Assembly (NCBI GenBank): GCA_041661685.1
Contig: JBAZTY010000001.1
Coordinates: 192,691 to 256,690 of the forward strand
Source: Patescibacteria group bacterium
Lineage (GTDB): Bacteria; Patescibacteriota; Patescibacteriia; Patescibacteriales; UBA12465
Direction: 5' to 3'
DNA length: 64,000 nucleotides
Shown here: in pieces, positions 1-64,000 of the stretch
Position numbering within the stretch: position 1 is the first letter of the stretch
Layout of the letters: each line of letters opens with the position of its first letter
Position numbers and translations under genes: made by a program
The notes under the pieces: generated by a model
What the model was told of the DNA's origin: nothing
What the model saw: only the letters and a program-made list of their open reading frames with translations
Database searches by the model: none

Positions 1-720
1 GAACAACAAATTACAACCGCTCAATCACAGGTAGATTCTGCACTAAAATCATATGAGACAGCTAAAGCTCAGTTAGCTCAGGTAAAAGCTCCGGTGCGTG
101 CTTCTGACATAGCGGTTTATCAAGCGCAAATAGCGCAAGCGGAAACTTCGCTACAAAAAATTCAAACCCAGAGGGAGAATTTAGTAATTACTGCGCCATC
201 ATCTGGTGTCGTGGCTGAAGTAAGTGGCGAAGAAGGTGAAACTATTGGCCCCGACCTTATAGTAATTTCTCTTACCTCAGGCGGCGTCTTACAAATTAAA
301 TTAAATGTAGTTGAAGACAAGATCGTAGGAGTTAAAGTTGGACAAACTGTCAAAATAATGATTGATGCAATTAATCAGGAAATATTTACTGGTCGAGTAG
401 TATCAATTAACCCAGCCCAAACTATTATTGGTGGCGCTGTATATTATCAAACTATTATTCTTTTTGATAAAGTAGATGAACGATTAAAGCCTGGCATGAC
501 GGCTAACATCTGGATAAAAACAGCAATTTCAGAAAATGCTCTTTCTGTGCCAGCAAGTGCTGTTAGGAATAGCGATGGCCAGCAAATAGTTCAAGTTTAC
601 TCTAATAAAAAAATAATAAATAAAGATGTATCTACCGGAATTAAAAATGATGCCGGCATGATAGAAATTACGTCTGGATTAATTGAGGGCGATCAAGTGG
701 TCCTTGATAATATAAAATAG
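1..720 (+). CDS. HlyD/MacA-type membrane-fusion adaptor protein, C-terminal part (5' end lies outside the window)
   Basis: Frame 1 is open from nt 1 (EQQITTAQSQVDSALKSYETAKAQLAQVK...). A Q/A-rich coiled-coil stretch is followed by beta-barrel type motifs (LVITAPSSGVV, KPGMTANIWI). An FtsX permease and an ABC ATPase follow immediately. Confidence 0.75.
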   Translation, partial: EQQITTAQSQVDSALKSYETAKAQLAQVKAPVRASDIAVYQAQIAQAETSLQKIQTQRENLVITAPSSGVVAEVSGEEGETIGPDLIVISLTSGGVLQIKLNVVEDKIVGVKVGQTVKIMIDAINQEIFTGRVVSINPAQTIIGGAVYYQTIILFDKVDERLKPGMTANIWIKTAISENALSVPASAVRNSDGQQIVQVYSNKKIINKDVSTGIKNDAGMIEITSGLIEGDQVVLDNIK

Positions 721-722
721 AT

Positions 723-1952
723 ATGACCAGAACTGATTTTAAAACAGCTACTTTTATTGCCTACAAGACTATTACTAATGGTCATAAATCTACCATAGCT
801 TTAATTGTATTTATTCTTTCGCTGTCATTTTTTAACTTGATGTTTGTTTCAGGGTTTTTGAATGGTTTTTCGGATGGAATAATGGAATCTATGATAGATA
901 ACTCGACTGCCCACATTATTATCATGCCACAGGAAAAGCCCACTAAAAAAAACTTTATCCTCGAACAATCGCGGGTTCGTGCCGAAATTCAAACTATTCC
1001 CGGAGTTGTGGCTAGTACGAGACATTATCAAATAGGTGGATCTTTTGCTTATGACGCAGAAAAGAACGGCAAATATAACTATGTATCCGCGCCAATAATT
1101 GGCGTCGATCAAGCTGAGGAAAAAAGGGTTCTTTTTGTACAAAAAAATATGATCTCAGGTGAATTTCCCGATAATCTTCGAGATGATGAGATTGTAATGA
1201 GTGCTAATCTTACTGGTGGGTTCGGTACAAATCAAACAACTGATCTTGGTGGGGCTATTGTTGGTAGTCAAGTGCAGGTAGTTTATTCTAATGGCATAAT
1301 ACGTACATATACGATTAGAGGAATTTTTAAAATTACTATGGGTTCAGTTTCAAATACTGCCTTTATTTCCGCCAGCGAAGCAGAGTCCGTTCTTTCAACA
1401 TATGATAATGCCTCAGAAATACTTGTTAGGGTTGATTTGACGCAGAATACTCTAGATGGCTATGTGAATAGAATAACCAAGATGTTTCCCACCCTGCGTA
1501 TTGAAAAGTATACTGCTCGTCTTTCTACTGTTGGTATATTAGTTGATGCGTTCAATATTATCGCAATTATCGTAAGTGTTATTAGCATTATTGTTGCCGC
1601 CATAACTATATTTGTTATGATTTATGTGAATGCTGTTAGTAAACGTCGACAAATTGGCATATTAAAAGGAATTGGCATTAAAGAAAGCATAATAGAAGTT
1701 TCTTATATTATTCAGTCGATTTTTTATGCCATTTTAGGAATTATTGGTGGCTCTATAATAATATTTTTGATTGTGATACCTTTTTTGGCCGTAAAACAAA
1801 TTCCAATGCCATTTGGAAGCGCTAGATTAGTTTATACTTCGTTCGGTATTTTTATTAATATTATTAGTCTTATCATCGCCGGAATTTTAGCTGGCTTTAT
1901 TCCCGCAAAAATAGTCGCAAATGAAGATATTTTGAAATCCATTTGGGGCTAA
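723..1952 (+). CDS. ABC transporter permease, FtsX/MacB-like
   Basis: 409 aa with an N-terminal TM, a large extracytoplasmic domain and a C-terminal FtsX-type 3-TM bundle (KRRQIGILKGIGIKES). It lies 2 nt after the adaptor gene. Confidence 0.8.
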   Translation: MTRTDFKTATFIAYKTITNGHKSTIALIVFILSLSFFNLMFVSGFLNGFSDGIMESMIDNSTAHIIIMPQEKPTKKNFILEQSRVRAEIQTIPGVVASTRHYQIGGSFAYDAEKNGKYNYVSAPIIGVDQAEEKRVLFVQKNMISGEFPDNLRDDEIVMSANLTGGFGTNQTTDLGGAIVGSQVQVVYSNGIIRTYTIRGIFKITMGSVSNTAFISASEAESVLSTYDNASEILVRVDLTQNTLDGYVNRITKMFPTLRIEKYTARLSTVGILVDAFNIIAIIVSVISIIVAAITIFVMIYVNAVSKRRQIGILKGIGIKESIIEVSYIIQSIFYAILGIIGGSIIIFLIVIPFLAVKQIPMPFGSARLVYTSFGIFINIISLIIAGILAGFIPAKIVANEDILKSIWG

Positions 1953-1961
1953 AAAAATATT

Positions 1962-2621
1962 ATGATTAAAGTAAAGAATCTTATTAAGACATATCCGGGA
2001 CATGTACCGACTTTAGCGCTTAAGGGGGTGACTCTAGAAATTGCTGAGGGTGAATTTGTTGCTCTAATGGGTAGAAGTGGGTCAGGTAAATCAACGCTAT
2101 TACACCAGCTGGGGCTTCTTGATACACCAACATCTGGTAGCATTATTATTAATAAAACAGATGTTTTATCTTTAAGTGAGGCCAAAAGAACAAAATTTAG
2201 ACTGCAAAATCTGGGATATGTTTTTCAAGAATATGCTCTTATTGCTGAATTTACGGCTCTAGAAAATGTTTCTTTTCCGGCAATGGCTTTTGGTGACAGT
2301 AGCTCAAAGGAGCGTGCCAGGCATCTCCTGGATCTAGTTGGTTTATCGGATAGAATAAATCATTATCCAAATGAAATGTCGGGCGGAGAGCAACAACGCG
2401 TAGCTATTGCTAGATCGTTAATAAATAACCCCAAAGTTTTGTTTGCTGATGAACCGACAGCTAATTTAGATACAGTTTCGACAGAGGTAATTTTAAAACT
2501 CTTCCGAAAACTTAATAAGGATCTAAAACAAACAATTTTAGTAGTAACGCATGAGCCTGAGGATAAGAAATATGTTGATAGAGTAATTTGGCTTAAAGAT
2601 GGAATCATAACACATCCTTAG
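1962..2621 (+). CDS. ABC transporter ATP-binding protein (MacB/LolD class)
   Basis: Walker A GRSGSGKST, Q-loop, ABC signature MSGGEQQR, Walker B LFADEPT, H-loop VTHE. Confidence 0.9.
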   Translation: MIKVKNLIKTYPGHVPTLALKGVTLEIAEGEFVALMGRSGSGKSTLLHQLGLLDTPTSGSIIINKTDVLSLSEAKRTKFRLQNLGYVFQEYALIAEFTALENVSFPAMAFGDSSSKERARHLLDLVGLSDRINHYPNEMSGGEQQRVAIARSLINNPKVLFADEPTANLDTVSTEVILKLFRKLNKDLKQTILVVTHEPEDKKYVDRVIWLKDGIITHP

Positions 2622-2691
2622 TAATAACGTGTTGACACTTTGTTGACTCGGTCAATTATTATTTTTTGTTAGATGATATATAAACAAAATT

Positions 2692-2725
2692 AATCAAGTT
2701 AAATATTAAAAACTTGATTTTTTAT
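2692..2725 (+). terminator. Rho-independent terminator after the ABC operon
   Basis: ATCAAGTT / AACTTGAT 8-bp stem followed by a T-run (ttgatttttt). Confidence 0.7.
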
Positions 2726-2889
2726 TTCAGGGAACTTAAATTCTTAGTTACGGTTCTAACCCGGTTATTTTGGTATTAAATTTTTTGATATCATTTTTAA
2801 GAATTGAGTAAATTATGACTAAAGAATACTTATTACCTATATAATTGGGTATTTTTTAGATATTGTCACAATTTATTAAATTTGCTATT

Positions 2890-2937
2890 ATACTATATGT
2901 AGTGTTTTAAATATTATTTATAGACTACATATAGTAA
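2890..2937 (+). promoter_or_regulatory. Tandem NrdR-box-like operators upstream of the nrdJ operon
   Basis: ATACTATATGTAGTGT (2890-2905) matches the NrdR-box consensus acaCwAtATaTwGtgt at 14/16 positions. AGACTACATATAGTAA (2922-2937) matches at 12/16. Start-to-start spacing is 32 bp, and the two boxes are near reverse complements of each other. Confidence 0.6.
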
Positions 2938-2955
2938 TTTATTAATTTTAAAATT

Positions 2956-3516
2956 ATGAATAATCAAGAAAATAAGAATTCTTTTGATATAATTAAAATG
3001 AGTTTAGGTTGGGTTTTAAGTTTTGTTTTACGTTTAATTCCATTTAGACCACCTAATTTGGAACCAATATTGGCCATCCAAATGCCGTTCACTAAAAAAT
3101 TTGGTTTTATGGCCGGATTTTTGTTCGCTTTTTTAAATATTATTTTATTTGACCTAGTGACCGGAAAAGTCGGAATGTGGACTTGGGTGACGGCTGTTGC
3201 TTATGGCTTATTAGCGCTATTTACCCACTGGTATTTTAAAAATAGGAAAAGTACTTCTGTAAACTACGCTGTGCATGCTATTTTTGCCACCTTGATTTAC
3301 GATGCTATAACAGGTTTAACTGTTGGTCCAATATTTTTTGGTCAAAGTTTTATGAGCGCTTTGAGTGGTCAAGCTATTTTTACGGTTTATCATCTAGTAG
3401 GCAATGTTTCACTAGCACTTTTATTTAGTCAAATCATTTATAAATTCTTAGTAACTAATCCTAAACTTAGTATAAGTTATCTTAAGTATAAGTTTGTCCA
3501 GGCTCAAGCCTTATAA
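2956..3516 (+). CDS. Small polytopic membrane protein (ECF S-component-like size and topology); first gene of the nrdJ operon
   Basis: 186 aa with about 5-6 hydrophobic helices. It lies 19 nt downstream of the second NrdR-like box and 23 nt upstream of nrdJ. The function is inferred from context only. Confidence 0.55.
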   Translation: MNNQENKNSFDIIKMSLGWVLSFVLRLIPFRPPNLEPILAIQMPFTKKFGFMAGFLFAFLNIILFDLVTGKVGMWTWVTAVAYGLLALFTHWYFKNRKSTSVNYAVHAIFATLIYDAITGLTVGPIFFGQSFMSALSGQAIFTVYHLVGNVSLALLFSQIIYKFLVTNPKLSISYLKYKFVQAQAL

Positions 3517-3539
3517 TTAATTAATCAAATTTTCACTTT

Positions 3540-5840
3540 ATGTCTAGTATTAATATAGAAATTAGCAGAATACGTAAACGCAGTGGTCAATTAACTAAAT
3601 TTGACCCAATTTTTATTGAAAAGGCCGTTAATAAAGCCTTTAAAGAGGTGGGGGAGGAACCTAACGGTTTTGCTAAAAAAATTAGTAAACAGGTAGAGTC
3701 AGATCTAAAGAAAGTTAAGAAGTTTTCTCCAGACAAAGAATTTATTCCTCACGTAGAAATGATTCAGGATATAGTTGAAGAGGAGTTGATAAAAAATAAT
3801 TTTGCTAAAGTCGCTAAAGCTTATATTTTATATCGTCAGCAGCGAGCTGATTTTAGAAAACAAAAAAAAGACATTCCAGAGCATGTGCAAAAATTAACCG
3901 ATGAAAGTAAAAAATATTTTAATAATCCTTTGTCCGAATTTATTTTTTATCGTAGTTATTCTCGTTGGATTGAAGCTGAACAGAGACGTGAAACCTGGAT
4001 TGAAACGGTAGACAGATACATGACCTATATGAATAAAAATTTAGGCACAGCTTTAACTCCCGTGGAGTATAATGACATGAGAACTGCCATCTTGAAGCAA
4101 GAAATTATGCCCTCTATGCGTTTATTTCAATTTTCTGGTAAAGCCGCTGATAAAACTAACGTCTGTGCTTATAACTGTTCATATATAGCCCCTGAAAGTT
4201 TTCAGGATATGGCTGAAATTATGTATGTTTCGATGTGTGGTACCGGGGTTGGTTGGTCAGTAGAAAGTCAAAATGTTGAGAAATTTCCACAGATAATGCC
4301 ACAAAAAGGTAAAAAACTTGAAACTTATGTAGTTCCAGATGATAAAGAAGGCTGGTCTGATGCTCTTGCCTTGGGGATGAAGATTTGGGCCGATGGTGAT
4401 GATATTAAATTTGATTATTCTTTGCTACGTCCGGCTGGTGCTAGATTACAAACTATGGGTGGTAAAAGTTCTGGCCCAGAACCATTGAGACAGTTGCTTG
4501 ATTTTACTAGAAAAAAAATGTTAAGCAGACAGGGTCGAAGACTAAGAACTATAGATTTACATGATATTATCTGCATGATTGGTTATTGTGTCGTCTCGGG
4601 TGGAGTTCGTAGAAGCGCTATGATTTCTTTGTCGGATTTGGATGATAAAAATATTCGCGATGCTAAACAGGGACAATTTTATATTACCGAGCCACAAAGA
4701 AGTTTGGCTAACAACTCCGCTGTCTATATGCGTAAACCAAGTAATGAAGAATTTTTAGATGAATGGTTGTCTTTAATTAAGTCTGGTTCTGGTGAAAGAG
4801 GTATTTTTAACCGAGGTTCTTTGGCTAAAACAATGCCCCAACGCAGATTAGAGCTCCTAAAACAAAAAAAAGGTTATTTTGATATTACCGGTAAGTTTAT
4901 TCTTGGTCAAATGGGCACCAATCCTTGCGGTGAAATTATCTTACAATCTAAACAATTTTGTAATTTAACCGAAGTGGTTGCTAGACATAATGATACGGAA
5001 GAGTCTTTGCTGAGAAAGGTTAGGCTCGCCTCTATTTTGGGAACTTATCAGTCCACTCTGACTTATTTTCCATATTTATCCAAAGATTGGAAAATAAATT
5101 GTGAAGCAGAAAGATTGTTGGGAGTGTCAGTTACTGGGCAATGGGATTCTAAAGTAAGTCGCGAAGAAGCAGTGCTAAAAAAATTAAAAGATGAAGCAAT
5201 AAGAGTTAATAAAGAGTATGCTAAGAAATTTAATATTGCCCAGTCTAGTTCTGTAACATGTGTTAAACCATCTGGAACAGTTTCTCAATTAGTGGATTGT
5301 GCTTCTGGCATGCATGCTAGGTACGCCCCATATTATATTAGAAGGGTGCGTATTTCCGCTACTGATTCTTTGTTTAAAATGTTAAGAGACCAGGGCGTGC
5401 CCCATAAACTAGAGGTGGGTCAGTCTTATGAGGACGCCACTACTTATGTGTTTGAATTTCCAGTTAAAGCTCCCAAAGGTTCTATTTTTACCAAAGATAT
5501 AAGCGCTTTAGATCAGTTAGAACACTGGAGGAAAGTAAAATTAAATTATACTGAGCATAATCCTTCCGTAACAGTATCTGTGGGTGATGATGAATGGATA
5601 GAAGTGGCCAACTGGATTTATAAAAATTGGGAAATTGTTGGCGGTTTATCTTTTTTACCTCGCAATAACCATGTCTACGAATTAGCCCCCTATGAAGAAA
5701 TAGATAAGATTAAATATGAAGAGTTGTTAGAAAAATTTAGTAACATGGATTTTGCCCAGATTGTAAGTTATGAGAAATATGATGAAACCGAGGCTAAAAA
5801 AGAATTAGCTTGCGCGGGTGGAGCTTGTGAACTTAATTAA
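3540..5840 (+). CDS. nrdJ: Class II adenosylcobalamin-dependent ribonucleoside-triphosphate reductase with N-terminal ATP-cone
   Basis: 766 aa. ATP-cone-like N-terminus (ISRIRKRSGQLTKFDPIFIEKAV), active-site TNPCGEI, C-terminal redox cysteine pair CAGGACE. A B12 adenosyltransferase gene is adjacent. Confidence 0.9.
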   Translation: MSSINIEISRIRKRSGQLTKFDPIFIEKAVNKAFKEVGEEPNGFAKKISKQVESDLKKVKKFSPDKEFIPHVEMIQDIVEEELIKNNFAKVAKAYILYRQQRADFRKQKKDIPEHVQKLTDESKKYFNNPLSEFIFYRSYSRWIEAEQRRETWIETVDRYMTYMNKNLGTALTPVEYNDMRTAILKQEIMPSMRLFQFSGKAADKTNVCAYNCSYIAPESFQDMAEIMYVSMCGTGVGWSVESQNVEKFPQIMPQKGKKLETYVVPDDKEGWSDALALGMKIWADGDDIKFDYSLLRPAGARLQTMGGKSSGPEPLRQLLDFTRKKMLSRQGRRLRTIDLHDIICMIGYCVVSGGVRRSAMISLSDLDDKNIRDAKQGQFYITEPQRSLANNSAVYMRKPSNEEFLDEWLSLIKSGSGERGIFNRGSLAKTMPQRRLELLKQKKGYFDITGKFILGQMGTNPCGEIILQSKQFCNLTEVVARHNDTEESLLRKVRLASILGTYQSTLTYFPYLSKDWKINCEAERLLGVSVTGQWDSKVSREEAVLKKLKDEAIRVNKEYAKKFNIAQSSSVTCVKPSGTVSQLVDCASGMHARYAPYYIRRVRISATDSLFKMLRDQGVPHKLEVGQSYEDATTYVFEFPVKAPKGSIFTKDISALDQLEHWRKVKLNYTEHNPSVTVSVGDDEWIEVANWIYKNWEIVGGLSFLPRNNHVYELAPYEEIDKIKYEELLEKFSNMDFAQIVSYEKYDETEAKKELACAGGACELN

Positions 5841-5848
5841 TAGCTCAT

Positions 5849-6391
5849 ATGTACTTTACAGGTAAAGGAGACAATGGGACATCAACTGTTTTTAATTCCG
5901 AAGAACGTTTGCCTAAGAATGATCCCGTTTTTGAGTTACTAGGAGCCTTAGATGAATTAAATTCTTGGTTAGGCTTTTGTGTTGTAGAAGCTAAAGACCA
6001 AGAAAATATCCAAAAAATTCTAAAAAATATTCAGCATGATTTATTTATTTGCCAAGCTCATTTTGCTCAAGCAGATATTTTGATACCTCAAGATATTCTA
6101 GAAAAAACTGAAAATTGTATTAATAATATTGCTGCTGATATTAAAAAAAGAGAAAGCTTTGTTCTAAGCGGTGGTTCTAAATTAAGCGCTATCTTAGATG
6201 TGGCTAGAACTTTAGTCAGAAGAGTGGAAAGAAGCTCTATCGGAATAGAAGGAGAGCACAAGAAGAAAATAGACCAATTAGTGTTTGCTTATTTAAATCG
6301 TTTGTCCAGTTTATTGTATGTGTTGGCCAGGCAGGCTAATGATTTGTATGGAGTAGAAGAAGAAAATCCAAACTATGATAAATATGAATAA
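5849..6391 (+). CDS. pduO: ATP:cob(I)alamin adenosyltransferase, PduO type
   Basis: N-terminal YFTGKGDNGTS motif (canonical T(R/K)xGDxGxT), followed by LLGALDELNSWLG. The 180 aa length is typical. Confidence 0.85.
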   Translation: MYFTGKGDNGTSTVFNSEERLPKNDPVFELLGALDELNSWLGFCVVEAKDQENIQKILKNIQHDLFICQAHFAQADILIPQDILEKTENCINNIAADIKKRESFVLSGGSKLSAILDVARTLVRRVERSSIGIEGEHKKKIDQLVFAYLNRLSSLLYVLARQANDLYGVEEENPNYDKYE

Positions 6392-6514
6392 AAGTTTTTT
6401 AAAATTATTAACTATTGTTGATAAATTAGGTAAGAAATATAAGATAATGTTTTGATAGACATATTTGGCAGTTTAAATTAAAAATTAGGAACTAAGTTAC
6501 ATAAATATTAAAAT

Positions 6515-6754
6515 ATGAAAGATAAAATTAAACATAAAGTATTTACAGCAGAAACGCTTAGCCTTTATAACGGCCAAAACGGTCAGCCCGCCTACGTCGC
6601 TATTGACGGTCTTGTTTATGATGTTTCAACTGCCTTTATCGAAGGTGCGCATATTAATCATCAAGCTGGCATGGATTTATCTGAAGATTTTCATAGTATA
6701 CATGCAATTGAGATAATCAAAAAATACCCGATAATGGGAATATACAAGTCATAA
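6515..6754 (+). CDS. Cytochrome b5-like heme/steroid-binding domain protein
   Basis: 79 aa. FTAETLSLYNGQNGQPAYVAIDGLVYDVS resembles the b5-like/PGRMC fold signature. Confidence 0.6.
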   Translation: MKDKIKHKVFTAETLSLYNGQNGQPAYVAIDGLVYDVSTAFIEGAHINHQAGMDLSEDFHSIHAIEIIKKYPIMGIYKS

Positions 6755-6769
6755 TAAATTTATTTTTAT

Positions 6770-7300
6770 ATGAAAAAACCAATTATTTTTTCTATTGGTC
6801 ACTCGTCACGTACAATTATAGATTTTCTGTCCTTATTAAGTAAAAATGGCATAAAAGAAATAATTGATATTCGTTCGTTACCTGGCTCACGTTATGCGCC
6901 TCAATTTAATCAAGAAACTCTTGTTGAGTCCTTAAAAGAAGTTAGTATACGATATAAATATATAGAAAAGTTGGGGGGACGTCGTAGAAGCAGTGAGGAT
7001 TCAATTAACTTAGGTTGGCACAATGTTTCATTTCGCGGTTATGCCGATTACATGTCTACGTCTGAATTCTCAGCCGGATTAGCCGAGCTTATTAAAATAG
7101 CTAGTTTTAAAACAACCGCTATTATGTGCGCGGAGGCTGTGCCCTGGCGTTGTCATCGTTCTCTAATTTCCGATGCATTAAGTAAAAAGGGTTGGGAAGT
7201 GCGTAATATTATTGGATCTGAATCAACCGTTAGGCATCGACTAACGCCATTTCTTAAAATGAAAAAGGGCCAAATTGTTTATCCTGAAATAAAAAATTAA
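6770..7300 (+). CDS. DUF488 family protein
   Basis: FSIGHSSRT...IDIRSLPGSRYAPQFN...CAEAVPWRCHRSLISD is the characteristic DUF488 pattern. Confidence 0.75.
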   Translation: MKKPIIFSIGHSSRTIIDFLSLLSKNGIKEIIDIRSLPGSRYAPQFNQETLVESLKEVSIRYKYIEKLGGRRRSSEDSINLGWHNVSFRGYADYMSTSEFSAGLAELIKIASFKTTAIMCAEAVPWRCHRSLISDALSKKGWEVRNIIGSESTVRHRLTPFLKMKKGQIVYPEIKN

Positions 7301-7323
7301 TTAAATATTTAAATTTTAATCAT

Positions 7324-7635
7324 ATGCAAGAAAATATTATAAACCCCGAAGAAGATATTAAATATCAGACTGGCTCAGTAGTCAGTAAAGAAATTCTCAA
7401 GAAAGATTCTGGAACGATTACCTTGTTTGCTTTTGATACCGGGCAAGGGCTCAGTGAACACACTGCACCCTTTGCGGCCTTAGTTAGTATATTAGACGGA
7501 GAAGCTATAATCACAATCGCTGGCACCCCACATGTAGTTGTTAAAGGACAACTCATTATTCTTCCTGCTAATAAACCGCACTCACTAAAAGCAGATAATA
7601 AATTTAAAATGATGTTGGTTATGATTAGGAGCTAA
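7324..7635 (+). CDS. Cupin-domain protein
   Basis: 103 aa with the two-motif cupin layout (GLSEHTAPFAALVSILDGEA ... PANKPHSL). Confidence 0.65.
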   Translation: MQENIINPEEDIKYQTGSVVSKEILKKDSGTITLFAFDTGQGLSEHTAPFAALVSILDGEAIITIAGTPHVVVKGQLIILPANKPHSLKADNKFKMMLVMIRS

Positions 7636-7837
7636 TATGAGTGTGATGAAACTTATGCAGAATTAGGTCTGCTGCTCCAAGCAAGTATAGGGGAAACAAG
7701 TGGACAGAAATACTGTATAGGCGCTTCTAACGAAGGGGTGACTGGATCGGTTAGGCGGATGAAGAATTAATAGTTAAAAAATTATTTATTATTAGCCATC
7801 CAAGTTCGGAAGCCGTCCCTCCAAGCGAGCTAATAAA

Positions 7838-7868
7838 ATAAAACACCCACTTGGGTGTTTTATTTTAG
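7838..7868. terminator. Bidirectional hairpin terminator
   Basis: aaaACACCCActTGGGTGTtttatttt, with an A-run before and a T-run after the stem. Confidence 0.6.
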
Positions 7869-7878
7869 CATTCTAGGA

Positions 7879-8045
7879 GTTGGGGATTCGAACAGGCCAG
7901 AAGCGAAACAAGTTTGAGCCGCTATTCTGAGCGGCGAGAACGCAGGAGAGCGTCGCTAAGCATCTAGGGGATGCTTAGCGCTGGCCCAGGACAAGTGAGC
8001 GACGCGGAAGCGGAGCGAGCGCGAGAAATCCCTATCCCCGAGCAA
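7879..8045 (+). other. GC-rich structured element of unknown class (candidate ncRNA or RNA-gene relic)
   Basis: A sharp GC-rich island inside AT-rich intergenic DNA. Nested perfect hairpins GCCGCT..AGCGGC and CGCTAAGCATC-taggg-GATGCTTAGCG, a CGC-GGAA-GCG tetraloop hairpin, and terminal GGGGAT/ATCCCC complementarity. The 5' segment GGAUUCGAACAGG..GCGAAAC resembles the 5' end of tmRNA. I found no tag ORF, T-arm or CCA end. Confidence 0.3.
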
Positions 8046-8085
8046 ATCAGGACACAAACTTTTTGGACATGACTCATTATTTATC

Positions 8086-8997
8086 ATGAACGAAGTAGAC
8101 GATTTAGTGATAATATGTTATAATTTAAACATGATAAACATGTTTAAAAGAATGACAGAAGAGGAGGCAGCTAAATTCCGAAGAGCGGGATCAAAGTTTA
8201 TGATAATACCATTCGCGATTATTATTATTATCGGGATAGCGGCTGTTATTTTCCCGGAAGTTCGGAATTTTTTGGGTTTTGATATTATTCTAAAACCAGC
8301 AACTATAGGCGTTCCTTACGAATATGATTTTTCTTGGATGAAATCGCCAGAATGTTTTGAGCCGTGTCATTTTGAAACAACTGCGATGGAGGGATTTGTT
8401 CCTTTAGGTCTTCAACTTTGGCCTGATGGCATGTTAAAAGGTACGCCAACAGGAAAAAGCAGTCGTTTTGAGATTTGTGTAATAGACGCGGCGGGCAAGA
8501 GATCGGCTTGCAGAAAGTTTAATCAAGAAGTAATGGATCCTAAAAATGATACAAAAACCTTAACCACCGAGAATCCCACGAACGGCAGCGCCCCAGTTTC
8601 TACAAAAGGTTTAACTGATGTTTGGTCCGGCACTTATTCGTATGCTCTAAATTTTGACAATCAAGGTCCGGTTTTTTACAATACTGATAAGTTTATCTTA
8701 AAATTTTTTCGGAACGGGAATAATATTAAAGGTTCCTATACTCAATATTCTGGAGAGAAAAGTACGACAGAAAATATCATCGGAACAATTGTTGGGACGC
8801 AAATAAAGTTTAATGACGATTGGTGTCCCGCAACTAACGTACAATCATCAATTTGCTTTAGATTCGCGGGCACTGTTTCTGGTAATTCAATAAATTTGAA
8901 TGCCGAACGCTGCTCCTTTAATACGTTTTGCCCTTCTCGTTATTCAGCGAGTTCTCAGGGTCCTGCGATCAAGGGTACTGTTACTTTAACTAGATAG
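8086..8997 (+). CDS. Membrane-anchored or secreted protein with a putative Ig-like domain (probable true start ATG 8131)
   Basis: N-terminal TM (FMIIPFAIIIIIGIAAVIF) and an LPxGLxxxxxGxxxGTPT-type Ig-like motif (PLGLQLWPDGMLKGTPTGKSSRFEICVIDAAG). TGTTATAAT at 8116-8124 lies 6 nt before ATG 8131. Confidence 0.55.
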   Translation: MNEVDDLVIICYNLNMINMFKRMTEEEAAKFRRAGSKFMIIPFAIIIIIGIAAVIFPEVRNFLGFDIILKPATIGVPYEYDFSWMKSPECFEPCHFETTAMEGFVPLGLQLWPDGMLKGTPTGKSSRFEICVIDAAGKRSACRKFNQEVMDPKNDTKTLTTENPTNGSAPVSTKGLTDVWSGTYSYALNFDNQGPVFYNTDKFILKFFRNGNNIKGSYTQYSGEKSTTENIIGTIVGTQIKFNDDWCPATNVQSSICFRFAGTVSGNSINLNAERCSFNTFCPSRYSASSQGPAIKGTVTLTR

Positions 8998-9114
8998 CAC
9001 TACCAATTCTACAGCCGTAAAGGCCGAGACTTAGTGAACACCGGGCAAATAGCTTGACATAAGGGTTATCTTTTGTTAAACTATAGTTAACTTTATTTAT
9101 TAAATAAAAAATAT

Positions 9115-9330
9115 ATGGAAAGTCTGATTGCTTTAAAAGATTTACGACTTAATATGGATAAATATGCCACCGAAGTAAAGGCTGGCAAATCTTTTATTGT
9201 TTTAAAACAAAGCAAGCCTATCTTTAAATTAAGCCCTATTGATGAAGATAATAGCTGGGAAGAGGTTATTAACTTCGCTAAAATTAAAAAGGGTGGCGTT
9301 AATATTGATGAACTTTTAGCTGTTTTATAA
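9115..9330 (+). CDS. Type II antitoxin, Phd/YefM-like
   Basis: 71 aa. The N-terminus (LIALKDLRLNMDKYATEVKAGKSFIVLKQSKPIFKLSP) fits the Phd/YefM pattern. A toxin-like ORF follows 4 nt downstream. Confidence 0.6.
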   Translation: MESLIALKDLRLNMDKYATEVKAGKSFIVLKQSKPIFKLSPIDEDNSWEEVINFAKIKKGGVNIDELLAVL

Positions 9331-9334
9331 TATT

Positions 9335-9580
9335 ATGGATAAAATTGCTAAAGCGTTAAAAAATTTATCATCTAAAGAAAGAGAAATAATAAAGGCCATT
9401 CTTTTAAAAATAAAAAAAGGTTCTTTGTCTGGGTTTGATTTAAAAAAACTAAAAAATTGCGATGATATTTTTCGTATTAGAAGGGGAAAATTAAGAATTA
9501 TTTTTAAAAAGCTAGAAGATGGTCAATATTTCATTTTGACTATTGAGAGAAGATCGGACAAGACCTATAATAATTATTAA
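9335..9580 (+). CDS. Type II toxin, RelE/ParE family
   Basis: 81 aa. The C-terminal FRIRRGKLRIIFKKLEDGQYFILTIERRSDKTY is a typical RelE/ParE core. Confidence 0.65.
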   Translation: MDKIAKALKNLSSKEREIIKAILLKIKKGSLSGFDLKKLKNCDDIFRIRRGKLRIIFKKLEDGQYFILTIERRSDKTYNNY

Positions 9581-9649
9581 ATAACCGTTTCAACTATCCC
9601 AACCTCGGCGTCAGCATTAAAAACAGGTTCATTACGGCCTGTTTTTGTT

Positions 9650-10186
9650 TTGTTATTATGGTATAATAAAAACATGAAATTAATAAAAATTATACAATTT
9701 AAAGATTTAAAGCCGGAAGATATTGAAAAATTTGAAGTTCGCAGAGCGGCTAGAGCCGTGGTTTTTGATAATGATAAAAATATAGGAATTTTATATGTTG
9801 GTAAATATAATTATCATAAGCTGCCAGGCGGTGGTCTTGAGGGCGACGAAAGCATTGAAGAAGCTCTAAAAAGAGAATGTTTAGAAGAAATTGGTTGTAA
9901 TATAGAAATATTCGAGGAGCTTGGAGAAATCATTGAATATAGGGATGAATGGTTACTGAAGCAGCATTCCTATTGTTATTTAGCTAATATGGTCGGAGAT
10001 AAGGGTAGGCCAGACTTTACTCAGAAAGAAATAGAAACTGGGTTTGAAATAAAATGGGTATCGCTAGAGGAGGCTATTAAATTATTAGAAAATGATAAGC
10101 CCGAAGATTATGAGGGCGGATTTATACAAATAAGAGATGGCCGCTTTTTAAAAGAAGCGGAGAAGTTTTTAAATAAAATATTATGA
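9650..10186 (+). CDS. NUDIX hydrolase (probable true start ATG 9674)
   Basis: Nudix box GGGLEGDESIEEALKRECLEEIGC. TGGTATAAT at 9659-9667 lies 6 nt before ATG 9674, so the track start at 9650 is probably spurious. Confidence 0.8.
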   Translation: MLLWYNKNMKLIKIIQFKDLKPEDIEKFEVRRAARAVVFDNDKNIGILYVGKYNYHKLPGGGLEGDESIEEALKRECLEEIGCNIEIFEELGEIIEYRDEWLLKQHSYCYLANMVGDKGRPDFTQKEIETGFEIKWVSLEEAIKLLENDKPEDYEGGFIQIRDGRFLKEAEKFLNKIL

Positions 10187-10458
10187 AAAAAGAACAAATA
10201 ATAAAAAATAATAGTATTGCGGTTTACCAAGCAAAAAATGGGGCTATTGAGTTAAGAGCTGACTCTAAAACGGAGACAGTTTGGGCTACTCAGGATAAAG
10301 GCTCAGCCGCCAAAGCTTTAGCTAAAGTTGGGGCGACTTCTTATTTCGGCGTCTTAACTCGTACCGCTTTAGCTGAGTTTCAAGCCCAGGCAGGCATTAG
10401 CCCGGCCTCGGGAAATTTTGGACCAATAACTCGGGCTTATTTAAGTAAACATTATTAA
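10183..10458 (+). pseudogene. Chimeric ORF: RhuM-like N-terminal fragment fused to the C-terminal part of a peptidoglycan-binding (PG_binding_1-like) domain
   Basis: Residues 1-37 (IAVYQAKNGAIELRADSKTETVWATQ) look like the start of RhuM-family proteins. The rest (FGVLTRTALAEFQAQAGISPASGNFGPITRAYL) looks like the end of a PG-binding domain. The junction near nt 10294 coincides with the composition shift. Confidence 0.5.
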
Positions 10459-10480
10459 TAATCGCTTTCATTAATGAGAG

Positions 10481-10924
10481 GTGTTTTTTTATTTTATGGA
10501 CAAAATAGCACTTTTTGTGCTATTTTTATTATATAAAATTAATTGTAAAATTATGAAAGAAAATAATAATAAGTTCATCTATTGGGCGCCGCGGATCTTA
10601 TCGATTATCTTTATATTGTTTTTGGCTATGTTCTCCCTAGATGTCTTCGGTACAGGGCTAGGTTTTTGGGCAACGGCGGAAGCGCTATTTATGCATAATC
10701 TTCCGGCGCTTATCTTGCTAGTTGTTCTCTTGATTTCTTGGAAGTACGAGATAGTCGGAGGGATCGCCTTTATTTTAGCCGGAGTAGCATATATTTCAAT
10801 GCTGCTGCTAAACGTCGGCCGATTCGAATGGTATGCGTTGTCTTATTCTCTAATTATCGCCGGCCCCGCGTTTTTTATTGGGATTCTGTTTCTTATCGAT
10901 TGGCGCCGGAAAAAGATTAATTAA
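10481..10924 (+). CDS. Integral membrane protein, unknown function (possible start ATG 10553)
   Basis: Four hydrophobic helices. No recognisable motif. Confidence 0.5.
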   Translation: MFFYFMDKIALFVLFLLYKINCKIMKENNNKFIYWAPRILSIIFILFLAMFSLDVFGTGLGFWATAEALFMHNLPALILLVVLLISWKYEIVGGIAFILAGVAYISMLLLNVGRFEWYALSYSLIIAGPAFFIGILFLIDWRRKKIN

Positions 10925-10941
10925 TAAATTTTATAAAATGC

Positions 10942-11505
10942 ATGTCTCTTAAAACCGTTAAGCAAATAAAAGAAAAGATAAAAAATGAATGTTATGATTC
11001 CGGACATATTAATTCTTGGTTTTACAATAATCATTTATTGGCCGTAGAAAAATATGCGAATTTTTTACTAAAAAAATTACCAAAAGCTAATTCAGAAATA
11101 GTTTTATTGGGCGTCTGGCTGCACGACGCCCAAAAAGTTCGGGGGACAAAAGGCGATCATCAAAAAGCCGGAGCGATTGAAGCTAGAAAAATAATGTTGG
11201 AATACGATTATTCTCCCGATATGATAAAAAAAGTTCAAAACATCATTCTCACCCATAGTTGCGGCAGCTCCAGGCCAGACACGTTAGAGGGAAAAATTTT
11301 AGCGACGGCGGATGCTATGTCGCACTATGTAAATGATTTTTATTTACAGATAGCGATAAGAGAGCGAAGAAGTCTCGCCGATTTCAAATTATGGGCACTA
11401 GAAAAATTAAATCGGGATTTTAATAAAAAGATGTTTTTTCCATTCGCTAAAAAGGAGATAAAGGAAAGGCATGCGATCTTAATGAAGTTATTTACGATGA
11501 AATAG
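10942..11505 (+). CDS. HD-domain phosphohydrolase
   Basis: H...HD pattern (GVWLHDAQK), with downstream LTHS and ATADAMSH. Confidence 0.7.
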   Translation: MSLKTVKQIKEKIKNECYDSGHINSWFYNNHLLAVEKYANFLLKKLPKANSEIVLLGVWLHDAQKVRGTKGDHQKAGAIEARKIMLEYDYSPDMIKKVQNIILTHSCGSSRPDTLEGKILATADAMSHYVNDFYLQIAIRERRSLADFKLWALEKLNRDFNKKMFFPFAKKEIKERHAILMKLFTMK

Positions 11506-11575
11506 AACTATAAAGTATCGATTATATTCCGTATTTCTAAGAAAATAAATAAAAGCATTAAATAATATTAAATTT

Positions 11576-12472
11576 ATGTATCAAAAAAATGAAGGAATGC
11601 TCGATCGATTGATTCGAGCAATATTAGCAGAAGCATTTTTTCTCTTAGCTTGGTTCTGGCTAGGCGGCGCGGTGCAGATAATTTCATATGTCTTGAGTTT
11701 TTTGATGGCCTTGACGGCGACCATGGGATTCTGTGGTTTATACAAAGTATTAAGTTTCAAGACTAACAAGAAAAGCCTTAAATCCCCAAAAATAATATTC
11801 AGCGTTTTTGTTGTTGTATTTTTAGCTATCGCGATTGCCGGCAGCTATTATAGCAGTTTCTTCACAAGAAAAATATTTCTTGAGGATTATAATTTGATGA
11901 ATAATTATTATAAGCAAGCACTATTTAATACCGGACAAGAAAAAAGATTGGAATCAATCGCGAATTATGACGCGTTAGCTGTCGAATATGCTAGTTTTTC
12001 TAGAAAATACACTAGCTATCATCCGCAAGTAATTTCCAGGGATAAGAATTTTAACTCAGACTTGATGAAAGTTTCTTTGTTGATTACCGGTCTCAGGGAT
12101 AAGGTCTACATGGGGGATTTGAAAGAGGCTCATGCTAATTTTGAAGAAGTCCGCCCGATATTCCAAGATATTTTGAAACGTAATGGTTTTTCTATGCTTG
12201 CCGTCTATTTAGTGGATTTTCACGATTCCATGGAGAAGGTGATTGCCGAGGCTGATAATAAAAATCCGGGCGGGGTTATAGAAACTTACGCCGAGGCTAA
12301 CGGAAAGCTTATGTTGGTTGAAGAGGCGGCGAACGACGATGAAATTAAAACTATCCGGAATAATCTGGAGGCATTACTAGGCTTAGCACAAGCGGGCAAT
12401 AAAGAAGACTTGTCGGCTAGGGCGGCTGAATTAAAAAGCAGCTTCGTGAAAGTCTATTTGAAAAGAGGGTAA
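11576..12472 (+). CDS. Membrane protein with N-terminal DUF2892 (YgaP-like) segment and a helical C-terminal domain
   Basis: MLDRLIRAILAEAFFLLAW...GFCGLYKVL resembles DUF2892. A third TM and a soluble helical region follow. Confidence 0.5.
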   Translation: MYQKNEGMLDRLIRAILAEAFFLLAWFWLGGAVQIISYVLSFLMALTATMGFCGLYKVLSFKTNKKSLKSPKIIFSVFVVVFLAIAIAGSYYSSFFTRKIFLEDYNLMNNYYKQALFNTGQEKRLESIANYDALAVEYASFSRKYTSYHPQVISRDKNFNSDLMKVSLLITGLRDKVYMGDLKEAHANFEEVRPIFQDILKRNGFSMLAVYLVDFHDSMEKVIAEADNKNPGGVIETYAEANGKLMLVEEAANDDEIKTIRNNLEALLGLAQAGNKEDLSARAAELKSSFVKVYLKRG

Positions 12473-12501
12473 TTATCCATGATTTAAAGTTTAAGTAATC
12501 T

Positions 12502-12855
12502 ATGTCTATACTCTTGAAGAATCTTTTTAAATTTTTCAGCTCGATCCTGCGGGGCATGAAAGATGCTAAGTTCCGCAGCCTCTTGTTTTTCGTGCTAGTC
12601 ATTCTTTTTATCGGCACCTTCTTCTATCATAAGGTAGAAGGCTGGCGCTGGCTGGATTCTTTTTATTTCAGTTCCATATCTTTAACTACCGTCGGTTATG
12701 GCGATATAACCCCCAAGACGGATATCGGAAAAATATTTACAGTTTTCTATATATTCTCAGGCGTCGGAGTGATTCTCGGCTTCATAACTTCGGTAGCCAA
12801 CAAGGCTCATGAAAAGAACATAACTGAAGATTTGATTGATAAAAGACGCGGTTAG
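12502..12855 (+). CDS. Two-TM potassium channel (KcsA-like pore only)
   Basis: Selectivity filter TTVGYGD flanked by two TM helices. 117 aa. Confidence 0.85.
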   Translation: MSILLKNLFKFFSSILRGMKDAKFRSLLFFVLVILFIGTFFYHKVEGWRWLDSFYFSSISLTTVGYGDITPKTDIGKIFTVFYIFSGVGVILGFITSVANKAHEKNITEDLIDKRRG

Positions 12856-13056
12856 TTTGTCAATAAAGTGTTACAGCATTGCCGGCCTGTCTATCGGAGT
12901 TTTCCGGGGTGGCAAAAGGATCTTAGCGGCTGTGCTGATTGTGAAAGCCTGCCGCTTGAACTCAAGAAAATCCTTGAATTTGTAATGAGCCGCACCGGAA
13001 TAAAACTAAGAATGATCTCGATCTGACCGGATCGCGAGGAAACCATCTTTCTTTAA
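12856..13056 (+). pseudogene. purA: Relic of the C-terminus of adenylosuccinate synthetase
   Basis: The frame open from 12856 reads ..CRPVYRSFPGWQKDLSGCADCESLPLELKKILEFVMSRTGIKLRMISI*PDREETIFL*. This matches the conserved PurA C-terminus (PVYExxPGW...LPxxAxxYxxxIEExxGxPIxxISxGPDRxxTI), with TGA in place of the conserved Gly codon. The preceding ~370 codons are absent. Confidence 0.65.
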
Positions 13057-13065
13057 ATAATCTAT

Positions 13066-13096
13066 AAAAGAGCGACCTAAAATCGCTCTTTTTTAT
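13066..13096 (+). terminator. Rho-independent terminator retained after the purA relic
   Basis: AAAGAGCGA-cctaaaa-TCGCTCTTT followed by a T-run. Confidence 0.7.
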
Positions 13097-13186
13097 TTGT
13101 CTGAGACCGCCTTGAGCGTTTTCAATTATAGCTGATATAGGATATAATAGGAATAAATTATAAGATAAGCTCTAACGCTTGAAATT

Positions 13187-13702
13187 ATGAAATTAATAAT
13201 CTTTAACGGCAGTTCTTGTTCCGGAAAAAGCACCATTATCAAGAATATCATGAAGCAGAAGGATCATTTCTACCATCTGTCATACGACCTATTGCGCTGG
13301 TCTTTTTCTAATTATCGCTCAGAAACTCATTATGAAGACGTCCGCAAAGTAGTTCTCGCTGTCGCGGAGGCTGTCTTTAAGATGAAGTATGACGTCGTCT
13401 CTGAGATATTATATGCAGAACAGCGCCAGAAGCTGATCGATCTCGCCGTTAAGCATAGTTATGAAATATTAGAAATAAATCTGGAGGCAGATTTCGAGGT
13501 GCTAGCGGAAAGATTTGACGAAAGAGTAGCAAAAGCTTTGGCGACGCCAGTGGCGGAAAGGCGGATATCTAACCTATCAAAAGAGAGGTTCAAGGAGTTA
13601 TTCGATATATTCCATCGAGAGAAGAATTCTTCGGCTGTCACTTTCAGAACAGACAGGCAGAGTATAGAAGAGATCTCCGAGAATATAATGAAGCTTTTAT
13701 AA
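13187..13702 (+). CDS. P-loop kinase (AAA_33 / chloramphenicol-phosphotransferase-like fold)
   Basis: The N-terminal Walker A sits right at the start (IIFNGSSCSGKST). 171 aa. Confidence 0.55.
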   Translation: MKLIIFNGSSCSGKSTIIKNIMKQKDHFYHLSYDLLRWSFSNYRSETHYEDVRKVVLAVAEAVFKMKYDVVSEILYAEQRQKLIDLAVKHSYEILEINLEADFEVLAERFDERVAKALATPVAERRISNLSKERFKELFDIFHREKNSSAVTFRTDRQSIEEISENIMKLL

Positions 13703-13713
13703 TATTTTTAAAT

Positions 13714-14616
13714 ATGGATTACAAAAAGAAGCGTGTATATCTATTTATTGCGGCCTCAGCCGTCTTGGCTATAGCGGCTAGCCTTTTGATGAATCGATAC
13801 TTATTCGAGTCTAAAGAACCATTTTTAGCAGTCTCGGAGAATAATGCGAATATCGATAGTCTTCCCGAAACAAAGCCTAGCGACGATATCAGCGATAAAT
13901 CTGATCTGATAAGAATAAATAACTTTATTTCCGGCCAAGCCATCCAAAATCCTTTAGTTATCGAAGGGGAGGCGCGGGGTAATTGGTTTTTTGAAGCTAG
14001 TTTTCCGATTAAGCTCTATGACGAAAACGGTCGGTTGATAGGCATGGCAATCGCTCAAGCGCAACAGGATTGGATGACGACAGATTTTGTGCCTTTCAAG
14101 GCCAAACTAGAATTCGAGGCGACTACGAGCGCGGGCGGCGTTCTAGTCTTAGAAAAAGATAATCCTTCCGGCTTGCCCGAGAATTCTGATCAACTGAGCC
14201 TGCCGATAACCTTTTCTGCGATTCCCGAGAAGGCTAAGATAAAAGTATTTTTTAGTAATGATAAACTCGATCCAGAAGTTACTTGTAATCTGGTTTTTCC
14301 AGCAGAAAGGGAAGTCATTAAGACCCCGGCTATCGCTCGGGCTGCTTTAACGGAACTTCTATCAGGAGCGACCCCGTCGGAAAAAGAGGCTGGGTTTATT
14401 TCCAGCATCAACCCCGGCGTTAAGATTCAAAGTTTAACTATTGAAAATGGAGCAGCTAAAGTTGATTTTGATGAACAACTAGAAGCACAGATAGGGGGTT
14501 CCTGCAAAGTGGCGGCTATCAGAGCTCAAATCACTGAGACTTTAAAGCAGTTTCCGAGCGTAAAGAGCGTTATCATCTCTATCAATGGCCGCAGTGAAGA
14601 CATTCTTCAGCCCTAA
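13714..14616 (+). CDS. Membrane-anchored protein with Gmad2 Ig-like and GerMN domains
   Basis: N-terminal TM. IQNPLVIEGEARGNWFFEASFPIKLYDENG is the Gmad2 pattern. The C-terminal part (KVFFSN...TPAIARAALTELLSG...VKSVIISINGRS) is the GerMN pattern. Confidence 0.65.
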   Translation: MDYKKKRVYLFIAASAVLAIAASLLMNRYLFESKEPFLAVSENNANIDSLPETKPSDDISDKSDLIRINNFISGQAIQNPLVIEGEARGNWFFEASFPIKLYDENGRLIGMAIAQAQQDWMTTDFVPFKAKLEFEATTSAGGVLVLEKDNPSGLPENSDQLSLPITFSAIPEKAKIKVFFSNDKLDPEVTCNLVFPAEREVIKTPAIARAALTELLSGATPSEKEAGFISSINPGVKIQSLTIENGAAKVDFDEQLEAQIGGSCKVAAIRAQITETLKQFPSVKSVIISINGRSEDILQP

Positions 14617-14715
14617 TTAGCGTAGACTTATTGACAATAATCCAAAAAACTTGAGAATATCGTTGGATTATGTTAAGATATAGAAGCTAATTCACTAAAA
14701 TAATTCCCGCTTTTC

Positions 14716-14922
14716 ATGTTTAATGAAAAGATGGGAATTCAACTATCTATGGAAAAGCCGCTTGAAGATTTCGTTTCACACGATAGGAAGAGCTTTGAAT
14801 GGAAATTAGGCAAGAGGTTGGCTTCGTCTTTGTCCGGGTTTATTGCCGGCATTATCGTGGCCGCTATCTTTTTTCTGACCATCTTCGATCTGACATTTAA
14901 GGGTAATAACCTTGGTTTCTAA
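14716..14922 (+). CDS. Small single-TM protein, hypothetical
   Basis: 68 aa with one hydrophobic helix (FIAGIIVAAIFFLTIF). Supported by the ORF only. Confidence 0.3.
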   Translation: MFNEKMGIQLSMEKPLEDFVSHDRKSFEWKLGKRLASSLSGFIAGIIVAAIFFLTIFDLTFKGNNLGF

Positions 14923-14931
14923 ATAAAAAAT

Positions 14932-15432
14932 ATGAAAAAGACATTCAAAGTAGTTATCGGCCTCATTCTGGCCGTTTTGGCTGTTATCGCTCTGGTAGCG
15001 ATAGCAGGAATGTATAAGTTTAACTTTAATAAGGATACCCACGTGCAGCCCGAAGTAAAATCCGTCTCGGGAAACCAGGCAGCCAATGATCAATTAGTGG
15101 AAACAGCCGCGCCAGTGCAGATGGCTAATCCAGCTTCGACTAATTGCGTGAATCAGGGAGGCAAGTTAGAGATTGAAACGCGCGGCGATGGCGGGCAATA
15201 CGGCTTATGCTATTTTGAAGATAATCGGGCTTGCGAAGAATGGGCACTCATGCGCGGCGATTGCCCGGTGGGTGGAAGAAGAACCACTGGATTTGATACG
15301 ATTGATCAAAAATATTGCGCTTGGCTCGGAGGCGATACCTACGCTATGCCTGATTCAATCTGCACTTTCAAGGATGGATCGAAATGCTCAACTATCGACT
15401 TCTATAATGGCAAATGTCCGGCGGCGCTGTAA
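14932..15432 (+). CDS. DUF333 domain protein (putative hemolysin-like), membrane anchored
   Basis: N-terminal TM, then MANPASTNCVNQGGKLEIETRGDGGQYGLCYFEDNRACEEWALMRGDCP, the DUF333 signature. A second, degenerate copy follows. Confidence 0.7.
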   Translation: MKKTFKVVIGLILAVLAVIALVAIAGMYKFNFNKDTHVQPEVKSVSGNQAANDQLVETAAPVQMANPASTNCVNQGGKLEIETRGDGGQYGLCYFEDNRACEEWALMRGDCPVGGRRTTGFDTIDQKYCAWLGGDTYAMPDSICTFKDGSKCSTIDFYNGKCPAAL

Positions 15433-15476
15433 TTATAATCTGAGAGAATTATCAGCTAAATTAAAAACCCTCTGTT

Positions 15477-16298
15477 CTATTCAGAGGGTTTTAAGTTTTC
15501 TACTGCTTCTTTGATAAGCTGGCGAAGCTCGTCGCTTTGAACGACGGCTGTTTCCCAGCTATAATCTTCTTGATAAAATTTGCTGACATTCAAGGGTTTT
15601 CCGATAATCATCCGGCCGCGATGTCCGCCCATGCTGATGTGCAGATTAATCTTTGAACCATGCTTGATAGGCATGATCGGCTGGATGTTTTCTAAAAGAA
15701 TCGGGACAACATAGTTCGGACGAGCCTTAATTATCGTTAAAGCCGGCCCGACTCGACATTCATTAATTTTTCCATCTCTTGTTCTAGTGCCTTCAAAAAA
15801 CACAGCTAGATTGCTTTTCGTTAGCAGATGGCAGAATTGGTTTACTTGAGCCTCTATCTTGGCTCGGCTAGCGCCGCTTCTAGATATAGGCACAGTCTTA
15901 AGCGCTTTGAAAAAAATACGTAAAAATCCGTTGTAATAAAAATTTTTACTTTCCGGGACATTGTAAGCGAATTTATTCGTATGAAAGAATACATCGCTGA
16001 AACTTAATGTTCCTAAGGCGACTAAGAATGAATCTATCAAAGTCTGATGATTAGAAAGAAATAGAATTCTTGATCCTGAGGGTATGTTTTCTCGACCGAT
16101 AATTTTTATATTATTACCTACTTTGAATACTAGAAAGGTAATAGTATAGATAATTATTCTTAAAAAATAAATAGCTAGATCGTCGAGTTTTTTTGGAGTC
16201 AAGAAAATCAAGCAGACTATCGTTATGATGATCGGCGATAGGGTTAATAGGACTAAATAAACGGAGCAGTAGAGTCCAAAATCGATTAATTTTCTCAT
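15477..16298 (-). CDS. plsC: 1-acyl-sn-glycerol-3-phosphate acyltransferase
   Basis: HX4D motif (SNHQTLIDS) and FFEGTRTRDG motif, with N-terminal TM helices. Confidence 0.8.
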   Translation of the reverse strand: MRKLIDFGLYCSVYLVLLTLSPIIITIVCLIFLTPKKLDDLAIYFLRIIIYTITFLVFKVGNNIKIIGRENIPSGSRILFLSNHQTLIDSFLVALGTLSFSDVFFHTNKFAYNVPESKNFYYNGFLRIFFKALKTVPISRSGASRAKIEAQVNQFCHLLTKSNLAVFFEGTRTRDGKINECRVGPALTIIKARPNYVVPILLENIQPIMPIKHGSKINLHISMGGHRGRMIIGKPLNVSKFYQEDYSWETAVVQSDELRQLIKEAVENLKPSE

Positions 16299-16567
16299 GA
16301 TTAAATTATTAAATTACTATAATCATTTTATCATAGATTTTATAAAAATCTATAAAAAATCCGACCTAGCGCTTTAAGTCGGATATTTTGACGGATTCTA
16401 CCCCCTCAGCGGTTTTTGGGGCATAACGGCCTTCGGAGAGATGAAAGGCGATAATGGAGCCGTTTTTAGCCTTATTCAGGACGTTTTTGACGATATCCGA
16501 GGTATTTAGGAATGATTGCCGAATTCAGTATAGGAAATATTTGGCAGAAACCAATTTTAGGGTATAA

Positions 16568-17038
16568 TTGGTTTATATGGATATTAATCAAGATTTTCTT
16601 AATTATATAAGGCCGTATCTAGCCAAACTTCAAGAAAAGATTGGAGATGATTTTGTCGTTTTCGGTTCGGCGCCGCTTTATCTGTTCGGGATAGCTGAGT
16701 TTGCGGGAAAGATTAATGATTTAGATGTAAGCGTTAAAGACTGGGCAGACATTCCTGTTGATGCCGAAGTAGTTACTTTTCATAAAGATCCTAATCAGAA
16801 ATTTTGTAAGGTTAGAATTGACGACATGGAGATTGATATAGCCTCTTTGTGGCCTGGCTGTGAGCATTTTTTTAAAGAGATTCATGATAAGCCGGTTATC
16901 GTTGATGGTTTTAAGTTTGCTAATTTAGATATAGTGGAAGAATGGAAGAGAGAAATGGTTAAAAGATATGATCGGCAGAAAGATAAGGATTATCTAGATA
17001 AGATTAAGGAGTTTAGAAGAAGGGTAATTAATAAATAA
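16568..17038 (+). CDS. Hypothetical protein, possible nucleotidyltransferase fold (probable start ATG 16577)
   Basis: FVVFGSAPLYLFG...INDLDVSV resembles a minimal NTase G-S...D-x-D pattern. TATAAT at 16563-16568 lies 8 nt before ATG 16577. Confidence 0.4.
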   Translation: MVYMDINQDFLNYIRPYLAKLQEKIGDDFVVFGSAPLYLFGIAEFAGKINDLDVSVKDWADIPVDAEVVTFHKDPNQKFCKVRIDDMEIDIASLWPGCEHFFKEIHDKPVIVDGFKFANLDIVEEWKREMVKRYDRQKDKDYLDKIKEFRRRVINK

Positions 17039-17040
17039 TT

Positions 17041-17952
17041 ATGAACATTAATTTTGAAAAGATAAATAACCAAGAAGAAAAGCGGAAAAAGGATGATGAG
17101 TTCTTTGCTACGCGGCACAGCATATCCGGATATAAGTTGAATGAAAGTATAATAAAATCAGATAATCCCGAGGCCGCTCCGAGTGCGGATAAACAATGGT
17201 TTAATTCTGATCTAACATCGGAAGGGGAAAAGCTGGCCCATGAAAAAGCCGCTGAGTTTTTTGATAAGCTTAATCCAGAAACTGATGCTTTATTTTTTGT
17301 TTCCAGCGACCTGGTAAGAGCAGCCGAAACGGCTAAGATTTATCTAGATACCGCGAGAGAAAAGGGGTTCGAGATTATCGCGCCTAGAGAGAAAAAGGAG
17401 GAAGAGGTGGATGAGCTCCCTAAATATAGAAATAAAGTTGAAGAAATCGGTGAGGGCTACATTAGAAAGATAGACTGCTTAACTTTGGATCATCTGGAAA
17501 ATATGCTGCGAGAGTTTATTTTTCATCCCGATAATTATTTAAAGAAAATTAAAAATCCGGAGAACATCTCAGCCGAAACTAAAGAAAAGTGGGCAGAGGC
17601 TAGGAAAATAATTGAGGCGGATAATAGAGGGACTTGGGGTAATAATTATGCTGCTCACTCCGAGGAAATTGGGAAGATATTCCCGAACGTTAAATCAGCT
17701 AAGGAGGTTTATGAGTCTAAATTCAAAGATATGATGCGGCTCGTCCGGTTTGGAAACGAAAAAATAAAACAACATAATCCGGAAAAGAATATTAAAATTA
17801 TGGCTTTCAGTCATGAGAATTCTTTCCTTTATTTTCTGAATAATAATTTCGGTGAATCCATGAAAAACTGCGAAAGCATCGCTTTTAAAGTTCAAGATAA
17901 CGATGAAATAACCGTCGCCGCCAAGGGACAAACTAAAAACGTAAAAGATTAA
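17041..17952 (+). CDS. Histidine-phosphatase-superfamily-like protein (weak)
   Basis: ATRHSISGY near the N-terminus and AFSHENSF near the C-terminus resemble the RHG / SH motifs of the PGM-like superfamily. Confidence 0.35.
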   Translation: MNINFEKINNQEEKRKKDDEFFATRHSISGYKLNESIIKSDNPEAAPSADKQWFNSDLTSEGEKLAHEKAAEFFDKLNPETDALFFVSSDLVRAAETAKIYLDTAREKGFEIIAPREKKEEEVDELPKYRNKVEEIGEGYIRKIDCLTLDHLENMLREFIFHPDNYLKKIKNPENISAETKEKWAEARKIIEADNRGTWGNNYAAHSEEIGKIFPNVKSAKEVYESKFKDMMRLVRFGNEKIKQHNPEKNIKIMAFSHENSFLYFLNNNFGESMKNCESIAFKVQDNDEITVAAKGQTKNVKD

Positions 17953-17953
17953 T

Positions 17954-18835
17954 ATGAAAGTCGCCGTATTGGGGCCGATTGCAAAGGATCGCGTTAAAGT
18001 AGATGATAACCTATCAATCCAGATCGGTGGCATTCCATATTACGTAGCTTTAGCTCTTAAAGCTTTAAACGTAGAAAAAGTCGTGCCTTATATAAGTTGC
18101 GGTCAGGAAGATAACGAGTGGGTTCAAAATAATTTTTCCGGCCTGAAAGTCAGGTGCTTGCCGGCAGAAAGAACATTAGAGTCTAATTTAGAGTATTCAT
18201 CCTTTAACCCAGACGTGCGAAAACATGAGATCAGATGCTATGATAATACTATCAAACCTACCGGCGAGTTGTTAAGGGAACTAGAAGGATATGATTATAT
18301 AATTCTGGGGCCGCTATTCCATGATAATATTCCTTTTGAATTATTTAATAAATTAAAACATAAAAATCTGGTCTTGGGTAATTTTGGAATGTTCACTTAT
18401 GGCGAAAACGGAAAATTTGTCAGAAAAAACCCGGAAAACTTGATTAAAGTTTTGCCATTCTTAAAATATTTGTTTTTAGACAGAAACGAGGCTGAGTTCG
18501 TATCCGGAAAGAATACCATAAAAGAAGCGGCGCGTTTTTTTCAGAATCATAGCTTACTTAACCTGATCATTACTGAAGGATCAAAAGGGTCCCATCTTTT
18601 TTTAGGAAAAGATTTTTATGATATTCTAGCTTTCAAGCCTAATATAATAACTGATCCCACTGGCGCCGGAGATACTTATTTAGCAGCTTTTATCAGAGCC
18701 TTAGAATTGTATAAAAATCCGGAGGAACGGGGAAGATTTGCTGCCATGGTTGCCACTATGTCTCTAGAAGAAAAAGGAGCTTTCGGAAAAACCTCTGAAG
18801 ACGTTCAAGCTAGATTAAATAAATCAACATGTTAA
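17954..18835 (+). CDS. PfkB-family carbohydrate/nucleoside kinase
   Basis: C-terminal DPTGAGDTYLAAF (PfkB signature 2) and an N-terminal GG dipeptide region. Confidence 0.8.
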   Translation: MKVAVLGPIAKDRVKVDDNLSIQIGGIPYYVALALKALNVEKVVPYISCGQEDNEWVQNNFSGLKVRCLPAERTLESNLEYSSFNPDVRKHEIRCYDNTIKPTGELLRELEGYDYIILGPLFHDNIPFELFNKLKHKNLVLGNFGMFTYGENGKFVRKNPENLIKVLPFLKYLFLDRNEAEFVSGKNTIKEAARFFQNHSLLNLIITEGSKGSHLFLGKDFYDILAFKPNIITDPTGAGDTYLAAFIRALELYKNPEERGRFAAMVATMSLEEKGAFGKTSEDVQARLNKSTC

Positions 18836-19410
18836 AATACCTCGTCTTCCTTGGAATGTCGGCGCAGTTCATCGGAATCTTTTATTATGGCCGGGAAGTC
18901 GTCAGAAAAAAAGTAAAGCCTAATAAAGTTTCTTGGTTGATGTGGTCTATCGCCCCCTTAATCGCTACGGCCGCCGGGCTAACGAGCGGCGCTGGCTTAT
19001 CAGTCATTCCGGTCTTCATGTCCGGCTTTGGTCCGCTGATAATATTTATCCTGTCTTTATTCGTTAAGAAATCATATTGGAAATTAGAATCCTTTGACTA
19101 TTTATGCGGGATATTTTCGTTATTAGCTCTAATCCTGTGGGGAATAACCAAACAGCCAGGGATAGCAATCATCTTCGCGATTTTAAGCGATCTGTTCGCG
19201 GCCATTCCGACTTTTATAAAATGCTGGAAATATCCGGAGACAGAAACCACAGTCGCCTATTCGACCGGACTGTTTAGCGCTTTCACTAGCTTCGGAGCGG
19301 TCAGAATATGGGGGTTCGCGGAATTAGCTTTTCCGATTTATCTGATTTTTGTTAACTCATCATTAATTTTAGCTATTATAAGGAAAAGAATATCACGAGT
19401 TTTCGCGTAA
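18829..19410 (+). CDS. Polytopic membrane protein, unknown function (translationally coupled to the PfkB kinase)
   Basis: 6 predicted TM helices. A 7-nt overlap with the kinase gene suggests a transporter/kinase pair. Confidence 0.5.
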   Translation: MLKYLVFLGMSAQFIGIFYYGREVVRKKVKPNKVSWLMWSIAPLIATAAGLTSGAGLSVIPVFMSGFGPLIIFILSLFVKKSYWKLESFDYLCGIFSLLALILWGITKQPGIAIIFAILSDLFAAIPTFIKCWKYPETETTVAYSTGLFSAFTSFGAVRIWGFAELAFPIYLIFVNSSLILAIIRKRISRVFA

Positions 19411-19425
19411 TGGTATAATAAACAC

Positions 19426-19686
19426 ATGAGTAAATATTTTCTTTATACCCTCAGATGTGCCGACAAGACGCTTTATACCGGGATTACTACGGATCTTAAT
19501 CGCCGGGTAAGCGAGCATAATTCGACTAGCCGAGGGGCGAAATATACTTGCGGCCGCAGGCCGGTTAGGCTAGTATATTCTAAAGAGTTTTCGAATCGTT
19601 CTACGGCCTCTAAAGAAGAAGCGCGGTTCAAGAAATTACCGCGTCCCGAGAAATTGGAAATTATAAAATCAGCCAAAAAGATATGA
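19426..19686 (+). CDS. GIY-YIG nuclease family protein (UPF0213-like)
   Basis: YFLYTLRCADKTLYTGITTDLNRRVSEHN. TGGTATAAT lies 6 nt upstream of the ATG. Confidence 0.8.
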   Translation: MSKYFLYTLRCADKTLYTGITTDLNRRVSEHNSTSRGAKYTCGRRPVRLVYSKEFSNRSTASKEEARFKKLPRPEKLEIIKSAKKI

Positions 19687-20459
19687 TGATGGAAAATTAC
19701 AGCCAGATTAGCAGCTCTGAAAATAACCAGATCAAATTACTGGAAAAACTGAATGCGAAAAAATATCGCCAAGAATTCCAGCAGTTTATGGTTGAGAACC
19801 TGACGATTATTAGCGACGCGCTGAAGGATGGCCACGACTTCGAGGCTTTATTCGTGACTGAAGAATTTGCCGCTAAGCATCGAGATAGGCTGGAATATCT
19901 TCAGAATAATTCTCAATCGTCAGATTTTTTCATGATCGGCCCTAAGCTGAATAAGCAATATTCTAATCTTGACACCCCTTCTGGCATTACTGCTATTTAT
20001 AAAATAAAGGCCAGGGAATTAGATGAATCATCAATTATCTACCTGAACGGCATCAGCGATCCGGGAAACTTAGGAACAATCATGCGCAGCGCCCTAGCTT
20101 TCGGTTTTATTAATCTGGTTTTAGATGAGAGCTGTGTAGATGTTTATAATTCCAAAGTCATCGCGGCCGCTAAAGACGCGATTTTTAAGCTTAATATCAT
20201 TGAAGATAAGACTGGAGAATGGCTCAAAAACAATAAATTGCCTATTTATGCGACTAGTTCTCATGAGGGTGTTAATCTGACGGAATTCAAACCGGCTAAG
20301 GCCTTCTGTTTAGTCTTGGGAAGCGAAAGCCATGGGGTCAGTCCGGAAATAATGAAACTGGCTAAGACCAATCTGAAGATTGAAATGTCTGAAAATATCG
20401 AATCTTTAAACGTGGCGACAGCGGCCGCTATTCTTCTTTATGAACTCAAACGGAAATAA
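19683..20459 (+). CDS. SpoU/TrmH-family RNA 2'-O-methyltransferase
   Basis: GNLGTIMRSA, LVLGSESHGVS and ESLNVATAAAILLYE motifs. Confidence 0.8.
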   Translation: MMMENYSQISSSENNQIKLLEKLNAKKYRQEFQQFMVENLTIISDALKDGHDFEALFVTEEFAAKHRDRLEYLQNNSQSSDFFMIGPKLNKQYSNLDTPSGITAIYKIKARELDESSIIYLNGISDPGNLGTIMRSALAFGFINLVLDESCVDVYNSKVIAAAKDAIFKLNIIEDKTGEWLKNNKLPIYATSSHEGVNLTEFKPAKAFCLVLGSESHGVSPEIMKLAKTNLKIEMSENIESLNVATAAAILLYELKRK

Positions 20460-22044
20460 ACTCATCAGAATAGAAGAAGTGACCCTAGGAATAGATGACG
20501 ATGAAGGAGTCTTAAAATCTAGGATTTCTCAGATTTTAGATTTGCCGGAAACTGAGATTCTTGGTTATGCTATCGTCAAGAAAAATATCGATTCCCGCCA
20601 GAAGAATATCCTTTTCGTCTATTCTTTGGACGTAGAGGTGAAAGATCTGAGCGCCATCAAGAAATGGGATATCAGCCATCGGACTAGGCCGTATGAGCCC
20701 TTTGTCTATCAAGAGAAAGTAATAAATAAGAAAATAAAAAAGAATATCATCATTGTCGGCAGCGGGCCTTGCGGTTTGTTCGCCGCTTTATTATTGGCTA
20801 AAGCCGGTTTGAAACCGCTCGTCATAGAAAGAGGGAAAGATGTTGATGCTCGCGTGAAGGACGTTGATGATTTTTTTAAGAATAGGAATTTTAACCCTAA
20901 ATCAAATATCCAGTTCGGCGAAGGCGGAGCGGGAACCTTTTCAGATGGAAAATTATATACGCTCATAAACGACCCGCGCTCTAAATATGTTTTTACCGAA
21001 TTGATTAAGGCCGGAGCGCCGGTAGAGATCGCGACTAGCGCGACGCCACATATTGGTACTGATAAATTACGCGGTGTAATTAAGAATATCCGGGCCGAGA
21101 TAATTAGATTAGGGGGCGCGGTAAGATTTGAAACTTGCTTGACTGGACTGGAAATTAAAGGCAATCAGATAATAGCCGCGATTGTTAATGACCAGGAAAG
21201 AATATTAGTCGATGATTTAGTGCTGGCCACCGGCCATTCCGCGCGTGATACTTATCAAATACTTTATGATCAAGGGTTGAGGATGAGCGCTAAAGCCTTC
21301 TCTATCGGACTCAGAATCGAACATCAAGCCGAGATGATTAATCAAGCCCAATATGGCGCGTCTTATCAACATCCTAAATTAGGCGCCGCTAGATATAAGT
21401 TAGTCCAGCACTTAAATGATCAGCGGCCGGTCTACAGCTTCTGCATGTGCCCGGGCGGATATGTCATGGGCGCGGCCTCTGAAGAGGGCGGCGTAGTGAC
21501 GAACGGCATGAGCGAATATGCTCAGGATGGCGTTAATTCCAACAGCGCTTTATTAGTGCCGGTGACGCCGGCAGATTTTGGATCCACGCATCCTTTAGCC
21601 GGAATTGAATTCCAGCGCCGCTGGGAAAGAGCCGCTTATCTCGCCGGAGGCGGAAATTATTGCGCCCCGGTTCAGTTAGTCGGAGATTTTCTAAGGGGCC
21701 GCGCTTCGAGCGAGACAAAGAGCATTAAGCCGAGTTATCGGCCCGGAATCAATTTGACTTCCTTAGATTCTTGCCTGCCAGATTATGTCATCGCCAGTCT
21801 GAAAGAGGCTATTCCGCTTTTAGATAGGAAGATTAAGGGATTTTCTCACCCCGAGGCCGTGCTCACCGGAGTCGAGACTAGAAGTTCATCACCGGTCCGT
21901 TTAGAGCGCAATGCCAAGTGTGAATCTAATATCCTTGGCATTTATCCAGCCGGAGAAGGGGCGGGACATGCCGGAGGCATAGTTTCTTCGGCTATCGACG
22001 GCCTGGCGGCGGCGGAAGCGATTATCGAAAAATATATTGAATAA
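20440..22044 (+). CDS. FAD-dependent oxidoreductase (COG2509-like)
   Basis: Dinucleotide-binding IIIVGSGPCGLFAALLLAKAG. C-terminal PAGEGAGHAGGIVSSAIDG. Confidence 0.7.
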   Translation: MNSNGNKLIRIEEVTLGIDDDEGVLKSRISQILDLPETEILGYAIVKKNIDSRQKNILFVYSLDVEVKDLSAIKKWDISHRTRPYEPFVYQEKVINKKIKKNIIIVGSGPCGLFAALLLAKAGLKPLVIERGKDVDARVKDVDDFFKNRNFNPKSNIQFGEGGAGTFSDGKLYTLINDPRSKYVFTELIKAGAPVEIATSATPHIGTDKLRGVIKNIRAEIIRLGGAVRFETCLTGLEIKGNQIIAAIVNDQERILVDDLVLATGHSARDTYQILYDQGLRMSAKAFSIGLRIEHQAEMINQAQYGASYQHPKLGAARYKLVQHLNDQRPVYSFCMCPGGYVMGAASEEGGVVTNGMSEYAQDGVNSNSALLVPVTPADFGSTHPLAGIEFQRRWERAAYLAGGGNYCAPVQLVGDFLRGRASSETKSIKPSYRPGINLTSLDSCLPDYVIASLKEAIPLLDRKIKGFSHPEAVLTGVETRSSSPVRLERNAKCESNILGIYPAGEGAGHAGGIVSSAIDGLAAAEAIIEKYIE

Positions 22045-22098
22045 ATACGGGAAATATGGTTTAATTAGCTTAGTTTATAAATTATTTTTTATACCAAG

Positions 22099-22968
22099 AT
22101 GAGCCAGAAAAAAGTATTAGTCGGTTTTATCGGCCAGGGTTTTATCGGCAAGAATATGGCGGATGATTTTACCGCCCGCGGACATAAGATTGTCCGTTAT
22201 GATAATGAAAATTACGTCGCCAATAAAGAACTGATCAAGACTTGTGATTTCGTTTTTATCGCCGTGCCGACGCCGAGTACACCGCATGGCTTCGACGATA
22301 GCATCTTGCGCGAGGTCATTAAGCTGGTCGGTGACGGCCGGACCGCGATTATTAAATCAACTATCAAAATCGGCACGACCGAAAACCTGCAGAAAAAATA
22401 TCCGAAAAAGTATATTCTGCATTCGCCAGAATTTTTAACCGAGAAGAATGCGGTTCAGGATACAAAATTTCCGCCGCGCAATATTATCGGCTACACGGCT
22501 AAATCTAAAAAGAAAGCGGCCGAGGCTTTGAAGCTATTGCCTAAGGCGCCCCATAATTTTCTAGTCGGCAGCCGGGAAGCGGAACTAGTTAAATACATGG
22601 GTAATAATTTCCTCTTCTTAAAAGTCATTTTTTCTAATATCGTTTATAATTTAGCGCGCCGGAAAGGAGTGGATTATGACGCCGTCGCTGATATTGTCGG
22701 TTATGACGCTCGTATCGGGCACAGTCACCTAGCTATCGCTCATCAAAGCGGGCCGCACACTAAAAAGGGCCGAGGAGCGGGCGGACATTGCTTCATCAAG
22801 GATATGTCGGCTTTCATCGAGATGTTCAAGGAAGCAAAATTAAAGAGCAAGGAAGACCGAATCGCCTTGGATTTCTTGCATCAAGCCGTTAAGCTTAATA
22901 ATCAGTTGCTTCTAGATACTAAAAAAGATCTAGATTTATTAGAAGGAGTTTACGGAATAAAAAAATAA
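22099..22968 (+). CDS. UDP-glucose/GDP-mannose dehydrogenase family protein, short form lacking the C-terminal UDP-binding domain
   Basis: N-terminal Rossmann [13 protein letters not shown], then IAVPTP and [13 protein letters not shown]. Catalytic-Cys motif [10 protein letters not shown] (canonical GGSCFPKD). It stops at 289 aa. Confidence 0.6.
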
Positions 22969-22972
22969 AATT

Positions 22973-23905
22973 ATGAAGATTCTTGTCACCGGCGGCGCCG
23001 GATTCATCGGCTCGCATCTATGTCGGAAACTTTTAGAAGAAGGTGATGAAGTTATTGCCTTAGATAATTTTTTTACCGGCAGCGAAGAGAATATCAAGCC
23101 TTTTCTGGAAAATCCTAAATTTACAATGTTGCGCCAAGACGTCACTTTTCCTTTAGAAATGGCGATCGATCAGGTTTACAACCTAGCTTGCCCAGCTTCG
23201 CCGATTCATTATCAATTTGATCCGGTTAAGACCATCAGAACTTCTATCTTGGGCGCTATCAACGTGCTTGATTTAGCGAAGAAGACTAAAGCCGTCGTTC
23301 TCCAGGCCTCGACTTCTGAAGTTTACGGTGACCCAAAGGTCCATCCTCAGCCGGAAAGTTATTGGGGTTCAGTCAATCCGATCGGCATCAGATCCTGCTA
23401 CGACGAAGGGAAGCGCTGTGCCGAGACCTTATGTTTCGATTATCATCGCCAGTATCAGGTTGATATCCGGGTAGTGCGGATATTTAATACTTATGGACCG
23501 AACATGCATCCGAACGACGGCCGCGTCGTCTCTAATTTTATCGTTCAGGCTCTAAAGAATGAAGATATCACTATTTATGGCGATGGTTCGCAGACCCGCA
23601 GCTTCCAGTATGTTGACGATCTGATTGAGGCATTAATAAGAATGATGAATAATAAGACTAGTTTCGTCGGCCCAGTCAATCTCGGTAACCCAGAGGAATT
23701 CACGATTAAGGAATTAGCGGAGACGGTTTTAAAATTGATTCCAGAAAGCCGGAGCCAGATAGTTTATAAGGATCTGCCAGCCGACGATCCGCGCCAAAGG
23801 AAGCCGGATATATCTTTAGCTAAAGAAAAATTAGGCTGGGAACCAAAGATAAAATTAGGAGATGGATTAAAGAGAACAATAGAATATTTCCGAAATAAGA
23901 TATAA
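22973..23905 (+). CDS. UDP-glucuronate decarboxylase (UDP-xylose synthase), SDR family
   Basis: [17 protein letters not shown], and YDEGKR (YxxxK catalytic region). 310 aa, with strong overall UXS-like sequence. Confidence 0.85.
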
Positions 23906-23917
23906 TTACATTTTAAA

Positions 23918-23950
23918 AACCCAGTAGTATTTTACTGGGTTTTGTGTTTT
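23918..23950. terminator. Bidirectional terminator between convergent genes
   Basis: aaaAACCCAGTAgtattttTACTGGGTTttgtgtttt. Confidence 0.75.
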
Positions 23951-23980
23951 AGAAGTTATCTTGATAGATGCCTTCTGTAA

Positions 23981-24247
23981 TTACAGCGGGTGCTGATGAT
24001 TTTTGGTTTTGATTCTGATGCCAATTCTAGGGCTCAGGTCGGCTTTAAACCGGTTCTTTTTTGGTCCTTTATAACTACTAGCATGACGCAAGCTATTTGT
24101 GCAAGGATCACCATAGACCAATGAAAAGCAAGAGCGAGTGCGCTTGCTATATTCAGACGGAACATTATTCGGCTTATGGGCCTGAACGATAGGCGCTAAA
24201 ATTAGTAAAGAACAAAGTAGTGCGGATAACGCGATAAGTTTTTTCAT
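23981..24247 (-). CDS. Small secreted protein, hypothetical
   Basis: 88 aa with a clear signal peptide (MKKLIALSALLCSLLILAPIVQA). Confidence 0.45.
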   Translation of the reverse strand: MKKLIALSALLCSLLILAPIVQAHKPNNVPSEYSKRTRSCFSLVYGDPCTNSLRHASSYKGPKKNRFKADLSPRIGIRIKTKNHQHPL

Positions 24248-24352
24248 GACATTCTTCTATTGGTGTAAAATAATATTAACATATAACCTTGCTAATGTCA
24301 AGGTTAAGATCATTTTTGACTTTTTAGCAGCTATAGACTAATCTATATAAAT

Positions 24353-26278
24353 ATGGCCAGTAATAATACCCTCAAAAATAAGGTAAATTTGCCTCTTCTT
24401 ATCGGCGCCCTCGGGGTCGTTTTTGGCGATATCGGCACGTCGCCGCTCTATGCTCTAAAAGAAACATTCTTTGGATTACATCCTCTAGAGCGCAGCCCCG
24501 AAAATGTTCTCGGCGTTTTATCCCTGGTCTTTTGGACGCTGATGATCGTCGTCACTATTAAATATATCTTGCTGATTATGCGCGCCGATAATAAAGGCGA
24601 AGGTGGAATTTTCGCCTTGCTGGCCTTACTCCGCCAGGGGAAAGTCAAACGGATATTCGGGCTCAGCGTGACCGCTGTAGTCCTGGTAGGGGCGACCTTG
24701 CTTTACGGCGACGGAGTCATCACTCCGGCTATCTCTGTTTTATCAGCTGTCGAGGGATTTGCAATCTTATCGTCTAAATTAACTTTATTCGTAGTGCCTT
24801 TAACCATTCTCATTCTTATTGGCTTGTTCTATATCCAGAAGAAGGGAACCGGACAAGTCGGCCGTTTCTTTGGTCCGATCATGATCCTCTGGTTCATCGT
24901 GCTTATGGTCTTAGGTTTGCCGGCTATCATTAAATACCCTCAAGTCCTAGCCGCCATTAATCCGCTCGCGGCTTATCATTTTGTCTGCGCCCATACCTGG
25001 TCGACATTCTTCGTTCTCAGCTCCGTTGCCCTCTGTGTCACTGGCTGCGAAGCCCTATATGCCGATATGGGGCATTTTAATCGCCGTGTCATCACTTGGT
25101 CTTGGGCAAGTTTGGTTTATCCGGCGCTCATCATTAATTATTTCGGTCAGGGCGCCTTATTATTATCCGGCCGCGAGATTATCGGCAATAATACGTTCTA
25201 TGCGCTGGCGCCGCAATGGGCCTTTCTTGGCGTCGTTATCCTAGCGACCGCAGCGACAATTATTGCTAGCCAAGCGCTGATTGCCGGCGTCTATTCTTTG
25301 ACGAGCCAAGCTGTCGCTTTAGGCTTATTCCCGAAGATAAAGATCGTTCATACTAATTCAGCTATTGAGGGGCAAATTTATATCCCTTTCATAAATACCG
25401 CCTTAGCCGTCAGCTGTATAGCTCTCGTCTTGGCTTTCCGCTCTTCCGGCGGCTTAGCGGCCGCTTACGGCATTGCTGTTACTGGTACGATGATCATTAC
25501 GACTTTAGTATTTTATTCTTTAATCCGTTATCTCTGGAAATGGCCTCTGTGGGTAGTGGCTCCGCTTATTTCCTTCCTGCTAATCATAGATCTGGCTTTC
25601 TTCTCCGGTACTATTCTGAAATTCTGGCAAGGCGGTTTTGTGCCGATTATAATAGCTATCATCCTATTCGTCATTATGTCTACTTGGGATTGGGGCCGGG
25701 CTCTTTCGCGCGCCGCGCATCTTAGCCTGCCCGGGCTGGCTGTTAAAAAATTCGTTGAATTACAGGCGGAGTATAAAGATACATTACTGAATCGTTCAGT
25801 TGTGGTCATGTCTTCACGTCCGATAACAAGCCTTTATGACAGCATCCCAGTCGCTATGGATTCTTTCTTGGCTAAATGGGGATTATGCATCCCGAAACAT
25901 ATTATTTTCATGAATGTCGTTTTTCTTAATATCCCGCGGGTAGACAGGGAAAACCGCTACCAGATTATCAGCTTTCAGCCGGACGCTGAAATCGGCAGTA
26001 TCGTCTCGATTCAAGCTTCTTATGGTTATATGCAGAATCCAGATATTCGGCGCGTTTTAGCTGACCTCAAGGAAAGGAAGAAAATCAAGATTCCGAGCGA
26101 TCCCCAGAAATGGCTAGTCCTATTCGCCATGGATCGTTTTGTTTCTAAGCCGCGTCAAATATGGCGCCGCCTCCGTATAGGCATGTACGATGCGATGTTG
26201 CGCTATGTCAAGCCAATCTATAGCTATTATGGCCTCGGATCGGATAATAAGGTCGATATCGAGATTATCAATATTTAG
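24353..26278 (+). CDS. kup: KUP/HAK/KT potassium uptake transporter
   Basis: GALGVVFGDIGTSPLYALKE signature, about 12 TM helices plus a cytoplasmic C-terminal domain. 641 aa. Confidence 0.9.
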   Translation: MASNNTLKNKVNLPLLIGALGVVFGDIGTSPLYALKETFFGLHPLERSPENVLGVLSLVFWTLMIVVTIKYILLIMRADNKGEGGIFALLALLRQGKVKRIFGLSVTAVVLVGATLLYGDGVITPAISVLSAVEGFAILSSKLTLFVVPLTILILIGLFYIQKKGTGQVGRFFGPIMILWFIVLMVLGLPAIIKYPQVLAAINPLAAYHFVCAHTWSTFFVLSSVALCVTGCEALYADMGHFNRRVITWSWASLVYPALIINYFGQGALLLSGREIIGNNTFYALAPQWAFLGVVILATAATIIASQALIAGVYSLTSQAVALGLFPKIKIVHTNSAIEGQIYIPFINTALAVSCIALVLAFRSSGGLAAAYGIAVTGTMIITTLVFYSLIRYLWKWPLWVVAPLISFLLIIDLAFFSGTILKFWQGGFVPIIIAIILFVIMSTWDWGRALSRAAHLSLPGLAVKKFVELQAEYKDTLLNRSVVVMSSRPITSLYDSIPVAMDSFLAKWGLCIPKHIIFMNVVFLNIPRVDRENRYQIISFQPDAEIGSIVSIQASYGYMQNPDIRRVLADLKERKKIKIPSDPQKWLVLFAMDRFVSKPRQIWRRLRIGMYDAMLRYVKPIYSYYGLGSDNKVDIEIINI

Positions 26279-26398
26279 CTTGACTTATCTATTTTTACGT
26301 GGTACAGTGTTTAAGCAACAATATCGCGTATCAAAAAGTAGTCGATTTTTAAACTCTTTATTAAATTGCAATCTTACAAACTAAGTCTAAAAATTTTT

Positions 26399-26596
26399 AT
26401 GACTGGTACTATCAAAACTTTAACCGACAAAGGTTTCGGTTTCATCAAGGTAGAAGGTCAAGAAAAAGATTTATTCTTTCACAGCAACTCATTGGTTGGC
26501 GTCCAATACAATGAATTGCGCGAGGGCGATGCTGTTTCTTTCGAAACAGAGAACTCTCCGAAAGGAATGAACGCGGTTAATGTTAAACGCGCTTAA
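26399..26596 (+). CDS. cspA: Cold-shock protein (CSD); true start ATG 26399 rather than the track start 26366
   Basis: MTGTIKTLTDKGFGFIKVEG...DLFFH contains RNP1 (KGFGFI) and RNP2-like (LFFH) motifs. It has a long 5' UTR after TTGACT-17-TACAGT at 26281-26309. Confidence 0.9.
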   Translation: MTGTIKTLTDKGFGFIKVEGQEKDLFFHSNSLVGVQYNELREGDAVSFETENSPKGMNAVNVKRA

Positions 26597-26615
26597 TATC
26601 TCTCTTGAAATCACG

Positions 26616-26646
26616 ATCCCGCCCAATTATGTTGGGCGGGATTTTG
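26616..26646 (+). terminator. Rho-independent terminator of csp
   Basis: 11-bp perfect stem ATCCCGCCCAA / TTGGGCGGGAT followed by TTTT. Confidence 0.8.
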
Positions 26647-26706
26647 ATTGGAACATATCAGACTTTTTTACATATTTACATATCATTAATCATTAGCTTA
26701 TAATTT

Positions 26707-27135
26707 ATGAAAAATTTTAATCGCGATAGTGGATTTAATTACAAGAAGGGCGGGGGGATGAAGGATGGCCAGCGCGCCGGCGGTTTCGGTTCTAAGAGTT
26801 CTGGCGGTTTCGGCGGCAAGAGCGGCGGTGGCCGCAGCTTTAGCAGGGACGATCGGGATTCTGAAAGACCGGAAATGCATCGAGCGACTTGCGCTGAATG
26901 CGGCGCAAGCTGCGAAGTGCCGTTCAAGCCTTTATCCGGAAAACCGGTTTTCTGCAGCAATTGCTTTAAAGGCAAGGAAGAATCCAGTCCGAGACGCACT
27001 AGCGACAGGGGGTCGTTCAGGTCTTCTAGCCGGGATAGTGGCTTTAAAGGCGGCCATGGCAATGATGGTATTTCCAAGGAACAATTTGAAATATTAAATG
27101 CTAAATTAGACAAAATTCTTCAATCCTTGACTTAA
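26707..27135 (+). CDS. CxxC-x17-CxxC zinc-ribbon protein with Gly/Arg-rich N-terminal region
   Basis: CAECGASCEVPFKPLSGKPVFCSNC has exactly 17 residues between the two CxxC pairs. It is flanked by GGFGSKSSGGFGGKSGGGRS and RS-rich low-complexity regions. Confidence 0.75.
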   Translation: MKNFNRDSGFNYKKGGGMKDGQRAGGFGSKSSGGFGGKSGGGRSFSRDDRDSERPEMHRATCAECGASCEVPFKPLSGKPVFCSNCFKGKEESSPRRTSDRGSFRSSSRDSGFKGGHGNDGISKEQFEILNAKLDKILQSLT

Positions 27136-27232
27136 ATTAAATTACGTGCTATTATTACTATATTAATTAGATTCGAATCTCCTTTAGTCATAAATAAGTG
27201 GCCTTGAGAAATCGGGTCGCTTATTTTTTATT

Positions 27233-28750
27233 ATGACAAACATTAAACAAATGGATGAAACCCTTGAGGAACTTCCTCAAGAGGCGACTCCAAAATTCGC
27301 TGACTTAGGTATCAGCGACTCAATCTTACAAATCCTCAAGAAGCTGAATCTGGATACTCCGACGCCTATTCAGCGCAAGACTATCCCGATTGCTATTACC
27401 GGCCAAGATCTTATCGGCATTGCGCAGACCGGAACTGGAAAGACTTATGCTTTCGGCATTCCGATGCTGCAGCGTTTAGGTATTAATAAAGGACAAGGAC
27501 TTATTATCGCCCCGACTCGCGAACTAGCCTTGCAGATTGAGGAAAGCTTAAAGAAGTTGGGCCAAGCCCTAGGCTTGAGAACCGCTATCCTTATCGGCGG
27601 CGAAGCGCTTGATCGCCAGCTTTTTCAATTGCGCAAAAAACCGCATATCATCGTTGCGACTCCGGGAAGATTAATCGATCATCTTAAGCGCCATACTTTC
27701 AAGCTTGATCAGATTAAGACTTTGGTTCTTGACGAAGCAGATATGATGCTTGATTTAGGCTTTGCGCCGCAAATTCAGGAAATACTGAAACAAACGCCTA
27801 AAGAGCGCCAGACTATGATCTTTTCCGCCACTATGCCCGCGACTATCGTAAAAATTGCGGCTACCTATATGAAGTTGCCGGTCAGCATCGAAGTCGCGCC
27901 GCAAGGAACGACCGCTTCCCAGGTTGATCAGGAAATATTTATCATTAACGGCGAAGAGCGCCTAGAACATCTTTTGAAGATTTTGGCGCAGTACACTGGC
28001 TCGGTCTTAGTATTTTTACGGACCAAGCATAGTGTCAAGGCTTTGACTGCTAAATTACAGTCATTAGGCCATAAAGCTATAGAAATTCACTCAAATTTAT
28101 CCTTAAATCGCCGCCGCGCCGCTTTGCAGGATTTTAAATCCAAGAAAGAGCGCATTTTAGTGGCGACTGATGTCGCTGCTCGCGGTTTGGATGTCAGCGG
28201 TATCGAATTAGTGGTTAATTATAATCTGCCGGATAATTCCGAGGATTATGTCCATCGTATCGGCCGCACCGGCCGCGCCGGCCAAACCGGCAAAGCGATT
28301 ACTTTCGCGACGGCCCATGAACAGAGAGAAATTCGTGATATTGAAAAATTGATCAATAAGAGCATCAAGCGGACTGAATTCGTCAAGTTTAATAATCAAT
28401 TTTCAGCGCCAATCACTAATAAGCAAAAAAGACGGTCATTCAGAGGAGATTCTAAGCGGATAGAAGGGGGCTCTCGCCGCCCGGAACAGCGGTCTTCTCG
28501 CCCTATGAGCAGTCATATGACTAATCATAGACAAGCGCCGTCTCGCGCGGCGGATACGACGCGGTTTACACCTTTTTTTATTACCGACGTATCTCCTAAG
28601 CCCTTCAAACGCGCGGCGGACAGACGAGGCTTGTCGCCTTTGCATAAAGCTAGCAGACCAGAGCGTTCATCTTCCCATCCGGCTAGCGGCGCTAATCAGC
28701 CCTCTTCGCAGCATAGATTTTCGCATCGCGGACCTGCGGCTACCAGATAA
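27233..28750 (+). CDS. DEAD-box ATP-dependent RNA helicase with basic R/S/P-rich C-terminal tail
   Basis: Q motif, AQTGTGKT, PTRELA, DEAD, SAT, HRIGRTGRAG. Confidence 0.9.
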   Translation: MTNIKQMDETLEELPQEATPKFADLGISDSILQILKKLNLDTPTPIQRKTIPIAITGQDLIGIAQTGTGKTYAFGIPMLQRLGINKGQGLIIAPTRELALQIEESLKKLGQALGLRTAILIGGEALDRQLFQLRKKPHIIVATPGRLIDHLKRHTFKLDQIKTLVLDEADMMLDLGFAPQIQEILKQTPKERQTMIFSATMPATIVKIAATYMKLPVSIEVAPQGTTASQVDQEIFIINGEERLEHLLKILAQYTGSVLVFLRTKHSVKALTAKLQSLGHKAIEIHSNLSLNRRRAALQDFKSKKERILVATDVAARGLDVSGIELVVNYNLPDNSEDYVHRIGRTGRAGQTGKAITFATAHEQREIRDIEKLINKSIKRTEFVKFNNQFSAPITNKQKRRSFRGDSKRIEGGSRRPEQRSSRPMSSHMTNHRQAPSRAADTTRFTPFFITDVSPKPFKRAADRRGLSPLHKASRPERSSSHPASGANQPSSQHRFSHRGPAATR

Positions 28751-28772
28751 TTTAAAATAAAAATAAGATAAA

Positions 28773-28810
28773 TAAGGCGCTTCTTCTGCAAGGGTGCCTT
28801 ATTTATTTTG
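28773..28810 (+). terminator. Rho-independent terminator of the helicase gene
   Basis: ATAAGGCGC...GTGCCTTAT stem (one G-U pair) followed by ttatttt. Confidence 0.6.
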
Positions 28811-28923
28811 GGGTTTTATTGTTTTTATATTTATGCTAAAATTATGATAACTTAATATTACACAGAGAAGCTCCTTCAGAAGCTCAGACATTTTATGTTT
28901 GAGCTTTTTTAGCAATAGAGATT

Positions 28924-29635
28924 ATGGACATAAACAAGGAACCGCATATTAATAATATGATAAAAAAGAAAGTTTTTCTGACGACCGTTGTTTTTATAAT
29001 GGCTTTTTTTATTTTATTAAAAACTGCGGCGGCCACTAACATCGGTACTAATATTTCTACGGCCGGCAGCCTGACAGTCGATGGCGCTTTGAAATTTACT
29101 AGTGGAGCTGGCAATAGCTTTATCTTAACGACTGATGCTAGTGGCAATACCACTTGGATTGCGGTCAGCGGAGCTTTAAGGAATATTCGATCTCGCTACT
29201 AGGAATTTTTTAAGTTGCACCACTCCAGTTGCTCCTATTACTTCGACTGCTTATGATATTAATCTCTCTAACCGATTAAAGGGAAGAATATTGCTGCAAG
29301 TTGAAGAACGAGGAGAAGCTTATTATATCTATCCGGATGATTTGAAAAAATACTACCTCGGCACCCCTAATGACGCTTTCCGGGTAATGAGAGCTTTAGG
29401 GTTAGGCGCTAATGATAAATTCATTACCGATTATACGGTTTACCCCGCCAGGGTTTCCGGAAAGATCCTCATTAATGTCGACGATTTCGGCAAAGCTTAT
29501 TACATCTCGCCTCTGGATAGGAGGGCTTATTATCTCGGCAGTCCGGAACAAGCTTATCAAGTAATCCGCAGCTTAGGCCTCGGCATCACTAATAATAATC
29601 TGAATAAAATAAGAGCCGGCATCTTGAGCCAATAG
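28924..29635 (+). pseudogene. Frameshift-split surface protein: signal/TM anchor plus tail-fibre-like tip motif (ORF 28924-29202) and two LLQVE..GEAYY..LGLG repeats (frame open 29180-29635)
   Basis: Frame 1 ends ..TWIAVSGALRNIRSRY*. Frame 2 is open from 29180 (GIFDLATRNF..LKGRILLQVEERGEAYY). Removing one A from ttaagg at 29178/29179 would give a continuous ..SGALGIFDL.. protein. Confidence 0.55.
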
Positions 29636-29741
29636 CTGGTGATTAGTGCGCCTAGAAGCTATTACGTATTTTTTTAGACTATGCTATACTAATTTAGTAT
29701 TTAAATTTATTAAGTTAATTATTATTATAAAAGAAAAAATT

Positions 29742-30449
29742 ATGCGCCAATTTCACCAAAAAATGATTGCCGGTTTGAATCTCTCTAGGATTTCAGCGGC
29801 AGTGTTGATTGTCTTTACCGGCCTGAACCTAGGTTTTTATGCTCTTGCGTCCAGCACCAGCGAGTTTACGCAGGCTATCAACCCGGGGACTCTAAGTACT
29901 GATATTGTTAATGGATCGTATGTTTCTGTTTCTTCTCCGACTTTCAGCATGAGCGCTGTTCCTTTCAGTTTCTCGTGTCAAGCATCGACCGGGACATTCG
30001 GCTCTGCTACGCAGCAGATATATGTTAAGAATCCAGATGCATCTGACACTGGCTGGACCCTAACTCTGGCTGGATCTTCTCCGACCGCTTACTGGGATAG
30101 CATTACTAGTTCTTTGGATTTCGATTTTAATGACTCGGCTTCCAGCGGCTGCTCTGACGGCGCCGACACCGATATCTTAAAAGGACAGATGACCGTAGAT
30201 CCATCAATAGCTACTCTAGCGAAAGGAGCCTGCGCTGCTTGCGACACGGCTAATATCACTAAAGGAAATTCTACAGCTTTCGCTGAAGGAGCGACCGATA
30301 GCGTTACATTGCTAACGGCTGCAGCTGGTTCTAGTGATATCGGTGATTGGACTTTACAGGGCGTTAGTGTCAGTCAGACTATTCCCGGAGAACAGCCAGC
30401 CGCGAATGATTACAAAGTAAATCTATCTTTAAGTATTGTTGCAAACTAA
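29742..30449 (+). CDS. Small secreted protein consisting of a signal peptide plus a WxL-like domain (true start ATG 29742)
   Basis: Signal/TM ISAAVLIVFTGLNLGFYALA. DASDTGWTLTLAG and DIGDWTLQG motifs. Its C-terminal ~185 aa are homologous to the C-terminus of the giant protein. Confidence 0.6.
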   Translation: MRQFHQKMIAGLNLSRISAAVLIVFTGLNLGFYALASSTSEFTQAINPGTLSTDIVNGSYVSVSSPTFSMSAVPFSFSCQASTGTFGSATQQIYVKNPDASDTGWTLTLAGSSPTAYWDSITSSLDFDFNDSASSGCSDGADTDILKGQMTVDPSIATLAKGACAACDTANITKGNSTAFAEGATDSVTLLTAAAGSSDIGDWTLQGVSVSQTIPGEQPAANDYKVNLSLSIVAN

Positions 30450-30467
30450 GCTAACAATCCTACTAAT

Positions 30468-31631
30468 ATGTTAAAATGTCATTTCCTCCGTAATCGCCAG
30501 ATAACGATTAATGGGGCTTATTTAGTTTTGTTTTCGTTGCTTTTTGTCTTTCCAGTCATTCAGGCTAAGGCAGTCGAATACGGAGGAATCGGCGGACGGC
30601 CGGCTTATCCCCGAACGGATAACCCGCGCACTGAATCTATCTTCATCCATACGCTCAAACCCGGAGATATTCAGAAAGAGGGCGTCTTATTAGTAAATAA
30701 TGCCGCCGAAAAAAAGACTTTATTAGTTTATGGAGTAGATTCCGTAGTTTCTTCCGGTGGAGCCTTTGCTTGCCGACAAATGTCTGAACCGAAAGGAAGC
30801 GTCGGCTCTTGGATAAAACTCGAAAAGAATGAAGTCGTGCTTAATCCTGGCGCCAATGACCTTGTGCCATTTACAATCGAAGTGCCTCAGACCGCTGGCG
30901 TCGGGGAACACAACGGCTGCATTGTCATTCAAGAGAAAAAAGAAGACTCATCCGGACAGGCCGGCGTTAACCTAAGCTTTAGAACCGGCCTAAGAGTCGC
31001 TATCTCTATACCAGGAGAAATCGTTAGGAAGTTGGAGATAACAGAGTTCAGGATCACTAAAGAAGATAATGGCAACATCTTGCTAAGTCCGACCATCAAG
31101 AACTCTGGCAATGTCTCTGTCGATACTAATATTGATGTGACTACTAAAAATATCTTCGGCGGCGCTTATTTAAAACAGGGCGGGGAATTTCCGATTCTGC
31201 GTGACCAGAGTTCAGATTGGAATTTTGAAATCAAGAAGCCCTTTTGGGGCGGATTTTATAGATCAAGCCTTAGAGTCGAATATCAGGAGGATTTGAGCAT
31301 TGAAATCGGTAAAAACTCGAATCAACCGAAAACCGTCTTAACCGGGGAAACTATAACTTTTTTTAGTTTTCCAAAACCCTTGGCTCTAATGGTCGAATTA
31401 CTATTTTTAATCGTTGGCGTTATCATGACGTTCTTGTGGAGAGTTTATAATAAAAGAAAGCAGTGGATTAAAAAGTCATGGAAGGAAACGGAAATAAAAT
31501 CCGGCGAAGACATAAAATCATTAGCTGATCGCCTGGAAGTATCCTGGAGATTGCTCGCTAAGGTCAATAAGCTGCAAGCCCCTTATACGCTCAAGCCGGG
31601 ACAGAAATTAAAGGTTCCTCCCCGTCCCTAA
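30468..31631 (+). CDS. DUF916/DUF3324-like cell-surface protein with C-terminal TM anchor and terminal LysM domain
   Basis: Signal peptide. PAYPRTDNPRTESIFIHTLKPGDIQKEGVLLVNNAAEKKTLLVYGVDS resembles DUF916. The second beta-domain (LEITEFRITKEDNGNILLSPTIKNSGNVSVD) resembles DUF3324. TM LALMVELLFLIVGVIMTFLW is followed by a basic stretch. LysM: IKSGEDIKSLADRLEVSWRLLAKVNKLQAPYTLKPGQKLKVP. Confidence 0.6.
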   Translation: MLKCHFLRNRQITINGAYLVLFSLLFVFPVIQAKAVEYGGIGGRPAYPRTDNPRTESIFIHTLKPGDIQKEGVLLVNNAAEKKTLLVYGVDSVVSSGGAFACRQMSEPKGSVGSWIKLEKNEVVLNPGANDLVPFTIEVPQTAGVGEHNGCIVIQEKKEDSSGQAGVNLSFRTGLRVAISIPGEIVRKLEITEFRITKEDNGNILLSPTIKNSGNVSVDTNIDVTTKNIFGGAYLKQGGEFPILRDQSSDWNFEIKKPFWGGFYRSSLRVEYQEDLSIEIGKNSNQPKTVLTGETITFFSFPKPLALMVELLFLIVGVIMTFLWRVYNKRKQWIKKSWKETEIKSGEDIKSLADRLEVSWRLLAKVNKLQAPYTLKPGQKLKVPPRP

Positions 31632-31637
31632 TATTTT

Positions 31638-32624
31638 ATGAATAAAAATAACGTTACCCGGGAGCAGATTTCTTTTAAGAAACCCTGGCATAAAGATTGG
31701 GTTAAGATTTTTTTGATTGTCTTGTTGCTGTCTAATTTGGCTACTATCGGCATATTAATAAATAAAAATAAGTTGGCTAAGCAGCTGCAGGAGGCGAAAA
31801 AATACCCTCTCCTGGACTTTTCTCGAAATTTCATCGATCAAGATAATTTCCTGAGCAGTATCGAGCCGATAAGAAAATCAATGAAGGAAGCCGTCGCCAA
31901 ATATGAGGCGCAAGGGAATAGGATTAGCGTTTATTTTGAATTCTTAAATACCGGAGCGAATATCTCTATTAATCAAGAAGAGCGTTTCTGGCCGGCTAGC
32001 TTAAGCAAGATGCCGACCGCGCTCGCGGTCATGAAGAAAGTAGAAAACGGGGAATGGAAGCTGAGTAATGAACTGGTGCTTTTCGCGGAAGACCAGGATT
32101 CTCGTTTCGGGGACATCTATCTAAAGACTCCGGGGACGCGCTTCACGATTGAAGAGCTCTTGAAAGAAACTTTGATAAACTCCGATAATACCGCTCATAA
32201 AATATTGGTGCGCAATTTATCTAGTGAAGATTACACGAAATCCTTTGAAGCTTTAGGGTTAGAAGAGTTATACGATGATAACTATGATATCACTGCCAAA
32301 GAATATTCCCGTATTTTTCGCGCTCTATACAGCGCCAGTTATCTTAATCGGGATAATTCCCAAAAATTATTATCATGGCTCACGCAGACGAGCTTTGATG
32401 AATTTATCGGCTCGGGAATACCGACTACGACATTATTTGCTCATAAAATCGGGGAGGAGTACAAGGAGGTCGTTTTCTTGGACTCCGGCATCTTTTATGT
32501 CGCTGGCCGCCCCTGCCTAATTACAGTCATGGCGGAGGTGAAGGACGGCGGCGGCGTCGGGAGCGCCCAGAAAATAATGGGGGAACTGTCAAAAATAGCC
32601 TATGATTACGTGGCGAATAAATAA
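31638..32624 (+). CDS. Membrane-anchored serine hydrolase of the class A beta-lactamase / PBP fold
   Basis: N-terminal TM. SxxK (PASLSKMP), SDN (INSDNTA), and a KTG-like HKIGE. Confidence 0.65.
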   Translation: MNKNNVTREQISFKKPWHKDWVKIFLIVLLLSNLATIGILINKNKLAKQLQEAKKYPLLDFSRNFIDQDNFLSSIEPIRKSMKEAVAKYEAQGNRISVYFEFLNTGANISINQEERFWPASLSKMPTALAVMKKVENGEWKLSNELVLFAEDQDSRFGDIYLKTPGTRFTIEELLKETLINSDNTAHKILVRNLSSEDYTKSFEALGLEELYDDNYDITAKEYSRIFRALYSASYLNRDNSQKLLSWLTQTSFDEFIGSGIPTTTLFAHKIGEEYKEVVFLDSGIFYVAGRPCLITVMAEVKDGGGVGSAQKIMGELSKIAYDYVANK

Positions 32625-35600
32625 AAAAATAAAGACGGTGATGATCGGTATGTTGATCGGCGTCTTTTTTTTATCCGGCTTTCCTTCTAACGTTTTCTTG
32701 GATAAATTAGAGGATTACCTAACCGATAAGAATATAGTCGATTCTCTTTATCATGCCATGAGAGATCCTAATGTCATAGATAGAGGCATGTCCGGACTAA
32801 TGGATGCTAAGACGCCTCAGGCTAATGCCGGAAATTTTCAAATCCAAACCGGCTATTACATCGGAAACGGCGGCGCTAAACAAATCAGCGGACTAGGATT
32901 CTCGCCGCAAATGATCCTCATAAAAGCCAACGATACCGGCGGCACCGGCGCGATCATGAAAACGACAGTCATGCCTAATCTCAATAGCTCATATCTCGGC
33001 GTCGCGACTGCTGACGTCGCAGCGGCCGTGCTGCTCAATCCCGACGGCTTTACTATCTCAGGCGTGACTACCAATACTGCTAATTCCCGCTATACTTGGA
33101 CAGCTTTTGCCGGTTCTGATTGTAGCGCCAGTGGCAATTTCTGCGTCGGCACCTATACCGGCACGGGCACTTCACCCCGATCGGTTACCGTCGGCTTCCA
33201 GCCCGATATGGTCATCGTGAAAGCGGCGACCGCAGTCGCCCCCAATTGGCGTTCATCGGCGATGCCCACTAATTACGGACAGCATTTTATGGCCACGAAC
33301 CAGACTACCGACGGTACTATGTATACCACTCTGGATTCTACTGGTTTTACTGTTGGCAGCGTGAATAATACCAGCGCGACCATCTACTATTATGTCGCTT
33401 TCAAGAATACGGCCGGTTCTATCAATGTCGGCACCTATGCCGGCACGGGCGTAGCTAAGAATGTCACCGGAGTCGGTTTTACCCCTAATTTTGCTTTGAC
33501 TAAGGCGGCGGCGCCGACGACAGCGACGGCGGCAATATATAATAATACGGAATCATATGGTAACTCCAGCAGCTACTTTACCGATACGGTCAATGTTGTC
33601 GGCGGCATCACCGGATTGGATAGCGACGGCTTCGGCGTCGGCACCGGAGCAATGGCTAATATCTCGGGGGCGACCTTCTATTACGCCGCTTTCGGTGGCG
33701 CTTCTGCTGTCAGGAATTCCAGCGGTACTTTTCAGATAGCGCGCGGAACTTACACAGGGACTGGTATAAATCGAGCGATTGATAATCTCGGTTTTAGACC
33801 GGATCTCGTGATCATCAAGGGGAATACGGCGACGGCTGGAGTTTTTAGAACCCGGCTGATGGGCGGAGACCACAGCGCTTATCTCGATGCGGCGACAGCT
33901 AACCTCACCGCCGCCATCACCTCTTTGAATCCTGACGGATTTACTGTTGGCACTGGCGCAACCACGAATAGCGCCGGCGTCACTTATTATTGGACTGCCT
34001 ATGGCAACGCCTGGAATCCGGAAACTAATTCCGGATCATCCGATTTCTATATTGGTGCTTATTATGGCAACGGAATCGATAATCGCAATGTCATCCGTCT
34101 GCCTTTTCAGGCTGACATGGTCGCGACTAAAAGAAACAGCACTACTGGCGGTGCTTTCCGCACCTCGGCGCATTCCGGCGATCTCAGCAGCTTTTTTGCG
34201 GCGACTGCGGAGGCGGCCAATAATATCCAGGTTCTCAATCCCGACGGATTCCAAATCGGCACGGGCACAAATGTCAATGCAGCCGCCAGTCTTTATCATT
34301 ATTTCGGCTTTAAATCCGGAGCTAATTTCGCCGTCGGCACTTATTCCGGCACCGGAGCCGCTAAAGATGTCACTACTGTCGGCTTCCAGCCTGATAATGT
34401 CTGGGTGAAACAGACTGGGGCGGTGCGAGGCGTGTCGCGGCATAGTAATCAATCCGGAGACGCCGCCTTGCCCTTCATTAACGTCGCCTCTATCACCGGA
34501 GCGTTCACCGGCCTGATCTCCACCGGCTTTTCTATCGGCGCTGGCGCGGAAACTAATACCTTGGGGACGAATAATTACCGTTATGCGGCGTGGCGGGCTA
34601 ATACTAGCCCGACGACTCCAAGCTATAAGATCCAAACCGGCTATTACATCGGAAACGGCGGCGCTAAACAAATCAGCGGACTAGGATTCTCGCCGCAAAT
34701 GATCCTCATAAAAGCCAACGATGCCGGCGGCACCGGCGCGATCATGAAAACGACAGTCATGCCTAATCTCAATAGCTCATATCTCGGCGTCGCGACTGCT
34801 GACGTCGCAGCGGCCGTGCTGCTCAATCCCGACGGCTTTACTATCTCAGGCGTGACTACCAATACTGCTAATTCCCGCTATACTTGGACAGCTTTTGCCG
34901 GTTCTGATTGTAGCGCCAGTGGCAATTTCTGCGTCGGCACCTATACCGGCACGGGCACTTCACCCCGATCGGTTACCGTCGGCTTCCAGCCCGATATGGT
35001 CATCGTGAAAGCGGCGACCGCAGTCGCCCCCAATTGGCGTTCATCGGCGATGCCCACTAATTACGGACAGCATTTTATGGCCACGAACCAGACTACCGAC
35101 GGTACTATGTATACCACTCTGGATTCTACTGGTTTTACTGTTGGCAGCGTGAATAATACCAGCGCGACCATCTACTATTATGTCGCTTTCAAGAATACGG
35201 CCGGTTCTATCAATGTCGGCACCTATGCCGGCACGGGCGTAGCTAAGAATGTCACCGGAGTCGGTTTTACCCCTAATTTTGCTTTGACTAAGGCGGCGGC
35301 GCCGACGACAGCGACGGCGGCAATATATAATAATACGGAATCATATGGTAACTCCAGCAGCTACTTTACCGATACGGTCAATGTTGTCGGCGGCATCACC
35401 GGATTGGATAGCGACGGCTTCGGCGTCGGCACCGGAGCAATGGCTAATATCTCGGGGGCGACCTTCTATTACGCCGCTTTCGGTGGCGCTTCTGCTGTCA
35501 GGAATTCCAGCGGTACTTTTCAGATAGCGCGCGGAACTTACACAGGGACTGGTATAAATCGAGCGATTGATAATCTCGGTTTTAGACCGGATCTCGTGAT

Positions 35601-37401
35601 CATCAAGGGGAATACGGCGACGGCTGGAGTTTTTAGAACCCGGCTGATGGGCGGAGACCACAGCGCTTATCTCGATGCGGCGACAGCTAACCTCACCGCC
35701 GCCATCACCTCTTTGAATCCTGACGGATTTACTGTTGGCACTGGCGCAACCACGAATAGCGCCGGCGTCACTTATTATTGGACTGCCTATGGCAACGCCT
35801 GGAATCCGGAAACTAATTCCGGATCATCCGATTTCTATATTGGTGCTTATTATGGCAACGGAATCGATAATCGCAATGTCATCCGTCTGCCTTTTCAGGC
35901 TGACATGGTCGCGACTAAAAGAAACAGCACTACTGGCGGTGCTTTCCGCACCTCGGCGCATTCCGGCGATCTCAGCAGCTTTTTTGCGGCGACTGCGGAG
36001 GCGGCCAATAATATCCAGGTTCTCAATCCCGACGGATTCCAAATCGGCACGGGCACAAATGTCAATGCAGCCGCCAGTCTTTATCATTATTTCGGCTTTA
36101 AATCCGGAGCTAATTTCGCCGTCGGCACTTATTCCGGCACCGGAGCCGCTAAAGATGTCACTACTGTCGGCTTCCAGCCTGATAATGTCTGGGTGAAACA
36201 GACTGGGGCGGTGCGAGGCGTGTCGCGGCATAGTAATCAATCCGGAGACGCCGCCTTGCCCTTCATTAACGTCGCCTCTATCACCGGAGCGTTCACCGGC
36301 CTGATCTCCACCGGCTTTTCTATCGGCGCTGGCGCGGAAACTAATACCTTGGGGACGAATAATTACCGTTATGCGGCGTGGCGGTTGCCCGATATCGCTA
36401 ATATTTCAATAGCCGCTTACGGTTCGCAAATCGCATCTCTCGGCATACCTTCAGCCGGACAATATCTCGGCGGCGCCTTTACTTTTATCAGAAGCGGCGG
36501 CTCGGCCAATATCACAAGCCTAACATTATCAGAAAATGGTACAGTCAACGCCTCTTCCTATATCTCCGAACTTACTTTGAAATATGAAATCGCCGACACG
36601 TGCAACTACGACGGCACCGAGGCTACCTTCGGCAACACCGCCTCTTTCGCCTCCGAGAAGGCAACGGTCAGCGGCAATATGCCAGTCGGCAGCGCGCAAG
36701 TCTGTCTTTATCCAATCATCACTGTCGGGACTGGAGTAGATAATGGCAGCACGCTTGATCTCAGCATCGATTCTTTAAGCGACATTTTAATCTCTTCCGG
36801 CTCCGGATCAGGTTCTTTCCCCGTAAATATCAGCGGCTTGACTAATCTGATTTCCGGATCGCTGACGGTTGATATCGTTGATAGTGATGGCAGTACTATC
36901 GCTAACCCATCTTTAGCCATGGATCCAATAAATTTTGCCTTTATCTCGCAAACCGCCAGCGGGACGCTAGGAGTCTCTTCTAAAAAAATCCGAATAGATA
37001 ATAATTCCGGTAATGCGCAATGGACGCTATCTATCGCGGCTACGGGGGGTAATACCAGTGTTTGGAGTGGCGCCGGAAATACCTACGATTTTAACGATAT
37101 CAGCGCCGGCGGTAATGATGGGGCAGATCTTGATTCTTATGGCGGCCAAATGAATTTCAATCCCGGGATCGCCGTCATCACCCCCGAGAGCGGCTGTGAA
37201 ACTACTGGCTTAACTCTAGGCAGTCCTTCATCTTTTGCGGAGGGAGTTCTCGACTCCGTCAACATATTAAGCGCTAACTCTTCAGCTCAGACCGGCTGTT
37301 ATTGGGATTTGACCGGAATCGGAATAAGCCAAACGATTCCCGCAGAACAAGTGACTGATAATTATTCGATTAATATGACTTTAACTATAACCGCCATATA
37401 A
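32602..37401 (+). CDS. Giant secreted repeat protein (about 1590 aa) with 12 ~100-aa modules and a C-terminal WxL-like domain (alternative start ATG 32641)
   Basis: N-terminal TM/signal MIGMLIGVFFLSGF. Twelve modules follow the pattern GxYxGxG..V.GVGFxPDxVxxK...LNPDGFTVG...YYYxAF. The C-terminal region is homologous to ORF 29742-30449 (..QWTLSIAA.., ..SQTIPAEQ..). Confidence 0.85.
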   Translation: MITWRINKKIKTVMIGMLIGVFFLSGFPSNVFLDKLEDYLTDKNIVDSLYHAMRDPNVIDRGMSGLMDAKTPQANAGNFQIQTGYYIGNGGAKQISGLGFSPQMILIKANDTGGTGAIMKTTVMPNLNSSYLGVATADVAAAVLLNPDGFTISGVTTNTANSRYTWTAFAGSDCSASGNFCVGTYTGTGTSPRSVTVGFQPDMVIVKAATAVAPNWRSSAMPTNYGQHFMATNQTTDGTMYTTLDSTGFTVGSVNNTSATIYYYVAFKNTAGSINVGTYAGTGVAKNVTGVGFTPNFALTKAAAPTTATAAIYNNTESYGNSSSYFTDTVNVVGGITGLDSDGFGVGTGAMANISGATFYYAAFGGASAVRNSSGTFQIARGTYTGTGINRAIDNLGFRPDLVIIKGNTATAGVFRTRLMGGDHSAYLDAATANLTAAITSLNPDGFTVGTGATTNSAGVTYYWTAYGNAWNPETNSGSSDFYIGAYYGNGIDNRNVIRLPFQADMVATKRNSTTGGAFRTSAHSGDLSSFFAATAEAANNIQVLNPDGFQIGTGTNVNAAASLYHYFGFKSGANFAVGTYSGTGAAKDVTTVGFQPDNVWVKQTGAVRGVSRHSNQSGDAALPFINVASITGAFTGLISTGFSIGAGAETNTLGTNNYRYAAWRANTSPTTPSYKIQTGYYIGNGGAKQISGLGFSPQMILIKANDAGGTGAIMKTTVMPNLNSSYLGVATADVAAAVLLNPDGFTISGVTTNTANSRYTWTAFAGSDCSASGNFCVGTYTGTGTSPRSVTVGFQPDMVIVKAATAVAPNWRSSAMPTNYGQHFMATNQTTDGTMYTTLDSTGFTVGSVNNTSATIYYYVAFKNTAGSINVGTYAGTGVAKNVTGVGFTPNFALTKAAAPTTATAAIYNNTESYGNSSSYFTDTVNVVGGITGLDSDGFGVGTGAMANISGATFYYAAFGGASAVRNSSGTFQIARGTYTGTGINRAIDNLGFRPDLVIIKGNTATAGVFRTRLMGGDHSAYLDAATANLTAAITSLNPDGFTVGTGATTNSAGVTYYWTAYGNAWNPETNSGSSDFYIGAYYGNGIDNRNVIRLPFQADMVATKRNSTTGGAFRTSAHSGDLSSFFAATAEAANNIQVLNPDGFQIGTGTNVNAAASLYHYFGFKSGANFAVGTYSGTGAAKDVTTVGFQPDNVWVKQTGAVRGVSRHSNQSGDAALPFINVASITGAFTGLISTGFSIGAGAETNTLGTNNYRYAAWRLPDIANISIAAYGSQIASLGIPSAGQYLGGAFTFIRSGGSANITSLTLSENGTVNASSYISELTLKYEIADTCNYDGTEATFGNTASFASEKATVSGNMPVGSAQVCLYPIITVGTGVDNGSTLDLSIDSLSDILISSGSGSGSFPVNISGLTNLISGSLTVDIVDSDGSTIANPSLAMDPINFAFISQTASGTLGVSSKKIRIDNNSGNAQWTLSIAATGGNTSVWSGAGNTYDFNDISAGGNDGADLDSYGGQMNFNPGIAVITPESGCETTGLTLGSPSSFAEGVLDSVNILSANSSAQTGCYWDLTGIGISQTIPAEQVTDNYSINMTLTITAI
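32842..36384 (+). repeat. In-frame tandem duplication: two 1755-bp copies (32842-34596 and 34630-36384) separated by a 33-bp linker, period 1788 bp
   Basis: Direct comparison at offset 1788. I found a single mismatch (A at 32935 versus G at 34723, Thr/Ala). All six-frame ORFs in the two copies are duplicated at exactly +1788 (for example 33553..33873 and 35341..35661). Confidence 0.95.
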
Positions 37402-37404
37402 TTC

Positions 37405-38439
37405 TTGCCCGTGCGCTATAAAAACAAAAAAACAAGAATCTTCTTCCTTTCCTGCTGGCTGACCGCCGTAGCAGCTATTTTTATATCGGCGATCATGATC
37501 GACACAGCCAAGGCGGCTTCTTACGCCGGCCTAAAGATAAGCATTACTCCCGGACCAGAATGTTATGACGGGAAAGATAACGACAGCGACGGCAAGATGG
37601 ATTATCCGGCTGATTCAGATTGCGATTCCACGAATGATAACAGTGAATTTCCGCTTATCGTCAACAATGTAAGCAGCGGAGGGGGCGGAGGAAGCATCGC
37701 GCCGATAACCAGTGTCACCTTATCCGGCTATGCTTATCCTTTAAATAAGATAACTATCTTAAAAGACGGGCAAATCGCCTTAACTACTATCGCCGGACCC
37801 GATGCAATCTTTAATGCCGTCCTGACCGGACTAACAGAAGGGTTTTATAATTTTTCCATATACAGCGAAGATATCTACGGATTAAAATCAGGTGCCTTCA
37901 CGTTCCCAGTTTACATAACTAAGGGCGCCAGCACTAATATCGGCGGCATCTTTCTCGCCCCGACTATAAAATTAGATAAAGAAAGCGTTAAAAGCGGAGA
38001 TAATATTACGATTCTCGGGCAGAGTGCGCCTAACGCCGAAATAAATATTACTGTCAATTCAGAAAAGGAGAATATCATCAAAACTAAAACCGACCAGAAC
38101 GGCGTCTATTCTTATGATTTCGATACCGCCCTCTTGGAACTCGGAGATCATAGCGCCAAATCCAAATCAACGTTGAAGAAGCAAGTCAGTTCCTATAGCA
38201 AAATAGTCGGCTTCAAGGTCTTTGAGGATAAAGCCTCCGCGGCCGCTTATGAGGAAGAGAAGCAAGGGGAAACGGCGAAGGGCGACTTCAATAATGATAA
38301 CAAGGTCGATCTGATAGATTTTTCTATCCTGTCCTATTGGTACAAGAAACCGCAGCCGCCGACGATAGTGGACATGAATAAGGACGGCCGCATAAATATC
38401 ATAGATTTTTCTATCCTAGCTTTTAGCTGGACAGGTTGA
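37405..38439 (+). CDS. Secreted protein with Cys/Asp-rich metal-binding-like motif, Ig-like domains and a C-terminal dockerin-like module
   Basis: Signal/TM. CYDGKDNDSDGKMDYPADSDCDS. The C-terminus has two EF-hand-like repeats, GDFNNDNKVDLIDFSIL and DMNKDGRINIIDFSIL (dockerin type I pattern). Confidence 0.7.
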   Translation: MPVRYKNKKTRIFFLSCWLTAVAAIFISAIMIDTAKAASYAGLKISITPGPECYDGKDNDSDGKMDYPADSDCDSTNDNSEFPLIVNNVSSGGGGGSIAPITSVTLSGYAYPLNKITILKDGQIALTTIAGPDAIFNAVLTGLTEGFYNFSIYSEDIYGLKSGAFTFPVYITKGASTNIGGIFLAPTIKLDKESVKSGDNITILGQSAPNAEINITVNSEKENIIKTKTDQNGVYSYDFDTALLELGDHSAKSKSTLKKQVSSYSKIVGFKVFEDKASAAAYEEEKQGETAKGDFNNDNKVDLIDFSILSYWYKKPQPPTIVDMNKDGRINIIDFSILAFSWTG

Positions 38440-38445
38440 GGCCAT

Positions 38446-39384
38446 ATGAAAAAACGAGAAAATATCCGAATACTTTTATTTTTCAGCACTCTGATGATGT
38501 TAGGTCTTTTTTCTTTCCCTAAAAGAAGCGAAGCGGCTAGGCTATTCTATTCTTGGCCGGAAGGGGAGATATGTAAAGGGCAGGAGATAAGGTTAGATAT
38601 TTTTATTGATACTGAGGAGAGGGATATCAACGCGCTAGAAGGAAAGATAAGCCTCGCGGGCGAAGCGCTGGATCTAAGAGAAATAAGCGAGGGTAATTCT
38701 TTTATTAATTTCTGGGTAGAGACGCCTCGGATAGAAAATCAAGAAATAAGATTCGCTGGCATCATCCCGGGAGGGTATAGCGGCCGAAAAGGCTTATTAT
38801 TTTCCATCTTCTTGAGAGCGGGGGCGTCCGGCCAAGGGGCGTTAAGATTGGAAGACGCCCGGGCGTTCGCTAATGACGGCTTAGGCACGGAGCTCCGGCT
38901 TAATTATTATGAAGCTGATATCAATATCAGAGAAACGCCAGCCCAAGGACAGGTCTCCGAATCTCCTACAATAATCGATAATGATGCTCCAGAAAAATTT
39001 CCCATTCTCCTGGCGCGCGATCCCCTTATCTTTGAAAATCTCTGGTTTTTAACTTTCGCCACTCAAGATAAAGGCTCGGGAATAAAATATTTCGAAGTCA
39101 GAGAAGAGAATAGCTTGGATGGAGATGGCGGGGACGACTGGGAAAAAGCCGACAGCCCTTACCTTATCAAGGACCAAGATCTAACCAGCCGCATCACCAT
39201 CAAGGCGGTAGACCGCGCTGGCAATGAGACTCTCAGCGTCCTAGAGGCGCCGAATCAAGCATTGATTAGCCATAATAAAGCTAAAAATGATATAATAAAA
39301 ATAGTTTTAATCACCTTAGCCCTAGGGCTGATAATTTTTATATTTCTGCTATGGAAAAAAGCTCGAAAAAAATCTACAAAATAA
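38446..39384 (+). CDS. Cohesin-like domain protein with C-terminal TM anchor
   Basis: Signal peptide. Cohesin-like beta-sandwich (IRLDIFIDTEERDINALEGKISLAGEALDLREISEGNSFINFW...GLLFSIFLRAGASGQGALRLEDARAFANDGLGTEL). An Ig-like module (DAPEKF...DKGSGIKYFEV...AVDRAGNET). C-terminal TM followed by KKARKK. Confidence 0.65.
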   Translation: MKKRENIRILLFFSTLMMLGLFSFPKRSEAARLFYSWPEGEICKGQEIRLDIFIDTEERDINALEGKISLAGEALDLREISEGNSFINFWVETPRIENQEIRFAGIIPGGYSGRKGLLFSIFLRAGASGQGALRLEDARAFANDGLGTELRLNYYEADINIRETPAQGQVSESPTIIDNDAPEKFPILLARDPLIFENLWFLTFATQDKGSGIKYFEVREENSLDGDGGDDWEKADSPYLIKDQDLTSRITIKAVDRAGNETLSVLEAPNQALISHNKAKNDIIKIVLITLALGLIIFIFLLWKKARKKSTK

Positions 39385-40937
39385 TATTGTCCATCGCCAT
39401 CTTTATTTTTTCTGCCGTTAACGCCCAGGCCGCGACGCTTTTCTTGTCCCCGGCGTCTTCTTCTTATTTTAGCGACAAAACCTTCACGGTGGGCGTTTAT
39501 GTGACGAGCAGCGACCAAAGTATTAACGCGGTGTCGGGTATCGCCTCTTTTCCGACAGACAAGTTGGAAGTCGTCTCCATATCTAAATCAGGCAGTCTTT
39601 TTAATTTCTGGGCCCAAGAGCCTTCTTTTTCTAATAGCAGCGGAAAAGTCAGCTTCGAGGGCGTGATCCTTAATCCCGGCTTTAAGGGGTCTTACGGGAA
39701 ACTACTAACCATAAGCTTTAAGGCTAAAGGAATCGGCCAAGCGCCAATATCCTTTAGTTCAGCGTCCGTCTTGGCTAACGACGGGCTAGGCACTAACGTG
39801 CTCTCTGGAACAGGTGGCGCTGAAATCTCAATCAAGAAAGTAGTCGAAGAAGAAAAAGTAGGAAAGGAAGAAATAAACGCTGAAATCACAGCCTCCTTGA
39901 GTAGCTCAACGGCTGCTTATCCGGTAGTCCCGAAAATAACCTCCAAGACTAACCCCGATCCGGAGAAATGGTATAATATCGACGTTCCTTATTTTCTCTG
40001 GGACCTTCCCGAGGGGGTGATCAGCGTCAGCCTGCTCATTGATCAGAATAAGCATTCCGCTCCTCTGATATCCTACATGCCCGCCATCAGGGAAAAAGCG
40101 ATAACCGGTCTGGATGATGGTTCCTGGTATCTGCATATAGCCTTTAAATACGCGGACGGGACTAGCACTGTCCAGCATTTCCCCTTCAATGTCGATAAGA
40201 CCGCTCCAGAGTCGCTCGGCGTCTCCATCATCGCCGATAATGGCAATAATATAGGCGTCAGAAGCTTCATCATCGCCGGCGTAGACAAGGAATCAGGCAT
40301 CGCCGATTATGAGATAACGATAGACAACCAAGAACCGATCAAATGGGGAAATTATAGCGACAATATCTTCCAGACCCCGCTCCTTGATTCCGGAGAACAT
40401 ACAATCAAGGTGCGAGTCTATGATAAAGCTGGGAATTATAAAGAGGAATCGCAAAAATTCACTGTGACTTCTATCCGGATTCCGGAAATAGACGCTTATC
40501 CGGAAAAAATAGGCTATAATTCGGAGCTGACGATCAGCGGCCGGTCTATACCAGAAAACCATGTGATAATAACTTTTGATCGCCAGGGGAAATATCAAAG
40601 AAATTATCTAGTGCTATGCGATCAGGCTGGCAATTTTACCTTTGTCCTGGATCGCCTTATTCCGGGTGAATACAGTTTTTACGCTCGGACTATAGATACT
40701 AAAGGCAATAAGAGCCAGGCCACCTCTATTTATAATTTCAGAGCAAAATACTTCTTTGGAATGATCTGGCCTTATTTTACGGGGATATTCTTGTTTTTAA
40801 TCTTGGCGTTGCTGATTATAAGCGGGCGAATCCTGCTCAACCGAAAAAATAATCGGTCTTGGGCCGGGAAAGAGACAGCGCGCCTTCTTCCGATAATCAA
40901 AAAAAAGACGAACAAGAGGCCAAAAAAACTTGTTTGA
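39351..40937 (+). CDS. Cohesin-like domain protein with Ig-like domains and C-terminal TM anchor (paralog of 38446-39384)
   Basis: Signal peptide ending in AQA. Cohesin-like FTVGVYVTSSDQSINAVSGIASFPTDKLEVVSISKSGSLFNFW...KLLTISFKAKGIGQAPISFSSASVLANDGLGTNVL. DKTAPES...DKESGIADYEI...VYDKAGNYKE. C-terminal TM plus a basic tail. Confidence 0.65.
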   Translation: MEKSSKKIYKIILSIAIFIFSAVNAQAATLFLSPASSSYFSDKTFTVGVYVTSSDQSINAVSGIASFPTDKLEVVSISKSGSLFNFWAQEPSFSNSSGKVSFEGVILNPGFKGSYGKLLTISFKAKGIGQAPISFSSASVLANDGLGTNVLSGTGGAEISIKKVVEEEKVGKEEINAEITASLSSSTAAYPVVPKITSKTNPDPEKWYNIDVPYFLWDLPEGVISVSLLIDQNKHSAPLISYMPAIREKAITGLDDGSWYLHIAFKYADGTSTVQHFPFNVDKTAPESLGVSIIADNGNNIGVRSFIIAGVDKESGIADYEITIDNQEPIKWGNYSDNIFQTPLLDSGEHTIKVRVYDKAGNYKEESQKFTVTSIRIPEIDAYPEKIGYNSELTISGRSIPENHVIITFDRQGKYQRNYLVLCDQAGNFTFVLDRLIPGEYSFYARTIDTKGNKSQATSIYNFRAKYFFGMIWPYFTGIFLFLILALLIISGRILLNRKNNRSWAGKETARLLPIIKKKTNKRPKKLV

Positions 40938-40954
40938 ATAATAATATTTAATCT

Positions 40955-42862
40955 ATGGTCAGTAAAAAGAAAAAATGGCTTATCGCGATAGCTTTCGTTA
41001 CGGTCGTTACGGCCTTATTTTTTATCTTTAAAAAAAAGCCGCAAAGCGAATATACGACCGTCGATCTCAAGAAGGGAACTCTCATCCAGACCGTCACTGA
41101 AGTCGGCACAGTTAAGGCAAGTAAGGAATTAGAATTGAATTTCGCGCTCAGCGGCAAGGTTAATAAAATAGCGGCTAAAGTCGGAGACCTGGTCAAAAAA
41201 GATGCTGTCTTAATGGAACTAGACTTAAATTCGCTACTTCTCAAGGAAAAGGAAGCGGCCTCGAGCATGGATGTGGCGCAAGCTAATTTAGATAAGCTCA
41301 TGAAAGGAGCTACTACCCAAGATATTGCTATCAGCGCCGCTCAAGAAGCTCAAGCCAAGAGTGCCTACGCGTCGGCAGAAAATGACTTGGCAAAAACCAA
41401 AGAATTGACCGCGGAAAATTTAAGTCAGGCCGCCAAGAAACTCGCCGATCTGGAATCATCCGCTAGCACCGATATTACGCCGCAAGAACAGGCCGTCGCG
41501 ACCGCCCAGACTAACCTGGCCAATACTAAAACTAATGCTCAGCAGACTACAGATAACAGCCGCGATGGCTTGATAAACACGGCTGACGCCAAAATAAGCA
41601 TCGCTAATAGCGCCCTAGATTACATCAATCGCCTCTTGGACGACGATGACTTAAAAAATACTTTTAGCGTTAAAGATTCGACGTCTCTACTCAACACTAA
41701 AAATGATTATGTCTTAGCGACGAACGCGAAGATCCCGGCCGTCACCGCTTTAATAACGGCCAAAGCTTTCTCGACTGAACCGAATTTGAAGAACTTAGTC
41801 AGTTTAAGCTTGGATTACCTTAAGATAACCAATCAGACAGCTAACGATTGCTTTAAAAGCCTAGAAAATACGGTCGTCTCTTCGGTCTTGCCGCAAGCGA
41901 CTCTAGACGCTTATAAGACCAATGTCAGCGCTAATCTAACGGCCGTCAGTACTGGGATAAGCGCCATCCAGACAGCCGACTATACCTTCCGTAATGCCTT
42001 GCTCTCTTATGACACTAGCATCGCTTCGGCGACTGACGCTTTGAATTCCGCCCAGGTAAACCTCGAAGACGCCTTAAAATCCGCTCGCAACGCCTATAAT
42101 TCTGCGAAATTAAGCGGCGAGAGCCAAGTAGCCGCCGCCCAAGCGAAACTGAACGCAGCCAAACAGGCTTGGGATGTCGCCCAAAAACAGCTGACCAGCA
42201 TCAAGACGCCAGCGCGGACCGAAGATATTAATCTAGCTAAAGCGCAATTGGCGCAAGCTCAGGCCAATCTCGATCTGATCAAGAAACAGGAATCGGAAAG
42301 CCAGATTATTGCTCCGATGGACGGTCAGATCTCTAAAATAAATTACGAGATTGGCGAACAGGTCTCTTCCAAGGCGGCCTTAGCCATGATTACGGAGAAT
42401 AATTTCGAAATCGAAGTCGATATCTCAGAAGCCGACATTTCCAAAGTTAAGATTAGCGACCGGGTCGTGATCGATTTCGATGCCTTCGGCGAGGCTAGAA
42501 AATTCAACGGTTTGGTCTATTTCATTGAACCGGCGGCAACCGTGATCCAAGACATAACTTATTATAAGGTCAAGATCAGCCTAGTCGACGCGCCAGAAAC
42601 TCTCAAGGATATCAAAGCCGGCATGACCGCCAATGTCATTGTCACTACCGATCAAAAAGATAATGTCTTCTTGGCGCCGGCGCGAGCGGTTATTGATAAG
42701 AACGGGTCGGGTAAAGTCGTCCGCATTTTAGAAAATAATAATACGGTTACAGAAATTCTGGTAACAGCGGGAATATCCGGCAATGACGGCTTAATGGAAA
42801 TAAGCGGCGAGGGCTTAACCGAGGGACAGAAGATAATCACCTTCATCAAAACCGTCAATTAA
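40955..42862 (+). CDS. HlyD/MacA-type membrane-fusion adaptor with an unusually long coiled-coil (635 aa)
   Basis: N-terminal TM, a lipoyl-like segment, about 350 aa of A/Q/L-rich coiled coil, then IIAPMDGQISKINYEIGEQV and KAGMTANVIV beta-barrel motifs. Confidence 0.8.
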   Translation: MVSKKKKWLIAIAFVTVVTALFFIFKKKPQSEYTTVDLKKGTLIQTVTEVGTVKASKELELNFALSGKVNKIAAKVGDLVKKDAVLMELDLNSLLLKEKEAASSMDVAQANLDKLMKGATTQDIAISAAQEAQAKSAYASAENDLAKTKELTAENLSQAAKKLADLESSASTDITPQEQAVATAQTNLANTKTNAQQTTDNSRDGLINTADAKISIANSALDYINRLLDDDDLKNTFSVKDSTSLLNTKNDYVLATNAKIPAVTALITAKAFSTEPNLKNLVSLSLDYLKITNQTANDCFKSLENTVVSSVLPQATLDAYKTNVSANLTAVSTGISAIQTADYTFRNALLSYDTSIASATDALNSAQVNLEDALKSARNAYNSAKLSGESQVAAAQAKLNAAKQAWDVAQKQLTSIKTPARTEDINLAKAQLAQAQANLDLIKKQESESQIIAPMDGQISKINYEIGEQVSSKAALAMITENNFEIEVDISEADISKVKISDRVVIDFDAFGEARKFNGLVYFIEPAATVIQDITYYKVKISLVDAPETLKDIKAGMTANVIVTTDQKDNVFLAPARAVIDKNGSGKVVRILENNNTVTEILVTAGISGNDGLMEISGEGLTEGQKIITFIKTVN

Positions 42863-42863
42863 T

Positions 42864-43577
42864 ATGCTTATCCGCATTAAAAATCTGCATAAAGATTATG
42901 GCAGCGGCGAAGAGTTGACTTCGGTCCTCCACGGCCTGAATTTCGAGATAGCCAAGGGGGAATTCGTTTCCATTATGGGGCCGTCCGGGTCAGGCAAATC
43001 AACCCTGATGCATATCCTCGGATTATTAGACAGCCCGACTACGGGCCAATATTTTTTAGAAGGGAAAAACGTCACGCATCTCGATGATGACAGCCTGGCG
43101 CAACTGCGCAACCGGGAAATCGGCTTCGTCTTCCAATCTTTCAATCTCTTGCCGCGCACGACCGTGCTCGATAACGTTAAATTGCCGCTCATATATTCCG
43201 ACGAGAAGATAGACGCCGATAAGCGCGCCCGGGAAGTCTTGGAAAGCGTCGGCCTCGGCCATCGCCTGGATTATTATACCAACCAGATTTCCGGCGGCGA
43301 AAAACAACGCGTCGCTATCGCCCGCGCCCTCGTCAATAATCCGAGCGTAATCTTCGCGGACGAACCGACCGGCAACCTTGATTCTAAATCAGGCACACAA
43401 ATTATGGAGATACTCCAGAAACTTAACGATGAGGGAAATACTATTATCCTAGTTACACATGAAACCTATACCGCGGAACACGCTAAAAGAATCATTAAGA
43501 TAAGGGACGGCGAGATCATCAGCGACGAAAAGATCGCTCATCGTCGCCGCGCCCATGATGGCGAATTATTAAAATAA
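42864..43577 (+). CDS. ABC transporter ATP-binding protein (MacB class)
   Basis: [39 protein letters not shown]. Confidence 0.9.
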
Positions 43578-44824
43578 TGCGTTTCCCTTTAAACCAATCG
43601 ATAAAGATTTCGACAGCGGCGCTTCTAACTAATAAAGCTAGAAGCTTTTTGACTATGCTGGGAATCATCATCGGCGTGGGCGCGGTCGTCATGATTATGT
43701 CATTAGGCGCAGGCGCGCAGAGCCTGATTATCGGCCAAATAAAGGGTTTAGGCGGAAATCTCATCGGTGTTCTGCCGGGAAAATCAGAGACTGACGGGCC
43801 GCCGGCTTCAGTCATGGGCGTCGCGATTACGACTTTAGTGGAGGATGACCTGGAGGCTATTCGCCGGCAAGTGCCGAATATCATCGGAGCCGTTGGCTAT
43901 TCGCGCAATCTAGCAACCGCTAGCTGGGGACAAAATAATTACGAGACTAATCTCAACGGCTGTTCCGTGGATTACTTGAAAGTCGAGGGTGGAGAAGTGG
44001 GCGTCGGCCGGTTCTTTACAGCCGAAGAAGACCGCGATATGGCCAAAGTCGCCGTTCTCGGCGCGACCGTCAAGCAGGAATTATTCGGCGATTCCGATGC
44101 TGTCGGACGTATTATTAAGATCAAGAAGCAGCCGTTTGAAGTCATCGGCGTGATGGCGCCGCGCGGCACAGTCGCTTTTGTCAATTACGACGACCAGATT
44201 AATATACCCTTGAAAACCGCGCAAAAAGTCATCAACGGCGTCAATCATCTCAGTTTCATCCGCATTAAAGCCGATAGTGAAAAAAGCGTCGATGAGGTAA
44301 TGGCGGAAACAACGCTTCTTCTCCGCGATCGTCACGATATTAAAAATCCCAGCGGCCAGGATGATGATTTCTCCGTCCGCAGCATGGCGCAAGCGCTCGA
44401 TATGATCATAACGATCACTAATGCGCTTAAATACTTTCTAATCGCCATGGCCGCTATTTCACTGGTTGTCGGCGGTATCGGCATCATGAATATCATGCTC
44501 ATCAGCGTTAGCGAAAGGACTAAAGAAATCGGCTTGCGCAAGGCCATTGGCGCTAATAACCGCCATATCATCTGGCAATTTCTGATCGAGTCGATGACGC
44601 TCACTTTGATCGGCGGCGCGGCCGGTACTGTCCTGGGAACTATCGGCTCGTGGCTCATCTCTCTAGTCGTGAATGATCTCGGCTATGATTATCAATTTAT
44701 CATCTCCATCTCTTCAGTGTTGCTCGCTTTGTCCGTCTCGACTCTCATCGGACTGATCTTCGGTTTATACCCGGCGCGCCAAGCCAGCCGATTAGAGCCG
44801 GTCGAGGCTTTAAGCTACGAATAA
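43577..44824 (+). CDS. ABC transporter permease, MacB/FtsX type (permease 1)
   Basis: N-terminal TM plus a MacB periplasmic-core-like domain and a C-terminal FtsX 3-TM bundle (ERTKEIGLRKAIGA). Confidence 0.85.
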   Translation: MRFPLNQSIKISTAALLTNKARSFLTMLGIIIGVGAVVMIMSLGAGAQSLIIGQIKGLGGNLIGVLPGKSETDGPPASVMGVAITTLVEDDLEAIRRQVPNIIGAVGYSRNLATASWGQNNYETNLNGCSVDYLKVEGGEVGVGRFFTAEEDRDMAKVAVLGATVKQELFGDSDAVGRIIKIKKQPFEVIGVMAPRGTVAFVNYDDQINIPLKTAQKVINGVNHLSFIRIKADSEKSVDEVMAETTLLLRDRHDIKNPSGQDDDFSVRSMAQALDMIITITNALKYFLIAMAAISLVVGGIGIMNIMLISVSERTKEIGLRKAIGANNRHIIWQFLIESMTLTLIGGAAGTVLGTIGSWLISLVVNDLGYDYQFIISISSVLLALSVSTLIGLIFGLYPARQASRLEPVEALSYE

Positions 44825-44826
44825 TT

Positions 44827-46086
44827 ATGGATAAGATTATCCCGGCGATAAAAATGGCTTTAAAGTCAATGGCCGCCAATAAAATGCGGACATTTTTGAC
44901 CGTGCTCGGCGTCATGATCGGCATTGCCAGTATCATTGTCGTCTATTCAGCCGGCGAAGGCATTAAGAGTCTGCTAGTCGCGCAATTAGAAGCTTTCGGC
45001 ACAAACATCATCGAAACGGAAATAAAAGTGCCATCTGCTAAGAAAGGCGCTGCTGGAGATACGGAAGGAGCAATGGCGATGGTTTCCGGCGTCCAAATAA
45101 CCACCTTGTCAGATGAGGATTTCGAAGATATCAAGAAACTTCCGAATATCACGAACGGATATGCCGCTATTATGGCTCAAGAAAAAGTCACTGTTGCCGG
45201 GGATTCTCGAAAAGCTACTATCTTCGGAGTGAGCGCCAGTTATCCCGATATTGATAAGAGCAAGATGGCTAGCGGCTTTTTCTATAGCGAGGCAGATGAC
45301 AACTCTCTCAGCCAGGTCGCGGTCTTGGGCAGCAAGATGAAAGACAAGCTTTTCGGCGAAGCTGACCCGATCGGACAGAATATCTCTATCCGCAAAGCTA
45401 AGTTCCGGATTATCGGCGTGATGGCTTCGCGCGGCGCGACTTTGGGCATGGATATGGATGATTATGTCTACGTGCCTGTCCATACTCTGCAGAAAAAAAT
45501 CATGGGCATTGATTATTATATGTACATGATCCACCAATTCCAAGATCCGAGCCGAGTAGCTGATACCGGAGAAGAAATCAGGCGCTTAATGCGCGATAAC
45601 CATGATATTACCGACCCAGCCAAAGACGATTTTCGCGTCTCGACTATGGAAGAGATGATGACGATGCTTGATACGGTCACCAACGCCCTGACTTGGCTCT
45701 TACTCGCTATCGTCATCATTTCGCTCATCGTCGGCGGCGTCGGGATATTGAACATCATGTATGTCATCGTCAGCGAAAGGACTTTGGAAATCGGTCTGAG
45801 AAAGGCGGTTGGCGCCAATTATGGACACATCATGACTCAATTCCTCGTCGAGGCCATACTAATCACGCTCTTCGGGGCGCTAGTCGGCGTGATTATCGGC
45901 GTCATCATCGCCAGACTAATCGCGCTCGGCGCCAGTTTCACCGGGTTAGCCTGGGAATTCCGCGTGCCCCTAAAAGCCTTCATCGTCTCCATCGGCTTCG
46001 CCTTCTTCTTTGGCGTCTTCTTCGGCGTCTACCCGGCGAAAAAAGCCGCTAAGATGAATCCGATAGACGCGCTTCGAAAAGAATAA
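44827..46086 (+). CDS. ABC transporter permease, MacB/FtsX type (permease 2)
   Basis: Same architecture as permease 1 (ERTLEIGLRKAVGA). It is a paralogous neighbour. Confidence 0.85.
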   Translation: MDKIIPAIKMALKSMAANKMRTFLTVLGVMIGIASIIVVYSAGEGIKSLLVAQLEAFGTNIIETEIKVPSAKKGAAGDTEGAMAMVSGVQITTLSDEDFEDIKKLPNITNGYAAIMAQEKVTVAGDSRKATIFGVSASYPDIDKSKMASGFFYSEADDNSLSQVAVLGSKMKDKLFGEADPIGQNISIRKAKFRIIGVMASRGATLGMDMDDYVYVPVHTLQKKIMGIDYYMYMIHQFQDPSRVADTGEEIRRLMRDNHDITDPAKDDFRVSTMEEMMTMLDTVTNALTWLLLAIVIISLIVGGVGILNIMYVIVSERTLEIGLRKAVGANYGHIMTQFLVEAILITLFGALVGVIIGVIIARLIALGASFTGLAWEFRVPLKAFIVSIGFAFFFGVFFGVYPAKKAAKMNPIDALRKE

Positions 46087-46096
46087 ATTTAAATTT

Positions 46097-48808
46097 ATGG
46101 ATAAGCTAACAAAAAAACCGACAGCGAAGCGCACCGAAGAAAATTTTTATAGCCTGAAACCGGAGATGATTTTTAAAATAATCAATTCTTCTCCCGAAGG
46201 CCTAAGCTCCGAAGAGGCGAAAAAACGCTTAATGAAGAATGGCCCCAATATCTTAGCTCAAGAAAAGCCTTATAGCCGCCTGAAAATATTCTTCTCTCAA
46301 TTCAAAAACCCTTTAATTTATATCCTGCTCGGCGGCGGCGCTATTTCGCTCATAATCGGAGAGCATATTGACGCCCAAGTGATAGCCGCGACCGTCATGA
46401 TTAACGTCATTATCAGCTTCATCCAGGAAGATAAGGCTAACAGCGCTTTGAATAAGCTTAAGAAGATAGTCGAACATCAGGCTTATGTCCGCCGGGACGG
46501 GAAAGAAATCGAAATTCCAGCCGCGGAAATCGTCGCCGGCGACATCCTGATACTAAAAGCCGGCAAAATAATCTCAGCCGATGCCCGCGTCTTTGAGGAT
46601 TTCGACTTGGAGGTGAACGAAGCGAGCCTAACCGGCGAATCTCTGGCTGTCTCTAAAAGTATCTTGCCCTCAGCGCCGCAAACCGGCCTAGCTGATCGCA
46701 AGAGCATGGTTTACGCCGGCACCAACATCATCAGCGGCCATGGGCACGCCGTCGTCGTGACGACCGGGTTCATGACTGAGGTCGGCAAGATTGCAAAGAT
46801 GGTCGAAAAGGCCGACAGCGGCCCGACACCGTTACAGGAAAAGCTAAATGGAATTTCTCGCTGGCTCGGCTTAAGCGTCGTCGTTATCTGCTTGATAATA
46901 GTACTGACTGGAATCTTAAAGGGCATTAGTTTCTTAACGATACTCCTGGCCGCTATCGCTATATCGGCCGCCGCCATTCCCGAGGGTTTATCTGTCGCCG
47001 TTACCGTCATCCTCGCTATCGGTATGAAGCATCTCGTTAAGAAGAAGGCTTTGGTACGAAAATTATTAGCCGCGGAAACTCTAGGCTCGATCACGGCTAT
47101 CTGCTCTGATAAGACTGGAACTCTGACCGAAGGAAAAATGCGCCTCGAAGAAATCGTTTCATTTTCAGGACGATTAGCTCCGGCAAAACTGGAGGGCCGA
47201 GGCGATTTATCAAAATTAAAAGATTTCATGATAGCGCTCAAGACCGGAGTCTTATGTAATAACGCGATCATTGATCCGGAAACGACGAAGAGCTCAGGGC
47301 TGGCTCTGGAAGTATCATTTCTGCGAGTTGCTCTTGATTTAGGCGTCAGCCAGTCGGAACTGATGAAAGACGAACCGCGTTTGAGCGAGCTGCCCTTTAA
47401 TAGCGATAGAAAATTCATGATCAGCCTGCATAAAAAAGGAAACGCCTTTAGTCTCTATGAAAAAGGGGCTGGAGAGATTATTTTGGAAAAATGCGTATTT
47501 CTTGAAGACGCCGGCCGGATTAGAAAATTAGAGTCATCAGACAAAAAGAAGATATCAGCTCTTTACGATGAATTAACCCTTGGCGGCCTGCGCGTTATCG
47601 CTTTAGCCTACGCTGATTTAAAATCTTTACCCTTTGATCCAGCAGCGGAAGATAAGAATTGGAATTTAGTCGACAAGAATCTGACTTTCGTCGGCTTAGC
47701 CGCTTTCAAGGATCCTCTCCGCCATGAAGCTAAAAAAACTATCGCCTTATGCAAGAAAGCCGGCATCAGACCGATAATCATCACCGGCGATCATCCTAAT
47801 ACTGCTCAAGCCATCGCTTCAGAATTAAAAATGGATTTAGGGGCGACCGGTGTCATCAGCGGCGAATTCTTGGAAAAAATTAATGATAGCGAACTCGCGG
47901 AACTGGTCAAGACGGCGACAGTCTATGCTCGCGTCAGCCCGAACCACAAGCTGCGGATCGTCAATGCCTTAAAGAAAAACAGGGAAGTCGTCGCTATGAC
48001 CGGCGACGGCTTGAATGATTCCCCGGCTCTGAAGACGGCGGATATCGGCATCTGTCTCGGTTCCGGCACGGAAGTCGCCAAAGAAACCGCGGATATTGTC
48101 CTGCTTGATGATAATTTCAGTGTGATCGTCAGCGCCATTAGACAGGGGCGTATCATCTTTGATAATATCCGAAAATCTTTGACCTATCTGATTGCTGACT
48201 GCTTTTCGGAAATAATCCTCATCATGGGCTCGATTATCTTCAATATGCCTTTGGCGCTATTACCGACGCAGATTCTCTGGATCAATATTTTAAATGACGG
48301 CTTTCCCAGCTTATCCATGGCCTTCGAAACTAATGATGACGGCGTGATGGCGCGAAGACCGATCAAGCGCAACGAATCCATTTTTAACAAGGAAATGAAA
48401 GCGCTTTTATTCGGCGTCGGTTTTGTCAGAGAAGCCTTATTATTCGCCGGCTACTACTATTGCGCCACACATTTGGGTATTTTAGGCTGGAGCTTAGCCT
48501 ACCTGCGAACCTTGCTGATAGCGATATTAGTATTCAAATCGATAACCGCCATCTTCAGCCTGCGCAGTTTTACCCTGCCCATTCATAAAATAAAACAATT
48601 TACTAATCCTTATCTATACGCGGCGATAAGCCTGAGCGCCGCCTTGTTGGCCGCCGCCGTTTACTGGCCGGCCTTAAACGGCTTGCTCAAGACTGAACCC
48701 TTGGCTGCCAGCTCGTGGATAATAGTAGCCGCCGTCTCCGCGGTTAACATACTTATGCTAGAAACCGTTAAAGCTTGGTTCGTCCATAAAAAAAATAAAA
48801 ATAATTAA
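46097..48808 (+). CDS. Cation-transporting P-type ATPase (type II, Ca2+/Na+-like)
   Basis: Cation_ATPase_N-like LSSEEAKKRL, TGES, phosphorylation site CSDKTGTLT, hinge MTGDGLNDSPALK. 903 aa with 10 TM helices. Confidence 0.9.
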   Translation: MDKLTKKPTAKRTEENFYSLKPEMIFKIINSSPEGLSSEEAKKRLMKNGPNILAQEKPYSRLKIFFSQFKNPLIYILLGGGAISLIIGEHIDAQVIAATVMINVIISFIQEDKANSALNKLKKIVEHQAYVRRDGKEIEIPAAEIVAGDILILKAGKIISADARVFEDFDLEVNEASLTGESLAVSKSILPSAPQTGLADRKSMVYAGTNIISGHGHAVVVTTGFMTEVGKIAKMVEKADSGPTPLQEKLNGISRWLGLSVVVICLIIVLTGILKGISFLTILLAAIAISAAAIPEGLSVAVTVILAIGMKHLVKKKALVRKLLAAETLGSITAICSDKTGTLTEGKMRLEEIVSFSGRLAPAKLEGRGDLSKLKDFMIALKTGVLCNNAIIDPETTKSSGLALEVSFLRVALDLGVSQSELMKDEPRLSELPFNSDRKFMISLHKKGNAFSLYEKGAGEIILEKCVFLEDAGRIRKLESSDKKKISALYDELTLGGLRVIALAYADLKSLPFDPAAEDKNWNLVDKNLTFVGLAAFKDPLRHEAKKTIALCKKAGIRPIIITGDHPNTAQAIASELKMDLGATGVISGEFLEKINDSELAELVKTATVYARVSPNHKLRIVNALKKNREVVAMTGDGLNDSPALKTADIGICLGSGTEVAKETADIVLLDDNFSVIVSAIRQGRIIFDNIRKSLTYLIADCFSEIILIMGSIIFNMPLALLPTQILWINILNDGFPSLSMAFETNDDGVMARRPIKRNESIFNKEMKALLFGVGFVREALLFAGYYYCATHLGILGWSLAYLRTLLIAILVFKSITAIFSLRSFTLPIHKIKQFTNPYLYAAISLSAALLAAAVYWPALNGLLKTEPLAASSWIIVAAVSAVNILMLETVKAWFVHKKNKNN

Positions 48809-48823
48809 CCAACAATACTTATC

Positions 48824-50086
48824 ATGTTAAAATTTTTCCATAAAAAAACTATTCTAGATAAGGCCAGGAATGCCTTGAAAGGCAAGGAAATTTCAATCAT
48901 TATTGGCATTATCATTCTGATAGTTTTAGGAATCTGGTTATCTTTTAAAATAGCTAACTTCAAAACAGTTTTTGAATCTCAAAAGAATACAGAAAATACG
49001 CCGGCTAAACCGATAGAGAATAAAAAGCTGTTAGAAATAAATAGCGGCGATACTTATGGAAAATTAATGTCGGCGGCCGGCATAGAAACTTCTGCTTCTA
49101 ATGCCATCTTCAAGGCGGCGGCAGCAGTCTATGGCTTAGAAAAAATCCGCGCCGGACATGCCCTAGAATTAATCTATGACGCGAACTGGATTGAGTTAAA
49201 TAAATTAGTCTACAAGATTGACTCCGAAGATGAAGTTCTGATAACTAAAAATGCTTCTAGTACTTGGAGAGCAGAAATAAAGCCAATAGCTTACGAGGTA
49301 AAAACTGTCGCCAAAAGCGGGGAAGTAAAGACTTCTATGTACGCGGCGGCTCTAGAAAACAATATTGATGAGAGAGCAATCATCGCGCTGGCCGATGCTT
49401 TCCAGTGGACCATTGATTTCGCGCTTGATCCGCGCGTCGGCGATAAGTTCAAATTCGTCTACGAAGAAAGATATCTCGACGGCCAATACGTCATGCCGGG
49501 ACGAGTTTTCGCCGGCACCTATATCAATGGCGATAAGGCTTATAATGTCTATTATTTCTCTGAAGATAAAGACAATACCGGTTATTTTGATGAAAATGGC
49601 AATTCCGCTCAGAAGATGTTTTTGAAAGCGCCGGTTTCCTTCAAATATATATCTTCCAATTTCACGACTGGAATGAGATATGTCGAGGCTTTTAACGTCT
49701 CTACCGGCCACCGAGCGGTCGATTACGCTGCTACCGCCGGAACGCCGATCCGCTCGGTCGGCGACGGCACAGTTGTTTTCGCCTCTTATAATGGCGCCTA
49801 CGGCAATATGGTCAAAGTACAGCATAACGGCACCTATACGACCAATTACGGCCATATGTCAAAATTCGCCGTCAAGCGCGGCGCCAGAGTCGTTCAAGGG
49901 CAGACGATTGGCTATGTCGGCTCGACCGGCTTTTCTACCGGTCCGCACTTGCATTTCGAAATGGTTAAAAATGGGGTTAAGGTCAACCCGCTCAAAGAGA
50001 TAACGCCGCCCGGGAAGGCGATCAGAGCGGAGAATAAAGAGCGATTCACGGCTGATATACAAAAATGGCAGGATATGTTAAGATAA
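48824..50086 (+). CDS. M23 family metallopeptidase (peptidoglycan endopeptidase) with N-terminal TM and OapA/Csd3-like domains
   Basis: HRAVDYAA, GDGTVVFA, GHMS, GSTGFSTGPHLHFE. Confidence 0.85.
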   Translation: MLKFFHKKTILDKARNALKGKEISIIIGIIILIVLGIWLSFKIANFKTVFESQKNTENTPAKPIENKKLLEINSGDTYGKLMSAAGIETSASNAIFKAAAAVYGLEKIRAGHALELIYDANWIELNKLVYKIDSEDEVLITKNASSTWRAEIKPIAYEVKTVAKSGEVKTSMYAAALENNIDERAIIALADAFQWTIDFALDPRVGDKFKFVYEERYLDGQYVMPGRVFAGTYINGDKAYNVYYFSEDKDNTGYFDENGNSAQKMFLKAPVSFKYISSNFTTGMRYVEAFNVSTGHRAVDYAATAGTPIRSVGDGTVVFASYNGAYGNMVKVQHNGTYTTNYGHMSKFAVKRGARVVQGQTIGYVGSTGFSTGPHLHFEMVKNGVKVNPLKEITPPGKAIRAENKERFTADIQKWQDMLR

Positions 50087-50108
50087 GTTTCAACTTTTCT
50101 TAAACAGA

Positions 50109-51944
50109 ATGGAAAAAATATTTAAGCTAAAATCTAATTTCCAGCCGGCCGGCGACCAGCCCGAGGCGATTAAAAAACTCCAAAAAGGTTTGGAGAAGGG
50201 TTTTAATTATCAGACGCTTTTAGGAGTGACCGGTTCTGGCAAAACGTTTACGGTCGCTAACGTCATTAAGGAATTTGATAAGCCGGTACTCGTCATTGCT
50301 CCGAATAAAGCGCTGGCTGCCCAGCTTTATCGCGAATATAAGAATTTCTTTCCGGAAAACGCGGTCCATTACTTTGTTTCCTATTATGATTATTATCAGC
50401 CCGAGGCTTATCTCCCGATAACTGATACCTATATTGACAAGGAGGCGATGATTAATCAGGAAATAGACCGCTTGCGCCACGCCGCCACCGCGTCGCTCGT
50501 TTCCCGGCGGGACGTCATCATTGTCGCCTCAGTTTCTTGTATCTATAATCTCGGCGTTCCGTCCAGCTATCTGGAAGCTAAATTAGTTCTAGAAAAAGGC
50601 AAACCCATGGTCAGAGCTGATTTAATAAAACAATTAATAAAAATACAATTTGAACGGACAAGCGGGGAAATAGACCGCGGCCAATTCCGCGTCCGCGGCG
50701 ATATTTTCGAAATCCGACCGAAATCAGAAAATGTTATTTACCGCTTAGAGCTTAACGGCCAAGCTATTAGCGATTTAACTATCATTGATAATACTACTAA
50801 AAACATTATCGGCGACCTGGAAGAAATTGTTGTTTTTCCACCCAAGCATTTCGTCTCGACCGCGCCGCAGATTGAAGCGGCGATCAAAAATATCCAAGAA
50901 GAACTGAAAGATCGCCTAGCTTATTTTAAAAAAGAAGGATTTTTATTAGAAGCCGAACGCTTGGAGAGGCGGACAAAATATGACATGGAAATGCTTCGGA
51001 CTCTAGGCTATTGTCATGGCATTGAGAATTACTCGCGCCATCTAACTGGGAAGCTAGCCGGCGAAGCGCCGGACGCCTTATTAGCTTATTTCCCCTGGAA
51101 AGATGGGAGGCCCGATTCTCTAACAATTATAGACGAATCGCATATTGCCGTGCCGCAGATCAGGGGCATGTATAATGGCGACCAAGCCCGCAAGAAAACT
51201 TTGATCCAATACGGCTGGCGTTTGCCCTCAGCGCTTGATAATCGCCCTCTGAAATTTAATGAATTTGAAGCGCGCGTCGGGCAAATGATATTTACGACCG
51301 CGACGCCGGGAGAATTTGAATTAAAGCATTCCGAGCAGATCGCCGAGCAAGTTATCCGTCCGACTGGCCTGGTCGACCCGGAAATTGAAGTCCGGCCGGT
51401 TTTCAATAAGAAAGAAAATTATAGCCAAATAAACGACGTCATGACGGAAGTCAAAAAGATCGCCGCTCTAGGCGAACGCGCCATTATCAACACTTTGACT
51501 AAAAAGCAGGCCGAGGATTTAAATACTTATCTTAATGGTCAAGGCTTTAAATCAAATTATCTTCATTCCGATATCAAGACTTTTGAACGCACTGAAATAT
51601 TAAAGAATTTCCGAGAAGGGAAGTTTGACGTTCTTATCGGCGTTAACTTATTACGCGAAGGTTTAGATCTGCCAGAGGTAACGCTCGTCGCTATCCTCGA
51701 CGCCGACCGCGAGGGCTTCTTGCGCAGTGAAACCTCGCTCATGCAGATCATGGGGCGCGCCGCCCGCAACGTCAAGGGTAAGATCATCCTTTACGCTGAC
51801 AAGAAGACCATCTCCATAAAAAAAGCTATCAATGAAGCTGAACGCCGCCGCATTAAACAATTAGCCTATAATAAGAAGCATGGGATCACGCCGATAAATA
51901 TTGAAAAGAAGATCGAGGACTTTCTTGATGCCGCTGAGAAATAA
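50109..51944 (+). CDS. uvrB: Excinuclease ABC subunit B, short form lacking the C-terminal UVR domain
   Basis: GVTGSGKTF, YVSYYDYYQPEAY, DESH, GRAARN. The protein ends about 15 aa after HGITP (..IEDFLDAAEK*), whereas canonical UvrB continues through a linker and a UVR coiled-coil. Confidence 0.9.
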   Translation: MEKIFKLKSNFQPAGDQPEAIKKLQKGLEKGFNYQTLLGVTGSGKTFTVANVIKEFDKPVLVIAPNKALAAQLYREYKNFFPENAVHYFVSYYDYYQPEAYLPITDTYIDKEAMINQEIDRLRHAATASLVSRRDVIIVASVSCIYNLGVPSSYLEAKLVLEKGKPMVRADLIKQLIKIQFERTSGEIDRGQFRVRGDIFEIRPKSENVIYRLELNGQAISDLTIIDNTTKNIIGDLEEIVVFPPKHFVSTAPQIEAAIKNIQEELKDRLAYFKKEGFLLEAERLERRTKYDMEMLRTLGYCHGIENYSRHLTGKLAGEAPDALLAYFPWKDGRPDSLTIIDESHIAVPQIRGMYNGDQARKKTLIQYGWRLPSALDNRPLKFNEFEARVGQMIFTTATPGEFELKHSEQIAEQVIRPTGLVDPEIEVRPVFNKKENYSQINDVMTEVKKIAALGERAIINTLTKKQAEDLNTYLNGQGFKSNYLHSDIKTFERTEILKNFREGKFDVLIGVNLLREGLDLPEVTLVAILDADREGFLRSETSLMQIMGRAARNVKGKIILYADKKTISIKKAINEAERRRIKQLAYNKKHGITPINIEKKIEDFLDAAEK

Positions 51945-51991
51945 AAAAAAGCCTATCATTTCTGACAGGCTAATTAGATGTTACTAGTTTT

Positions 51992-52240
51992 TTACACCAG
52001 GGTATCCCAATAGACCACTAGGGACATCAGAACCATTAAAGCAACGATATTTTTTATCTTAGCCCGGTTATCTCCGCTTTGAAGAGCATCAATAAATGAG
52101 GAGATTAAAAAAATGCTGGCGGACGCACTGGCTATAATCAGAAGTATGAACGAGACCCGATGCCCCTGCACAAAAAATATTCTATGGATAATCAGGGCCG
52201 TGAAGACAGTAAGCCCAGAAAATGTTGCTAATTTCCTCAT
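51992..52240 (-). CDS. Small membrane protein, hypothetical
   Basis: 82 aa with 3 hydrophobic helices. Confidence 0.4.
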   Translation of the reverse strand: MRKLATFSGLTVFTALIIHRIFFVQGHRVSFILLIIASASASIFLISSFIDALQSGDNRAKIKNIVALMVLMSLVVYWDTLV

Positions 52241-52293
52241 GATAAATTTAATTTAGGTTTTACAATATTTAATTATTAAAGTAGAATTAAATA

Positions 52294-52791
52294 TTGGAAT
52301 ATTTATATATTTTAGTCAATATGAATAAAATCACCAAAATTACAGTAAAAAACCTTAAAGCTTGCCCCGAATACGTCCCCTTGGTATCAGGTTGGATGTG
52401 GCAGCAATGGGCCAAGCGCCATGGCCGGACTTTGAAAGAAATAATCTATCGGACTGAGCATTGTCTGACTAAGAAATGTCCGCAAACCTTAATCGCTTTC
52501 TATGACGGGCACCCGGCTGGAACCGTCTCTCTCTGGAACGCTGATCATCCTTATCGCCAAGATTTAAGTCCTTGGCTGAGCTGTTTATTGGTCTTAGAGA
52601 AATATCGAGGAAAAGGGGTCGGGCAAGCTTTGCAAGCCGCCCTGCTCGCGACCGCGAAAAAAGCTGACTTTAAAAAAGTCTATCTCATGACCGACCTAAA
52701 AGATTATTATGAAAAAGCTGGCTGGAAATTTATCGAGAGTGGCTTGTACACCGAAGGAAGAATAACTAATTTCTACGAACATAAATTATAA
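52294..52791 (+). CDS. GNAT family N-acetyltransferase (probable start ATG 52321)
   Basis: Motif A: VLEKYRGKGVGQALQAALLATAKK. Confidence 0.7.
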   Translation: MEYLYILVNMNKITKITVKNLKACPEYVPLVSGWMWQQWAKRHGRTLKEIIYRTEHCLTKKCPQTLIAFYDGHPAGTVSLWNADHPYRQDLSPWLSCLLVLEKYRGKGVGQALQAALLATAKKADFKKVYLMTDLKDYYEKAGWKFIESGLYTEGRITNFYEHKL

Positions 52792-52795
52792 AGAT

Positions 52796-53260
52796 ATGAA
52801 AATAACAGTTTGCGGCAGTATCGCTTTTTATGAAGAGATGGAAAAACTCAAAGCGTCGCTAGAAGCTAACGGCCATGAAGTATTCATACCACTCCTAAGT
52901 AATGATGCTCCAGCGGAAATGGGCGGAGGCAAGAAGATCTACTTTGGACAATATGTCGAAGATAACGGCGGCATGGATGCTTTTCCGCCAAGCCATGAGC
53001 TCTGGAACTTGAAAGAAAAAGCGATTAGGGATCATTATGACAAGATTGAGTGGTGCGACGCTATCGTCGTTTCTAATCATGAAAAGAAAGGTATTACCGG
53101 CTATATCGGAGGGAATACCCTGATTGAGATAGGAGTAGCTTTTTTCTTGAAAAAGCCTATCTATATACTGAACCCAGTTTCTTCGGAACTCTCTTATAAG
53201 CAAGAAATATATGGGATGAAGCCAATCCTTCTTAACGGCGATGTAACGATCATTTCATAG
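52796..53260 (+). CDS. Nucleoside 2-deoxyribosyltransferase-like fold protein (weak)
   Basis: MKITVCGSIAFY...DAIVVSNHEKKGITGYIGGNTLIEIGVAFFLKKPIY is reminiscent of the NDT/YtoQ-like Rossmann family. Confidence 0.4.
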   Translation: MKITVCGSIAFYEEMEKLKASLEANGHEVFIPLLSNDAPAEMGGGKKIYFGQYVEDNGGMDAFPPSHELWNLKEKAIRDHYDKIEWCDAIVVSNHEKKGITGYIGGNTLIEIGVAFFLKKPIYILNPVSSELSYKQEIYGMKPILLNGDVTIIS

Positions 53261-53264
53261 ATTT

Positions 53265-53840
53265 ATGAATATAGAATACGAAGCCACATTTATTGATATT
53301 GACAAAGATGATATCCGCGGCCGCCTCAAGAAGGCCGGAGCGACCCTGGTTAAGCCGGATTTCCTGATGAAACGGATTGTCTTTGAATTGCCAATCGGGC
53401 ACGAAATACCTGGCGGCTGGCTCAGAGTGCGCGATGAAGGCGATAAAACTACCATGAGTCTAAAAATAGTTAACGGCGATAAGATAGAAGATCAAAAGGA
53501 AATATACTTAAAAATTGATAATTTTAATGAAGGCGTTAAATTCTTAGAGGCTATCGGCGCTAAGTCAAAAGCCTATCAAGAAAGCCGGCGCGAATTCTGG
53601 ACTTTAGATAATGTCGAGGTAACTATTGATGAGTGGCCTTATCTAGAGCCTTATGTCGAAGTAGAAGGGAAGTCTGAAAAAGAAGTAAGAGCCGCTAGCG
53701 AAAAATTAGGATTTGATTACGCCCAAGCCTTATTCTGCTCGGTTGATACTTTATATAATAAGAAATATGGCGTTCCGTTTGATGTCATAAATCATCAGAC
53801 TAATCGCATAACTTTTTCCGATCCGAATCCGTTCGTGTAA
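53265..53840 (+). CDS. CYTH-domain protein (triphosphate tunnel metalloenzyme-like)
   Basis: N-terminal IEYEATF (ExExK-type motif variant). A 191 aa beta-rich sequence. Confidence 0.55.
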   Translation: MNIEYEATFIDIDKDDIRGRLKKAGATLVKPDFLMKRIVFELPIGHEIPGGWLRVRDEGDKTTMSLKIVNGDKIEDQKEIYLKIDNFNEGVKFLEAIGAKSKAYQESRREFWTLDNVEVTIDEWPYLEPYVEVEGKSEKEVRAASEKLGFDYAQALFCSVDTLYNKKYGVPFDVINHQTNRITFSDPNPFV

Positions 53841-53844
53841 ATAA

Positions 53845-53875
53845 AAAAGCCATCATCTTGTGACAATGGCTTTTA
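53845..53875. terminator. Bidirectional terminator between convergent genes
   Basis: AAAGCCAT-catcttgtgaca-ATGGCTTT, with an A-run before and T's after. Confidence 0.7.
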
Positions 53876-53897
53876 ATAACCTGAAAAATATTCACCC

Positions 53898-54206
53898 TTA
53901 TTTTGCTTCTTCTAGTGCTTTTACAATCATCTCTATTCTCAAATTTTTCATTTCTTCCTTTAACTGAAGATGAAAACAAATCATCGTTTTTGCAAACATT
54001 AATAGAAAAAATATGAATAAAATTGCAAGAGAAGCAATCACCGACAAAATTACATTAGCAGATAAGACTGGCACTTCTTTCCAATAATGATTGGTGCAAA
54101 TAACAAGGGTTATGCCAGCTCCGAATGATACTGCCGCTATAAGCGCATACCAAAAGGCTAGGTTCGAAATCTGTACAGATAAAGATAATTTTTCTTCAGT
54201 TTTCAT
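53898..54206 (-). CDS. Small membrane protein, hypothetical
   Basis: 102 aa with 3 hydrophobic helices. Confidence 0.4.
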   Translation of the reverse strand: MKTEEKLSLSVQISNLAFWYALIAAVSFGAGITLVICTNHYWKEVPVLSANVILSVIASLAILFIFFLLMFAKTMICFHLQLKEEMKNLRIEMIVKALEEAK

Positions 54207-54325
54207 TTCTATAAGTATTGGTTAATATTCAAATGTCAATTTACTACCATTACTATACTACAAATATTATAAAATGTCAAGATATACGAATAAACATCAA
54301 ATAAAATCCCTAAAATAAGCCAAAT

Positions 54326-56848
54326 ATGCCTGAAAAGGATAAAACTGAAAAATTGATTATCCGCGGCGCGCGGACACATAATCTTAAGAATATAGACCTG
54401 GAAATACCGCATAATAAGCTGACGGTCATTACCGGCGTCTCCGGCAGCGGCAAATCGTCGCTAGCTTTTGATACGATCTTCGCGGAAGGGCAGAGGCAGT
54501 ACGTCGAGTCTTTATCGCCCTATATGCGTCAATTTCTAGGTCAGAAGAAACCGGCCGACGTTGATGAGATGATCGGCTTAGCGCCTTCCATATCCATTGA
54601 CCAGAAAGCCCTATCGCATAATCCGCGTTCCACCGTCGGAACATTGACCGATATCTATGACTACTTGCGCGTCTTATATGCTCGCGTCGGCGAAGTCTTC
54701 TGCCCAGTCTGCGGCACGAAGATTGAAAAACTGACTGTTGAAGAAATGGTCGATATCATCATTAATCGCGGCACTGACTTAAAGGAGGAATACGTGACTA
54801 TCCTGTCTCCGGTCGTCCGCGATCGCAAAGGCGAATATTACCAGCTCCTATATAATTATCTGTCGCTCGGCTATGGCGAATCCCGCATTGATGGAAAATT
54901 CCATTCGCTGCGCGAACAAGTGAAACTGGCGCCGAAACAGAAGCATGATATTGATATCGTGGTTGATAAAGTCATGCTGAATGATCAGACGCGCTTGTTT
55001 GAAGCCGTCGAGAATTCTCTGGAGTATAGCAAAGGACTCTTGATCGCTAAATTCAAAGATCAAGAATTCTTGTTATCGGCGAATTGGACCTGCCCGAACG
55101 ATAATTTCTCTTTCCCGGAAGTTGAGCCGCGCTTATTTTCTTTCAATTCTCCTCATGGCGCTTGCCCGGAATGTACCGGCTTAGGCCGTACCAATTTCTT
55201 CAGCGAAGAACCATGCCCGGAATGCCATGGCCAGCGCCTGCGTCCAGAAGCCTTGTCAGTCAGGATAAATAACAAGAACATCGCCGCCGTCTGCGCCCTG
55301 CCTTTAAAGAAAACTCTGGCCTTCTTCAATTCTTATTACGAAAAAATGACGAAGCGCCAACGCACTATCGCCGAAAACGTCGTCATCCAGATCATCAGCC
55401 GCTTAGAATTCTTATTGAAAGTCGGATTGAATTATTTGTCCCTGGAGCGCGAAGCGCATACTTTATCAGGCGGCGAGGCGCAGCGCATCCGCCTATCTTC
55501 ACAGATTGGATCGCATCTTTCTCGAACTCTCTATGTATTAGATGAACCGACTATCGGCTTGCATGAACGCGATACTGATCGCTTGATAGAAACTCTCAAA
55601 GCTCTGCGTGATAAACATAATACCGTCATCATCGTGGAACACGATGAAAGGACTATTCTAGAATCTGACTATCTAGTCGACCTCGGCCCTCTGGCTGGCG
55701 TTCATGGCGGTGAAGTCGTCGCTATCGGCAACACCCGGGATCTATTAAAAGAAGAGAAGAATAAAGAAGCTGCAAAAAAATCCCTGACACTGCAATATCT
55801 TTACGGCCATAAAGAAATTTCCATACCGGACAAGCGCCGGGAGCAGAATCATGGCTCCTTGAAAATTCGCGGCGCTTACGCGAATAACTTAAAGAACCTG
55901 AACGTTGATATTCCGCTCGGCCGCCTGGTCGGCATCAGCGGCGTTTCTGGAAGCGGAAAATCATCGCTACTTTACGATGTCCTTTATAAAAATATCACCC
56001 ACATCAAGAATCGCCCGGGCAATGCCAAGCTAGAACATATCAAAGAACTTAAAGGCGCGGAATATATCAATAAAGTAGTCGTCATCGACCAGTCGCCAAT
56101 CGGCCGCACCCCGCGCTCTAACCCCGCTACCTATACCGGCATCTTTACCCCGATCCGTGATTTCTTCGCCTCTCTCCCCGAATCCCGTGAACGCGGCTAT
56201 TCTATCGGACGTTTCTCCTTCAATCGCCCAGGCGGCCGCTGTGAGGCCTGCGAAGGCGCCGGAGCCAACCTGATTGAGATGCACTTCCTGCCGCCAGTGC
56301 TGGTTGAATGCGAAGTCTGCCGCGGCAAGCGTTTCAACCGCGAAACTCTGCAAGTCAAATATAAAGGCAAGAATATCTCTGAAGTTCTAGATTCAACCAT
56401 TGATGAAGCGATTGAACATTTTGAAGGCAATTATTTCATTACCGATAAATTAAAGGTTCTGCAATCTGTCGGCCTCGGTTATCTGAAGATCGGCCAAAGC
56501 GCGACGACTTTATCGGGCGGCGAAGCCCAGCGCATCAAGATCGCCAAGGAATTGACGCATACTTTAGGGAAGCGTACTCTCTATCTTTTAGATGAACCGA
56601 CGACCGGACTGCATTATCATGATATTGATATGCTGCTCTCAGTCTTGAATAAGCTAGTAGAGAAAGGGAACTCGGTCCTAGTGATTGAGCATAATATGCA
56701 CATGCTCAAGGCCATGGATTATATTATTGATCTTGGTCCAGAGGGCGGGGAAGAAGGCGGACGCTTAGTCGCTAGCGGCGCCCCGGAAGATATCGCGCGC
56801 GCCGAAGAAAGCATTACTGGAAAATACTTAAAAGAATATCTGAAATAA
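54326..56848 (+). CDS. uvrA: Excinuclease ABC subunit A
   Basis: Two ABC modules (GVSGSGKSS appears twice, LSGGEAQR appears twice) and zinc modules CPVCG...CPECTGLG and CEACEGAG...CEVCRGKR. 840 aa. Confidence 0.92.
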
Positions 56849-56850
56849 CT

Positions 56851-57711
56851 ATGACTTTACCAATTCTTTTCGCCTTCGGGGCGATGCTCGGCTGGGGAAT
56901 CGGAGACTTTCTGATCCAAAGGACTGTCCGGAAAATCGGCGCCGTCGGAACCTTATTATGGATAACGCTTTTTAGTTCCTTGGCCTTATTGCCTTTTGTC
57001 TTTAATGACATATCGTCGCTCACTTCAAGACAGATAATCAATCTGGTTATTTTAGGAATAGCCGGCTTTGCCAGCGGCTTCGTCCACATGAAAGCTCTGC
57101 GTGTCGGCAAGCTCTCGGTGGTAGAAATAATTCTATCGGTTGAATTACCTTTAACTATCCTATTAGGAATAATCTTCTTCGCGGAGAGATTAAATCTAAT
57201 GCAGGTTATACTGATCATTATCCTATTCATCGGTATCATCTTAGTATCCGTCGATTTTACGAAAATCAGCAAGAAAGATTTTTTAGAAAAGGGATCTCTA
57301 TTGGCCCTATTGTCATCAGCTCTAGTCGCCTTAGTGAATTTCTTGACCGCTACTCAAGCTAAAGAAATCAGCCCGATCATGGCCTTATGGCTGCCGTGGC
57401 TGGCCTGCGGCTTATTCAGCGGCGGCTATATCATCAGTCGTGAAAAATTGTCGCCGTTCTTGAAGACTTGCCGGATCAATTGGAAGCTCATTCTCGCTAT
57501 GGTCATCGTGGATACGGCCGCCTGGGTCTTCTATGTCTTCGCGGTCGCCGAAAAAGAATTATCGATCATTGTTGCCATTACCGAAAGCTTCGTGGTGATT
57601 GCTCTGATTCTCGGCGTAGTCTTTAACAAGGAGAAGGTTAATAAGATCCAATACTTCGGCGCCGGATTGGCGATCGCCTGCAGCTTATTGATCGGATTGA
57701 TAAGCAAATAA
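56851..57711 (+). CDS. EamA/DMT-family transporter
   Basis: 10 TM helices arranged as two EamA-like halves. Confidence 0.7.
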   Translation: MTLPILFAFGAMLGWGIGDFLIQRTVRKIGAVGTLLWITLFSSLALLPFVFNDISSLTSRQIINLVILGIAGFASGFVHMKALRVGKLSVVEIILSVELPLTILLGIIFFAERLNLMQVILIIILFIGIILVSVDFTKISKKDFLEKGSLLALLSSALVALVNFLTATQAKEISPIMALWLPWLACGLFSGGYIISREKLSPFLKTCRINWKLILAMVIVDTAAWVFYVFAVAEKELSIIVAITESFVVIALILGVVFNKEKVNKIQYFGAGLAIACSLLIGLISK

Positions 57712-57712
57712 T

Positions 57713-58951
57713 ATGCCCCATAATCTCAAAGACAAATTAAAAACCATTCCCAAGAAACCCGGAATCTACTTTTGGCTGGATAAGGCTGGGAAAATCTTAT
57801 ATATCGGCCGAGCGACTAGTTTGCATAATCGTCTCAGCCAATATTTCCAGAAGAATATCGACCCGCGCATCGCCGAGATGGTTTCTCTAGCGGCGAATAT
57901 TAAATATGAAGAAACGGAAAGCCTTCTAGAAGCGATAATCTTGGAAGCGAAGAACATCAAGAAGTATTGGCCGAAATATAATGTCAAAGATAAGGACGAC
58001 CGCTCTTTCATTTATGTCGTCATTCCTAAAACTTATTTTCCTAAGCCGCTCATTGTCCGCGGCACAGATTTAAAAAAATTTTCCGGCTCATCCTCGTCAA
58101 TGAATAAGAAAAGCCAAGCAAAAGTTTTCGGCCCTTATCAATCTTTCTATCTGATCCAAGCCGCCTTGCGCTTGATCCGCCGCGTTTTCCCATACGGCAC
58201 TTGCGTTCCGGCTGGCGCAGCCGGGAACCCCGATGGCAAAGCTTGCTTTGATTATCAGATCGGATTATGCCCAGGCGCTTGCGTCGGCGTCATTTCTAAA
58301 AAGGACTATCAAAAAAATATCAATAATATTATCCTCTTGCTTTCCGGAGAGAAGAAACGCCTGATCAGTAAATTAAAGAAGGAAAATCCGGATAAAATCA
58401 AGGCGCTGAAGCATTTGCAAGATGTCGCGCTTCTGACTCGTGAAGACGATCTAGGAGAACATAAGATCAGCCGCCTGGAAGGCTACGATATCTCGCATCA
58501 TGCCGGCAAAGAGACATATGGCTCGATGGTCGTTTTTGAAAACGGAGAAGTCGCCAAGAATGAGTATCGCTTATTCAAAATAAAAGAAGCTCCGGCTGGC
58601 GATGACGAACGGGCGCTGAGCGAGATGCTCTTGCGCCGCTTTAAGCATAATGAATGGCCGGCGCCGGATATGATCATGATTGATGGCGGAGCGCCGCAGA
58701 TAAGCTTTCTTTCCCGTGCTTTCAAAGCTAATAATATAAACATCCCCTTAGTAGGAATATCAAAATTAGGCGGCGATAAGTTGGTCTTTACGCCGGAGAC
58801 GAAGAAGCCGTTGCGCGGCTTAGCGGAAAATATCAAGCCGACTCTCTTGAAATTAAGGGAAGAGGCGCATCGTTTCGCTAATCGCGGACGAATGCGAGCG
58901 AAGATATCCCCGAAAAAGATACCTAGTCCAAAAATCAGCAATAAGCTATAA
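57713..58951 (+). CDS. uvrC: Excinuclease ABC subunit C, compact form (GIY-YIG plus RNase H-like endonuclease domain; no UVR domain, no C-terminal HhH)
   Basis: GIYFWLDKAGKILYIGRATSLHNRLSQYF, then CFDYQIGLCPGAC, then LEGYDISHHAGKETYGSMVVF and REEAHRFANRGR. Only 412 aa against about 600 in canonical UvrC. Confidence 0.85.
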   Translation: MPHNLKDKLKTIPKKPGIYFWLDKAGKILYIGRATSLHNRLSQYFQKNIDPRIAEMVSLAANIKYEETESLLEAIILEAKNIKKYWPKYNVKDKDDRSFIYVVIPKTYFPKPLIVRGTDLKKFSGSSSSMNKKSQAKVFGPYQSFYLIQAALRLIRRVFPYGTCVPAGAAGNPDGKACFDYQIGLCPGACVGVISKKDYQKNINNIILLLSGEKKRLISKLKKENPDKIKALKHLQDVALLTREDDLGEHKISRLEGYDISHHAGKETYGSMVVFENGEVAKNEYRLFKIKEAPAGDDERALSEMLLRRFKHNEWPAPDMIMIDGGAPQISFLSRAFKANNINIPLVGISKLGGDKLVFTPETKKPLRGLAENIKPTLLKLREEAHRFANRGRMRAKISPKKIPSPKISNKL

Positions 58952-58990
58952 TAAGGATAGATTTAAATAATCTAATAATTAATAAATCGT

Positions 58991-59725
58991 ATGAAAAAAA
59001 CCTACGTTTTTCTAGCGACCCTCGGCATCTTGGCGGTCACCGCTATGGTCGTCGTCGCTATCGTAATGGCGCTTAAAGCCAATAACCAGGATCGCTTCTC
59101 GGTTACTGGCACGGGCACAGTCTATGCTAAAGCCGATATTGCTAATTTAGAGATCGGCTTAAAGACCGGCGTCAAGAAGACGGCCGCCGAAGCGACTACC
59201 GAAAGCACTAATAAGATGAACACAATCATTACGGCCGTCAAAGCTCTAGGCGTTGAGGACAAAGATATCAAGACCAGTAATTATTCTTTAAACCCGGTTT
59301 ATAACTATACTCAGACTAAGGGCCAAGAACTAATCGGCTATGAAGTTAATCAGAACGTAACTTTAAAGATTCGCGACTTGAACAAGATCGGCGATATCAT
59401 CACCAAGACGACCGAAAAAGGCGCGAACCAAATCGGCAATATCAGCTTCACTATTGATGATGAATATGATCTTAAGAACCAGGCCAGGGAATTAGCTATT
59501 GAAAAGGCTAAAGAAAAAGCCATGATGATTGCTGAACAGTCCGGCATGAAATTAGGAGAAGTGAAGAGCGTTTCAGAAAACTCTGCTCCAATCATCTATC
59601 CGATGTATACTAACGCCAAGATGGAAATGGCAACTGGCGCGGGCGATAGCTTATCCGCTCCTTCTATCCAGTCTGGTCAGAACGAGATCAAAGTAGAGGC
59701 TACCTTGGTTTACGAAGTAAAATAA
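58991..59725 (+). CDS. SIMPL/DUF541 domain protein (26-kDa periplasmic immunogenic protein-like)
   Basis: N-terminal TM. FSVTGTGTVYAKADIANLEIGL and the typical SIMPL alpha/beta pattern. Confidence 0.7.
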   Translation: MKKTYVFLATLGILAVTAMVVVAIVMALKANNQDRFSVTGTGTVYAKADIANLEIGLKTGVKKTAAEATTESTNKMNTIITAVKALGVEDKDIKTSNYSLNPVYNYTQTKGQELIGYEVNQNVTLKIRDLNKIGDIITKTTEKGANQIGNISFTIDDEYDLKNQARELAIEKAKEKAMMIAEQSGMKLGEVKSVSENSAPIIYPMYTNAKMEMATGAGDSLSAPSIQSGQNEIKVEATLVYEVK

Positions 59726-59748
59726 CAAGCTAAAAAATTAACGAAATG

Positions 59749-59779
59749 AAAAACCGCTCGCACATTGGGGCGGTTTTTC
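59749..59779 (+). terminator. Rho-independent terminator
   Basis: AAACCGC...GCGGTTT stem followed by TTTT. Confidence 0.7.
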
Positions 59780-59798
59780 GTATCTGACCCAGAACTCC

Positions 59799-59968
59799 TT
59801 GACAAATATATATAATCTGCTAATATATCAATGTAATTAAATATTGCCATAGACAGCCAGCCTTTCGGGAGAGCCAATGGCTCAACCAAATATAAGTCTC
59901 GCCGAGGTACAAATACTCAATTTTAAGTATTTTTTCTTCTGATGTCTGTGGTAAGCCACAGATTTTTT
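59799..59968 (+). promoter_or_regulatory. rplJ promoter plus structured 5' leader ending in an attenuator hairpin (L10-leader-like)
   Basis: TTGACA (59799-59804), 16 nt spacer, TAATAT (59821-59826). An approximately 150-nt leader contains GC-rich paired segments (GCCAGCCTTTCGGGAGAGCCAATGGCTC). TCTGTGG-taag-CCACAGA plus TTTTTT at 59945-59968 ends 16 nt (59969-59984) before the rplJ ATG at 59985. Confidence 0.55.
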
Positions 59969-59984
59969 AATATTATAGATATAT

Positions 59985-60512
59985 ATGCCAAAGAACAAAA
60001 TTCAAAAGGGAGAGATCTTCCGCAACATGAGCGAGAAGATTAAGAAGTCCAAGTCGATGGTGTTCGCGGGCTTTAATGCTTTAGGCGTTAAGGATAACGA
60101 GAATTTACGCGATAAGTTAAGGGAAGTTGGCAGCGAATATTACGTCGCCAAGAAGACCTTAATGAACCTAGCCTTGAAAGAGAATAAGATAGATATTAAT
60201 GTCAGAGATTTCGACGGCAAAGTCGCGGCTATCTTTTCCTACGAAGATGAAGTCGCTCCAGCCAAGGTCCTTGGTACTTTCCGCAAGGATAAAGACAAGG
60301 GAGGCCGCATCTTCTTCTTAGGAGGCATCCTGGAAGGGAAGCTCCTTTCTAAGAAAGAGGTGGAGGCTTTATCTGAATTACCGAGCAAGCATGAGCTGTA
60401 TGCCAGATTAGTCGGTTCTATCAATGCTCCGATTTCCGGCTTCGTCAATGCTTTAGGCGGCAATCTGCGCAACTTGGTAAATGTCTTGAAAGCAATCGAA
60501 GAGAAAAAATAA
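59985..60512 (+). CDS. rplJ: 50S ribosomal protein L10
   Basis: 175 aa with typical L10 sequence (..VFAGFNALGVKDNENLRDKLRE..YYVAKKTL). Followed by rplL. Confidence 0.92.
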   Translation: MPKNKIQKGEIFRNMSEKIKKSKSMVFAGFNALGVKDNENLRDKLREVGSEYYVAKKTLMNLALKENKIDINVRDFDGKVAAIFSYEDEVAPAKVLGTFRKDKDKGGRIFFLGGILEGKLLSKKEVEALSELPSKHELYARLVGSINAPISGFVNALGGNLRNLVNVLKAIEEKK

Positions 60513-60546
60513 TTAATTAATATAAATAATATTTAATTTTAAACGT

Positions 60547-60939
60547 ATGGAAGAGAAAAATGTCATCGTTCCGGCGAAATTCGAAAAATTAGTCGGCGAA
60601 ATCGAGAAGATGAGCGTTCTAGACTTAGCGGAACTTGTTAAGATTTTAGAAGAGAAGTTCGGCGTTAGCGCTTCTGCTCCAGCCATGATGATGGCTGCCG
60701 CTCCGGCCGCTGCCGCGGTTGAAGAGAAGGATGCTTTCGATGTCGAGATCACTGATGGCGGTGCCAGCAAGATCAATGTCATCAAAGCTGTCCGTGAATT
60801 GACCGAGATGGGCTTGAAGGAAGCTAAAGACTTAGTCGATGGCGCTCCGAAAGTCTTGAAGGAAGGCGTTAAGAAGGCTGAAGCCGAAGCTATGAAGAAG
60901 AAATTAGAAGAAGCTGGCGCTAAGGTCACATTAAAGTAA
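60547..60939 (+). CDS. rplL: 50S ribosomal protein L7/L12
   Basis: Ala-rich hinge ([17 protein letters not shown]) and a C-terminal domain [52 protein letters not shown]. Confidence 0.95.
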
Positions 60940-60972
60940 TCTACTACTTTCTCACTCAGGATTTTTCCTGTG

Positions 60973-61002
60973 AAAAAACCAACCTAACGGTTGGTTTTTT
61001 TG
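60973..61002 (+). terminator. Rho-independent terminator of rplJL
   Basis: aaaaaaCCAACCtaacGGTTGGttttttt. Confidence 0.85.
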
Positions 61003-61065
61003 TACGTAAAAATATTCGTTCGAAAATAGTAGATTACTTAACCATGGCATCAGTAGCCTCATAAG

Positions 61066-61298
61066 CAATAAAAAAGGATTCCGATGTTTGGAATCCTTAA
61101 TTTTTTATAAGTTACCGCCAACTTTAGTCTCGCCATTTTAGTGTAAAACGGGGACAAAACTTACCCGATATTTATTTTATTTGAGATGATCGGGGCCGGT
61201 GTTTCATATGTAGTGGAGCCGTGTGCTACCTACGGGCACACGAATAGTGCAAAACGATAAACCATGTTTTTTGTTTTAGTTTATTTTTAAAACAACTA
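61066..61298 (-). ncRNA. Candidate small RNA bounded by a consensus promoter and an intrinsic terminator (class unknown)
   Basis: On the minus strand: TTGACA (61334-61329), 17 nt spacer, TAATAT (61311-61306). This is nearly identical to the rplJ promoter. The terminator is AAGGATTCC-7 nt-GGAATCCTT (61074-61098) followed on the minus strand by TTTTTTATT. Internal hairpins GTGTGC..GCACAC and CCCGAT..ATCGGG. No credible ORF. Confidence 0.4.
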
Positions 61299-61349
61299 TG
61301 AATATATATTAGCATATAATAATATATTTGTCAATAGGTAAATATTATT

Positions 61350-61378
61350 AAAAAACAGCCTAGATGAGCTGTTTTTAT
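61350..61378. terminator. Hairpin terminator downstream of the minus-strand gene 61404-63650
   Basis: aaaaaACAGC-ctagatga-GCTGTttttt, flanked by an A-run and a T-run, so it could work on either strand. Confidence 0.65.
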
Positions 61379-61403
61379 TTATTTTATAATTTTAGAGAAA
61401 TTA

Positions 61404-63650
61404 TTATTTCAACCCTATCTTATAAACCGCATCACCATCCAAGAAATAAGCGGCCTTGCCGGACTCATCTACTGTCACGTCTTTAGCCGACCCGAGAGAA
61501 TCGATAATATACTGATTGACCAAAGATCCGGTTTTCTTGGATAGCACGGCTAAACGCTTAGAGGCGGCCTCGAAAACATAGAGATAATTCGTGCCCACGA
61601 TAAGCTTATTGGCGCTAGTCATGATTGGAGATATAGCCGTAGCGCCATATTCGACAGTCTTACCCTTAGTGAATTTCAGAATAGAGCCGTCAACTTTTAG
61701 GACATAAATATCGCCATCTATCCCTAAATCAATCGCCTGGCTCAAATCAGCGCTATCCTTGAGCCAATCTGTCTTAGCGCTGAAACCCTTATTATTCACG
61801 TAAGAATAAATCTGATTCTTATCCTTAGCAATCGAATATAATTTTCCGTTATAAATCTTGAAGCTGACTAAACTGGAAGCCGCGTCTAGCTTGGCCGTGC
61901 TGATCAGGCTATTAGCTTTAGTCTTGAAAATCAACTCGGCGATATTTCCAGCATCCCAATAATGAATAAGGTCCTTATGATAATCTTTATGCGGGTTAGC
62001 TAGATTAGTCGCGCCTTTGATATCTATCTTAGTGGAAGAAGAGCTATTCGGCGTCAAAGCGTAGACCGTCGCTCCTCCAGCAGCATAAATCTTCCCGGCA
62101 ACAAAAGCCAGATTATTGATACCTAAACCAATCAGATCATTAATCTTGTCGGCCGAAGCGACCCTGACTATCTTCTGAAGCTTCTCGGCGTCGGCTGCCA
62201 GTTTAACAGATAACTCTTGATAGGCCGCTTTATGGCTATCAGAATCTTGCGGCAATGAGGCTAAGAGGTTTTGCGCTTCTACCAGTATTCCGGTCGCGCC
62301 AGTCTCATCGTCATACAGCAGATGAGCAGCAATCTCATTTTCCTTATCATTAATGGCCGTAATCAGGCCGTTAAAATTAGCTTCCTCGGTGGCGCGATTA
62401 TGATTCAAATTCGTGGTTATTATACTGATTGCCAGGACGACAACGGCTACTCCTAAGACGGCAAAAAGCAAACGATTCTTCTTATTGAGCGACATTAATC
62501 TAGATTTGAAAAATCTGCCGATAGCCGACCAGATATGGCCGCTGAATAATCCGGCTAAAGCGGAACCGATATTCTTGAACCCGGAGACAACGGCCCCTGA
62601 ACGTTTTTTGGAGTAGACCTTATCCGGACCAGAGAAAGATCCGACGCCAGCCATACTCATACTCTTAATCGAACCGAGATCAAGGGGCGGCTGCACGGTT
62701 CTGTCTTCTTCCTGATGGATATATTTCTTCTGCGGCCGAGCCGATTTAGCGCGCCAATCCTTAAAAGCGTTCTGCGCTCCTTTAACCATGCCGGAAAGAT
62801 TGATTAGTCCGGCCGGAGCGAGCATGCGTTCAGTCTTCTGCTCGGTATAATTAAGCGAAGAGATAGAACTATGAGCCGAAGATTCTTCCAAATCTTCTTT
62901 AGCGTCCGGAGCCGCTAATCCGACCGTATTCTTGATGATTATTCCTAAAAAAGGGATATAAGTATTAACTTTAGCTAAGACGTTCTTAATCTGTTCGGCG
63001 GCGGCCAAGGGCGGAAGCTTGGTAACGATGCTTATCATCTCTTTATTAGAAAGATATTCCGGCAAGGCTTCGTTGCTGAGCACGAAATAAGAAGAGAAGG
63101 GAATCTCGCCGCTGATGACCGAAGAGAATAATTTAGGCGCACGAGACGGCGCCGCTTCGGCATCGCTTTCGCCCGCTAACGCCTCGGCAGCATTAGCTTC
63201 GACATTGATTATCTCATACTCATCGCCGCGCCGAAAAACTAATAGGGCGCGATTATGCCCGAAATTGGCAAAATGAATCTTATTCTCGTAAACGACGCCG
63301 ATGGTCAAATTAGTAGCCGCCGGATTAAGCCGAACCCTCTCGCTAACCAAAAAATCCGCCAAATCGCGATTAGTCTTGGTGACAGCCGCCTCAAAGATGT
63401 TCTCAATCTTCAAGCCCGGAATCTTGTCTTTGAAAAGTATCTTCTCGTCGTTATAATAATTATCGTTAAGAGCCATCACCAGGAAATCAAAGACTTTCTG
63501 GCCTTCAGTCTTCTTGCCGCCTATTTCCCCCAAGACGAATATCTTGCCGGCCTGGTTTTCTTTTAGGGTATCAGGCTGAGCGACAAAAACATCGCTCAGG
63601 CCGACGGCCTTAGCAGAGTTTAAAATGATTGAAGAAATCTTATTATACAT
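61404..63650 (-). CDS. Large single-pass membrane protein: degenerate PP2C-like cytoplasmic N-domain, TM, extracytoplasmic beta-rich (propeller-like) C-domain
   Basis: 748 aa with a central TM (LLFAVLGVAVVVLAISIITT). The N-terminal region follows a PPM-like pattern (NLTIGVVYENKIHFANFGHNRALLVFRRG...FVLSNEALPEYLS). The C-terminal half has repeated hydrophobic beta-strand segments. The functional call is weak. Confidence 0.5.
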   Translation of the reverse strand: MYNKISSIILNSAKAVGLSDVFVAQPDTLKENQAGKIFVLGEIGGKKTEGQKVFDFLVMALNDNYYNDEKILFKDKIPGLKIENIFEAAVTKTNRDLADFLVSERVRLNPAATNLTIGVVYENKIHFANFGHNRALLVFRRGDEYEIINVEANAAEALAGESDAEAAPSRAPKLFSSVISGEIPFSSYFVLSNEALPEYLSNKEMISIVTKLPPLAAAEQIKNVLAKVNTYIPFLGIIIKNTVGLAAPDAKEDLEESSAHSSISSLNYTEQKTERMLAPAGLINLSGMVKGAQNAFKDWRAKSARPQKKYIHQEEDRTVQPPLDLGSIKSMSMAGVGSFSGPDKVYSKKRSGAVVSGFKNIGSALAGLFSGHIWSAIGRFFKSRLMSLNKKNRLLFAVLGVAVVVLAISIITTNLNHNRATEEANFNGLITAINDKENEIAAHLLYDDETGATGILVEAQNLLASLPQDSDSHKAAYQELSVKLAADAEKLQKIVRVASADKINDLIGLGINNLAFVAGKIYAAGGATVYALTPNSSSSTKIDIKGATNLANPHKDYHKDLIHYWDAGNIAELIFKTKANSLISTAKLDAASSLVSFKIYNGKLYSIAKDKNQIYSYVNNKGFSAKTDWLKDSADLSQAIDLGIDGDIYVLKVDGSILKFTKGKTVEYGATAISPIMTSANKLIVGTNYLYVFEAASKRLAVLSKKTGSLVNQYIIDSLGSAKDVTVDESGKAAYFLDGDAVYKIGLK

Positions 63651-63732
63651 AAGAAAAAAGAGGAATCAGGCCCATTTTTTGGTTTGACTGTTTCTTATGA
63701 ATATTATACTATAAACTCATAAATAAAGAAAT

Positions 63733-64000
63733 ATGCTCAACGCGCTTTTTGGCTCTGAAGCTAGGGTCAAGATCATCAATCTCTTTTTCCTTTACCCTGA
63801 TAAAAGCTACTCGCTGCAGCAAATAGCTCATGCCTTCGGCCTGCCGCTTAATTCTTTGCGGCGCGAAGTAGATAATCTTCTTAAAACCGGGGTTATCAAG
63901 GAAGCCGAGCCCGAAGCAGACGACAAAAAAAAATCATTCAGCGTCAATCCTGACTTCATCCTCTACCCGGAAATAAGCGCCTTATTCGCCAAGACGCAGA
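63733..64000 (+). CDS. Winged-helix (ArsR/MarR-like) transcriptional regulator, 3'-truncated by the window edge
   Basis: The ORF is open from ATG 63733 to the end of the window: MLNALFGSEARVKIINLFFLYPDKSYSLQQIAHAFGLPLNSLRREVDNLLKTGVIKE. It is absent from the ORF track because no stop codon is reached. Confidence 0.55.
   Translation, partial: MLNALFGSEARVKIINLFFLYPDKSYSLQQIAHAFGLPLNSLRREVDNLLKTGVIKEAEPEADDKKKSFSVNPDFILYPEISALFAKTQ

Follow-up and report, generated by a model that had tools for sequence, protein, structure and literature searches.

A RhuM-family gene start fused in frame to a PG_binding_1 gene end, at the edge of a low-GC3 stretch in a Patescibacteria genome

The DNA analysed here, called the window, is a stretch of 64,000 nucleotides from contig JBAZTY010000001.1 of a Patescibacteria group bacterium. 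A sequence-only reading had singled out one short ORF in it as chimeric and as lying at an abrupt break in base composition. The ORF and its surroundings are listed in Table 1. In NCBI it is annotated as a "peptidoglycan-binding domain-containing protein". Its start overlaps the stop of a NUDIX gene (ATGA), and it is followed by two terminator-like hairpins and by genes for a DUF7670 membrane protein and an HD protein. On the far left lies block A, which carries genes for a MacB-type ABC transporter, a class II RNR, a Cob adenosyltransferase, a cytochrome b5, a DUF488 protein and a cupin. Next come a terminator hairpin and a GC-rich structured element, which sits between T-arm-like sequence and an exact copy of a tRNA-Gln 3' end, and then a toxin-antitoxin (TA) pair and the NUDIX gene.

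Table 1. Features around the chimeric ORF (positions in the window)
Feature	Position	Strand	Remarks
Block A	1..7838	+	runs ~1.85 kb left of the window; GC3 0.23-0.32
Block A, conserved right end	7795-7830 (of 7795..7867)	+	homology with all sister strains ends at 7830-7842
Perfect 16-bp bidirectional terminator hairpin	7834-7867	+	follows the conserved right end of block A
GC-rich structured element, ~160 nt	7868..8027	undefined	conserved in L008 with hairpins kept and sequence different
tRNA-Gln(CTG) 3' 16 nt, exact copy (ATCCCTATCCCCGAGC)	8028..8043	+	att-type remnant; matches the tRNA of relatives
Phd/YefM-like + ParE-like pair	9115..9580	+	weak Pfam matches; 82.5% nt identity to L008
NUDIX gene	9674..10186	+	170 aa; relatives have 169 aa and lose homology at 10177-10181
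RhuM-family 5' fragment	10173..10294	+	10 nt leader plus codons 1-37
Chimeric ORF	10183-10458	+	ATG to TAA, 91 codons, 91 aa; NCBI MFA6194327.1
Fusion junction J2, CTCAGG	10289..10294	+	RhuM identity to 10294, PG identity from 10289
PG_binding_1 gene 3' fragment	10289..10461	+	natural stop codon kept
Two terminator-like hairpins after the ORF	10465..10526	+	10465-10480 with T-run; 10502-10526
DUF7670 membrane protein gene	10553..10924	+	first higher-GC3 gene (0.49); L004 homology from 10485

The two parts of the ORF were compared separately and each matched its own family, at the DNA as well as the protein level, which bears out the chimera. The RhuM fragment has 95% nucleotide identity to L003, a metagenome locus that goes on as RhuM. 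Residues 1-37 are 97% identical to the proteins P0011 and P0012, both of which then continue "...WATQAQIAEIF..." as RhuM, and 65-78% identical to P0014, P0021 and P0032, all with PF13310. Pfam and NCBIfam scans gave no PF13310 match in the ORF or in residues 1-37; in the relatives of this half the PF13310 model begins at residue 66-74. The ORF is a remnant of Virulence_RhuM, not a member of the family. RhuM decay is recurrent, to judge from truncated RhuM starts of 51-94 aa within long contigs (P0012, 74 kb; P0018, 28 kb; P0020, 79 kb).

In the second half, residues 50-85 match positions 21-55 of the 57 in Pfam PG_binding_1 (PF01471; E 1.1e-5, 25.9 bits against a gathering cut-off of 23 bits). 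This is the C-terminal two thirds of the domain, as had been read from the letters. The complete three-helix domain (positions 1-57) is not present; the relatives P0002, P0005 and P0007 cover positions 1-55. Relatives with the full domain (P0002-P0010) align to the C-terminal 56-71% of the query at 62-79% identity, and the DNA is 76% identical to L010. All conserved PG_binding positions are kept, with no decay. A PHROGs scan of the ORF returned only a weak endolysin match, due to the PG domain. Two of the PG relatives, P0002 and P0005, lie on contigs of 1-1.6 kb with unrelated neighbours.

The two homologies meet at J2, where CTCA is common to both parents and the microhomology amounts to 4-6 nt, CTCA(GG). 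The join is in frame, and the peptide across it reads ...ETVWATQDKGSAAK... The ORF is thus a genuine in-frame fusion of RhuM-family codons 1-37 with the last 54 codons and stop of a PG_binding_1 gene. No second RhuM or PG_binding copy is present in the 64-kb window. No homolog with the same 91-aa architecture was found among 5.8 billion proteins. Searches around the ORF for tRNAs, Rfam families and flanking direct or inverted repeats found none.

The composition break was measured by GC3 and four-fold sites instead of bulk GC. Bulk GC, k-mer change-points and local left/right contrasts were dropped as measures, since none of them picked out 10.3 kb. There is no abrupt step in bulk GC at that point: its best single change-point falls at 18.8-20.9 kb, and by local contrast 10.3 kb takes only a moderate rank, between 67th of 621 and 349th of 601, depending on window size. 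GC3 does step here. All 13 genes to the left of the break have a GC3 of 0.20-0.33, and right-hand genes have 0.31-0.60. By codons, GC3 in the whole window has its change-point at 10573 (lnLR 273). Within 0-16 kb the maximum lnLR is 68, with a 2-lnL interval of 10543-10588, and the fusion junction scores 4.7 lnL lower. Four-fold-site GC by gene is best split between 10458 and the next gene (equalled in 0 of 5000 gene-order permutations; Mann-Whitney 4e-7). The best change-point, 10.46-10.59 kb, thus coincides with the 3' end of the ORF, about 170-260 nt from the junction.

The composition break is real, but only at synonymous sites and within one gene of the junction, and the ORF is the last low-GC3 element before higher GC3 returns. 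The PG half itself, with a GC3 of 0.33 over 55 codons, fits neither side of the break specifically. Two hand counts of G+C made from the letters, 11 for the line at 9661 and 40 for the line at 21421, were correct on recount. The description of the upstream part as CpG-poor did not hold: CpG observed/expected is 0.99 on the left and 1.29-1.35 on the right, so the left is not CpG-depleted and the right is CpG-enriched. The locus serves as a worked example of a boundary that is hidden in bulk GC and turns clear at synonymous sites.

Two truncated genes joined near a composition break could also come from assembly: a join at about 10.3 kb, between contigs of two organisms or simply of two contigs end to end, would produce both the fused ORF and the composition step. 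The strong left/right contrast in GC3 and CpG fits this, and on the 202-kb ENA contig the low-GC3 part occupies 14.5 kb at one end. In addition, block A is 95% identical to the sister strain L047. There, GreA and MarR lie next to block A; they are the sole non-island genes observed beyond it, and their GC3 is low too. Two Logan contigs also end and start within the Phd gene (9213 and 9252). Against it, the identical junction recurs in at least three assemblies. The ORF and its flanks are the same in the ENA MEGAHIT contig (ERZ27249449, k141) and in a Logan SRR6484324 contig (k31) spanning 9252-14007, and the junction is found in the NCBI/JGI records and in the window itself. The window is a separate consensus, since one SNP, at nt 1669 inside the FtsX gene, sets it apart from the two versions compared there, ENA and Logan SRR18595301.

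Moreover, a de Bruijn mis-join requires a repeat shared by both sides, and at this joint, which is a clean in-frame microhomology, there is none. A repeat-mediated mis-join would in any case leave the RhuM/PG junction real in one genome. GC skew and gene orientation run unbroken across the site, and in L008, an independent GTDB genome, the GC-rich element, Phd/ParE pair and HD gene around it stand in the same order and orientation. A mis-join inside the TA module, at the Logan contig ends, was also considered and rejected: no long stretch is shared there, and the L008 synteny speaks against it. An assembly artefact is extremely unlikely, and the contig concatenation offered by the sequence-only reading was set aside. 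A mis-assembly can be told from a real chimeric ORF at such a boundary by asking whether the junction recurs in other assemblies and whether synteny holds in an independent genome.

The neighbourhood is a patchwork in which the nearest relative of almost every gene lies in another genome and another context, with borders in the spacers. In the left part, the patches match L013 up to 7838, L008 at 9053-9590, L040/L042 at 9642-10181 and L003 across the RhuM fragment. In the right part they match L010 across the PG fragment and L004 at 10485-10926, followed by the HD gene at 10932-11507; the gap in homology between the PG and DUF7670 patches is 10462-10484. J2 is the only patch border that cuts coding sequence on both sides. 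The left junction, at the NUDIX stop and RhuM start, may be a second illegitimate join or a templated insertion, or equally well an ordinary cassette border with a zero-length spacer.

This patchwork bears on a one-step acquisition, in which a single foreign segment of at least 12 kb, from block A through RhuM, integrated illegitimately with its right end in a resident PG-binding gene. Such an event would account for the uniformly low GC3 from MarR/MFP (about -1.8 kb) to the ORF, for the cutting of both genes at the junction and for the match of the RhuM piece to a low-GC3 genome (L003 has a GC3 of 0.19-0.35 throughout). However, the sister strains share the stretch only up to 7838. Block A occurs in other strains at 90-98% identity with different flanks; L047/L013, L048 and L049 share it at 95-98% and diverge at 7830-7842, and L047, L048 and L049 have other content to the right. 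The supposed segment contains both the tRNA-Gln 3' remnant and the GC-rich element of L008 type. The TA pair is syntenic with L008, where it likewise stands between the GC-rich element and the HD gene, and the NUDIX gene is an array member in L040. The NUDIX, TA, DUF7670 and HD genes each have a different context in each relative, and patch identities spread from 76% to 99.6%. One-step acquisition is thus unlikely; the low-GC3 stretch is a mosaic whose several pieces were inherited separately, and it did not come in as a single segment.

In relatives, tRNA-Gln(CTG) is followed by a variable accessory array, and the ORF lies within this array. L004, L008 and L040 have an intact tRNA-Gln followed by low-GC3 accessory genes, and in L004 and L008 the tRNA-Gln is accompanied by a repeat of its 3' end. 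The window holds no intact tRNA and no further copy of the tRNA-Gln 3' end, including at 10.3-10.6 kb, where no att-type repeat or integrase was seen either. Between a point about 4.1 kb before the window and 20.5 kb, the gene tables list no integrase. The earlier statement that no integrase or repeats lie nearby was right for the junction in the window, but it overlooked the tRNA-Gln 3' copy, and L047 carries an element with a tyrosine integrase, Rep and a serine recombinase that starts at the equivalent of 7838.

In a genome with an identity of only about 70-76%, the GC-rich element keeps its structure, with compensatory changes. Scans of viral contigs with the end of this element and with RhuM gave nothing useful. 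It is conceivable, though very unlikely, that the fusion ORF is a by-product of an unrecognised Patescibacteria exchange system. In that case the GC-rich element would act as a miniature integrative element or as a recombination-site module of RNA or DNA, and would drive the exchange of cassettes, one gene at a time, downstream of tRNA-Gln. Such a system would be integron-like but would work without attC sites or an intI gene.

Taken together, the ORF is a real scar, in which the beginning of a RhuM-family gene was attached to the tail of a PG-binding gene when imprecise recombination took place at the border of an AT-rich region prone to exchange. The explanation as a whole, with the origin and fate set out below, has a probability of roughly 0.7. 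The part of the earlier interpretation that named a recombination scar or the edge of exchanged DNA agrees with the in-frame microhomology, the synonymous-site break, the L003 match and the variable array after tRNA-Gln. A mobile piece of DNA carrying RhuM probably arrived recently, since the RhuM part has the closest outside relative of all patches (95% nt and 97% aa identity, versus 85-88% for NUDIX and 76-79% for the PG part) and that relative is a low-GC genome. Most likely, an illegitimate, microhomology-mediated deletion then removed the rest of RhuM, the intervening DNA and the 5' part of a resident PG-binding gene. Another possible explanation is that the junction is the illegitimate end of an integration event, which would give the same outcome. 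The in-frame result would be a 1-in-3 accident.

The relatives searched provide no locus in the ancestral state, in which NUDIX would be followed by an intact RhuM or DUF7670 preceded by an intact PG-binding gene, so the deletion is inferred rather than seen and is indistinguishable from illegitimate integration. A GTDB scan with the HD protein found six relatives, none with a PG-binding gene before DUF7670, and a search with the DUF7670 protein gave L004 as the closest (83%). No RhuM was found downstream of NUDIX in a NUDIX protein search or in the contexts of P0037 and P0043.

The RhuM fragment lacks a TATAAT promoter of its own, and the remnant is probably transcribed with the NUDIX gene and translationally coupled to it through the ATGA overlap. 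The product is most likely an inert, young pseudogene-like scar, given that the RhuM HTH and PF13310 core, helix 1 of the PG bundle and an export signal are all absent. No hydrophobic N-terminus was found by a heuristic measure (the maximal 15-residue Kyte-Doolittle mean, 1.07, lies elsewhere in the ORF). The ORF could instead be a new, selected gene for a small cytoplasmic protein, coexpressed with NUDIX and made of a RhuM N-terminal hairpin and a two-helix PG_binding remnant. The reading frame is indeed intact with its natural stop and coupled to NUDIX, and the PG_binding part keeps its conserved residues and exceeds the Pfam cut-off. This is nevertheless quite unlikely. The architecture occurs in one strain alone in the protein search, the domain is without helix 1 and export signal, and the AlphaFold model, itself only weak evidence, has low confidence (mean pLDDT 54, pTM 0.24). 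In addition, the RhuM part is so close to L003 that there has been too little time for selection to show. The finding is useful mainly for curation: MFA6194327.1, being a remnant of two parents, is best left out of counts of PG-binding and RhuM genes.

Horizontal gene transfer and genomic islands are reported to be common in Patescibacteria (PMC12455944). The ORF marks a recent illegitimate recombination in a tRNA-Gln-linked hot spot of a streamlined, uncultured Patescibacteria genome and adds one concrete case to the high island turnover reported for this group.

Compared with its parent families, the ORF shares with Virulence_RhuM the conserved N-terminal extension (..YQAKNGAIELR....ETVWATQ), which is only the part upstream of the Pfam domain; it lacks the HTH and the PF13310 core. 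PG_binding_1 is a domain that ends secreted proteins of Patescibacteria. The ORF has its natural C-terminus and stop, but not the first 20 profile positions (helix 1), the upstream protein or the export signal. At the level of the locus, islands and variable regions with truncated border genes are found at tRNA genes; one example is SPI-3 of Salmonella, at selC, the source of the name rhuM. The present locus differs from tRNA-linked islands in that an intact tRNA, an integrase and a second direct repeat are all absent from the window. It is also a mosaic instead of one bounded island, and its distal border is an illegitimate join rather than an att site. It shares with them a deviating composition at synonymous sites, content that varies by strain, an integrase element at the adjacent breakpoint in a sister strain, TA and RhuM cargo, and a gene-fragment scar at the distal edge; the copy of the tRNA 3' end at 8028-8043 may be a further common feature. 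The fusion itself is biologically ordinary. Fusion pseudogenes that arise by microhomology-mediated (illegitimate) deletion occur in bacterial genomes, and like them the ORF has neither flanking repeats nor a recombinase site and consists of two co-oriented truncated genes joined at 4-6 common bases.

The 91-codon open reading frame (the ORF) is a chimera of two gene fragments, a RhuM start (RhuM') and a PG_binding_1 end ('PG). The sequence-only reading had claimed as much, and Pfam, protein and DNA homology, and alignment bear it out. Residues 50-85 match positions 21-55 of the 57 in the Pfam PG_binding_1 profile (E 1.1e-5, 25.9 bits; cut-off 23 bits). The homologous proteins P0002-P0010 are 62-79% identical across the C-terminal 56-71% of the query and carry a complete domain with the helix-1 motif '..V..LQ.FLISQNKG', which the ORF lacks. 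P0011 and P0012, both of which continue '...WATQAQIAEIFDIERSVITKHINN...', share 97% identity with residues 1-37; proteins bearing PF13310 (Virulence_RhuM), in which the PF13310 match starts at residue 66-74, share 65-78%. Because this defining domain is absent, the ORF is not a RhuM family member, and its PG_binding_1 domain is only partial.

At the DNA level, RhuM homology reaches 10294 and PG homology begins at 10289 (70% to the relative locus L011; nearest relatives are in the table). In a four-way alignment, the window matches the RhuM parent up to and including GCTACTCAGG and, from CTCA on, the PG parents, which places the join within a 4-6 nt microhomology at 10289-10294, in frame. No second RhuM or PG_binding copy was found within the window. 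Public collections hold the identical protein as MFA6194327.1, 'MAG: peptidoglycan-binding domain-containing protein [Patescibacteria group bacterium]'. Full-length homologs with the 91-aa architecture in other genomes had been named as part of the counter-evidence to the chimera; except for the identical sequence, none was found among 5.8 billion proteins.

Contig concatenation or chimeric assembly had been offered as one source of the fusion, and we consider such an artefact very improbable. The ORF also appears, between identical flanks, in ENA ERZ27249449 (a MEGAHIT contig of 202 kb) and in run SRR6484324, where a Logan contig spans 9252-14007; six contig blocks carry it in all. A further Logan contig, from SRR18595301, extends over the left side as far as 9213; it and the ENA contig both differ from the window by the same single SNP, at nt 1669, and the window is therefore a separate consensus. 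No repeat able to mislead a de Bruijn graph was found at the junction, and even a repeat-mediated mis-join would leave one genome with a genuine RhuM|PG joint. Neither GC skew (0.09-0.25) nor gene orientation breaks at the site. The most telling evidence against an assembly join is synteny with L008, an independent GTDB genome (isolate SO_2017_LW4_128), which matches the window in order and orientation across the site: a GC-rich element, a Phd/ParE toxin-antitoxin (TA) pair and an HD gene. In favor of an artefact, the Logan contigs of the two runs break nearby, one ending at 9213 and the other starting at 9252, both inside the Phd antitoxin gene. No long stretch identical to L008 was found at 9213-9252, and these ends may reflect a variant in the population, or else a short shared sequence within the toxin-antitoxin cassette.

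The composition break is real, the sharpest in the window, and lies at most one gene from the chimera. As first described, it was abrupt; this holds at third codon positions (GC3) and four-fold sites but not for bulk GC, which rises gradually over the window. Composition profiling, the proposed check, put the best single change-point of 1- to 4-mers at 18.8-20.9 kb, and the local left/right contrast of bulk composition at 10.3 kb is unremarkable. The hand counts of 11 and 40 G+C were correct, though both lines are extremes. GC3 is 0.20-0.33 in each of the 13 genes that end no later than 10186 and 0.31-0.60 in genes after 10458. The codon-level change-point of the whole window is at 10573 (lnLR 273). 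When 0-16 kb was analyzed, the maximum lnLR was 68, with a 2-lnL interval of 10543-10588, and the fusion junction lies 4.7 lnL below the maximum. By four-fold-site GC, the best gene-level split falls between the ORF stop and the DUF7670 gene (matched by 0 of 5000 gene-order permutations) and the second best at the NUDIX/ORF border; left and right differ with Mann-Whitney values of 4e-7, or 2e-5 against the next 10 kb only. CpG o/e rises from 0.99 on the left to 1.29-1.35 on the right. The PG half (GC3 0.33 over 55 codons) is not assignable to either side.

Two other features of the window were observed. GC skew is strongly positive (0.03-0.25 per kb) to ~23-24 kb and then near zero while genes remain on the + strand, a second composition boundary (1-24000 vs 24000-64000) unrelated to the GC3 step. 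At 32842-36417, where the window is richest in GC, a 1599-aa ORF with DUF7483 repeats contains 1788 nt (596 codons) duplicated in tandem, in frame and almost perfectly; either a recent duplication or an assembly collapse/expansion may account for it.

For each gene around the ORF, the nearest fetched relative is a different genome, with other neighbors in every relative. The borders lie in spacers, and the RhuM|PG junction is the only one that cuts coding sequence on both sides.

Features around the chimeric ORF, with the nearest fetched relative of each
Feature	Position	Strand	Nearest relative	Nucleotide identity	Remark
Block A (gene block)	up to 7838		L013/L047	95% overall (99.6% over 7000-7838)	
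GC-rich element	7858-8044				L008-syntenic part, order kept
TA pair (Phd/ParE)	9053-9590		L008	82.5%	L008-syntenic, order kept
NUDIX	9642-10181		L040, L042	83-85%	
Chimeric ORF	10183-10458	+			ATG to TAA, 91 aa
RhuM'	10173-10294		L003	95%	
'PG	10289-10461		L010	76%	
DUF7670	10485-10926		L004	80%	
HD	10932-11507		L004-L009	70-79%	L008-syntenic part 10935-11504, order kept
K channel	12496-12844		L004	88%	

NUDIX relatives have 169 aa and end ...AAT AAA ATA TAG; the window NUDIX has 170 aa and ends ...ATA TTA TGA, overlapping the RhuM ATG. The TATAAT box upstream of RhuM in L003 is absent from the window. The RhuM' remnant would therefore have no promoter of its own and be coupled to NUDIX. Past the ORF lie two terminator-like hairpins. 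Separately, a 31-nt motif is common to three genes (8104-8134, 9647-9677 and 19399-19429, at a 288-aa membrane protein, NUDIX and GIY-YIG), with TGnTATAAT 6 nt before the ATG, which points to a common promoter module and leaderless transcripts.

Block A begins about 1.85 kb beyond the left end of the window and ends at 7838; among its genes are MarR, a MacB-type transporter, class II RNR and a cupin. It is 95-98% identical to the sister strains L047/L013, L048 and L049, whose homologies all stop at 7830-7842, immediately past a conserved 36-nt end, with a terminator hairpin following. Its first part (1-2729) is ~90% identical to L012, where homology ends at ~2729. Beyond the equivalent of 7838, L047 (10515-20312) carries a tyrosine integrase, Rep, HEPN, DpnI, an AAA_15 ATPase and a serine recombinase. 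By these comparisons, 7830-7842 is an integration hot spot.

Some side observations concern block A. The hairpin after the 36-nt sequence differs between strains (7795-7867). Upstream of the block (L044 1-2763; 0-4.1 kb left of the window) are MarR (-), a 97-aa ORF that matches ArdC-N below threshold and may be another remnant, and a 357-aa unknown gene (-), beyond which the ENA contig ends; GC3 there is 0.30-0.44, and L047 has GreA and tRNA-Asn instead. A second MacB-type transporter lies at 40955-43577 in the higher-GC3 part of the window, its MFP-like and ABC ATPase paralogs being 34-46% identical to the block A copies.

In L004, L008 and L040, the order is LysS, (Pyr_excise), tRNA-Gln(CTG) and then low-GC3 accessory genes, which lead to HD (L004, L008) or NUDIX (L040). 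L004 and L008 have a direct repeat of the tRNA-Gln 3' 16 nt downstream. No tRNA gene was found within the window, and the exact 16-mer occurs there once, at 8028-8043. It is preceded by the GC-rich structured element (7868-8027), which in L008 lies between tRNA-Gln and the repeat. The 16-mer, the block A breakpoint and the L047 integrase element thus place the ORF ~2.2 kb inside a variable, integration-prone region, at its distal, composition-defined edge. The low-GC3 stretch is a composite, not a single acquired block.

The GC-rich element (window 7868-8045, L008 3201-3377) is ~160-180 nt long within an AT-rich spacer. Its hairpins are kept through different sequences in the two genomes (fold z-scores -2.7 and -3.0), and no Rfam match was found for it. 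On the left it ends in a sequence resembling the T-arm of tRNA-Gln (5' half), and on the right in the exact tRNA-Gln 3' 16 nt. An att remnant, a miniature integrated element and an unknown ncRNA are all candidates for what it is, and it may be the sole nearby item deserving its own look.

The RhuM piece is far closer to an outside relative than the others are (97% aa, 95% nt; 111 nt contain 3 synonymous differences and 1 non-synonymous); the best amino acid identity is 88% for NUDIX and 79% for the PG part. The relative of the RhuM piece lies in a uniformly low-GC3 genome beside a ParB-methylase, an OLD-type ATPase and an HTH_17 gene. Truncated RhuM starts (51-94 aa) are frequent inside long Patescibacteria contigs (P0011, P0012, P0018, P0020), and RhuM genes seem to arrive and decay repeatedly; in L003 (10001-10790), a RhuM remnant is followed by a different NUDIX gene. 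From this we infer that a RhuM-bearing mobile segment entered the array recently. A microhomology-mediated deletion would then have fused RhuM, at its codon 37, with a resident PG-binding gene reduced to its last 54 codons; alternatively, an illegitimate end of the integration itself could have made the joint. No locus with the pre-event arrangement was found in GTDB and metagenome scans, further protein searches and context look-ups. A recombination scar at the edge of exchanged DNA, the other origin first proposed, is the best supported reading (probability about 0.7), given the microhomology join, the GC3 step at most one gene away and the variable tRNA-linked region.

The ORF product lacks the RhuM HTH and core and PG_binding_1 helix 1, no hydrophobic N-terminus was found in it, and its AlphaFold model has a mean pLDDT of 54 and a pTM of 0.24. 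It is probably inert, but with an intact ORF and no change at the conserved PG residues it may still be functional. The ORF is of use mainly for annotation hygiene and also as a sign that illegitimate recombination occurred recently. Earlier work already documents genomic islands in Patescibacteria and frequent exchange among them (PMC12455944). The ORF fits the familiar picture in which a gene-fragment scar stands where a tRNA-linked variable region ends.

Follow-up and report, generated by a model that had tools for sequence, protein, structure and literature searches.

A probable Patescibacteria version of the Gram-positive WxL/WxLIP cell-surface gene cluster

WxLIPs, also known as CscA or DufA, combine a DUF916 domain (PF06030), a DUF3324 domain (PF11797) and a transmembrane (TM) helix, and occur in Enterococcus, Listeria and Lactiplantibacillus. 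The WxL proteins (PF13731) comprise a small form, CscB/Swp, and a large form, CscC/Lwp, and a small LPxTG protein is a frequent, though not obligatory, member of their gene clusters. Among the structures used below, PDB entry 9i1y is a solved WxLIP (EfmWxLIP1) and 9i25 is a WxLIP bound to a long WxL protein. According to earlier descriptions, WxL/WxLIP clusters hardly occur outside Lactobacillales and Bacillales, and they have been tied to adhesion and virulence (PMC9772566, PMC10599100).

In this study, we analysed a 64-kb stretch of DNA (the window) from a Patescibacteria MAG, a setting far outside both Lactobacillales and Bacillales; an earlier note on this DNA had placed it outside the Lactobacillales-type context. 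One locus in the window encodes a type-I membrane protein with a WxLIP-homologous ectodomain, made of DUF916 and a second Ig-like domain, and two exported proteins with one common domain of about 185 aa, which stands alone in one and C-terminal to 1400 aa of repeats in the other. We read the locus, with a probability of roughly 65%, as the Patescibacteria version of the Gram-positive WxL/WxLIP cell-surface cluster.

A membrane anchor with a WxLIP-homologous ectodomain

The anchor protein and its parts lie as follows.

30468..31631, plus strand: WxLIP-like membrane anchor, 387 aa (profile, hhalign, fold)
30573..31013, plus strand: DUF916 / WxLIP peptidoglycan-binding-domain homologue, residues 36-182 (profile E 3.4e-7)
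31014..31367, plus strand: second beta-sandwich domain, residues 183-300, in the DUF3324 / host-binding-domain position (fold, position)
31380..31439, plus strand: TM helix, residues ~305-324, followed by RVYNKRKQWIKK (hydrophobic stretch; helix 304-337 in the model)
31494..31619, plus strand: LysM, residues 343-384, predicted to lie on the cytoplasmic side (PF01476)

The protein runs from a signal peptide (a hydrophobic N-terminus with an A-K-A site, read from the sequence) through the DUF916/PGBD domain, the second Ig-like domain, the TM helix and a K/R-rich stretch to the LysM. A profile built from 48 anchor orthologues matched the EfmWxLIP1 chains 9i25_C and 9i1y_A over residues 35-177 (E 3.4e-7). 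Comparison by hhalign of the first domain with canonical WxLIPs gave a probability of 95% (E 3.7e-8), and that of the ectodomain with eight proteins annotated 'DUF916 and DUF3324' gave 93.9% (E 1.5e-7, 224 columns). On the window's anchor, PF06030 covered profile positions 7-120 of 121 at E 2.8e-4 (21.4 bits; the cut-off is 27.3 bits); it is precomputed in 14 of the best 120 anchor orthologues, and two are named 'DUF916 domain-containing protein' by NCBI. The AlphaFold model of the anchor (pLDDT 85) had WxLIP entries as its top three PDB matches in Foldseek (E 6e-14 to 3e-13; TM 0.60-0.62; 270-283 columns), the best being 9i1y and 9i25 with both domains aligned. A VDSxxSxGGAFAC stretch in the DUF916 domain is conserved and has low pLDDT. 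Judged by sequence profiles and predicted fold, the anchor is a true relative of the Gram-positive WxLIP.

Of the three elements that the earlier note had assigned to this protein, the DUF916-like segment is borne out by the profile, hhalign and fold matches, and the TM helix with an acquired LysM is likewise present. The third, a DUF3324-like second domain, holds by fold and position: the Foldseek alignment to the two-domain chain 9i1y_A extends over both anchor domains (283 columns, TM 0.60), and the ectodomain hhalign runs co-linearly on into the second domain. It does not hold by sequence, as this domain has no PF11797 match and reaches only 0.1% in hhalign when taken alone.

The LysM matched PF01476 well above its cut-off (E 9.2e-9, 35.6 bits against 20.9, profile positions 3-43 of 43), the anchor profile also matched PDB LysM chains, and about 117 of the best 120 anchor orthologues carry the domain. 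Over the 48 orthologues, the 15 aa that precede the TM helix hold on average 1.0 K and R residues, and the 15 aa that follow it hold 5.2. Since the LysM lies beyond both the helix and the K/R-rich stretch, it is predicted from the positive-inside rule to be cytoplasmic. Its location on the C-terminal, K/R-rich side of the helix had been missed before, and the published WxLIP model makes no provision for a LysM in the cytoplasm.

CPR bacteria are typically epibionts, and the usual LysM ligand is peptidoglycan or chitin outside the cell; both facts would suit an anchor whose TM helix and LysM act externally, the tail reaching the host envelope and the LysM binding host peptidoglycan. Insertion of the WxLIP helix into the host membrane has indeed been proposed (PMC10599100). 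The succession of signal peptide, ectodomain, helix and K/R flank is, however, that of a textbook type-I protein of the cell's own membrane, the tails of canonical WxLIPs, being short and basic, resemble cytoplasmic ones, and nothing points to release of the anchor protein, so that we consider action outside the cell very improbable. On the predicted cytoplasmic side, the LysM might bind a GlcNAc-containing precursor or localise the complex to sites of wall synthesis.

A domain common to a small and a large exported protein

The two exported proteins and their motifs are the following.

29742..30449, plus strand: small secreted protein, 235 aa, signal peptide plus one beta domain of ~187 aa (same start as the NCBI protein)
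29742..29849, plus strand: predicted signal peptide of the small protein, residues 1-36 (hydrophobic core then AxA, by reading the sequence)
30051..30074, plus strand: first Trp motif GWTLTLAG, residues 104-111 (W105 invariant)
30345..30356, plus strand: second Trp motif DWTL, residues 202-205 (W203 invariant among close orthologues)
30411..30437, plus strand: C-terminal strand YKVNLSLSI, residues 224-232 (Y224 invariant)
32602..37401, plus strand: large secreted protein, 1599 aa, DUF7483 repeats then the shared domain (Pfam, BLASTP)
36856..37398, plus strand: C-terminal domain of the large protein, ~181 aa, with QWTLSIAA, YWDL and YSINMTLTI (BLASTP, family HMM)

The small ORF corresponds to an NCBI protein (P0001) with 100% identity and coverage and an identically called start. 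It has the make-up described in the earlier note, a signal peptide (putative cleavage after A34-L35-A36) and a single domain of ~185 aa, and the GWTL, (D/Y)W(T/D)L and terminal Y.(V/I)N motifs named there are all present. Among 49 orthologues these motifs are conserved far above chance level, W105 and W203 being invariant and L205 and L230 nearly so; in distant family members the W203 position is not conserved (W, Y or I). The mature protein is acidic (pI ~4.05), as has been reported for small WxL proteins (PMC9772566). Its N-terminus, residues 37-48, is strictly conserved (T39, F42 and Q44 invariant) and is the single segment that AlphaFold fails to place (pLDDT <50) in a model that has helices at residues 2-11 and 14-32 and an overall pLDDT of only 74.7.

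The C-terminus of the 1599-aa protein is the same domain as the small protein (35% identity, BLASTP E 6e-32; family HMM E 6.7e-75), and the small and large CPR versions form one family at 35-57% identity. The gene for the large protein has a putative tandem duplication of 1788 nt. A word-index search with the small protein returned 765 matches, none with a Pfam domain, and clustering at 50% identity leaves 708 representatives of the domain family at E<=1e-3. Of 267 family members, 264 have the domain ending no more than three residues from the C-terminus; 163 of the 267 are small (<=270 aa) and 104 are larger, up to 1961 aa. The domain is acidic and rich in Cys and Asp, with four conserved Cys and an invariant acidic loop, DFDFND...D.D.D (D126, D128, F129, N130, D131, D139, D142, D144). 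No second copy of this family or of the anchor family was found elsewhere in the 64-kb window. The ORF at 32602-37401 had been overlooked in the earlier note as ending in the small protein's domain.

Direct searches did not connect the domain with WxL. PF13731 had no match among 49 close and 31 diverse domain members even at E<=10, while a genuine small WxL protein, the positive control, was matched at 2e-46, and purpose-built HMMs of canonical WxL proteins gave only ~11 bits on the CPR domain. Profiles of the CPR domain matched no PDB chain at E<=10, and hence not 9i25_A, the solved long WxL. With the small-protein model, Foldseek returned nothing at E<=0.001 and no WxL in the top 50 of a PDB set that includes 9i25_A; the comparison of predicted structures that the earlier note had suggested thus came out for the anchor, whose best matches are WxLIPs, and not for the small protein.

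Profile-profile comparison gave a fainter but ordered signal. A homologue search from the real small WxL protein SwpA yielded only 16 close relatives, so diverse WxL proteins were drawn from annotated plasmids; the real WxL reference locus (L001) was from the E. faecium group. The best hhalign result set a diverse sample of CPR domains against 12 annotated small WxL proteins, also diverse, and was full-length and co-linear over 158 columns (E 7.5e-4) with a probability of 25%, which is under the usual threshold. The alignment scored 30.9, and the highest score among 100 block-shuffled controls was 25.8. The elements that match up in it are GxLxxD, the first GWxL, GxGTW/GDW and the terminal strand, and in 20 hhalign profile pairings nearly all set N-terminal with N-terminal and C-terminal with C-terminal parts. 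The remaining pairings had probabilities of 0.2-18%, the value dropping to 0.2% when the narrow A4 alignment served as the canonical profile, and the narrow orthologue alignment had no match to single WxL sequences; canonical small against large WxL, the positive control, gave 99.2%. The -glob mode produced a meaningless overlap of ends and was discarded.

Of the two W-x-(L/V) motifs in the small protein, at W105 and W203, only the first faces a canonical WxL motif in the best alignment: GWTLTLAG lies opposite the first WxL motif of canonical small WxL proteins, with 'Q.IyV.Np....gWtlsiAA' paired with 'vQVsD.RG...GWtltV'. The Trp of DWTL falls opposite the canonical 'GxGTW' Trp and not opposite the second WxL motif. 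At the C-terminus, L230-S-I232 faces the final W-x-L in this best alignment, which is of low confidence. The earlier note had claimed that the final WxL motif is replaced here; the position agrees with the claim, which also presupposes a WxL homology that is not proven for the ~187-aa domain. On balance we think that the shared domain is most likely a very remote WxL homologue in which the last W-x-L has turned into L-x-I, a judgement that leans to this side of even without going far beyond it.

Two other identities were considered and dropped. DUF6060 was a weak Pfam match (E 0.003) in only one or two members. The N-terminal 'AGTLSVD' is reminiscent of TasA-type proteins; Peptidase_M73 was weak in one member, and no TasA or camelysin chain of the PDB was matched at E<=10.

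Small, anchor and large genes stay together across CPR lineages

Further surface-protein genes accompany the triad in the window.

31638..32624, plus strand: membrane-anchored class-A beta-lactamase / DD-peptidase-fold protein, 328 aa (PF13354, E 6e-38)
37405..40937, plus strand: three more surface-protein genes, for a 344-aa dockerin-bearing, a 312-aa and a 528-aa protein (Pfam, synteny)

The genes for the small, WxLIP-like and large proteins lie next to one another both in the window and at six independent places (L010 and L011 are the same place and were counted once; at L013, which is cut by a contig end, only the small and anchor genes are visible; in the L015 lineage the genes are broken under table 11). 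This adjacency is kept across distant CPR lineages, even on contigs of 2-3 kb, and at least 22 pairs across the two best-120 homologue lists, one for the domain and one for the anchor, lie on contigs of identical size. The variant had been called lineage-specific, which is too narrow for a cluster found across many CPR lineages. A WxL cluster has been defined as two or more WxL proteins and one or more WxLIPs encoded within four genes of one another (Hassan et al. 2023, PMC10599100). The order in the window (small, anchor, one intervening gene, large) matches the WxL-cluster architecture, as do the other loci, and calling the locus a WxL cluster depends on accepting the shared domain as WxL. 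With a large protein that ends in the small protein's domain, the locus is more WxL-like than the earlier note had claimed. The N-terminal regions of the large proteins have no similarity between loci, and those of canonical large WxL proteins are likewise variable (PMC9772566). The small protein is the CPR counterpart of the 'small WxL' protein and the large protein that of the 'large WxL' protein.

The intervening beta-lactamase-fold protein has SLSK and SDN motifs, by reading, and its gene stands between the anchor and large genes in 3 of 7 loci. The three genes at 37405..40937 are kept with the cluster in the closest lineages. The 312-aa and 528-aa proteins have a signal peptide, a common N-terminal domain, a C-terminal TM helix and a basic tail; a cohesin identity, suggested by eye as partner of the dockerin, found no support in Pfam or PDB sequence searches. 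No LPxTG-like motif was found in six non-triad neighbour proteins of the window. A sortase gene lies near one related locus (L016).

Neighbouring surface proteins are many (dockerin, Big_13, HlyD/MacB among them), and the ~187-aa domain might accordingly be an unrelated CPR-specific wall or S-layer module that happens to lie beside a DUF916 protein, each protein acting independently, for example with the LysM protein as a wall-binding factor. Its lack of a significant sequence or structure tie to WxL and its four conserved Cys and acidic loop, both foreign to WxL, speak for such a module. Yet the order and adjacency of the triad persist across distant CPR lineages, the small/large/C-terminal architecture is exactly that of WxL clusters, and the co-linear WxL alignment beats 100 of 100 shuffles; we therefore think an unrelated module unlikely.

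If the locus is a WxL/WxLIP-type cluster, as we prefer, its working may be sketched by analogy with the solved E. faecium complex of a WxLIP with a long WxL and with the published model. The anchor would bind the shared domain through its DUF916 domain, probably by beta-strand augmentation of an incomplete sandwich, and both exported proteins would in this way be kept at the cell surface. The variable N-terminal region of the large protein, which here consists of DUF7483 repeats, would serve as an outward adhesin or host-contact module.

The same parts could instead build a fibre or pilus, with the shared domain as its pilin-type subunit, Ig-like but incomplete. The WxLIP-like protein, tethered to the membrane, would then act as chaperone or base in the manner of the chaperones of chaperone-usher pili, donor-strand exchange would link copies of the small protein into a polymer, and the adhesin on the fibre would be the large protein. 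In Foldseek, the small-protein model matched with probability 0.7-0.9 only donor-strand-complemented fibre subunits, namely CsuA/B of the archaic Csu pilus (E 0.03-0.05) and Pyrodictium cannulae (E 0.07), with FimG and Ena lower in the list; these matches are not significant (TM 0.30/0.45, rmsd ~8 A). The anchor model matched, next after WxLIP, the two-domain pilus chaperones CfaA (E 1.6e-10), CsuC, Caf1M, EcpB and CupB2, but Ig-like two-domain proteins readily match one another. The unplaced, conserved N-terminus of the small protein speaks for a fibre, as does strand insertion into WxL, which is part of the published WxLIP model (PMC10599100). A corresponding segment is seemingly present in large proteins too, since the profile match begins at positions 26-38 in several of them and 'LTNLISGSL' occupies the equivalent place in that of the window, so that it is not peculiar to a shaft subunit. 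The CPR cluster showed neither an usher nor any other assembly component, and we know of no reported polymers of WxL proteins. A fibre is thus doubtful in our view. Doubtful to a slightly greater degree, as a joint proposal, is that the CPR cluster, and by extension WxL/WxLIP generally, would be a monoderm analogue of chaperone-usher pili, with strand donation by the WxLIP, a short fibre of the small protein, a variable large adhesin for holding the host and coupling of the LysM to wall precursors.

Comparison with known systems

What the data describe is a CPR-wide variant of a known WxL/WxLIP-type system. Among the papers searched in full text, none connected WxL or DUF916 with CPR bacteria; a few anchors already bear the label 'DUF916' from automated annotation, so what is new is the partner family and the cluster reading only. 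A conserved, recognisable counterpart across Patescibacteria would carry the system into a very large radiation of bacteria, most of them uncultivated, and offer a testable candidate for adhesin display on the ultrasmall CPR surface, which bears on host-cell attachment. It would also give a named hypothesis for about 700 clusters of 'hypothetical' proteins without a Pfam model, and a route to lineage-variable candidate adhesins, namely any protein ending in the shared domain.

With the chaperone-subunit pairs CfaA-CfaB, CsuC-CsuA/B and Caf1M-Caf1, the CPR cluster shares a two-Ig-domain holder (Foldseek E 1e-10 to 1e-6), a small-protein model that weakly resembles CsuA/B, and strand donation into an incomplete sandwich as the proposed binding mode. 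It differs in having no usher and presumably no outer membrane, and in a membrane-anchored holder; the two systems resemble each other in fold alone, and for the subunit the resemblance is weak.

Compared with WxLIP, the CPR anchor has about 17% identity and belongs to Patescibacteria, not Bacilli. It has two conserved Cys, and the window's anchor falls just under the Pfam DUF916 cut-off, with nothing matching DUF3324. The canonical NQIDKxxxYFDLK reads DNPRTESIFIHTL, which stands opposite it with position and hydrophobic pattern kept and residues changed, and a LysM follows the TM helix where canonical tails are 5-15 basic residues. The order is nevertheless the same, with a signal peptide, DUF916, a second Ig-like domain, a single C-terminal TM helix and a basic flank; the size is close (387 aa against 337-365 aa), and the gene lies beside those of small and large proteins with a common C-terminal domain.

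The CPR domain, for its part, differs from WxL in escaping both the Pfam model and all sequence and structure searches of the PDB, in reading L-x-I for the last W-x-L (best alignment), in its four conserved Cys and invariant acidic loop, and in lacking a Pro-rich N-terminal linker. Canonical small and large WxL domains have been reported to differ in topology (PMC9772566), whereas the CPR small and large versions are one family. Like WxL, however, it is a C-terminal domain of about 185 aa whose gene lies beside that of a WxLIP, it has an acidic domain-only small form and a large form with variable N-terminal passengers, and it bears, in co-linear order, GxLxxD, hydrophobic-x-(D/N)...GW-x-(L/V), a later Trp and a terminal Y..x.L.x.(L/I) strand.

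Relationship of the anchor to WxL-interacting proteins

The anchor encoded in the window, which comes from a Patescibacteria (CPR) metagenome-assembled genome, is a genuine relative of the Gram-positive WxL-interacting proteins (WxLIPs), in which a DUF916 and a DUF3324 domain precede a TM helix.

Main features of the cluster in the window
29742-30449, + strand: small protein, 235 aa; hydrophobic N-terminus to A-L-A, beta-rich domain after it
30468-31631, + strand: anchor, 387 aa; DUF916-like start, second beta domain, TM helix, LysM
31638-32624: membrane-anchored class-A beta-lactamase/DD-peptidase-fold protein (PF13354; SLSK and SDN present); also at 10922-11884 in L012 and 9090-10073 in L014, two related loci from Patescibacteria (CPR)
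32602-37401, + strand: large protein, 1599 aa

Alone, the window protein scored 21.4 bits against Pfam DUF916 (threshold 27.3), with the whole model covered. Among its 120 closest orthologues (52–60% identical, full length), 14 had a precomputed PF06030 match and two are named DUF916 protein by NCBI. A profile of 48 anchor orthologues matched the Enterococcus faecium WxLIP (PDB 9i25 chain C and 9i1y) with an E value of 3.4e-7; in this alignment both mature N-termini coincide and DNPRTESIFIHTL lies opposite canonical NQIDKxxxYFDLK. When compared by hhalign with eight canonical WxLIPs (proteins annotated as 'DUF916 and DUF3324 domain-containing' from Enterococcus, Listeria, Lactococcus, Bacillus and Companilactobacillus loci), the ectodomain gave 93.9% over 224 co-linear columns and the first domain 95%. 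Foldseek, suggested as a check by the earlier note, returned WxLIP entries as the three best PDB matches of the AlphaFold model (pLDDT 85; E 6e-14 to 3e-13, TM 0.60–0.62 on target). Because 270–283 columns were covered, both anchor domains are aligned to the WxLIP structures; next in rank were two-domain chaperones of chaperone-usher pili. The DUF916-like character claimed for the anchor is thus borne out by profiles and structure. The second beta domain, proposed to be DUF3324-like, aligns structurally with WxLIP, but on its own it had no hhalign match to the eight canonical proteins.

The LysM attributed to the anchor is also present, above the Pfam cut-off (E 9e-9), and nearly all close orthologues have one, while the anchor of the related locus L016 has none. 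Within window 31440-31631 it comes C-terminal to the TM helix, from which residues rich in K and R separate it, an order kept in nearly all orthologues. Across 48 orthologues the mean K+R count is 1.0 in the 15 residues preceding the helix and 5.2 in the 15 following it. Given an N-terminal signal peptide, a TM helix and then a K/R-rich flank, the anchor is predicted to be a type-I membrane protein whose tail, including LysM, is cytoplasmic, an unusual side for a peptidoglycan-binding module. In canonical WxLIPs the tail is short and basic, whereas that of the window anchor bears LysM.

The shared C-terminal domain and its possible link to WxL

The small protein, identical to a 'MAG: hypothetical protein' of a Patescibacteria group bacterium (NCBI, 434-kb contig), has the predicted layout of signal peptide plus domain. 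All the motifs noticed earlier were located, namely GWTLTLAG (residues 104–111), DWTL (202–205) and the terminal YKVNLSLSI (224–232), with W105 and W203 invariant across 49 orthologues (55–71% identity); judged from these sequences, motif conservation is far above chance. A word-indexed search gave 765 family matches. After clustering at 50% identity, an exhaustive profile search gave 708 cluster representatives with E ≤ 1e-3, of which 406 reach E ≤ 1e-30; no Pfam domain or informative name occurred among the members found. Of 267 family proteins, 163 small (≤270 aa) and 104 large (maximum 1961 aa), 264 have the end of the domain, which is about 187 aa long, no more than three residues from their C-terminus. 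Its four conserved cysteines and invariant acidic D-F-D-F-N-D...D..D.D loop are absent from canonical WxL. The loop corresponds to window 30117-30176 (small-protein residues 126–145), where D126, D128, F129, N130, D131, D139, D142 and D144 are invariant and Cys137 is conserved, and its sequence looks like a thrombospondin type 3-like motif for calcium binding. A faint TSP3_bac match also lies within an insertion of the anchor at the related locus L010.

The Pfam WxL model, which gives 2e-46 with a genuine small WxL protein, had no match, even at E ≤ 10, among 49 close and 31 diverse members from CPR, and the CPR domain profiles matched no PDB chain, the long WxL domain of 9i25 chain A included. 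Foldseek found nothing in the PDB at E ≤ 0.001 for the small-protein model, whose pLDDT is only moderate (74.7); the best, non-significant matches were donor-strand-complemented fibre subunits CsuA/B and cannulae. Profile–profile comparison gave a weak but consistent signal. Comparing 267 domains from CPR with 21 small WxL proteins of canonical type gave an E value of 0.005 (probability 6.7%), the most diverse sets (31 CPR, 12 canonical) gave 7.5e-4 (probability 25%, 158 co-linear columns), and with a narrow canonical alignment the signal was lost (E 0.3). The 31-versus-12 alignment, at its probability of 25%, brings four elements into register. These are GxLxxD, the first GW-x-L together with the hydrophobic-x-(D/N) before it, a Trp further on (DIGDW in CPR, GxGTW in canonical proteins) and the terminal strand, where CPR L230-S-I232 lies opposite canonical W-x-L. 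None of the block-shuffled controls reached the real score (0/60 and 0/100), nearly all 20 profile pairings joined N- with N- and C- with C-terminal regions, and small versus large canonical WxL, used as the positive control, gave 99.2%. The shared domain is probably a remote homologue of the WxL domain (about 60% by our estimate), homology being unproven; for the WxL-like label given earlier, the co-linear alignment scores above all shuffles, but Pfam and PDB chains give no match.

Anchor homology, a common C-terminal domain, secretion signals and conserved gene linkage are evidenced here. By analogy with 9i25, described as WxLIP bound to long WxL, and with the published model, the anchor DUF916 domain would use strand augmentation to hold the shared domain, and the small protein and large variable adhesin would thereby be displayed on the cell surface. 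The case for a fibre-forming variant is thin, drawing on structural neighbours that are pilus chaperones for the anchor and pilins for the small protein.

The large protein and the gene neighbourhood

The last ~181 residues of the large protein match the whole domain of the small protein at 35% identity (E 6e-32), which on sequence grounds makes it a third partner, overlooked in the earlier note. No similarity was found between the N-terminal parts of large proteins from different loci. Part of the large gene is duplicated in tandem, the period being 1788 nt (copies at window 32842-34596 and 34630-36384; 1 difference in 1755 nt; each ~596 aa of DUF7483 repeats); the duplication is either very recent or an assembly artefact.

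Synteny was sampled around six homologues of the small protein, each from another CPR lineage; Kerfeldbacteria, Nomurabacteria and Peregrinibacteria are among the named sources. The anchor gene adjoins the small gene at every place, and a large gene with the C-terminal shared domain is one or two genes away at each except L013, where the contig end cuts the locus. L016 has two small genes, and L015 has the order anchor-large-small. ORFs at L015 1879-9738 are short under table 11, yet the gene caller gives three proteins (372, 1992 and 245 aa), so the source is probably a lineage in which a stop codon has been reassigned, of the Gracilibacteria/Absconditabacteria type. At least 22 pairs between the small-protein and anchor homologue lists sit on contigs of identical size, many only 2–3 kb.

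The window genes of interest are all on the + strand, amid housekeeping genes (Kup transporter, DEAD-box helicase, UvrA/B, P-type ATPase). A longer block is conserved with the nearest relatives, L012 and L014: small, anchor, beta-lactamase-fold, large, dockerin, 312-aa and 528-aa proteins. The beta-lactamase-fold protein, encoded between anchor and large genes in all three loci, may serve wall remodelling or surface-protein attachment. Downstream of the triad, window 37405-40937 encodes the dockerin-bearing protein (344 aa) and two paralogues (312 and 528 aa), each with a signal peptide, an N-terminal domain of ~140 aa common to both and, towards the C-terminus, a TM helix followed by a basic tail. 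L012 and L014 keep these three genes alongside the cluster. A cohesin-dockerin pairing of these proteins, suspected by eye, found no support when their sequences were searched against Pfam and the PDB. A 114-aa ORF (29291-29635) that shortly precedes the small gene is made up of two copies of one ~50-aa unit (…AYYI.P.D...YYLG.P..A..V.R.LGLG…); it has no Pfam match, and the other loci have no equivalent. Directly upstream of the small gene in L012 (5395-8875, 1.19-Mb contig) are five consecutive type IV pilin-like genes with weak N_methyl matches, two of them also with Laminin_G_3.

Comparison with known WxL clusters

Full-text searches found no literature linking WxL or DUF916 to Patescibacteria/CPR, and a Patescibacteria genetics paper does not mention WxL/DUF916. 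Since no such link was found, while some anchors already carry a DUF916 tag in databases, what is new is a widespread CPR version of a WxL/WxLIP-type system and, with it, a domain family that had not been described. According to Hassan and Williamson, the minimal WxL cluster comprises a WxLIP plus a small and a large protein that have their C-terminal domain in common (PMC9772566, PMC10599100). The triad in the window, in which small and large proteins share their C-terminal domain and accompany the anchor, has the same architecture.

What the first reader, a model, noticed from the sequence alone, without database searches (positions are those of the whole stretch)
32842..36384. Nearly perfect 1755-bp in-frame tandem duplication (period 1788 bp) inside the giant surface gene
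Copy 1 (32842-34596) and copy 2 (34630-36384) are identical at every position I compared except 32935 A versus 34723 G (Thr/Ala). A unique 33-bp linker (34597-34629, ANTSPTTPSYK) separates them. Every incidental ORF in the other frames recurs at exactly +1788, confirming identity over most of the length. Identity this high in an otherwise divergent repeat protein indicates a very recent duplication or ongoing gene conversion. It predicts copy-number variation (1, 2, 3.. units of 596 aa) by homologous recombination, so the length of a surface fibre could vary within the population. It is also a classic site for short-read assembly collapse or expansion, so the true copy number is uncertain.
Basis: seen in the sequence. 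Interest (0 to 1): 0.7.

Follow-up and report, generated by a model that had tools for sequence, protein, structure and literature searches.

The report
Recombining twin blocks in surface protein
A large cell-surface protein gene of an uncultured Patescibacteria (CPR) bacterium has two 1,755-bp halves kept almost identical by recombination between them, and a half-length form of the gene occurs in other samples; this is a well-documented but ordinary kind of length-variable surface protein.

Summary
Window 32842-34596 and 34630-36384 differ at 1 of 1,755 nt (period 1,788), with a unique 33-nt in-frame linker between them. They lie in a 1,599-aa gene (32602-37401).

Each copy encodes six diverged DUF7483 beta-sandwich modules, a module also found in phage tail fibres.

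It is not a new duplication. The two-block layout and its linker are conserved across dozens of Patescibacteria homologues. In 15 of 63 multi-block homologues the halves are 98-100% identical within a protein but only 50-78% identical between proteins. One relative has a 587-nt perfect tract inside halves that are otherwise 60-84% identical. This is concerted evolution by intragenic recombination.

The predicted copy-number variation exists. Two independent metagenome assemblies carry the same locus with 23 kb of identical flanks but one block and no linker. A third dataset's k=31 contigs break exactly 30 nt inside both block edges, as a tandem allele would cause.

A copy number above two, and hidden interior SNPs, cannot be excluded without reads.

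Verdict: a new member of a known kind (Periscope-like variable-length surface proteins). Interest is moderate.

The parts
32602..37401 (+). Gene for a 1,599-aa DUF7483 surface protein. The layout is N-terminal signal/anchor, block 1, linker, block 2, C-terminal domain.
   Evidence: ORF listed. Pfam PF24299 DUF7483 scores 193.7 bits against a cut-off of 27. Gene callers elsewhere start at 32641, but the basic n-region (MITWRINKKIK) is conserved in homologues P0002, P0004, P0005 and P0006, which favours 32602.
32602..32700 (+). Predicted signal peptide or membrane anchor: a basic n-region followed by the hydrophobic stretch TVMIGMLIGVFFLSGF.
   Evidence: Read from the sequence. The AF2 model shows helices at residues 2-11 and 17-29 of the 13-aa-shorter P0001 form. 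This is an inference; no dedicated predictor was run.
32701..32841 (+). Upstream flank L0, ending ...AKTPQANAGNFQ. It is unique and is not part of the repeat.
   Evidence: Identity at offset 1788 is at chance level. L0 tails resemble the L0 tails of other proteins (22%) more than their linkers (12%).
32842..34596 (+). Block copy 1 (585 aa), made of six diverged ~94-105-aa beta-sandwich modules. Module starts are at 32842, 33139, 33421, 33736, 34045 and 34327.
   Evidence: In the AF2 model the block has pLDDT above 90 and is all-beta.
32935..32935 (+). The only difference between the copies: A here (Thr) against G at 34723 (Ala). It is the 94th nt of the block. The single-block allele carries A.
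34597..34629 (+). Inter-block linker L1 (ANTSPTTPSYK). It is a positional orthologue of the linker in other two-block family members and is absent from the one-block allele.
34630..36384 (+). Block copy 2, identical to copy 1 at 1,754 of 1,755 nt.
36385..37401 (+). Unique C-terminal beta-rich domain (338 aa) plus the stop codon. If the N-terminus is the anchor, this is the presumed distal end of the protein.
   Evidence: No Pfam match. AF2 pLDDT is mostly 65-87, with a disordered stretch (below 50) at about residues 873-904. The domain is 33-50% identical in 6 related loci.
31638..32624 (+). Class-A beta-lactamase-like gene immediately upstream. It overlaps the start of the surface gene by 23 nt and is a conserved neighbour.
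   Evidence: Pfam Beta-lactamase2, E = 6e-38. It lies directly upstream of the DUF7483 gene in 14 of 33 related loci.

Best explanation
The gene encodes a secreted or membrane-anchored fibre-like surface protein of a Patescibacteria (CPR, Parcubacteria-type) bacterium.

Its stalk is built from two 585-aa blocks, each made of six DUF7483 beta-sandwich modules. The two-block layout, including the short Thr/Pro-rich linker, is old and inherited.

The near-identity of the blocks is kept up by homologous recombination between them. This is non-reciprocal gene conversion, which overwrites one block with the other up to the point where homology ends at the linker and flanks.

The same recombination, resolved as a crossover between the direct repeats, deletes one block plus the linker. 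That gives a 990-aa (or 1,003-aa) half-stalk allele. Both alleles exist in nature on otherwise identical genomic backgrounds, so the length of the fibre varies within the species.

Shown here:
- the identity and its boundaries
- the old age of the architecture
- homogenisation that is independent in each lineage
- conversion tracts in relatives
- the one-block allele

Inferred:
- surface location and fibre function
- dependence on RecA
- any adaptive value of switching length
For: 1. Exact boundaries. There is 1 mismatch in 1,755 nt, and the linker is unlike either flank. This is incompatible with a simple recent tandem duplication.

2. Old architecture. 58 of 121 family members have two blocks. 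The window's linker is on average 35% identical to the linkers of other proteins, 9% identical to their upstream flanks and 0% identical to its own upstream flank. In sister pairs with diverged halves, block 1 best matches block 1 and block 2 best matches block 2. These pairs and groups are P0007/10, P0020/23, P0027/29, P0032/33, P0045/46, P0048-50, P0056/58/60 and P0072/80/83.

3. Concerted evolution. 13 of 58 two-block proteins (15 of 63) have halves that are 97.9-100% identical, yet they are only 50-78% identical to any other protein. Sisters P0037 and P0038 are 76% identical to each other but 99.7% and 98.6% identical within themselves. No protein falls between 84% and 97.9%.

4. DNA level. 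L005, L021 and L022 have 0 mismatches in about 1,750 nt, and L014 and L033 have 1.

5. Visible conversion tracts. In L020, 24 mismatches lie in the first 264 nt, 10 in the last 35 nt and none in the 1,487 nt between. L026 has a 587-nt perfect tract inside halves that are otherwise 58-84% identical.

6. The deletion allele. ENA ERZ27249449 contig k141_825165 (202 kb) and Logan SRR6484324 carry the same locus with 0 mismatches over 11.2 kb upstream and up to 12.1 kb downstream. They have one block, no linker and the copy-1 allele A.

7. The tandem allele in an independent dataset. Logan contigs of SRR18595301 end at window 32871 and start at 36355. These points are exactly 30 nt (k-1 for k=31) inside the two block edges.

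8. A second lineage shows the same 1-versus-2 polymorphism. L041 is the one-block form and L042 the two-block form. L041 matches block 1 of L042 at 100%. Its alignment to L042 from block 2 onward has 29 mismatches in 8.6 kb, and the two L042 blocks themselves differ at 28 positions, so the downstream flank is nearly identical.

9. Fibre-like nature. The AF2 model is all-beta with pLDDT above 90 across the block. It matches phage DUF7483 proteins with E = 5.6e-36, a chain of the cyanophage A4 portal-tail complex and PHROG 'tail fiber protein' with E = 6e-31.
Against: - No reads were available. The window's copy number (2 or more) and the true number of interior differences are therefore unverified.
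- A short-read assembler can give two near-identical copies the same consensus. The single visible mismatch lies 94 nt from a unique flank, which is where phasing is possible.
- In the window lineage itself, a single mismatch cannot separate conversion from cycles of unequal crossing-over.
- No recA or other recombination gene was examined.
- Surface location rests on reading the N-terminus, and no experimental function exists for DUF7483 (no paper mentions it).
- The inference for SRR18595301 relies on my knowledge that Logan contigs are built with k=31.
- No GC3 signature of biased conversion was found.
Confidence: 0.85

Rival explanations
1. A very recent de novo tandem duplication of a one-block gene produced the two copies. 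On this reading the one-block allele in other samples is the ancestor.
For: There is only 1 mismatch in 1,755 nt. A one-block allele exists on an identical background. 63 of 121 family members have one block.
Against: A tandem duplication joins the end of the unit directly to its start. The 33-nt linker would then have to equal the 33 nt before copy 1 or after copy 2, but identity is at chance level. The linker matches the family's conserved inter-block linker, N-x-T/S...T-P-S/T-Y/F-K. The closest homologues P0002 (66%) and P0003 (63%) have the same two-block, same-length layout.
Confidence: 0.04
2. The second copy in the window is an assembly artefact. On this reading the real genome has one block, as in the MEGAHIT and Logan contigs.
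For: Two independent assemblies show one block with identical flanks. The two-block protein is absent from the 5.8-billion-protein collection. The junction is absent from JGI metagenome contigs. Seven of 33 related loci end inside this gene, which shows it is hard to assemble.
Against: An assembler cannot invent a 33-nt in-frame linker that resembles the linker of distant homologues. Contigs from SRR18595301 break exactly k-1 nt inside both block edges, as expected if the block has two predecessors and two successors in the reads. The same two-block structure with identical halves recurs in many other lineages from different assemblers.
Confidence: 0.04
3. Homogenisation works mainly through cycles of unequal crossing-over (expansion to three blocks, contraction to two or one) rather than non-reciprocal conversion. 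The true array in some cells may hold three or more identical blocks that short reads collapse to two.
For: Deletion products exist, so crossovers between blocks do occur. A graph with a block-linker-block cycle looks the same for 2, 3 or more copies. Differences between halves sit at the outer edges of the blocks, as unequal crossing-over also predicts.
Against: No protein with three adjacent blocks was seen among 240 family members. The only three-block protein, P0121, has diverged blocks, and its third block lies about 350 aa away from the second. The internal 587-nt perfect tract in L026 and the internal tract in L020 need two exchange points, which means conversion.
Confidence: 0.15
4. 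The blocks are truly similar but less so than assembled (for example about 99%). On this reading interior differences were merged into one consensus by a short-read assembler, so the homogenisation looks more recent than it is.
For: The only mismatch in the window is 94 nt from a unique flank. In all 13 near-identical proteins the amino-acid differences lie within 79 residues of the left edge or 20 residues of the right edge.
Against: L007 keeps two interior mismatches, at nt 611 and 634, so interior differences can be assembled. Sharp steps from 9-14% divergence to 0% (L020, P0024) cannot be produced by collapse. In any case at least about 99% identity still requires homogenisation.
Confidence: 0.2

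Closest known systems
Periscope Proteins: variable-length bacterial surface proteins such as SasG/Aap, Rib/alpha C and Sgo_0707 (Whelan et al. 2021, PMC8201768)
   Same: It is a large predicted surface protein whose stalk contains tandem repeats with very high DNA identity. Intragenic recombination changes the repeat number between closely related strains (1 versus 2 here), which changes the length of the protein. The repeats are folded beta-sandwich domains.
   Different: - The repeated unit is a 596-aa super-repeat of six mutually diverged domains, not a single domain.
- Only one or two units were seen, not arrays of up to 40.
- The anchor appears to be N-terminal (signal/TM) and the unique domain C-terminal, the reverse of LPXTG proteins.
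- The host is an uncultured CPR bacterium.
- Rod shape and ligand binding are untested.
Concerted evolution of duplicated bacterial sequences by gene conversion (for example duplicated tuf genes and rRNA operons; from my own knowledge)
   Same: Paralogous copies are more alike within a genome than between species, while unique flanks keep positional orthology. Conversion tracts have sharp ends.
   Different: Here the two copies are in-frame halves of a single gene, 33 nt apart. The same recombination therefore also makes deletion alleles that change the protein.
Phage DUF7483 / tail-fibre proteins (PHROG 24898; BFVD A0A6J5QL19; cyanophage A4 portal-tail complex chain 9k09_U)
   Same: They share the module family and the fold of the multi-module array: E = 6e-31 by sequence profile and E down to 5.6e-36 by structure.
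   Different: The window is cellular DNA (Kup, DEAD helicase, RNR, UvrABC, P-type ATPase) with no phage genes around it. The protein has an N-terminal signal/anchor rather than a virion attachment domain.

Membership tests
Pfam DUF7483 (PF24299) | Match to the family HMM above the gathering score | tested here: met
   193.7 bits against a cut-off of 27, in 6 stretches. One profile (330 positions) spans about three modules.
Periscope Proteins | Tandem repeats with very high DNA identity inside one gene | tested here: met
   1,754 of 1,755 nt are identical at period 1,788.
Periscope Proteins | Repeat number varies between closely related strains | tested here: met
   One-block alleles with 23 kb of identical flanks occur in ERZ27249449 and SRR6484324. 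The tandem allele is implied in SRR18595301.
Periscope Proteins | The repeat unit is a single folded domain arrayed many times | tested here: not met
   The unit is six modules that are 23-42% identical to each other. Only 1 or 2 units were seen in 240 family members, apart from one diverged 3-block protein.
Periscope Proteins | Cell-surface attachment | tested here: inconclusive
   An N-terminal basic plus hydrophobic segment was read from the sequence and is conserved in homologues. No signal-peptide or TM predictor was available, and there is no LPXTG motif.
Periscope Proteins | The repeat region forms an elongated rod that projects a distal functional domain | not testable with these tools
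   The AF2 model is confident (pLDDT above 90 in the block, pTM 0.63), but its coordinates could not be inspected. The C-terminal 338 aa have no family match.
Concerted evolution by gene conversion | Copies are more alike within a lineage than between lineages, while flanks and linker keep positional orthology | tested here: met
   Within-protein identity is 98-100% against 50-78% between proteins. Linker orthology: 35% against 9%.
Concerted evolution by gene conversion | Discrete conversion tracts with two end points | tested here: met
   Seen in relatives: a 587-nt perfect tract in L026 and a 1,487-nt tract in L020. In the window itself the tract covers the whole block.
Concerted evolution by gene conversion | Dependence on the homologous recombination machinery (RecA) | not tested
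   No recA was looked for. It would need the whole genome and an experiment.
Recent simple tandem duplication | The junction joins the end of the unit directly to its start, so any spacer equals the adjacent flank | tested here: not met
   Linker against the 33 nt after copy 2: 10 of 33 nt identical. The 60 nt before copy 1 against the 60 nt before copy 2: 13 of 60. Linker against the L0 tail: 0 of 11 aa.
Phage tail fibre gene (prophage) | Located among phage structural genes | tested here: not met
   The neighbours are LysM, beta-lactamase-like, dockerin and Big_13 proteins, a HlyD/MacB ABC system, Kup and a DEAD helicase. Only the module is shared.

The most novel reading that the evidence does not exclude
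Across Patescibacteria this fibre family behaves as a two-state system. In one state the two 1.8-kb six-domain blocks are held identical by frequent conversion, which keeps the gene poised to switch between full-length and half-length fibres. In the other state they escape and diverge freely (no protein falls between 84% and 98% identity). The identical state would be selected because length switching of the fibre tunes attachment of these episymbionts to host cells, or helps them evade phages that use the fibre as a receptor. That would extend the Periscope principle to multi-domain super-repeats and to the CPR.
Probability: 0.2. Interest if true: 0.6.

Novelty: new member of a known kind. 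Interest (0 to 1): 0.4.

Why it matters
Patescibacteria/CPR are mostly uncultured epibionts, and little is known about how they interact with host cells.

This finding shows that a widespread, conserved CPR surface-fibre family built from phage-tail-fibre-like DUF7483 modules exists in natural populations as full-length and half-length alleles on identical genomic backgrounds. Recombination between its two halves is active in many lineages.

It gives a concrete, PCR-testable marker of strain-level surface variation. It is also a clean natural example of concerted evolution with visible conversion tracts.

There is a practical warning too: this gene is systematically broken or collapsed in short-read MAGs, so its length in databases is unreliable.

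Tried and rejected
- **Tandem Repeats Finder** found nothing, because its longest period is 500.
- **Exact look-up of the 1,599-aa product** found nothing. The two-block allele is not in the protein collection.
- **Junction search.** The exact block-linker-block junction was not found in JGI metagenome contigs.
- **Source genome.** The window's own genome is not among the GTDB representatives; the best match is 66%. The organism is therefore named only from homologue titles (Colwellbacteria, Parcubacteria, Patescibacteria).
- **blastp self-comparison** does not report internal repeats. I replaced it with block-versus-protein searches.
- **GC-biased gene conversion.** GC3 of homogenised blocks is not consistently above that of flanking genes. 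The higher GC of the region comes mostly from its Gly/Ala/Thr-rich composition.
- **Silent donor cassette.** There is no other copy of the block in the window.
- **Databases with no match:** PDB sequences, NCBIfam, Pfam for the C-terminal domain, papers on DUF7483 or the sample accessions, and Rfam and tRNA in the window.
- **Prophage origin** was rejected from the gene context.
Full report
**1. The observation**

A base-by-base comparison shows that window 32842-34596 and 34630-36384 are both 1,755 nt and differ only at 32935 (A) versus 34723 (G). This changes Thr to Ala at residue 32 of the block. The period is 1,788 nt.

At the same offset, identity falls to chance immediately outside: 13 of 60 nt to the left and 10 of 33 nt in the spacer. 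The 33-nt spacer (34597-34629, ANTSPTTPSYK) is unique in the window.

The repeat lies in one ORF, 32602-37401, of 1,599 aa. Tandem Repeats Finder missed the repeat only because its period limit is 500.

'Giant' is an overstatement for a 4.8-kb gene.

**2. What the gene is**

The protein matches one Pfam family, DUF7483 (193.7 bits). Each 585-aa block consists of six modules of 94-105 aa with a shared motif pattern (G-x-Y-x-G-x-G ... G-F-x-P-D ... K ... D-G-F-x-V-G ... Y-x-Y-x-A-F/W). The modules are only 23-42% identical to one another.

The N-terminus has a basic n-region and a hydrophobic stretch, conserved in homologues. I read this as a signal peptide or membrane anchor, which is an inference. 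It also favours the start at 32602 over the 32641 start used by gene callers elsewhere.

The last 338 aa are a unique beta-rich domain with no family match.

I built an AlphaFold2 model of the one-block allele from 30 homologues. It is confident (mean pLDDT 82, above 90 over the block) and all-beta. Its matches are:
- phage DUF7483 proteins, E down to 5.6e-36
- a chain of the cyanophage A4 portal-tail complex, and the Ig-like stalks of adhesins such as PrgB
- a PHROG 'tail fiber protein' family, E = 6e-31 for the block

The surroundings are cellular, not viral:
- Kup, a DEAD-box helicase, LysM and beta-lactamase-like proteins upstream
- dockerin and Big_13 proteins and a HlyD/MacB ABC system downstream
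- RNR, UvrA/B/C and a P-type ATPase further away

Names attached to homologues (Colwellbacteria, Parcubacteria, Paceibacterota, Dojkabacteria, 'Patescibacteria group') place the organism in the Patescibacteria/CPR. The window's own genome is not among the GTDB representatives; the best match is 66%.

**3. Not a new duplication**

A simple tandem duplication joins the end of the unit to its start. Any spacer would then be a copy of the neighbouring flank. Here the linker shares 0 of 11 residues with the tail of the upstream flank, and nucleotide identity is at chance level. With one mismatch in 1,755 nt there has been no time for such divergence.

Instead the linker is a positional orthologue. 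Among 38 two-block homologues with short linkers, the window's linker is on average 35% identical (ungapped 11-mer) to their linkers but only 9% identical to their upstream flanks. The family consensus, N-N-x-T-P-T-T-P-T-Y-K, is close to ANTSPTTPSYK.

The nearest homologues P0002 (66% identity, 1,598 aa) and P0003 (63%, 1,599 aa) have the same two-block layout. In sister pairs whose halves have diverged, block 1 best matches block 1 and block 2 best matches block 2.

The two-block architecture is therefore old and vertically inherited.

**4. Concerted evolution**

Of 121 proteins (120 homologues plus the window), 58 have two blocks.

| Group | Number | Identity between the two halves |
|---|---|---|
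| Continuum | 45 | 40-84% |
| Separate group (includes the window, 99.8%) | 13 | 97.9-100% |
| In between | 0 | 84-97.9% |

A search of 50%-identity representatives added two more near-identical cases, P0122 and P0123, at 99.7% and 99.8%.

These proteins are only 50-78% identical to any other family member. The sisters P0037 and P0038 are 76% identical to each other but 99.7% and 98.6% identical internally. Homogenisation therefore happened after those lineages split, many times independently.

At the DNA level:
- L005, L021 and L022 have 0 mismatches in about 1,750 nt.
- L014 and L033 have 1.
- L007 has 7.
- L020 has 34.

Conversion tracts are directly visible:
- In L020, 24 mismatches fall in the first 264 nt, 10 in the last 35 nt and none in the 1,487 nt between.
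- In P0024, 11 of the first 79 residues differ and then none of the next 504, up to a last-residue difference at the block edge.
- In L026, halves that are otherwise 58-84% identical contain a perfect 587-nt tract. An internal patch needs two exchange points, which means non-reciprocal conversion.

I looked for a GC3 signature of biased conversion and found none.

**5. Copy-number variation is real**

I looked up the exact products of the neighbouring genes. This found the same locus in ENA assembly ERZ27249449 (MEGAHIT contig k141_825165, 202 kb) and in the Logan assembly of SRR6484324.

Both are 100% identical to the window over 11.2 kb upstream, and the ENA contig over 12.1 kb downstream. 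Both contain one block, no linker and the copy-1 allele A. Their product, P0001, is 990 aa, exactly 596 aa shorter than the window's product read from the same start.

The linker cannot be regenerated from a one-block gene, and it is ancestral. The direction of change is therefore two blocks to one, by a crossover between the direct repeats. A crossover anywhere downstream of nt 94 (95% of the block) gives allele A, as observed.

In a third dataset, Logan SRR18595301, one contig ends at window 32871 and another starts at 36355. Both are 100% identical to the window. These points are exactly 30 nt inside the left and right edges of the block. That is where unitigs of a k=31 graph must end if the block has two predecessors (upstream flank and linker) and two successors (linker and downstream flank). 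The value k=31 for Logan is from my own knowledge. This is independent evidence that the tandem allele exists in nature and is not an artefact of the window's assembly.

A second lineage shows the same polymorphism. L041 is a one-block allele that is 100% identical to block 1 of the two-block L042. Its alignment to L042 from block 2 onward has 29 mismatches in 8.6 kb; the two L042 blocks themselves differ at 28 positions, so nearly all of these should lie in the block, though their positions were not mapped.

**6. Caveats**

No reads were available. A block-linker-block cycle looks the same in an assembly graph for two, three or more identical copies, so the window's copy number is 'at least two'.

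Short-read assemblers can also give both copies one consensus. The only mismatch in the window lies 94 nt from a unique flank. In all 13 near-identical proteins the amino-acid differences sit within 79 residues of the left edge or 20 residues of the right edge. This edge pattern is expected biologically, because conversion and unequal exchange spare the outer edges. It is also what limited phasing would give.

Two results argue that it is at least partly real. L007 keeps two interior mismatches, and the steps from 9-14% divergence to 0% cannot come from collapse. Either way, at least about 99% identity requires homogenisation.

Seven of 33 related loci end inside this gene, which shows how badly it assembles.

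**7. Comparison with what is known**

The closest described class is the Periscope Proteins (Whelan et al. 2021, PMC8201768). These are surface proteins whose stalks are tandem arrays of folded domains with high DNA identity. Their repeat number changes by intragenic recombination between closely related strains.

Two defining features are met here: high DNA identity and repeat-number variation between near-identical strains. One is not met: the unit is a six-domain, 596-aa super-repeat present once or twice, not a single domain arrayed many times. Surface attachment is only inferred, and rod shape and a distal ligand-binding domain could not be tested.

It works like a Periscope Protein, but I do not file it as a proven member. 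The evolutionary process is ordinary concerted evolution by gene conversion. The module is shared with phage tail fibres, but the gene is not in a prophage.

**8. Verdict**

- ongoing gene conversion: yes
- recent duplication: no
- copy-number variation: yes, for 1 versus 2 units
- assembly caution: justified

The phenomenon is a new member of a known kind. It is of moderate interest because it occurs in a conserved surface-fibre family of CPR bacteria, recurs in about a quarter of two-block lineages, and is caught as a natural polymorphism.

Noticed in passing
window 31638-32624 (and L005-L028): A class-A beta-lactamase-like gene (Pfam Beta-lactamase2) sits directly upstream of the DUF7483 gene in 14 of 33 related loci. 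In the window it overlaps the gene's likely start by 23 nt. LysM/WxL-like and dockerin genes are also often kept nearby. Together they suggest a conserved cell-envelope gene cluster.
   Followed up: partly
L026 8238-11790 (JBMOHE010000001.1): A perfect 587-nt tract lies inside two blocks that are otherwise 58-84% identical. It is a clean partial gene-conversion tract between diverged halves.
   Followed up: partly
proteins P0027, P0029, P0040, P0041, P0045-P0051, P0053, P0055-P0060 (Dojkabacteria-type): In one clade the short inter-block linker is replaced by a whole ~105-aa fibronectin type III domain. None of these proteins has near-identical halves (46-78%).
   Followed up: no
window 32602 vs 32641: Gene callers in other assemblies start the gene at 32641 (MIGMLIG...). 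The conserved basic n-region of homologues (M-x-W-R-x-x-K-K) suggests the real start is 32602, which would make database entries 13 aa too short.
   Followed up: partly
L017, L018, L019, L029, L030, L031, L037: Seven of 33 related loci are contigs that end inside the DUF7483 gene. This is consistent with systematic assembly breaks at the repeated blocks in short-read MAGs.
   Followed up: no
proteins P0121, P0122, P0123: P0121 (2,898 aa) has three diverged blocks (55-64%), and the third lies about 350 aa downstream of the second. P0122 (3,197 aa) and P0123 (3,350 aa) are much longer family members whose two blocks are 99.7-99.8% identical.
   Followed up: partly
window 1-20000 vs 20000-64000: There is a compositional shift. 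GC is 0.32-0.37 with strongly positive GC skew (0.09-0.23) in most of the first ~18 kb, apart from a 0.40-0.43 stretch at 12-16 kb. Beyond that, GC is 0.42-0.53 with skew near zero. Nearly all genes are on the + strand throughout.
   Followed up: no
window 94-2621 and 40955-46086: There are two separate HlyD-like / ABC ATPase / FtsX-MacB permease modules within 64 kb of a small-genome bacterium. The second lies just downstream of the surface-protein cluster and could be its export or envelope partner.
   Followed up: no
window 37405-38439: The gene immediately downstream encodes a protein with a C-terminal dockerin type I domain. The 22-nt direct repeat spaced 87 nt apart (38309 and 38396) is probably the duplicated Ca-binding segment of the dockerin. 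The gene is conserved next to the DUF7483 gene in 6 related loci.
   Followed up: no
window 61404-63650 (- strand): A 748-aa ORF on the minus strand has no Pfam match at E <= 1e-5. It is one of only two sizeable (>=250 aa) minus-strand ORFs that do not overlap a larger plus-strand ORF.
   Followed up: no
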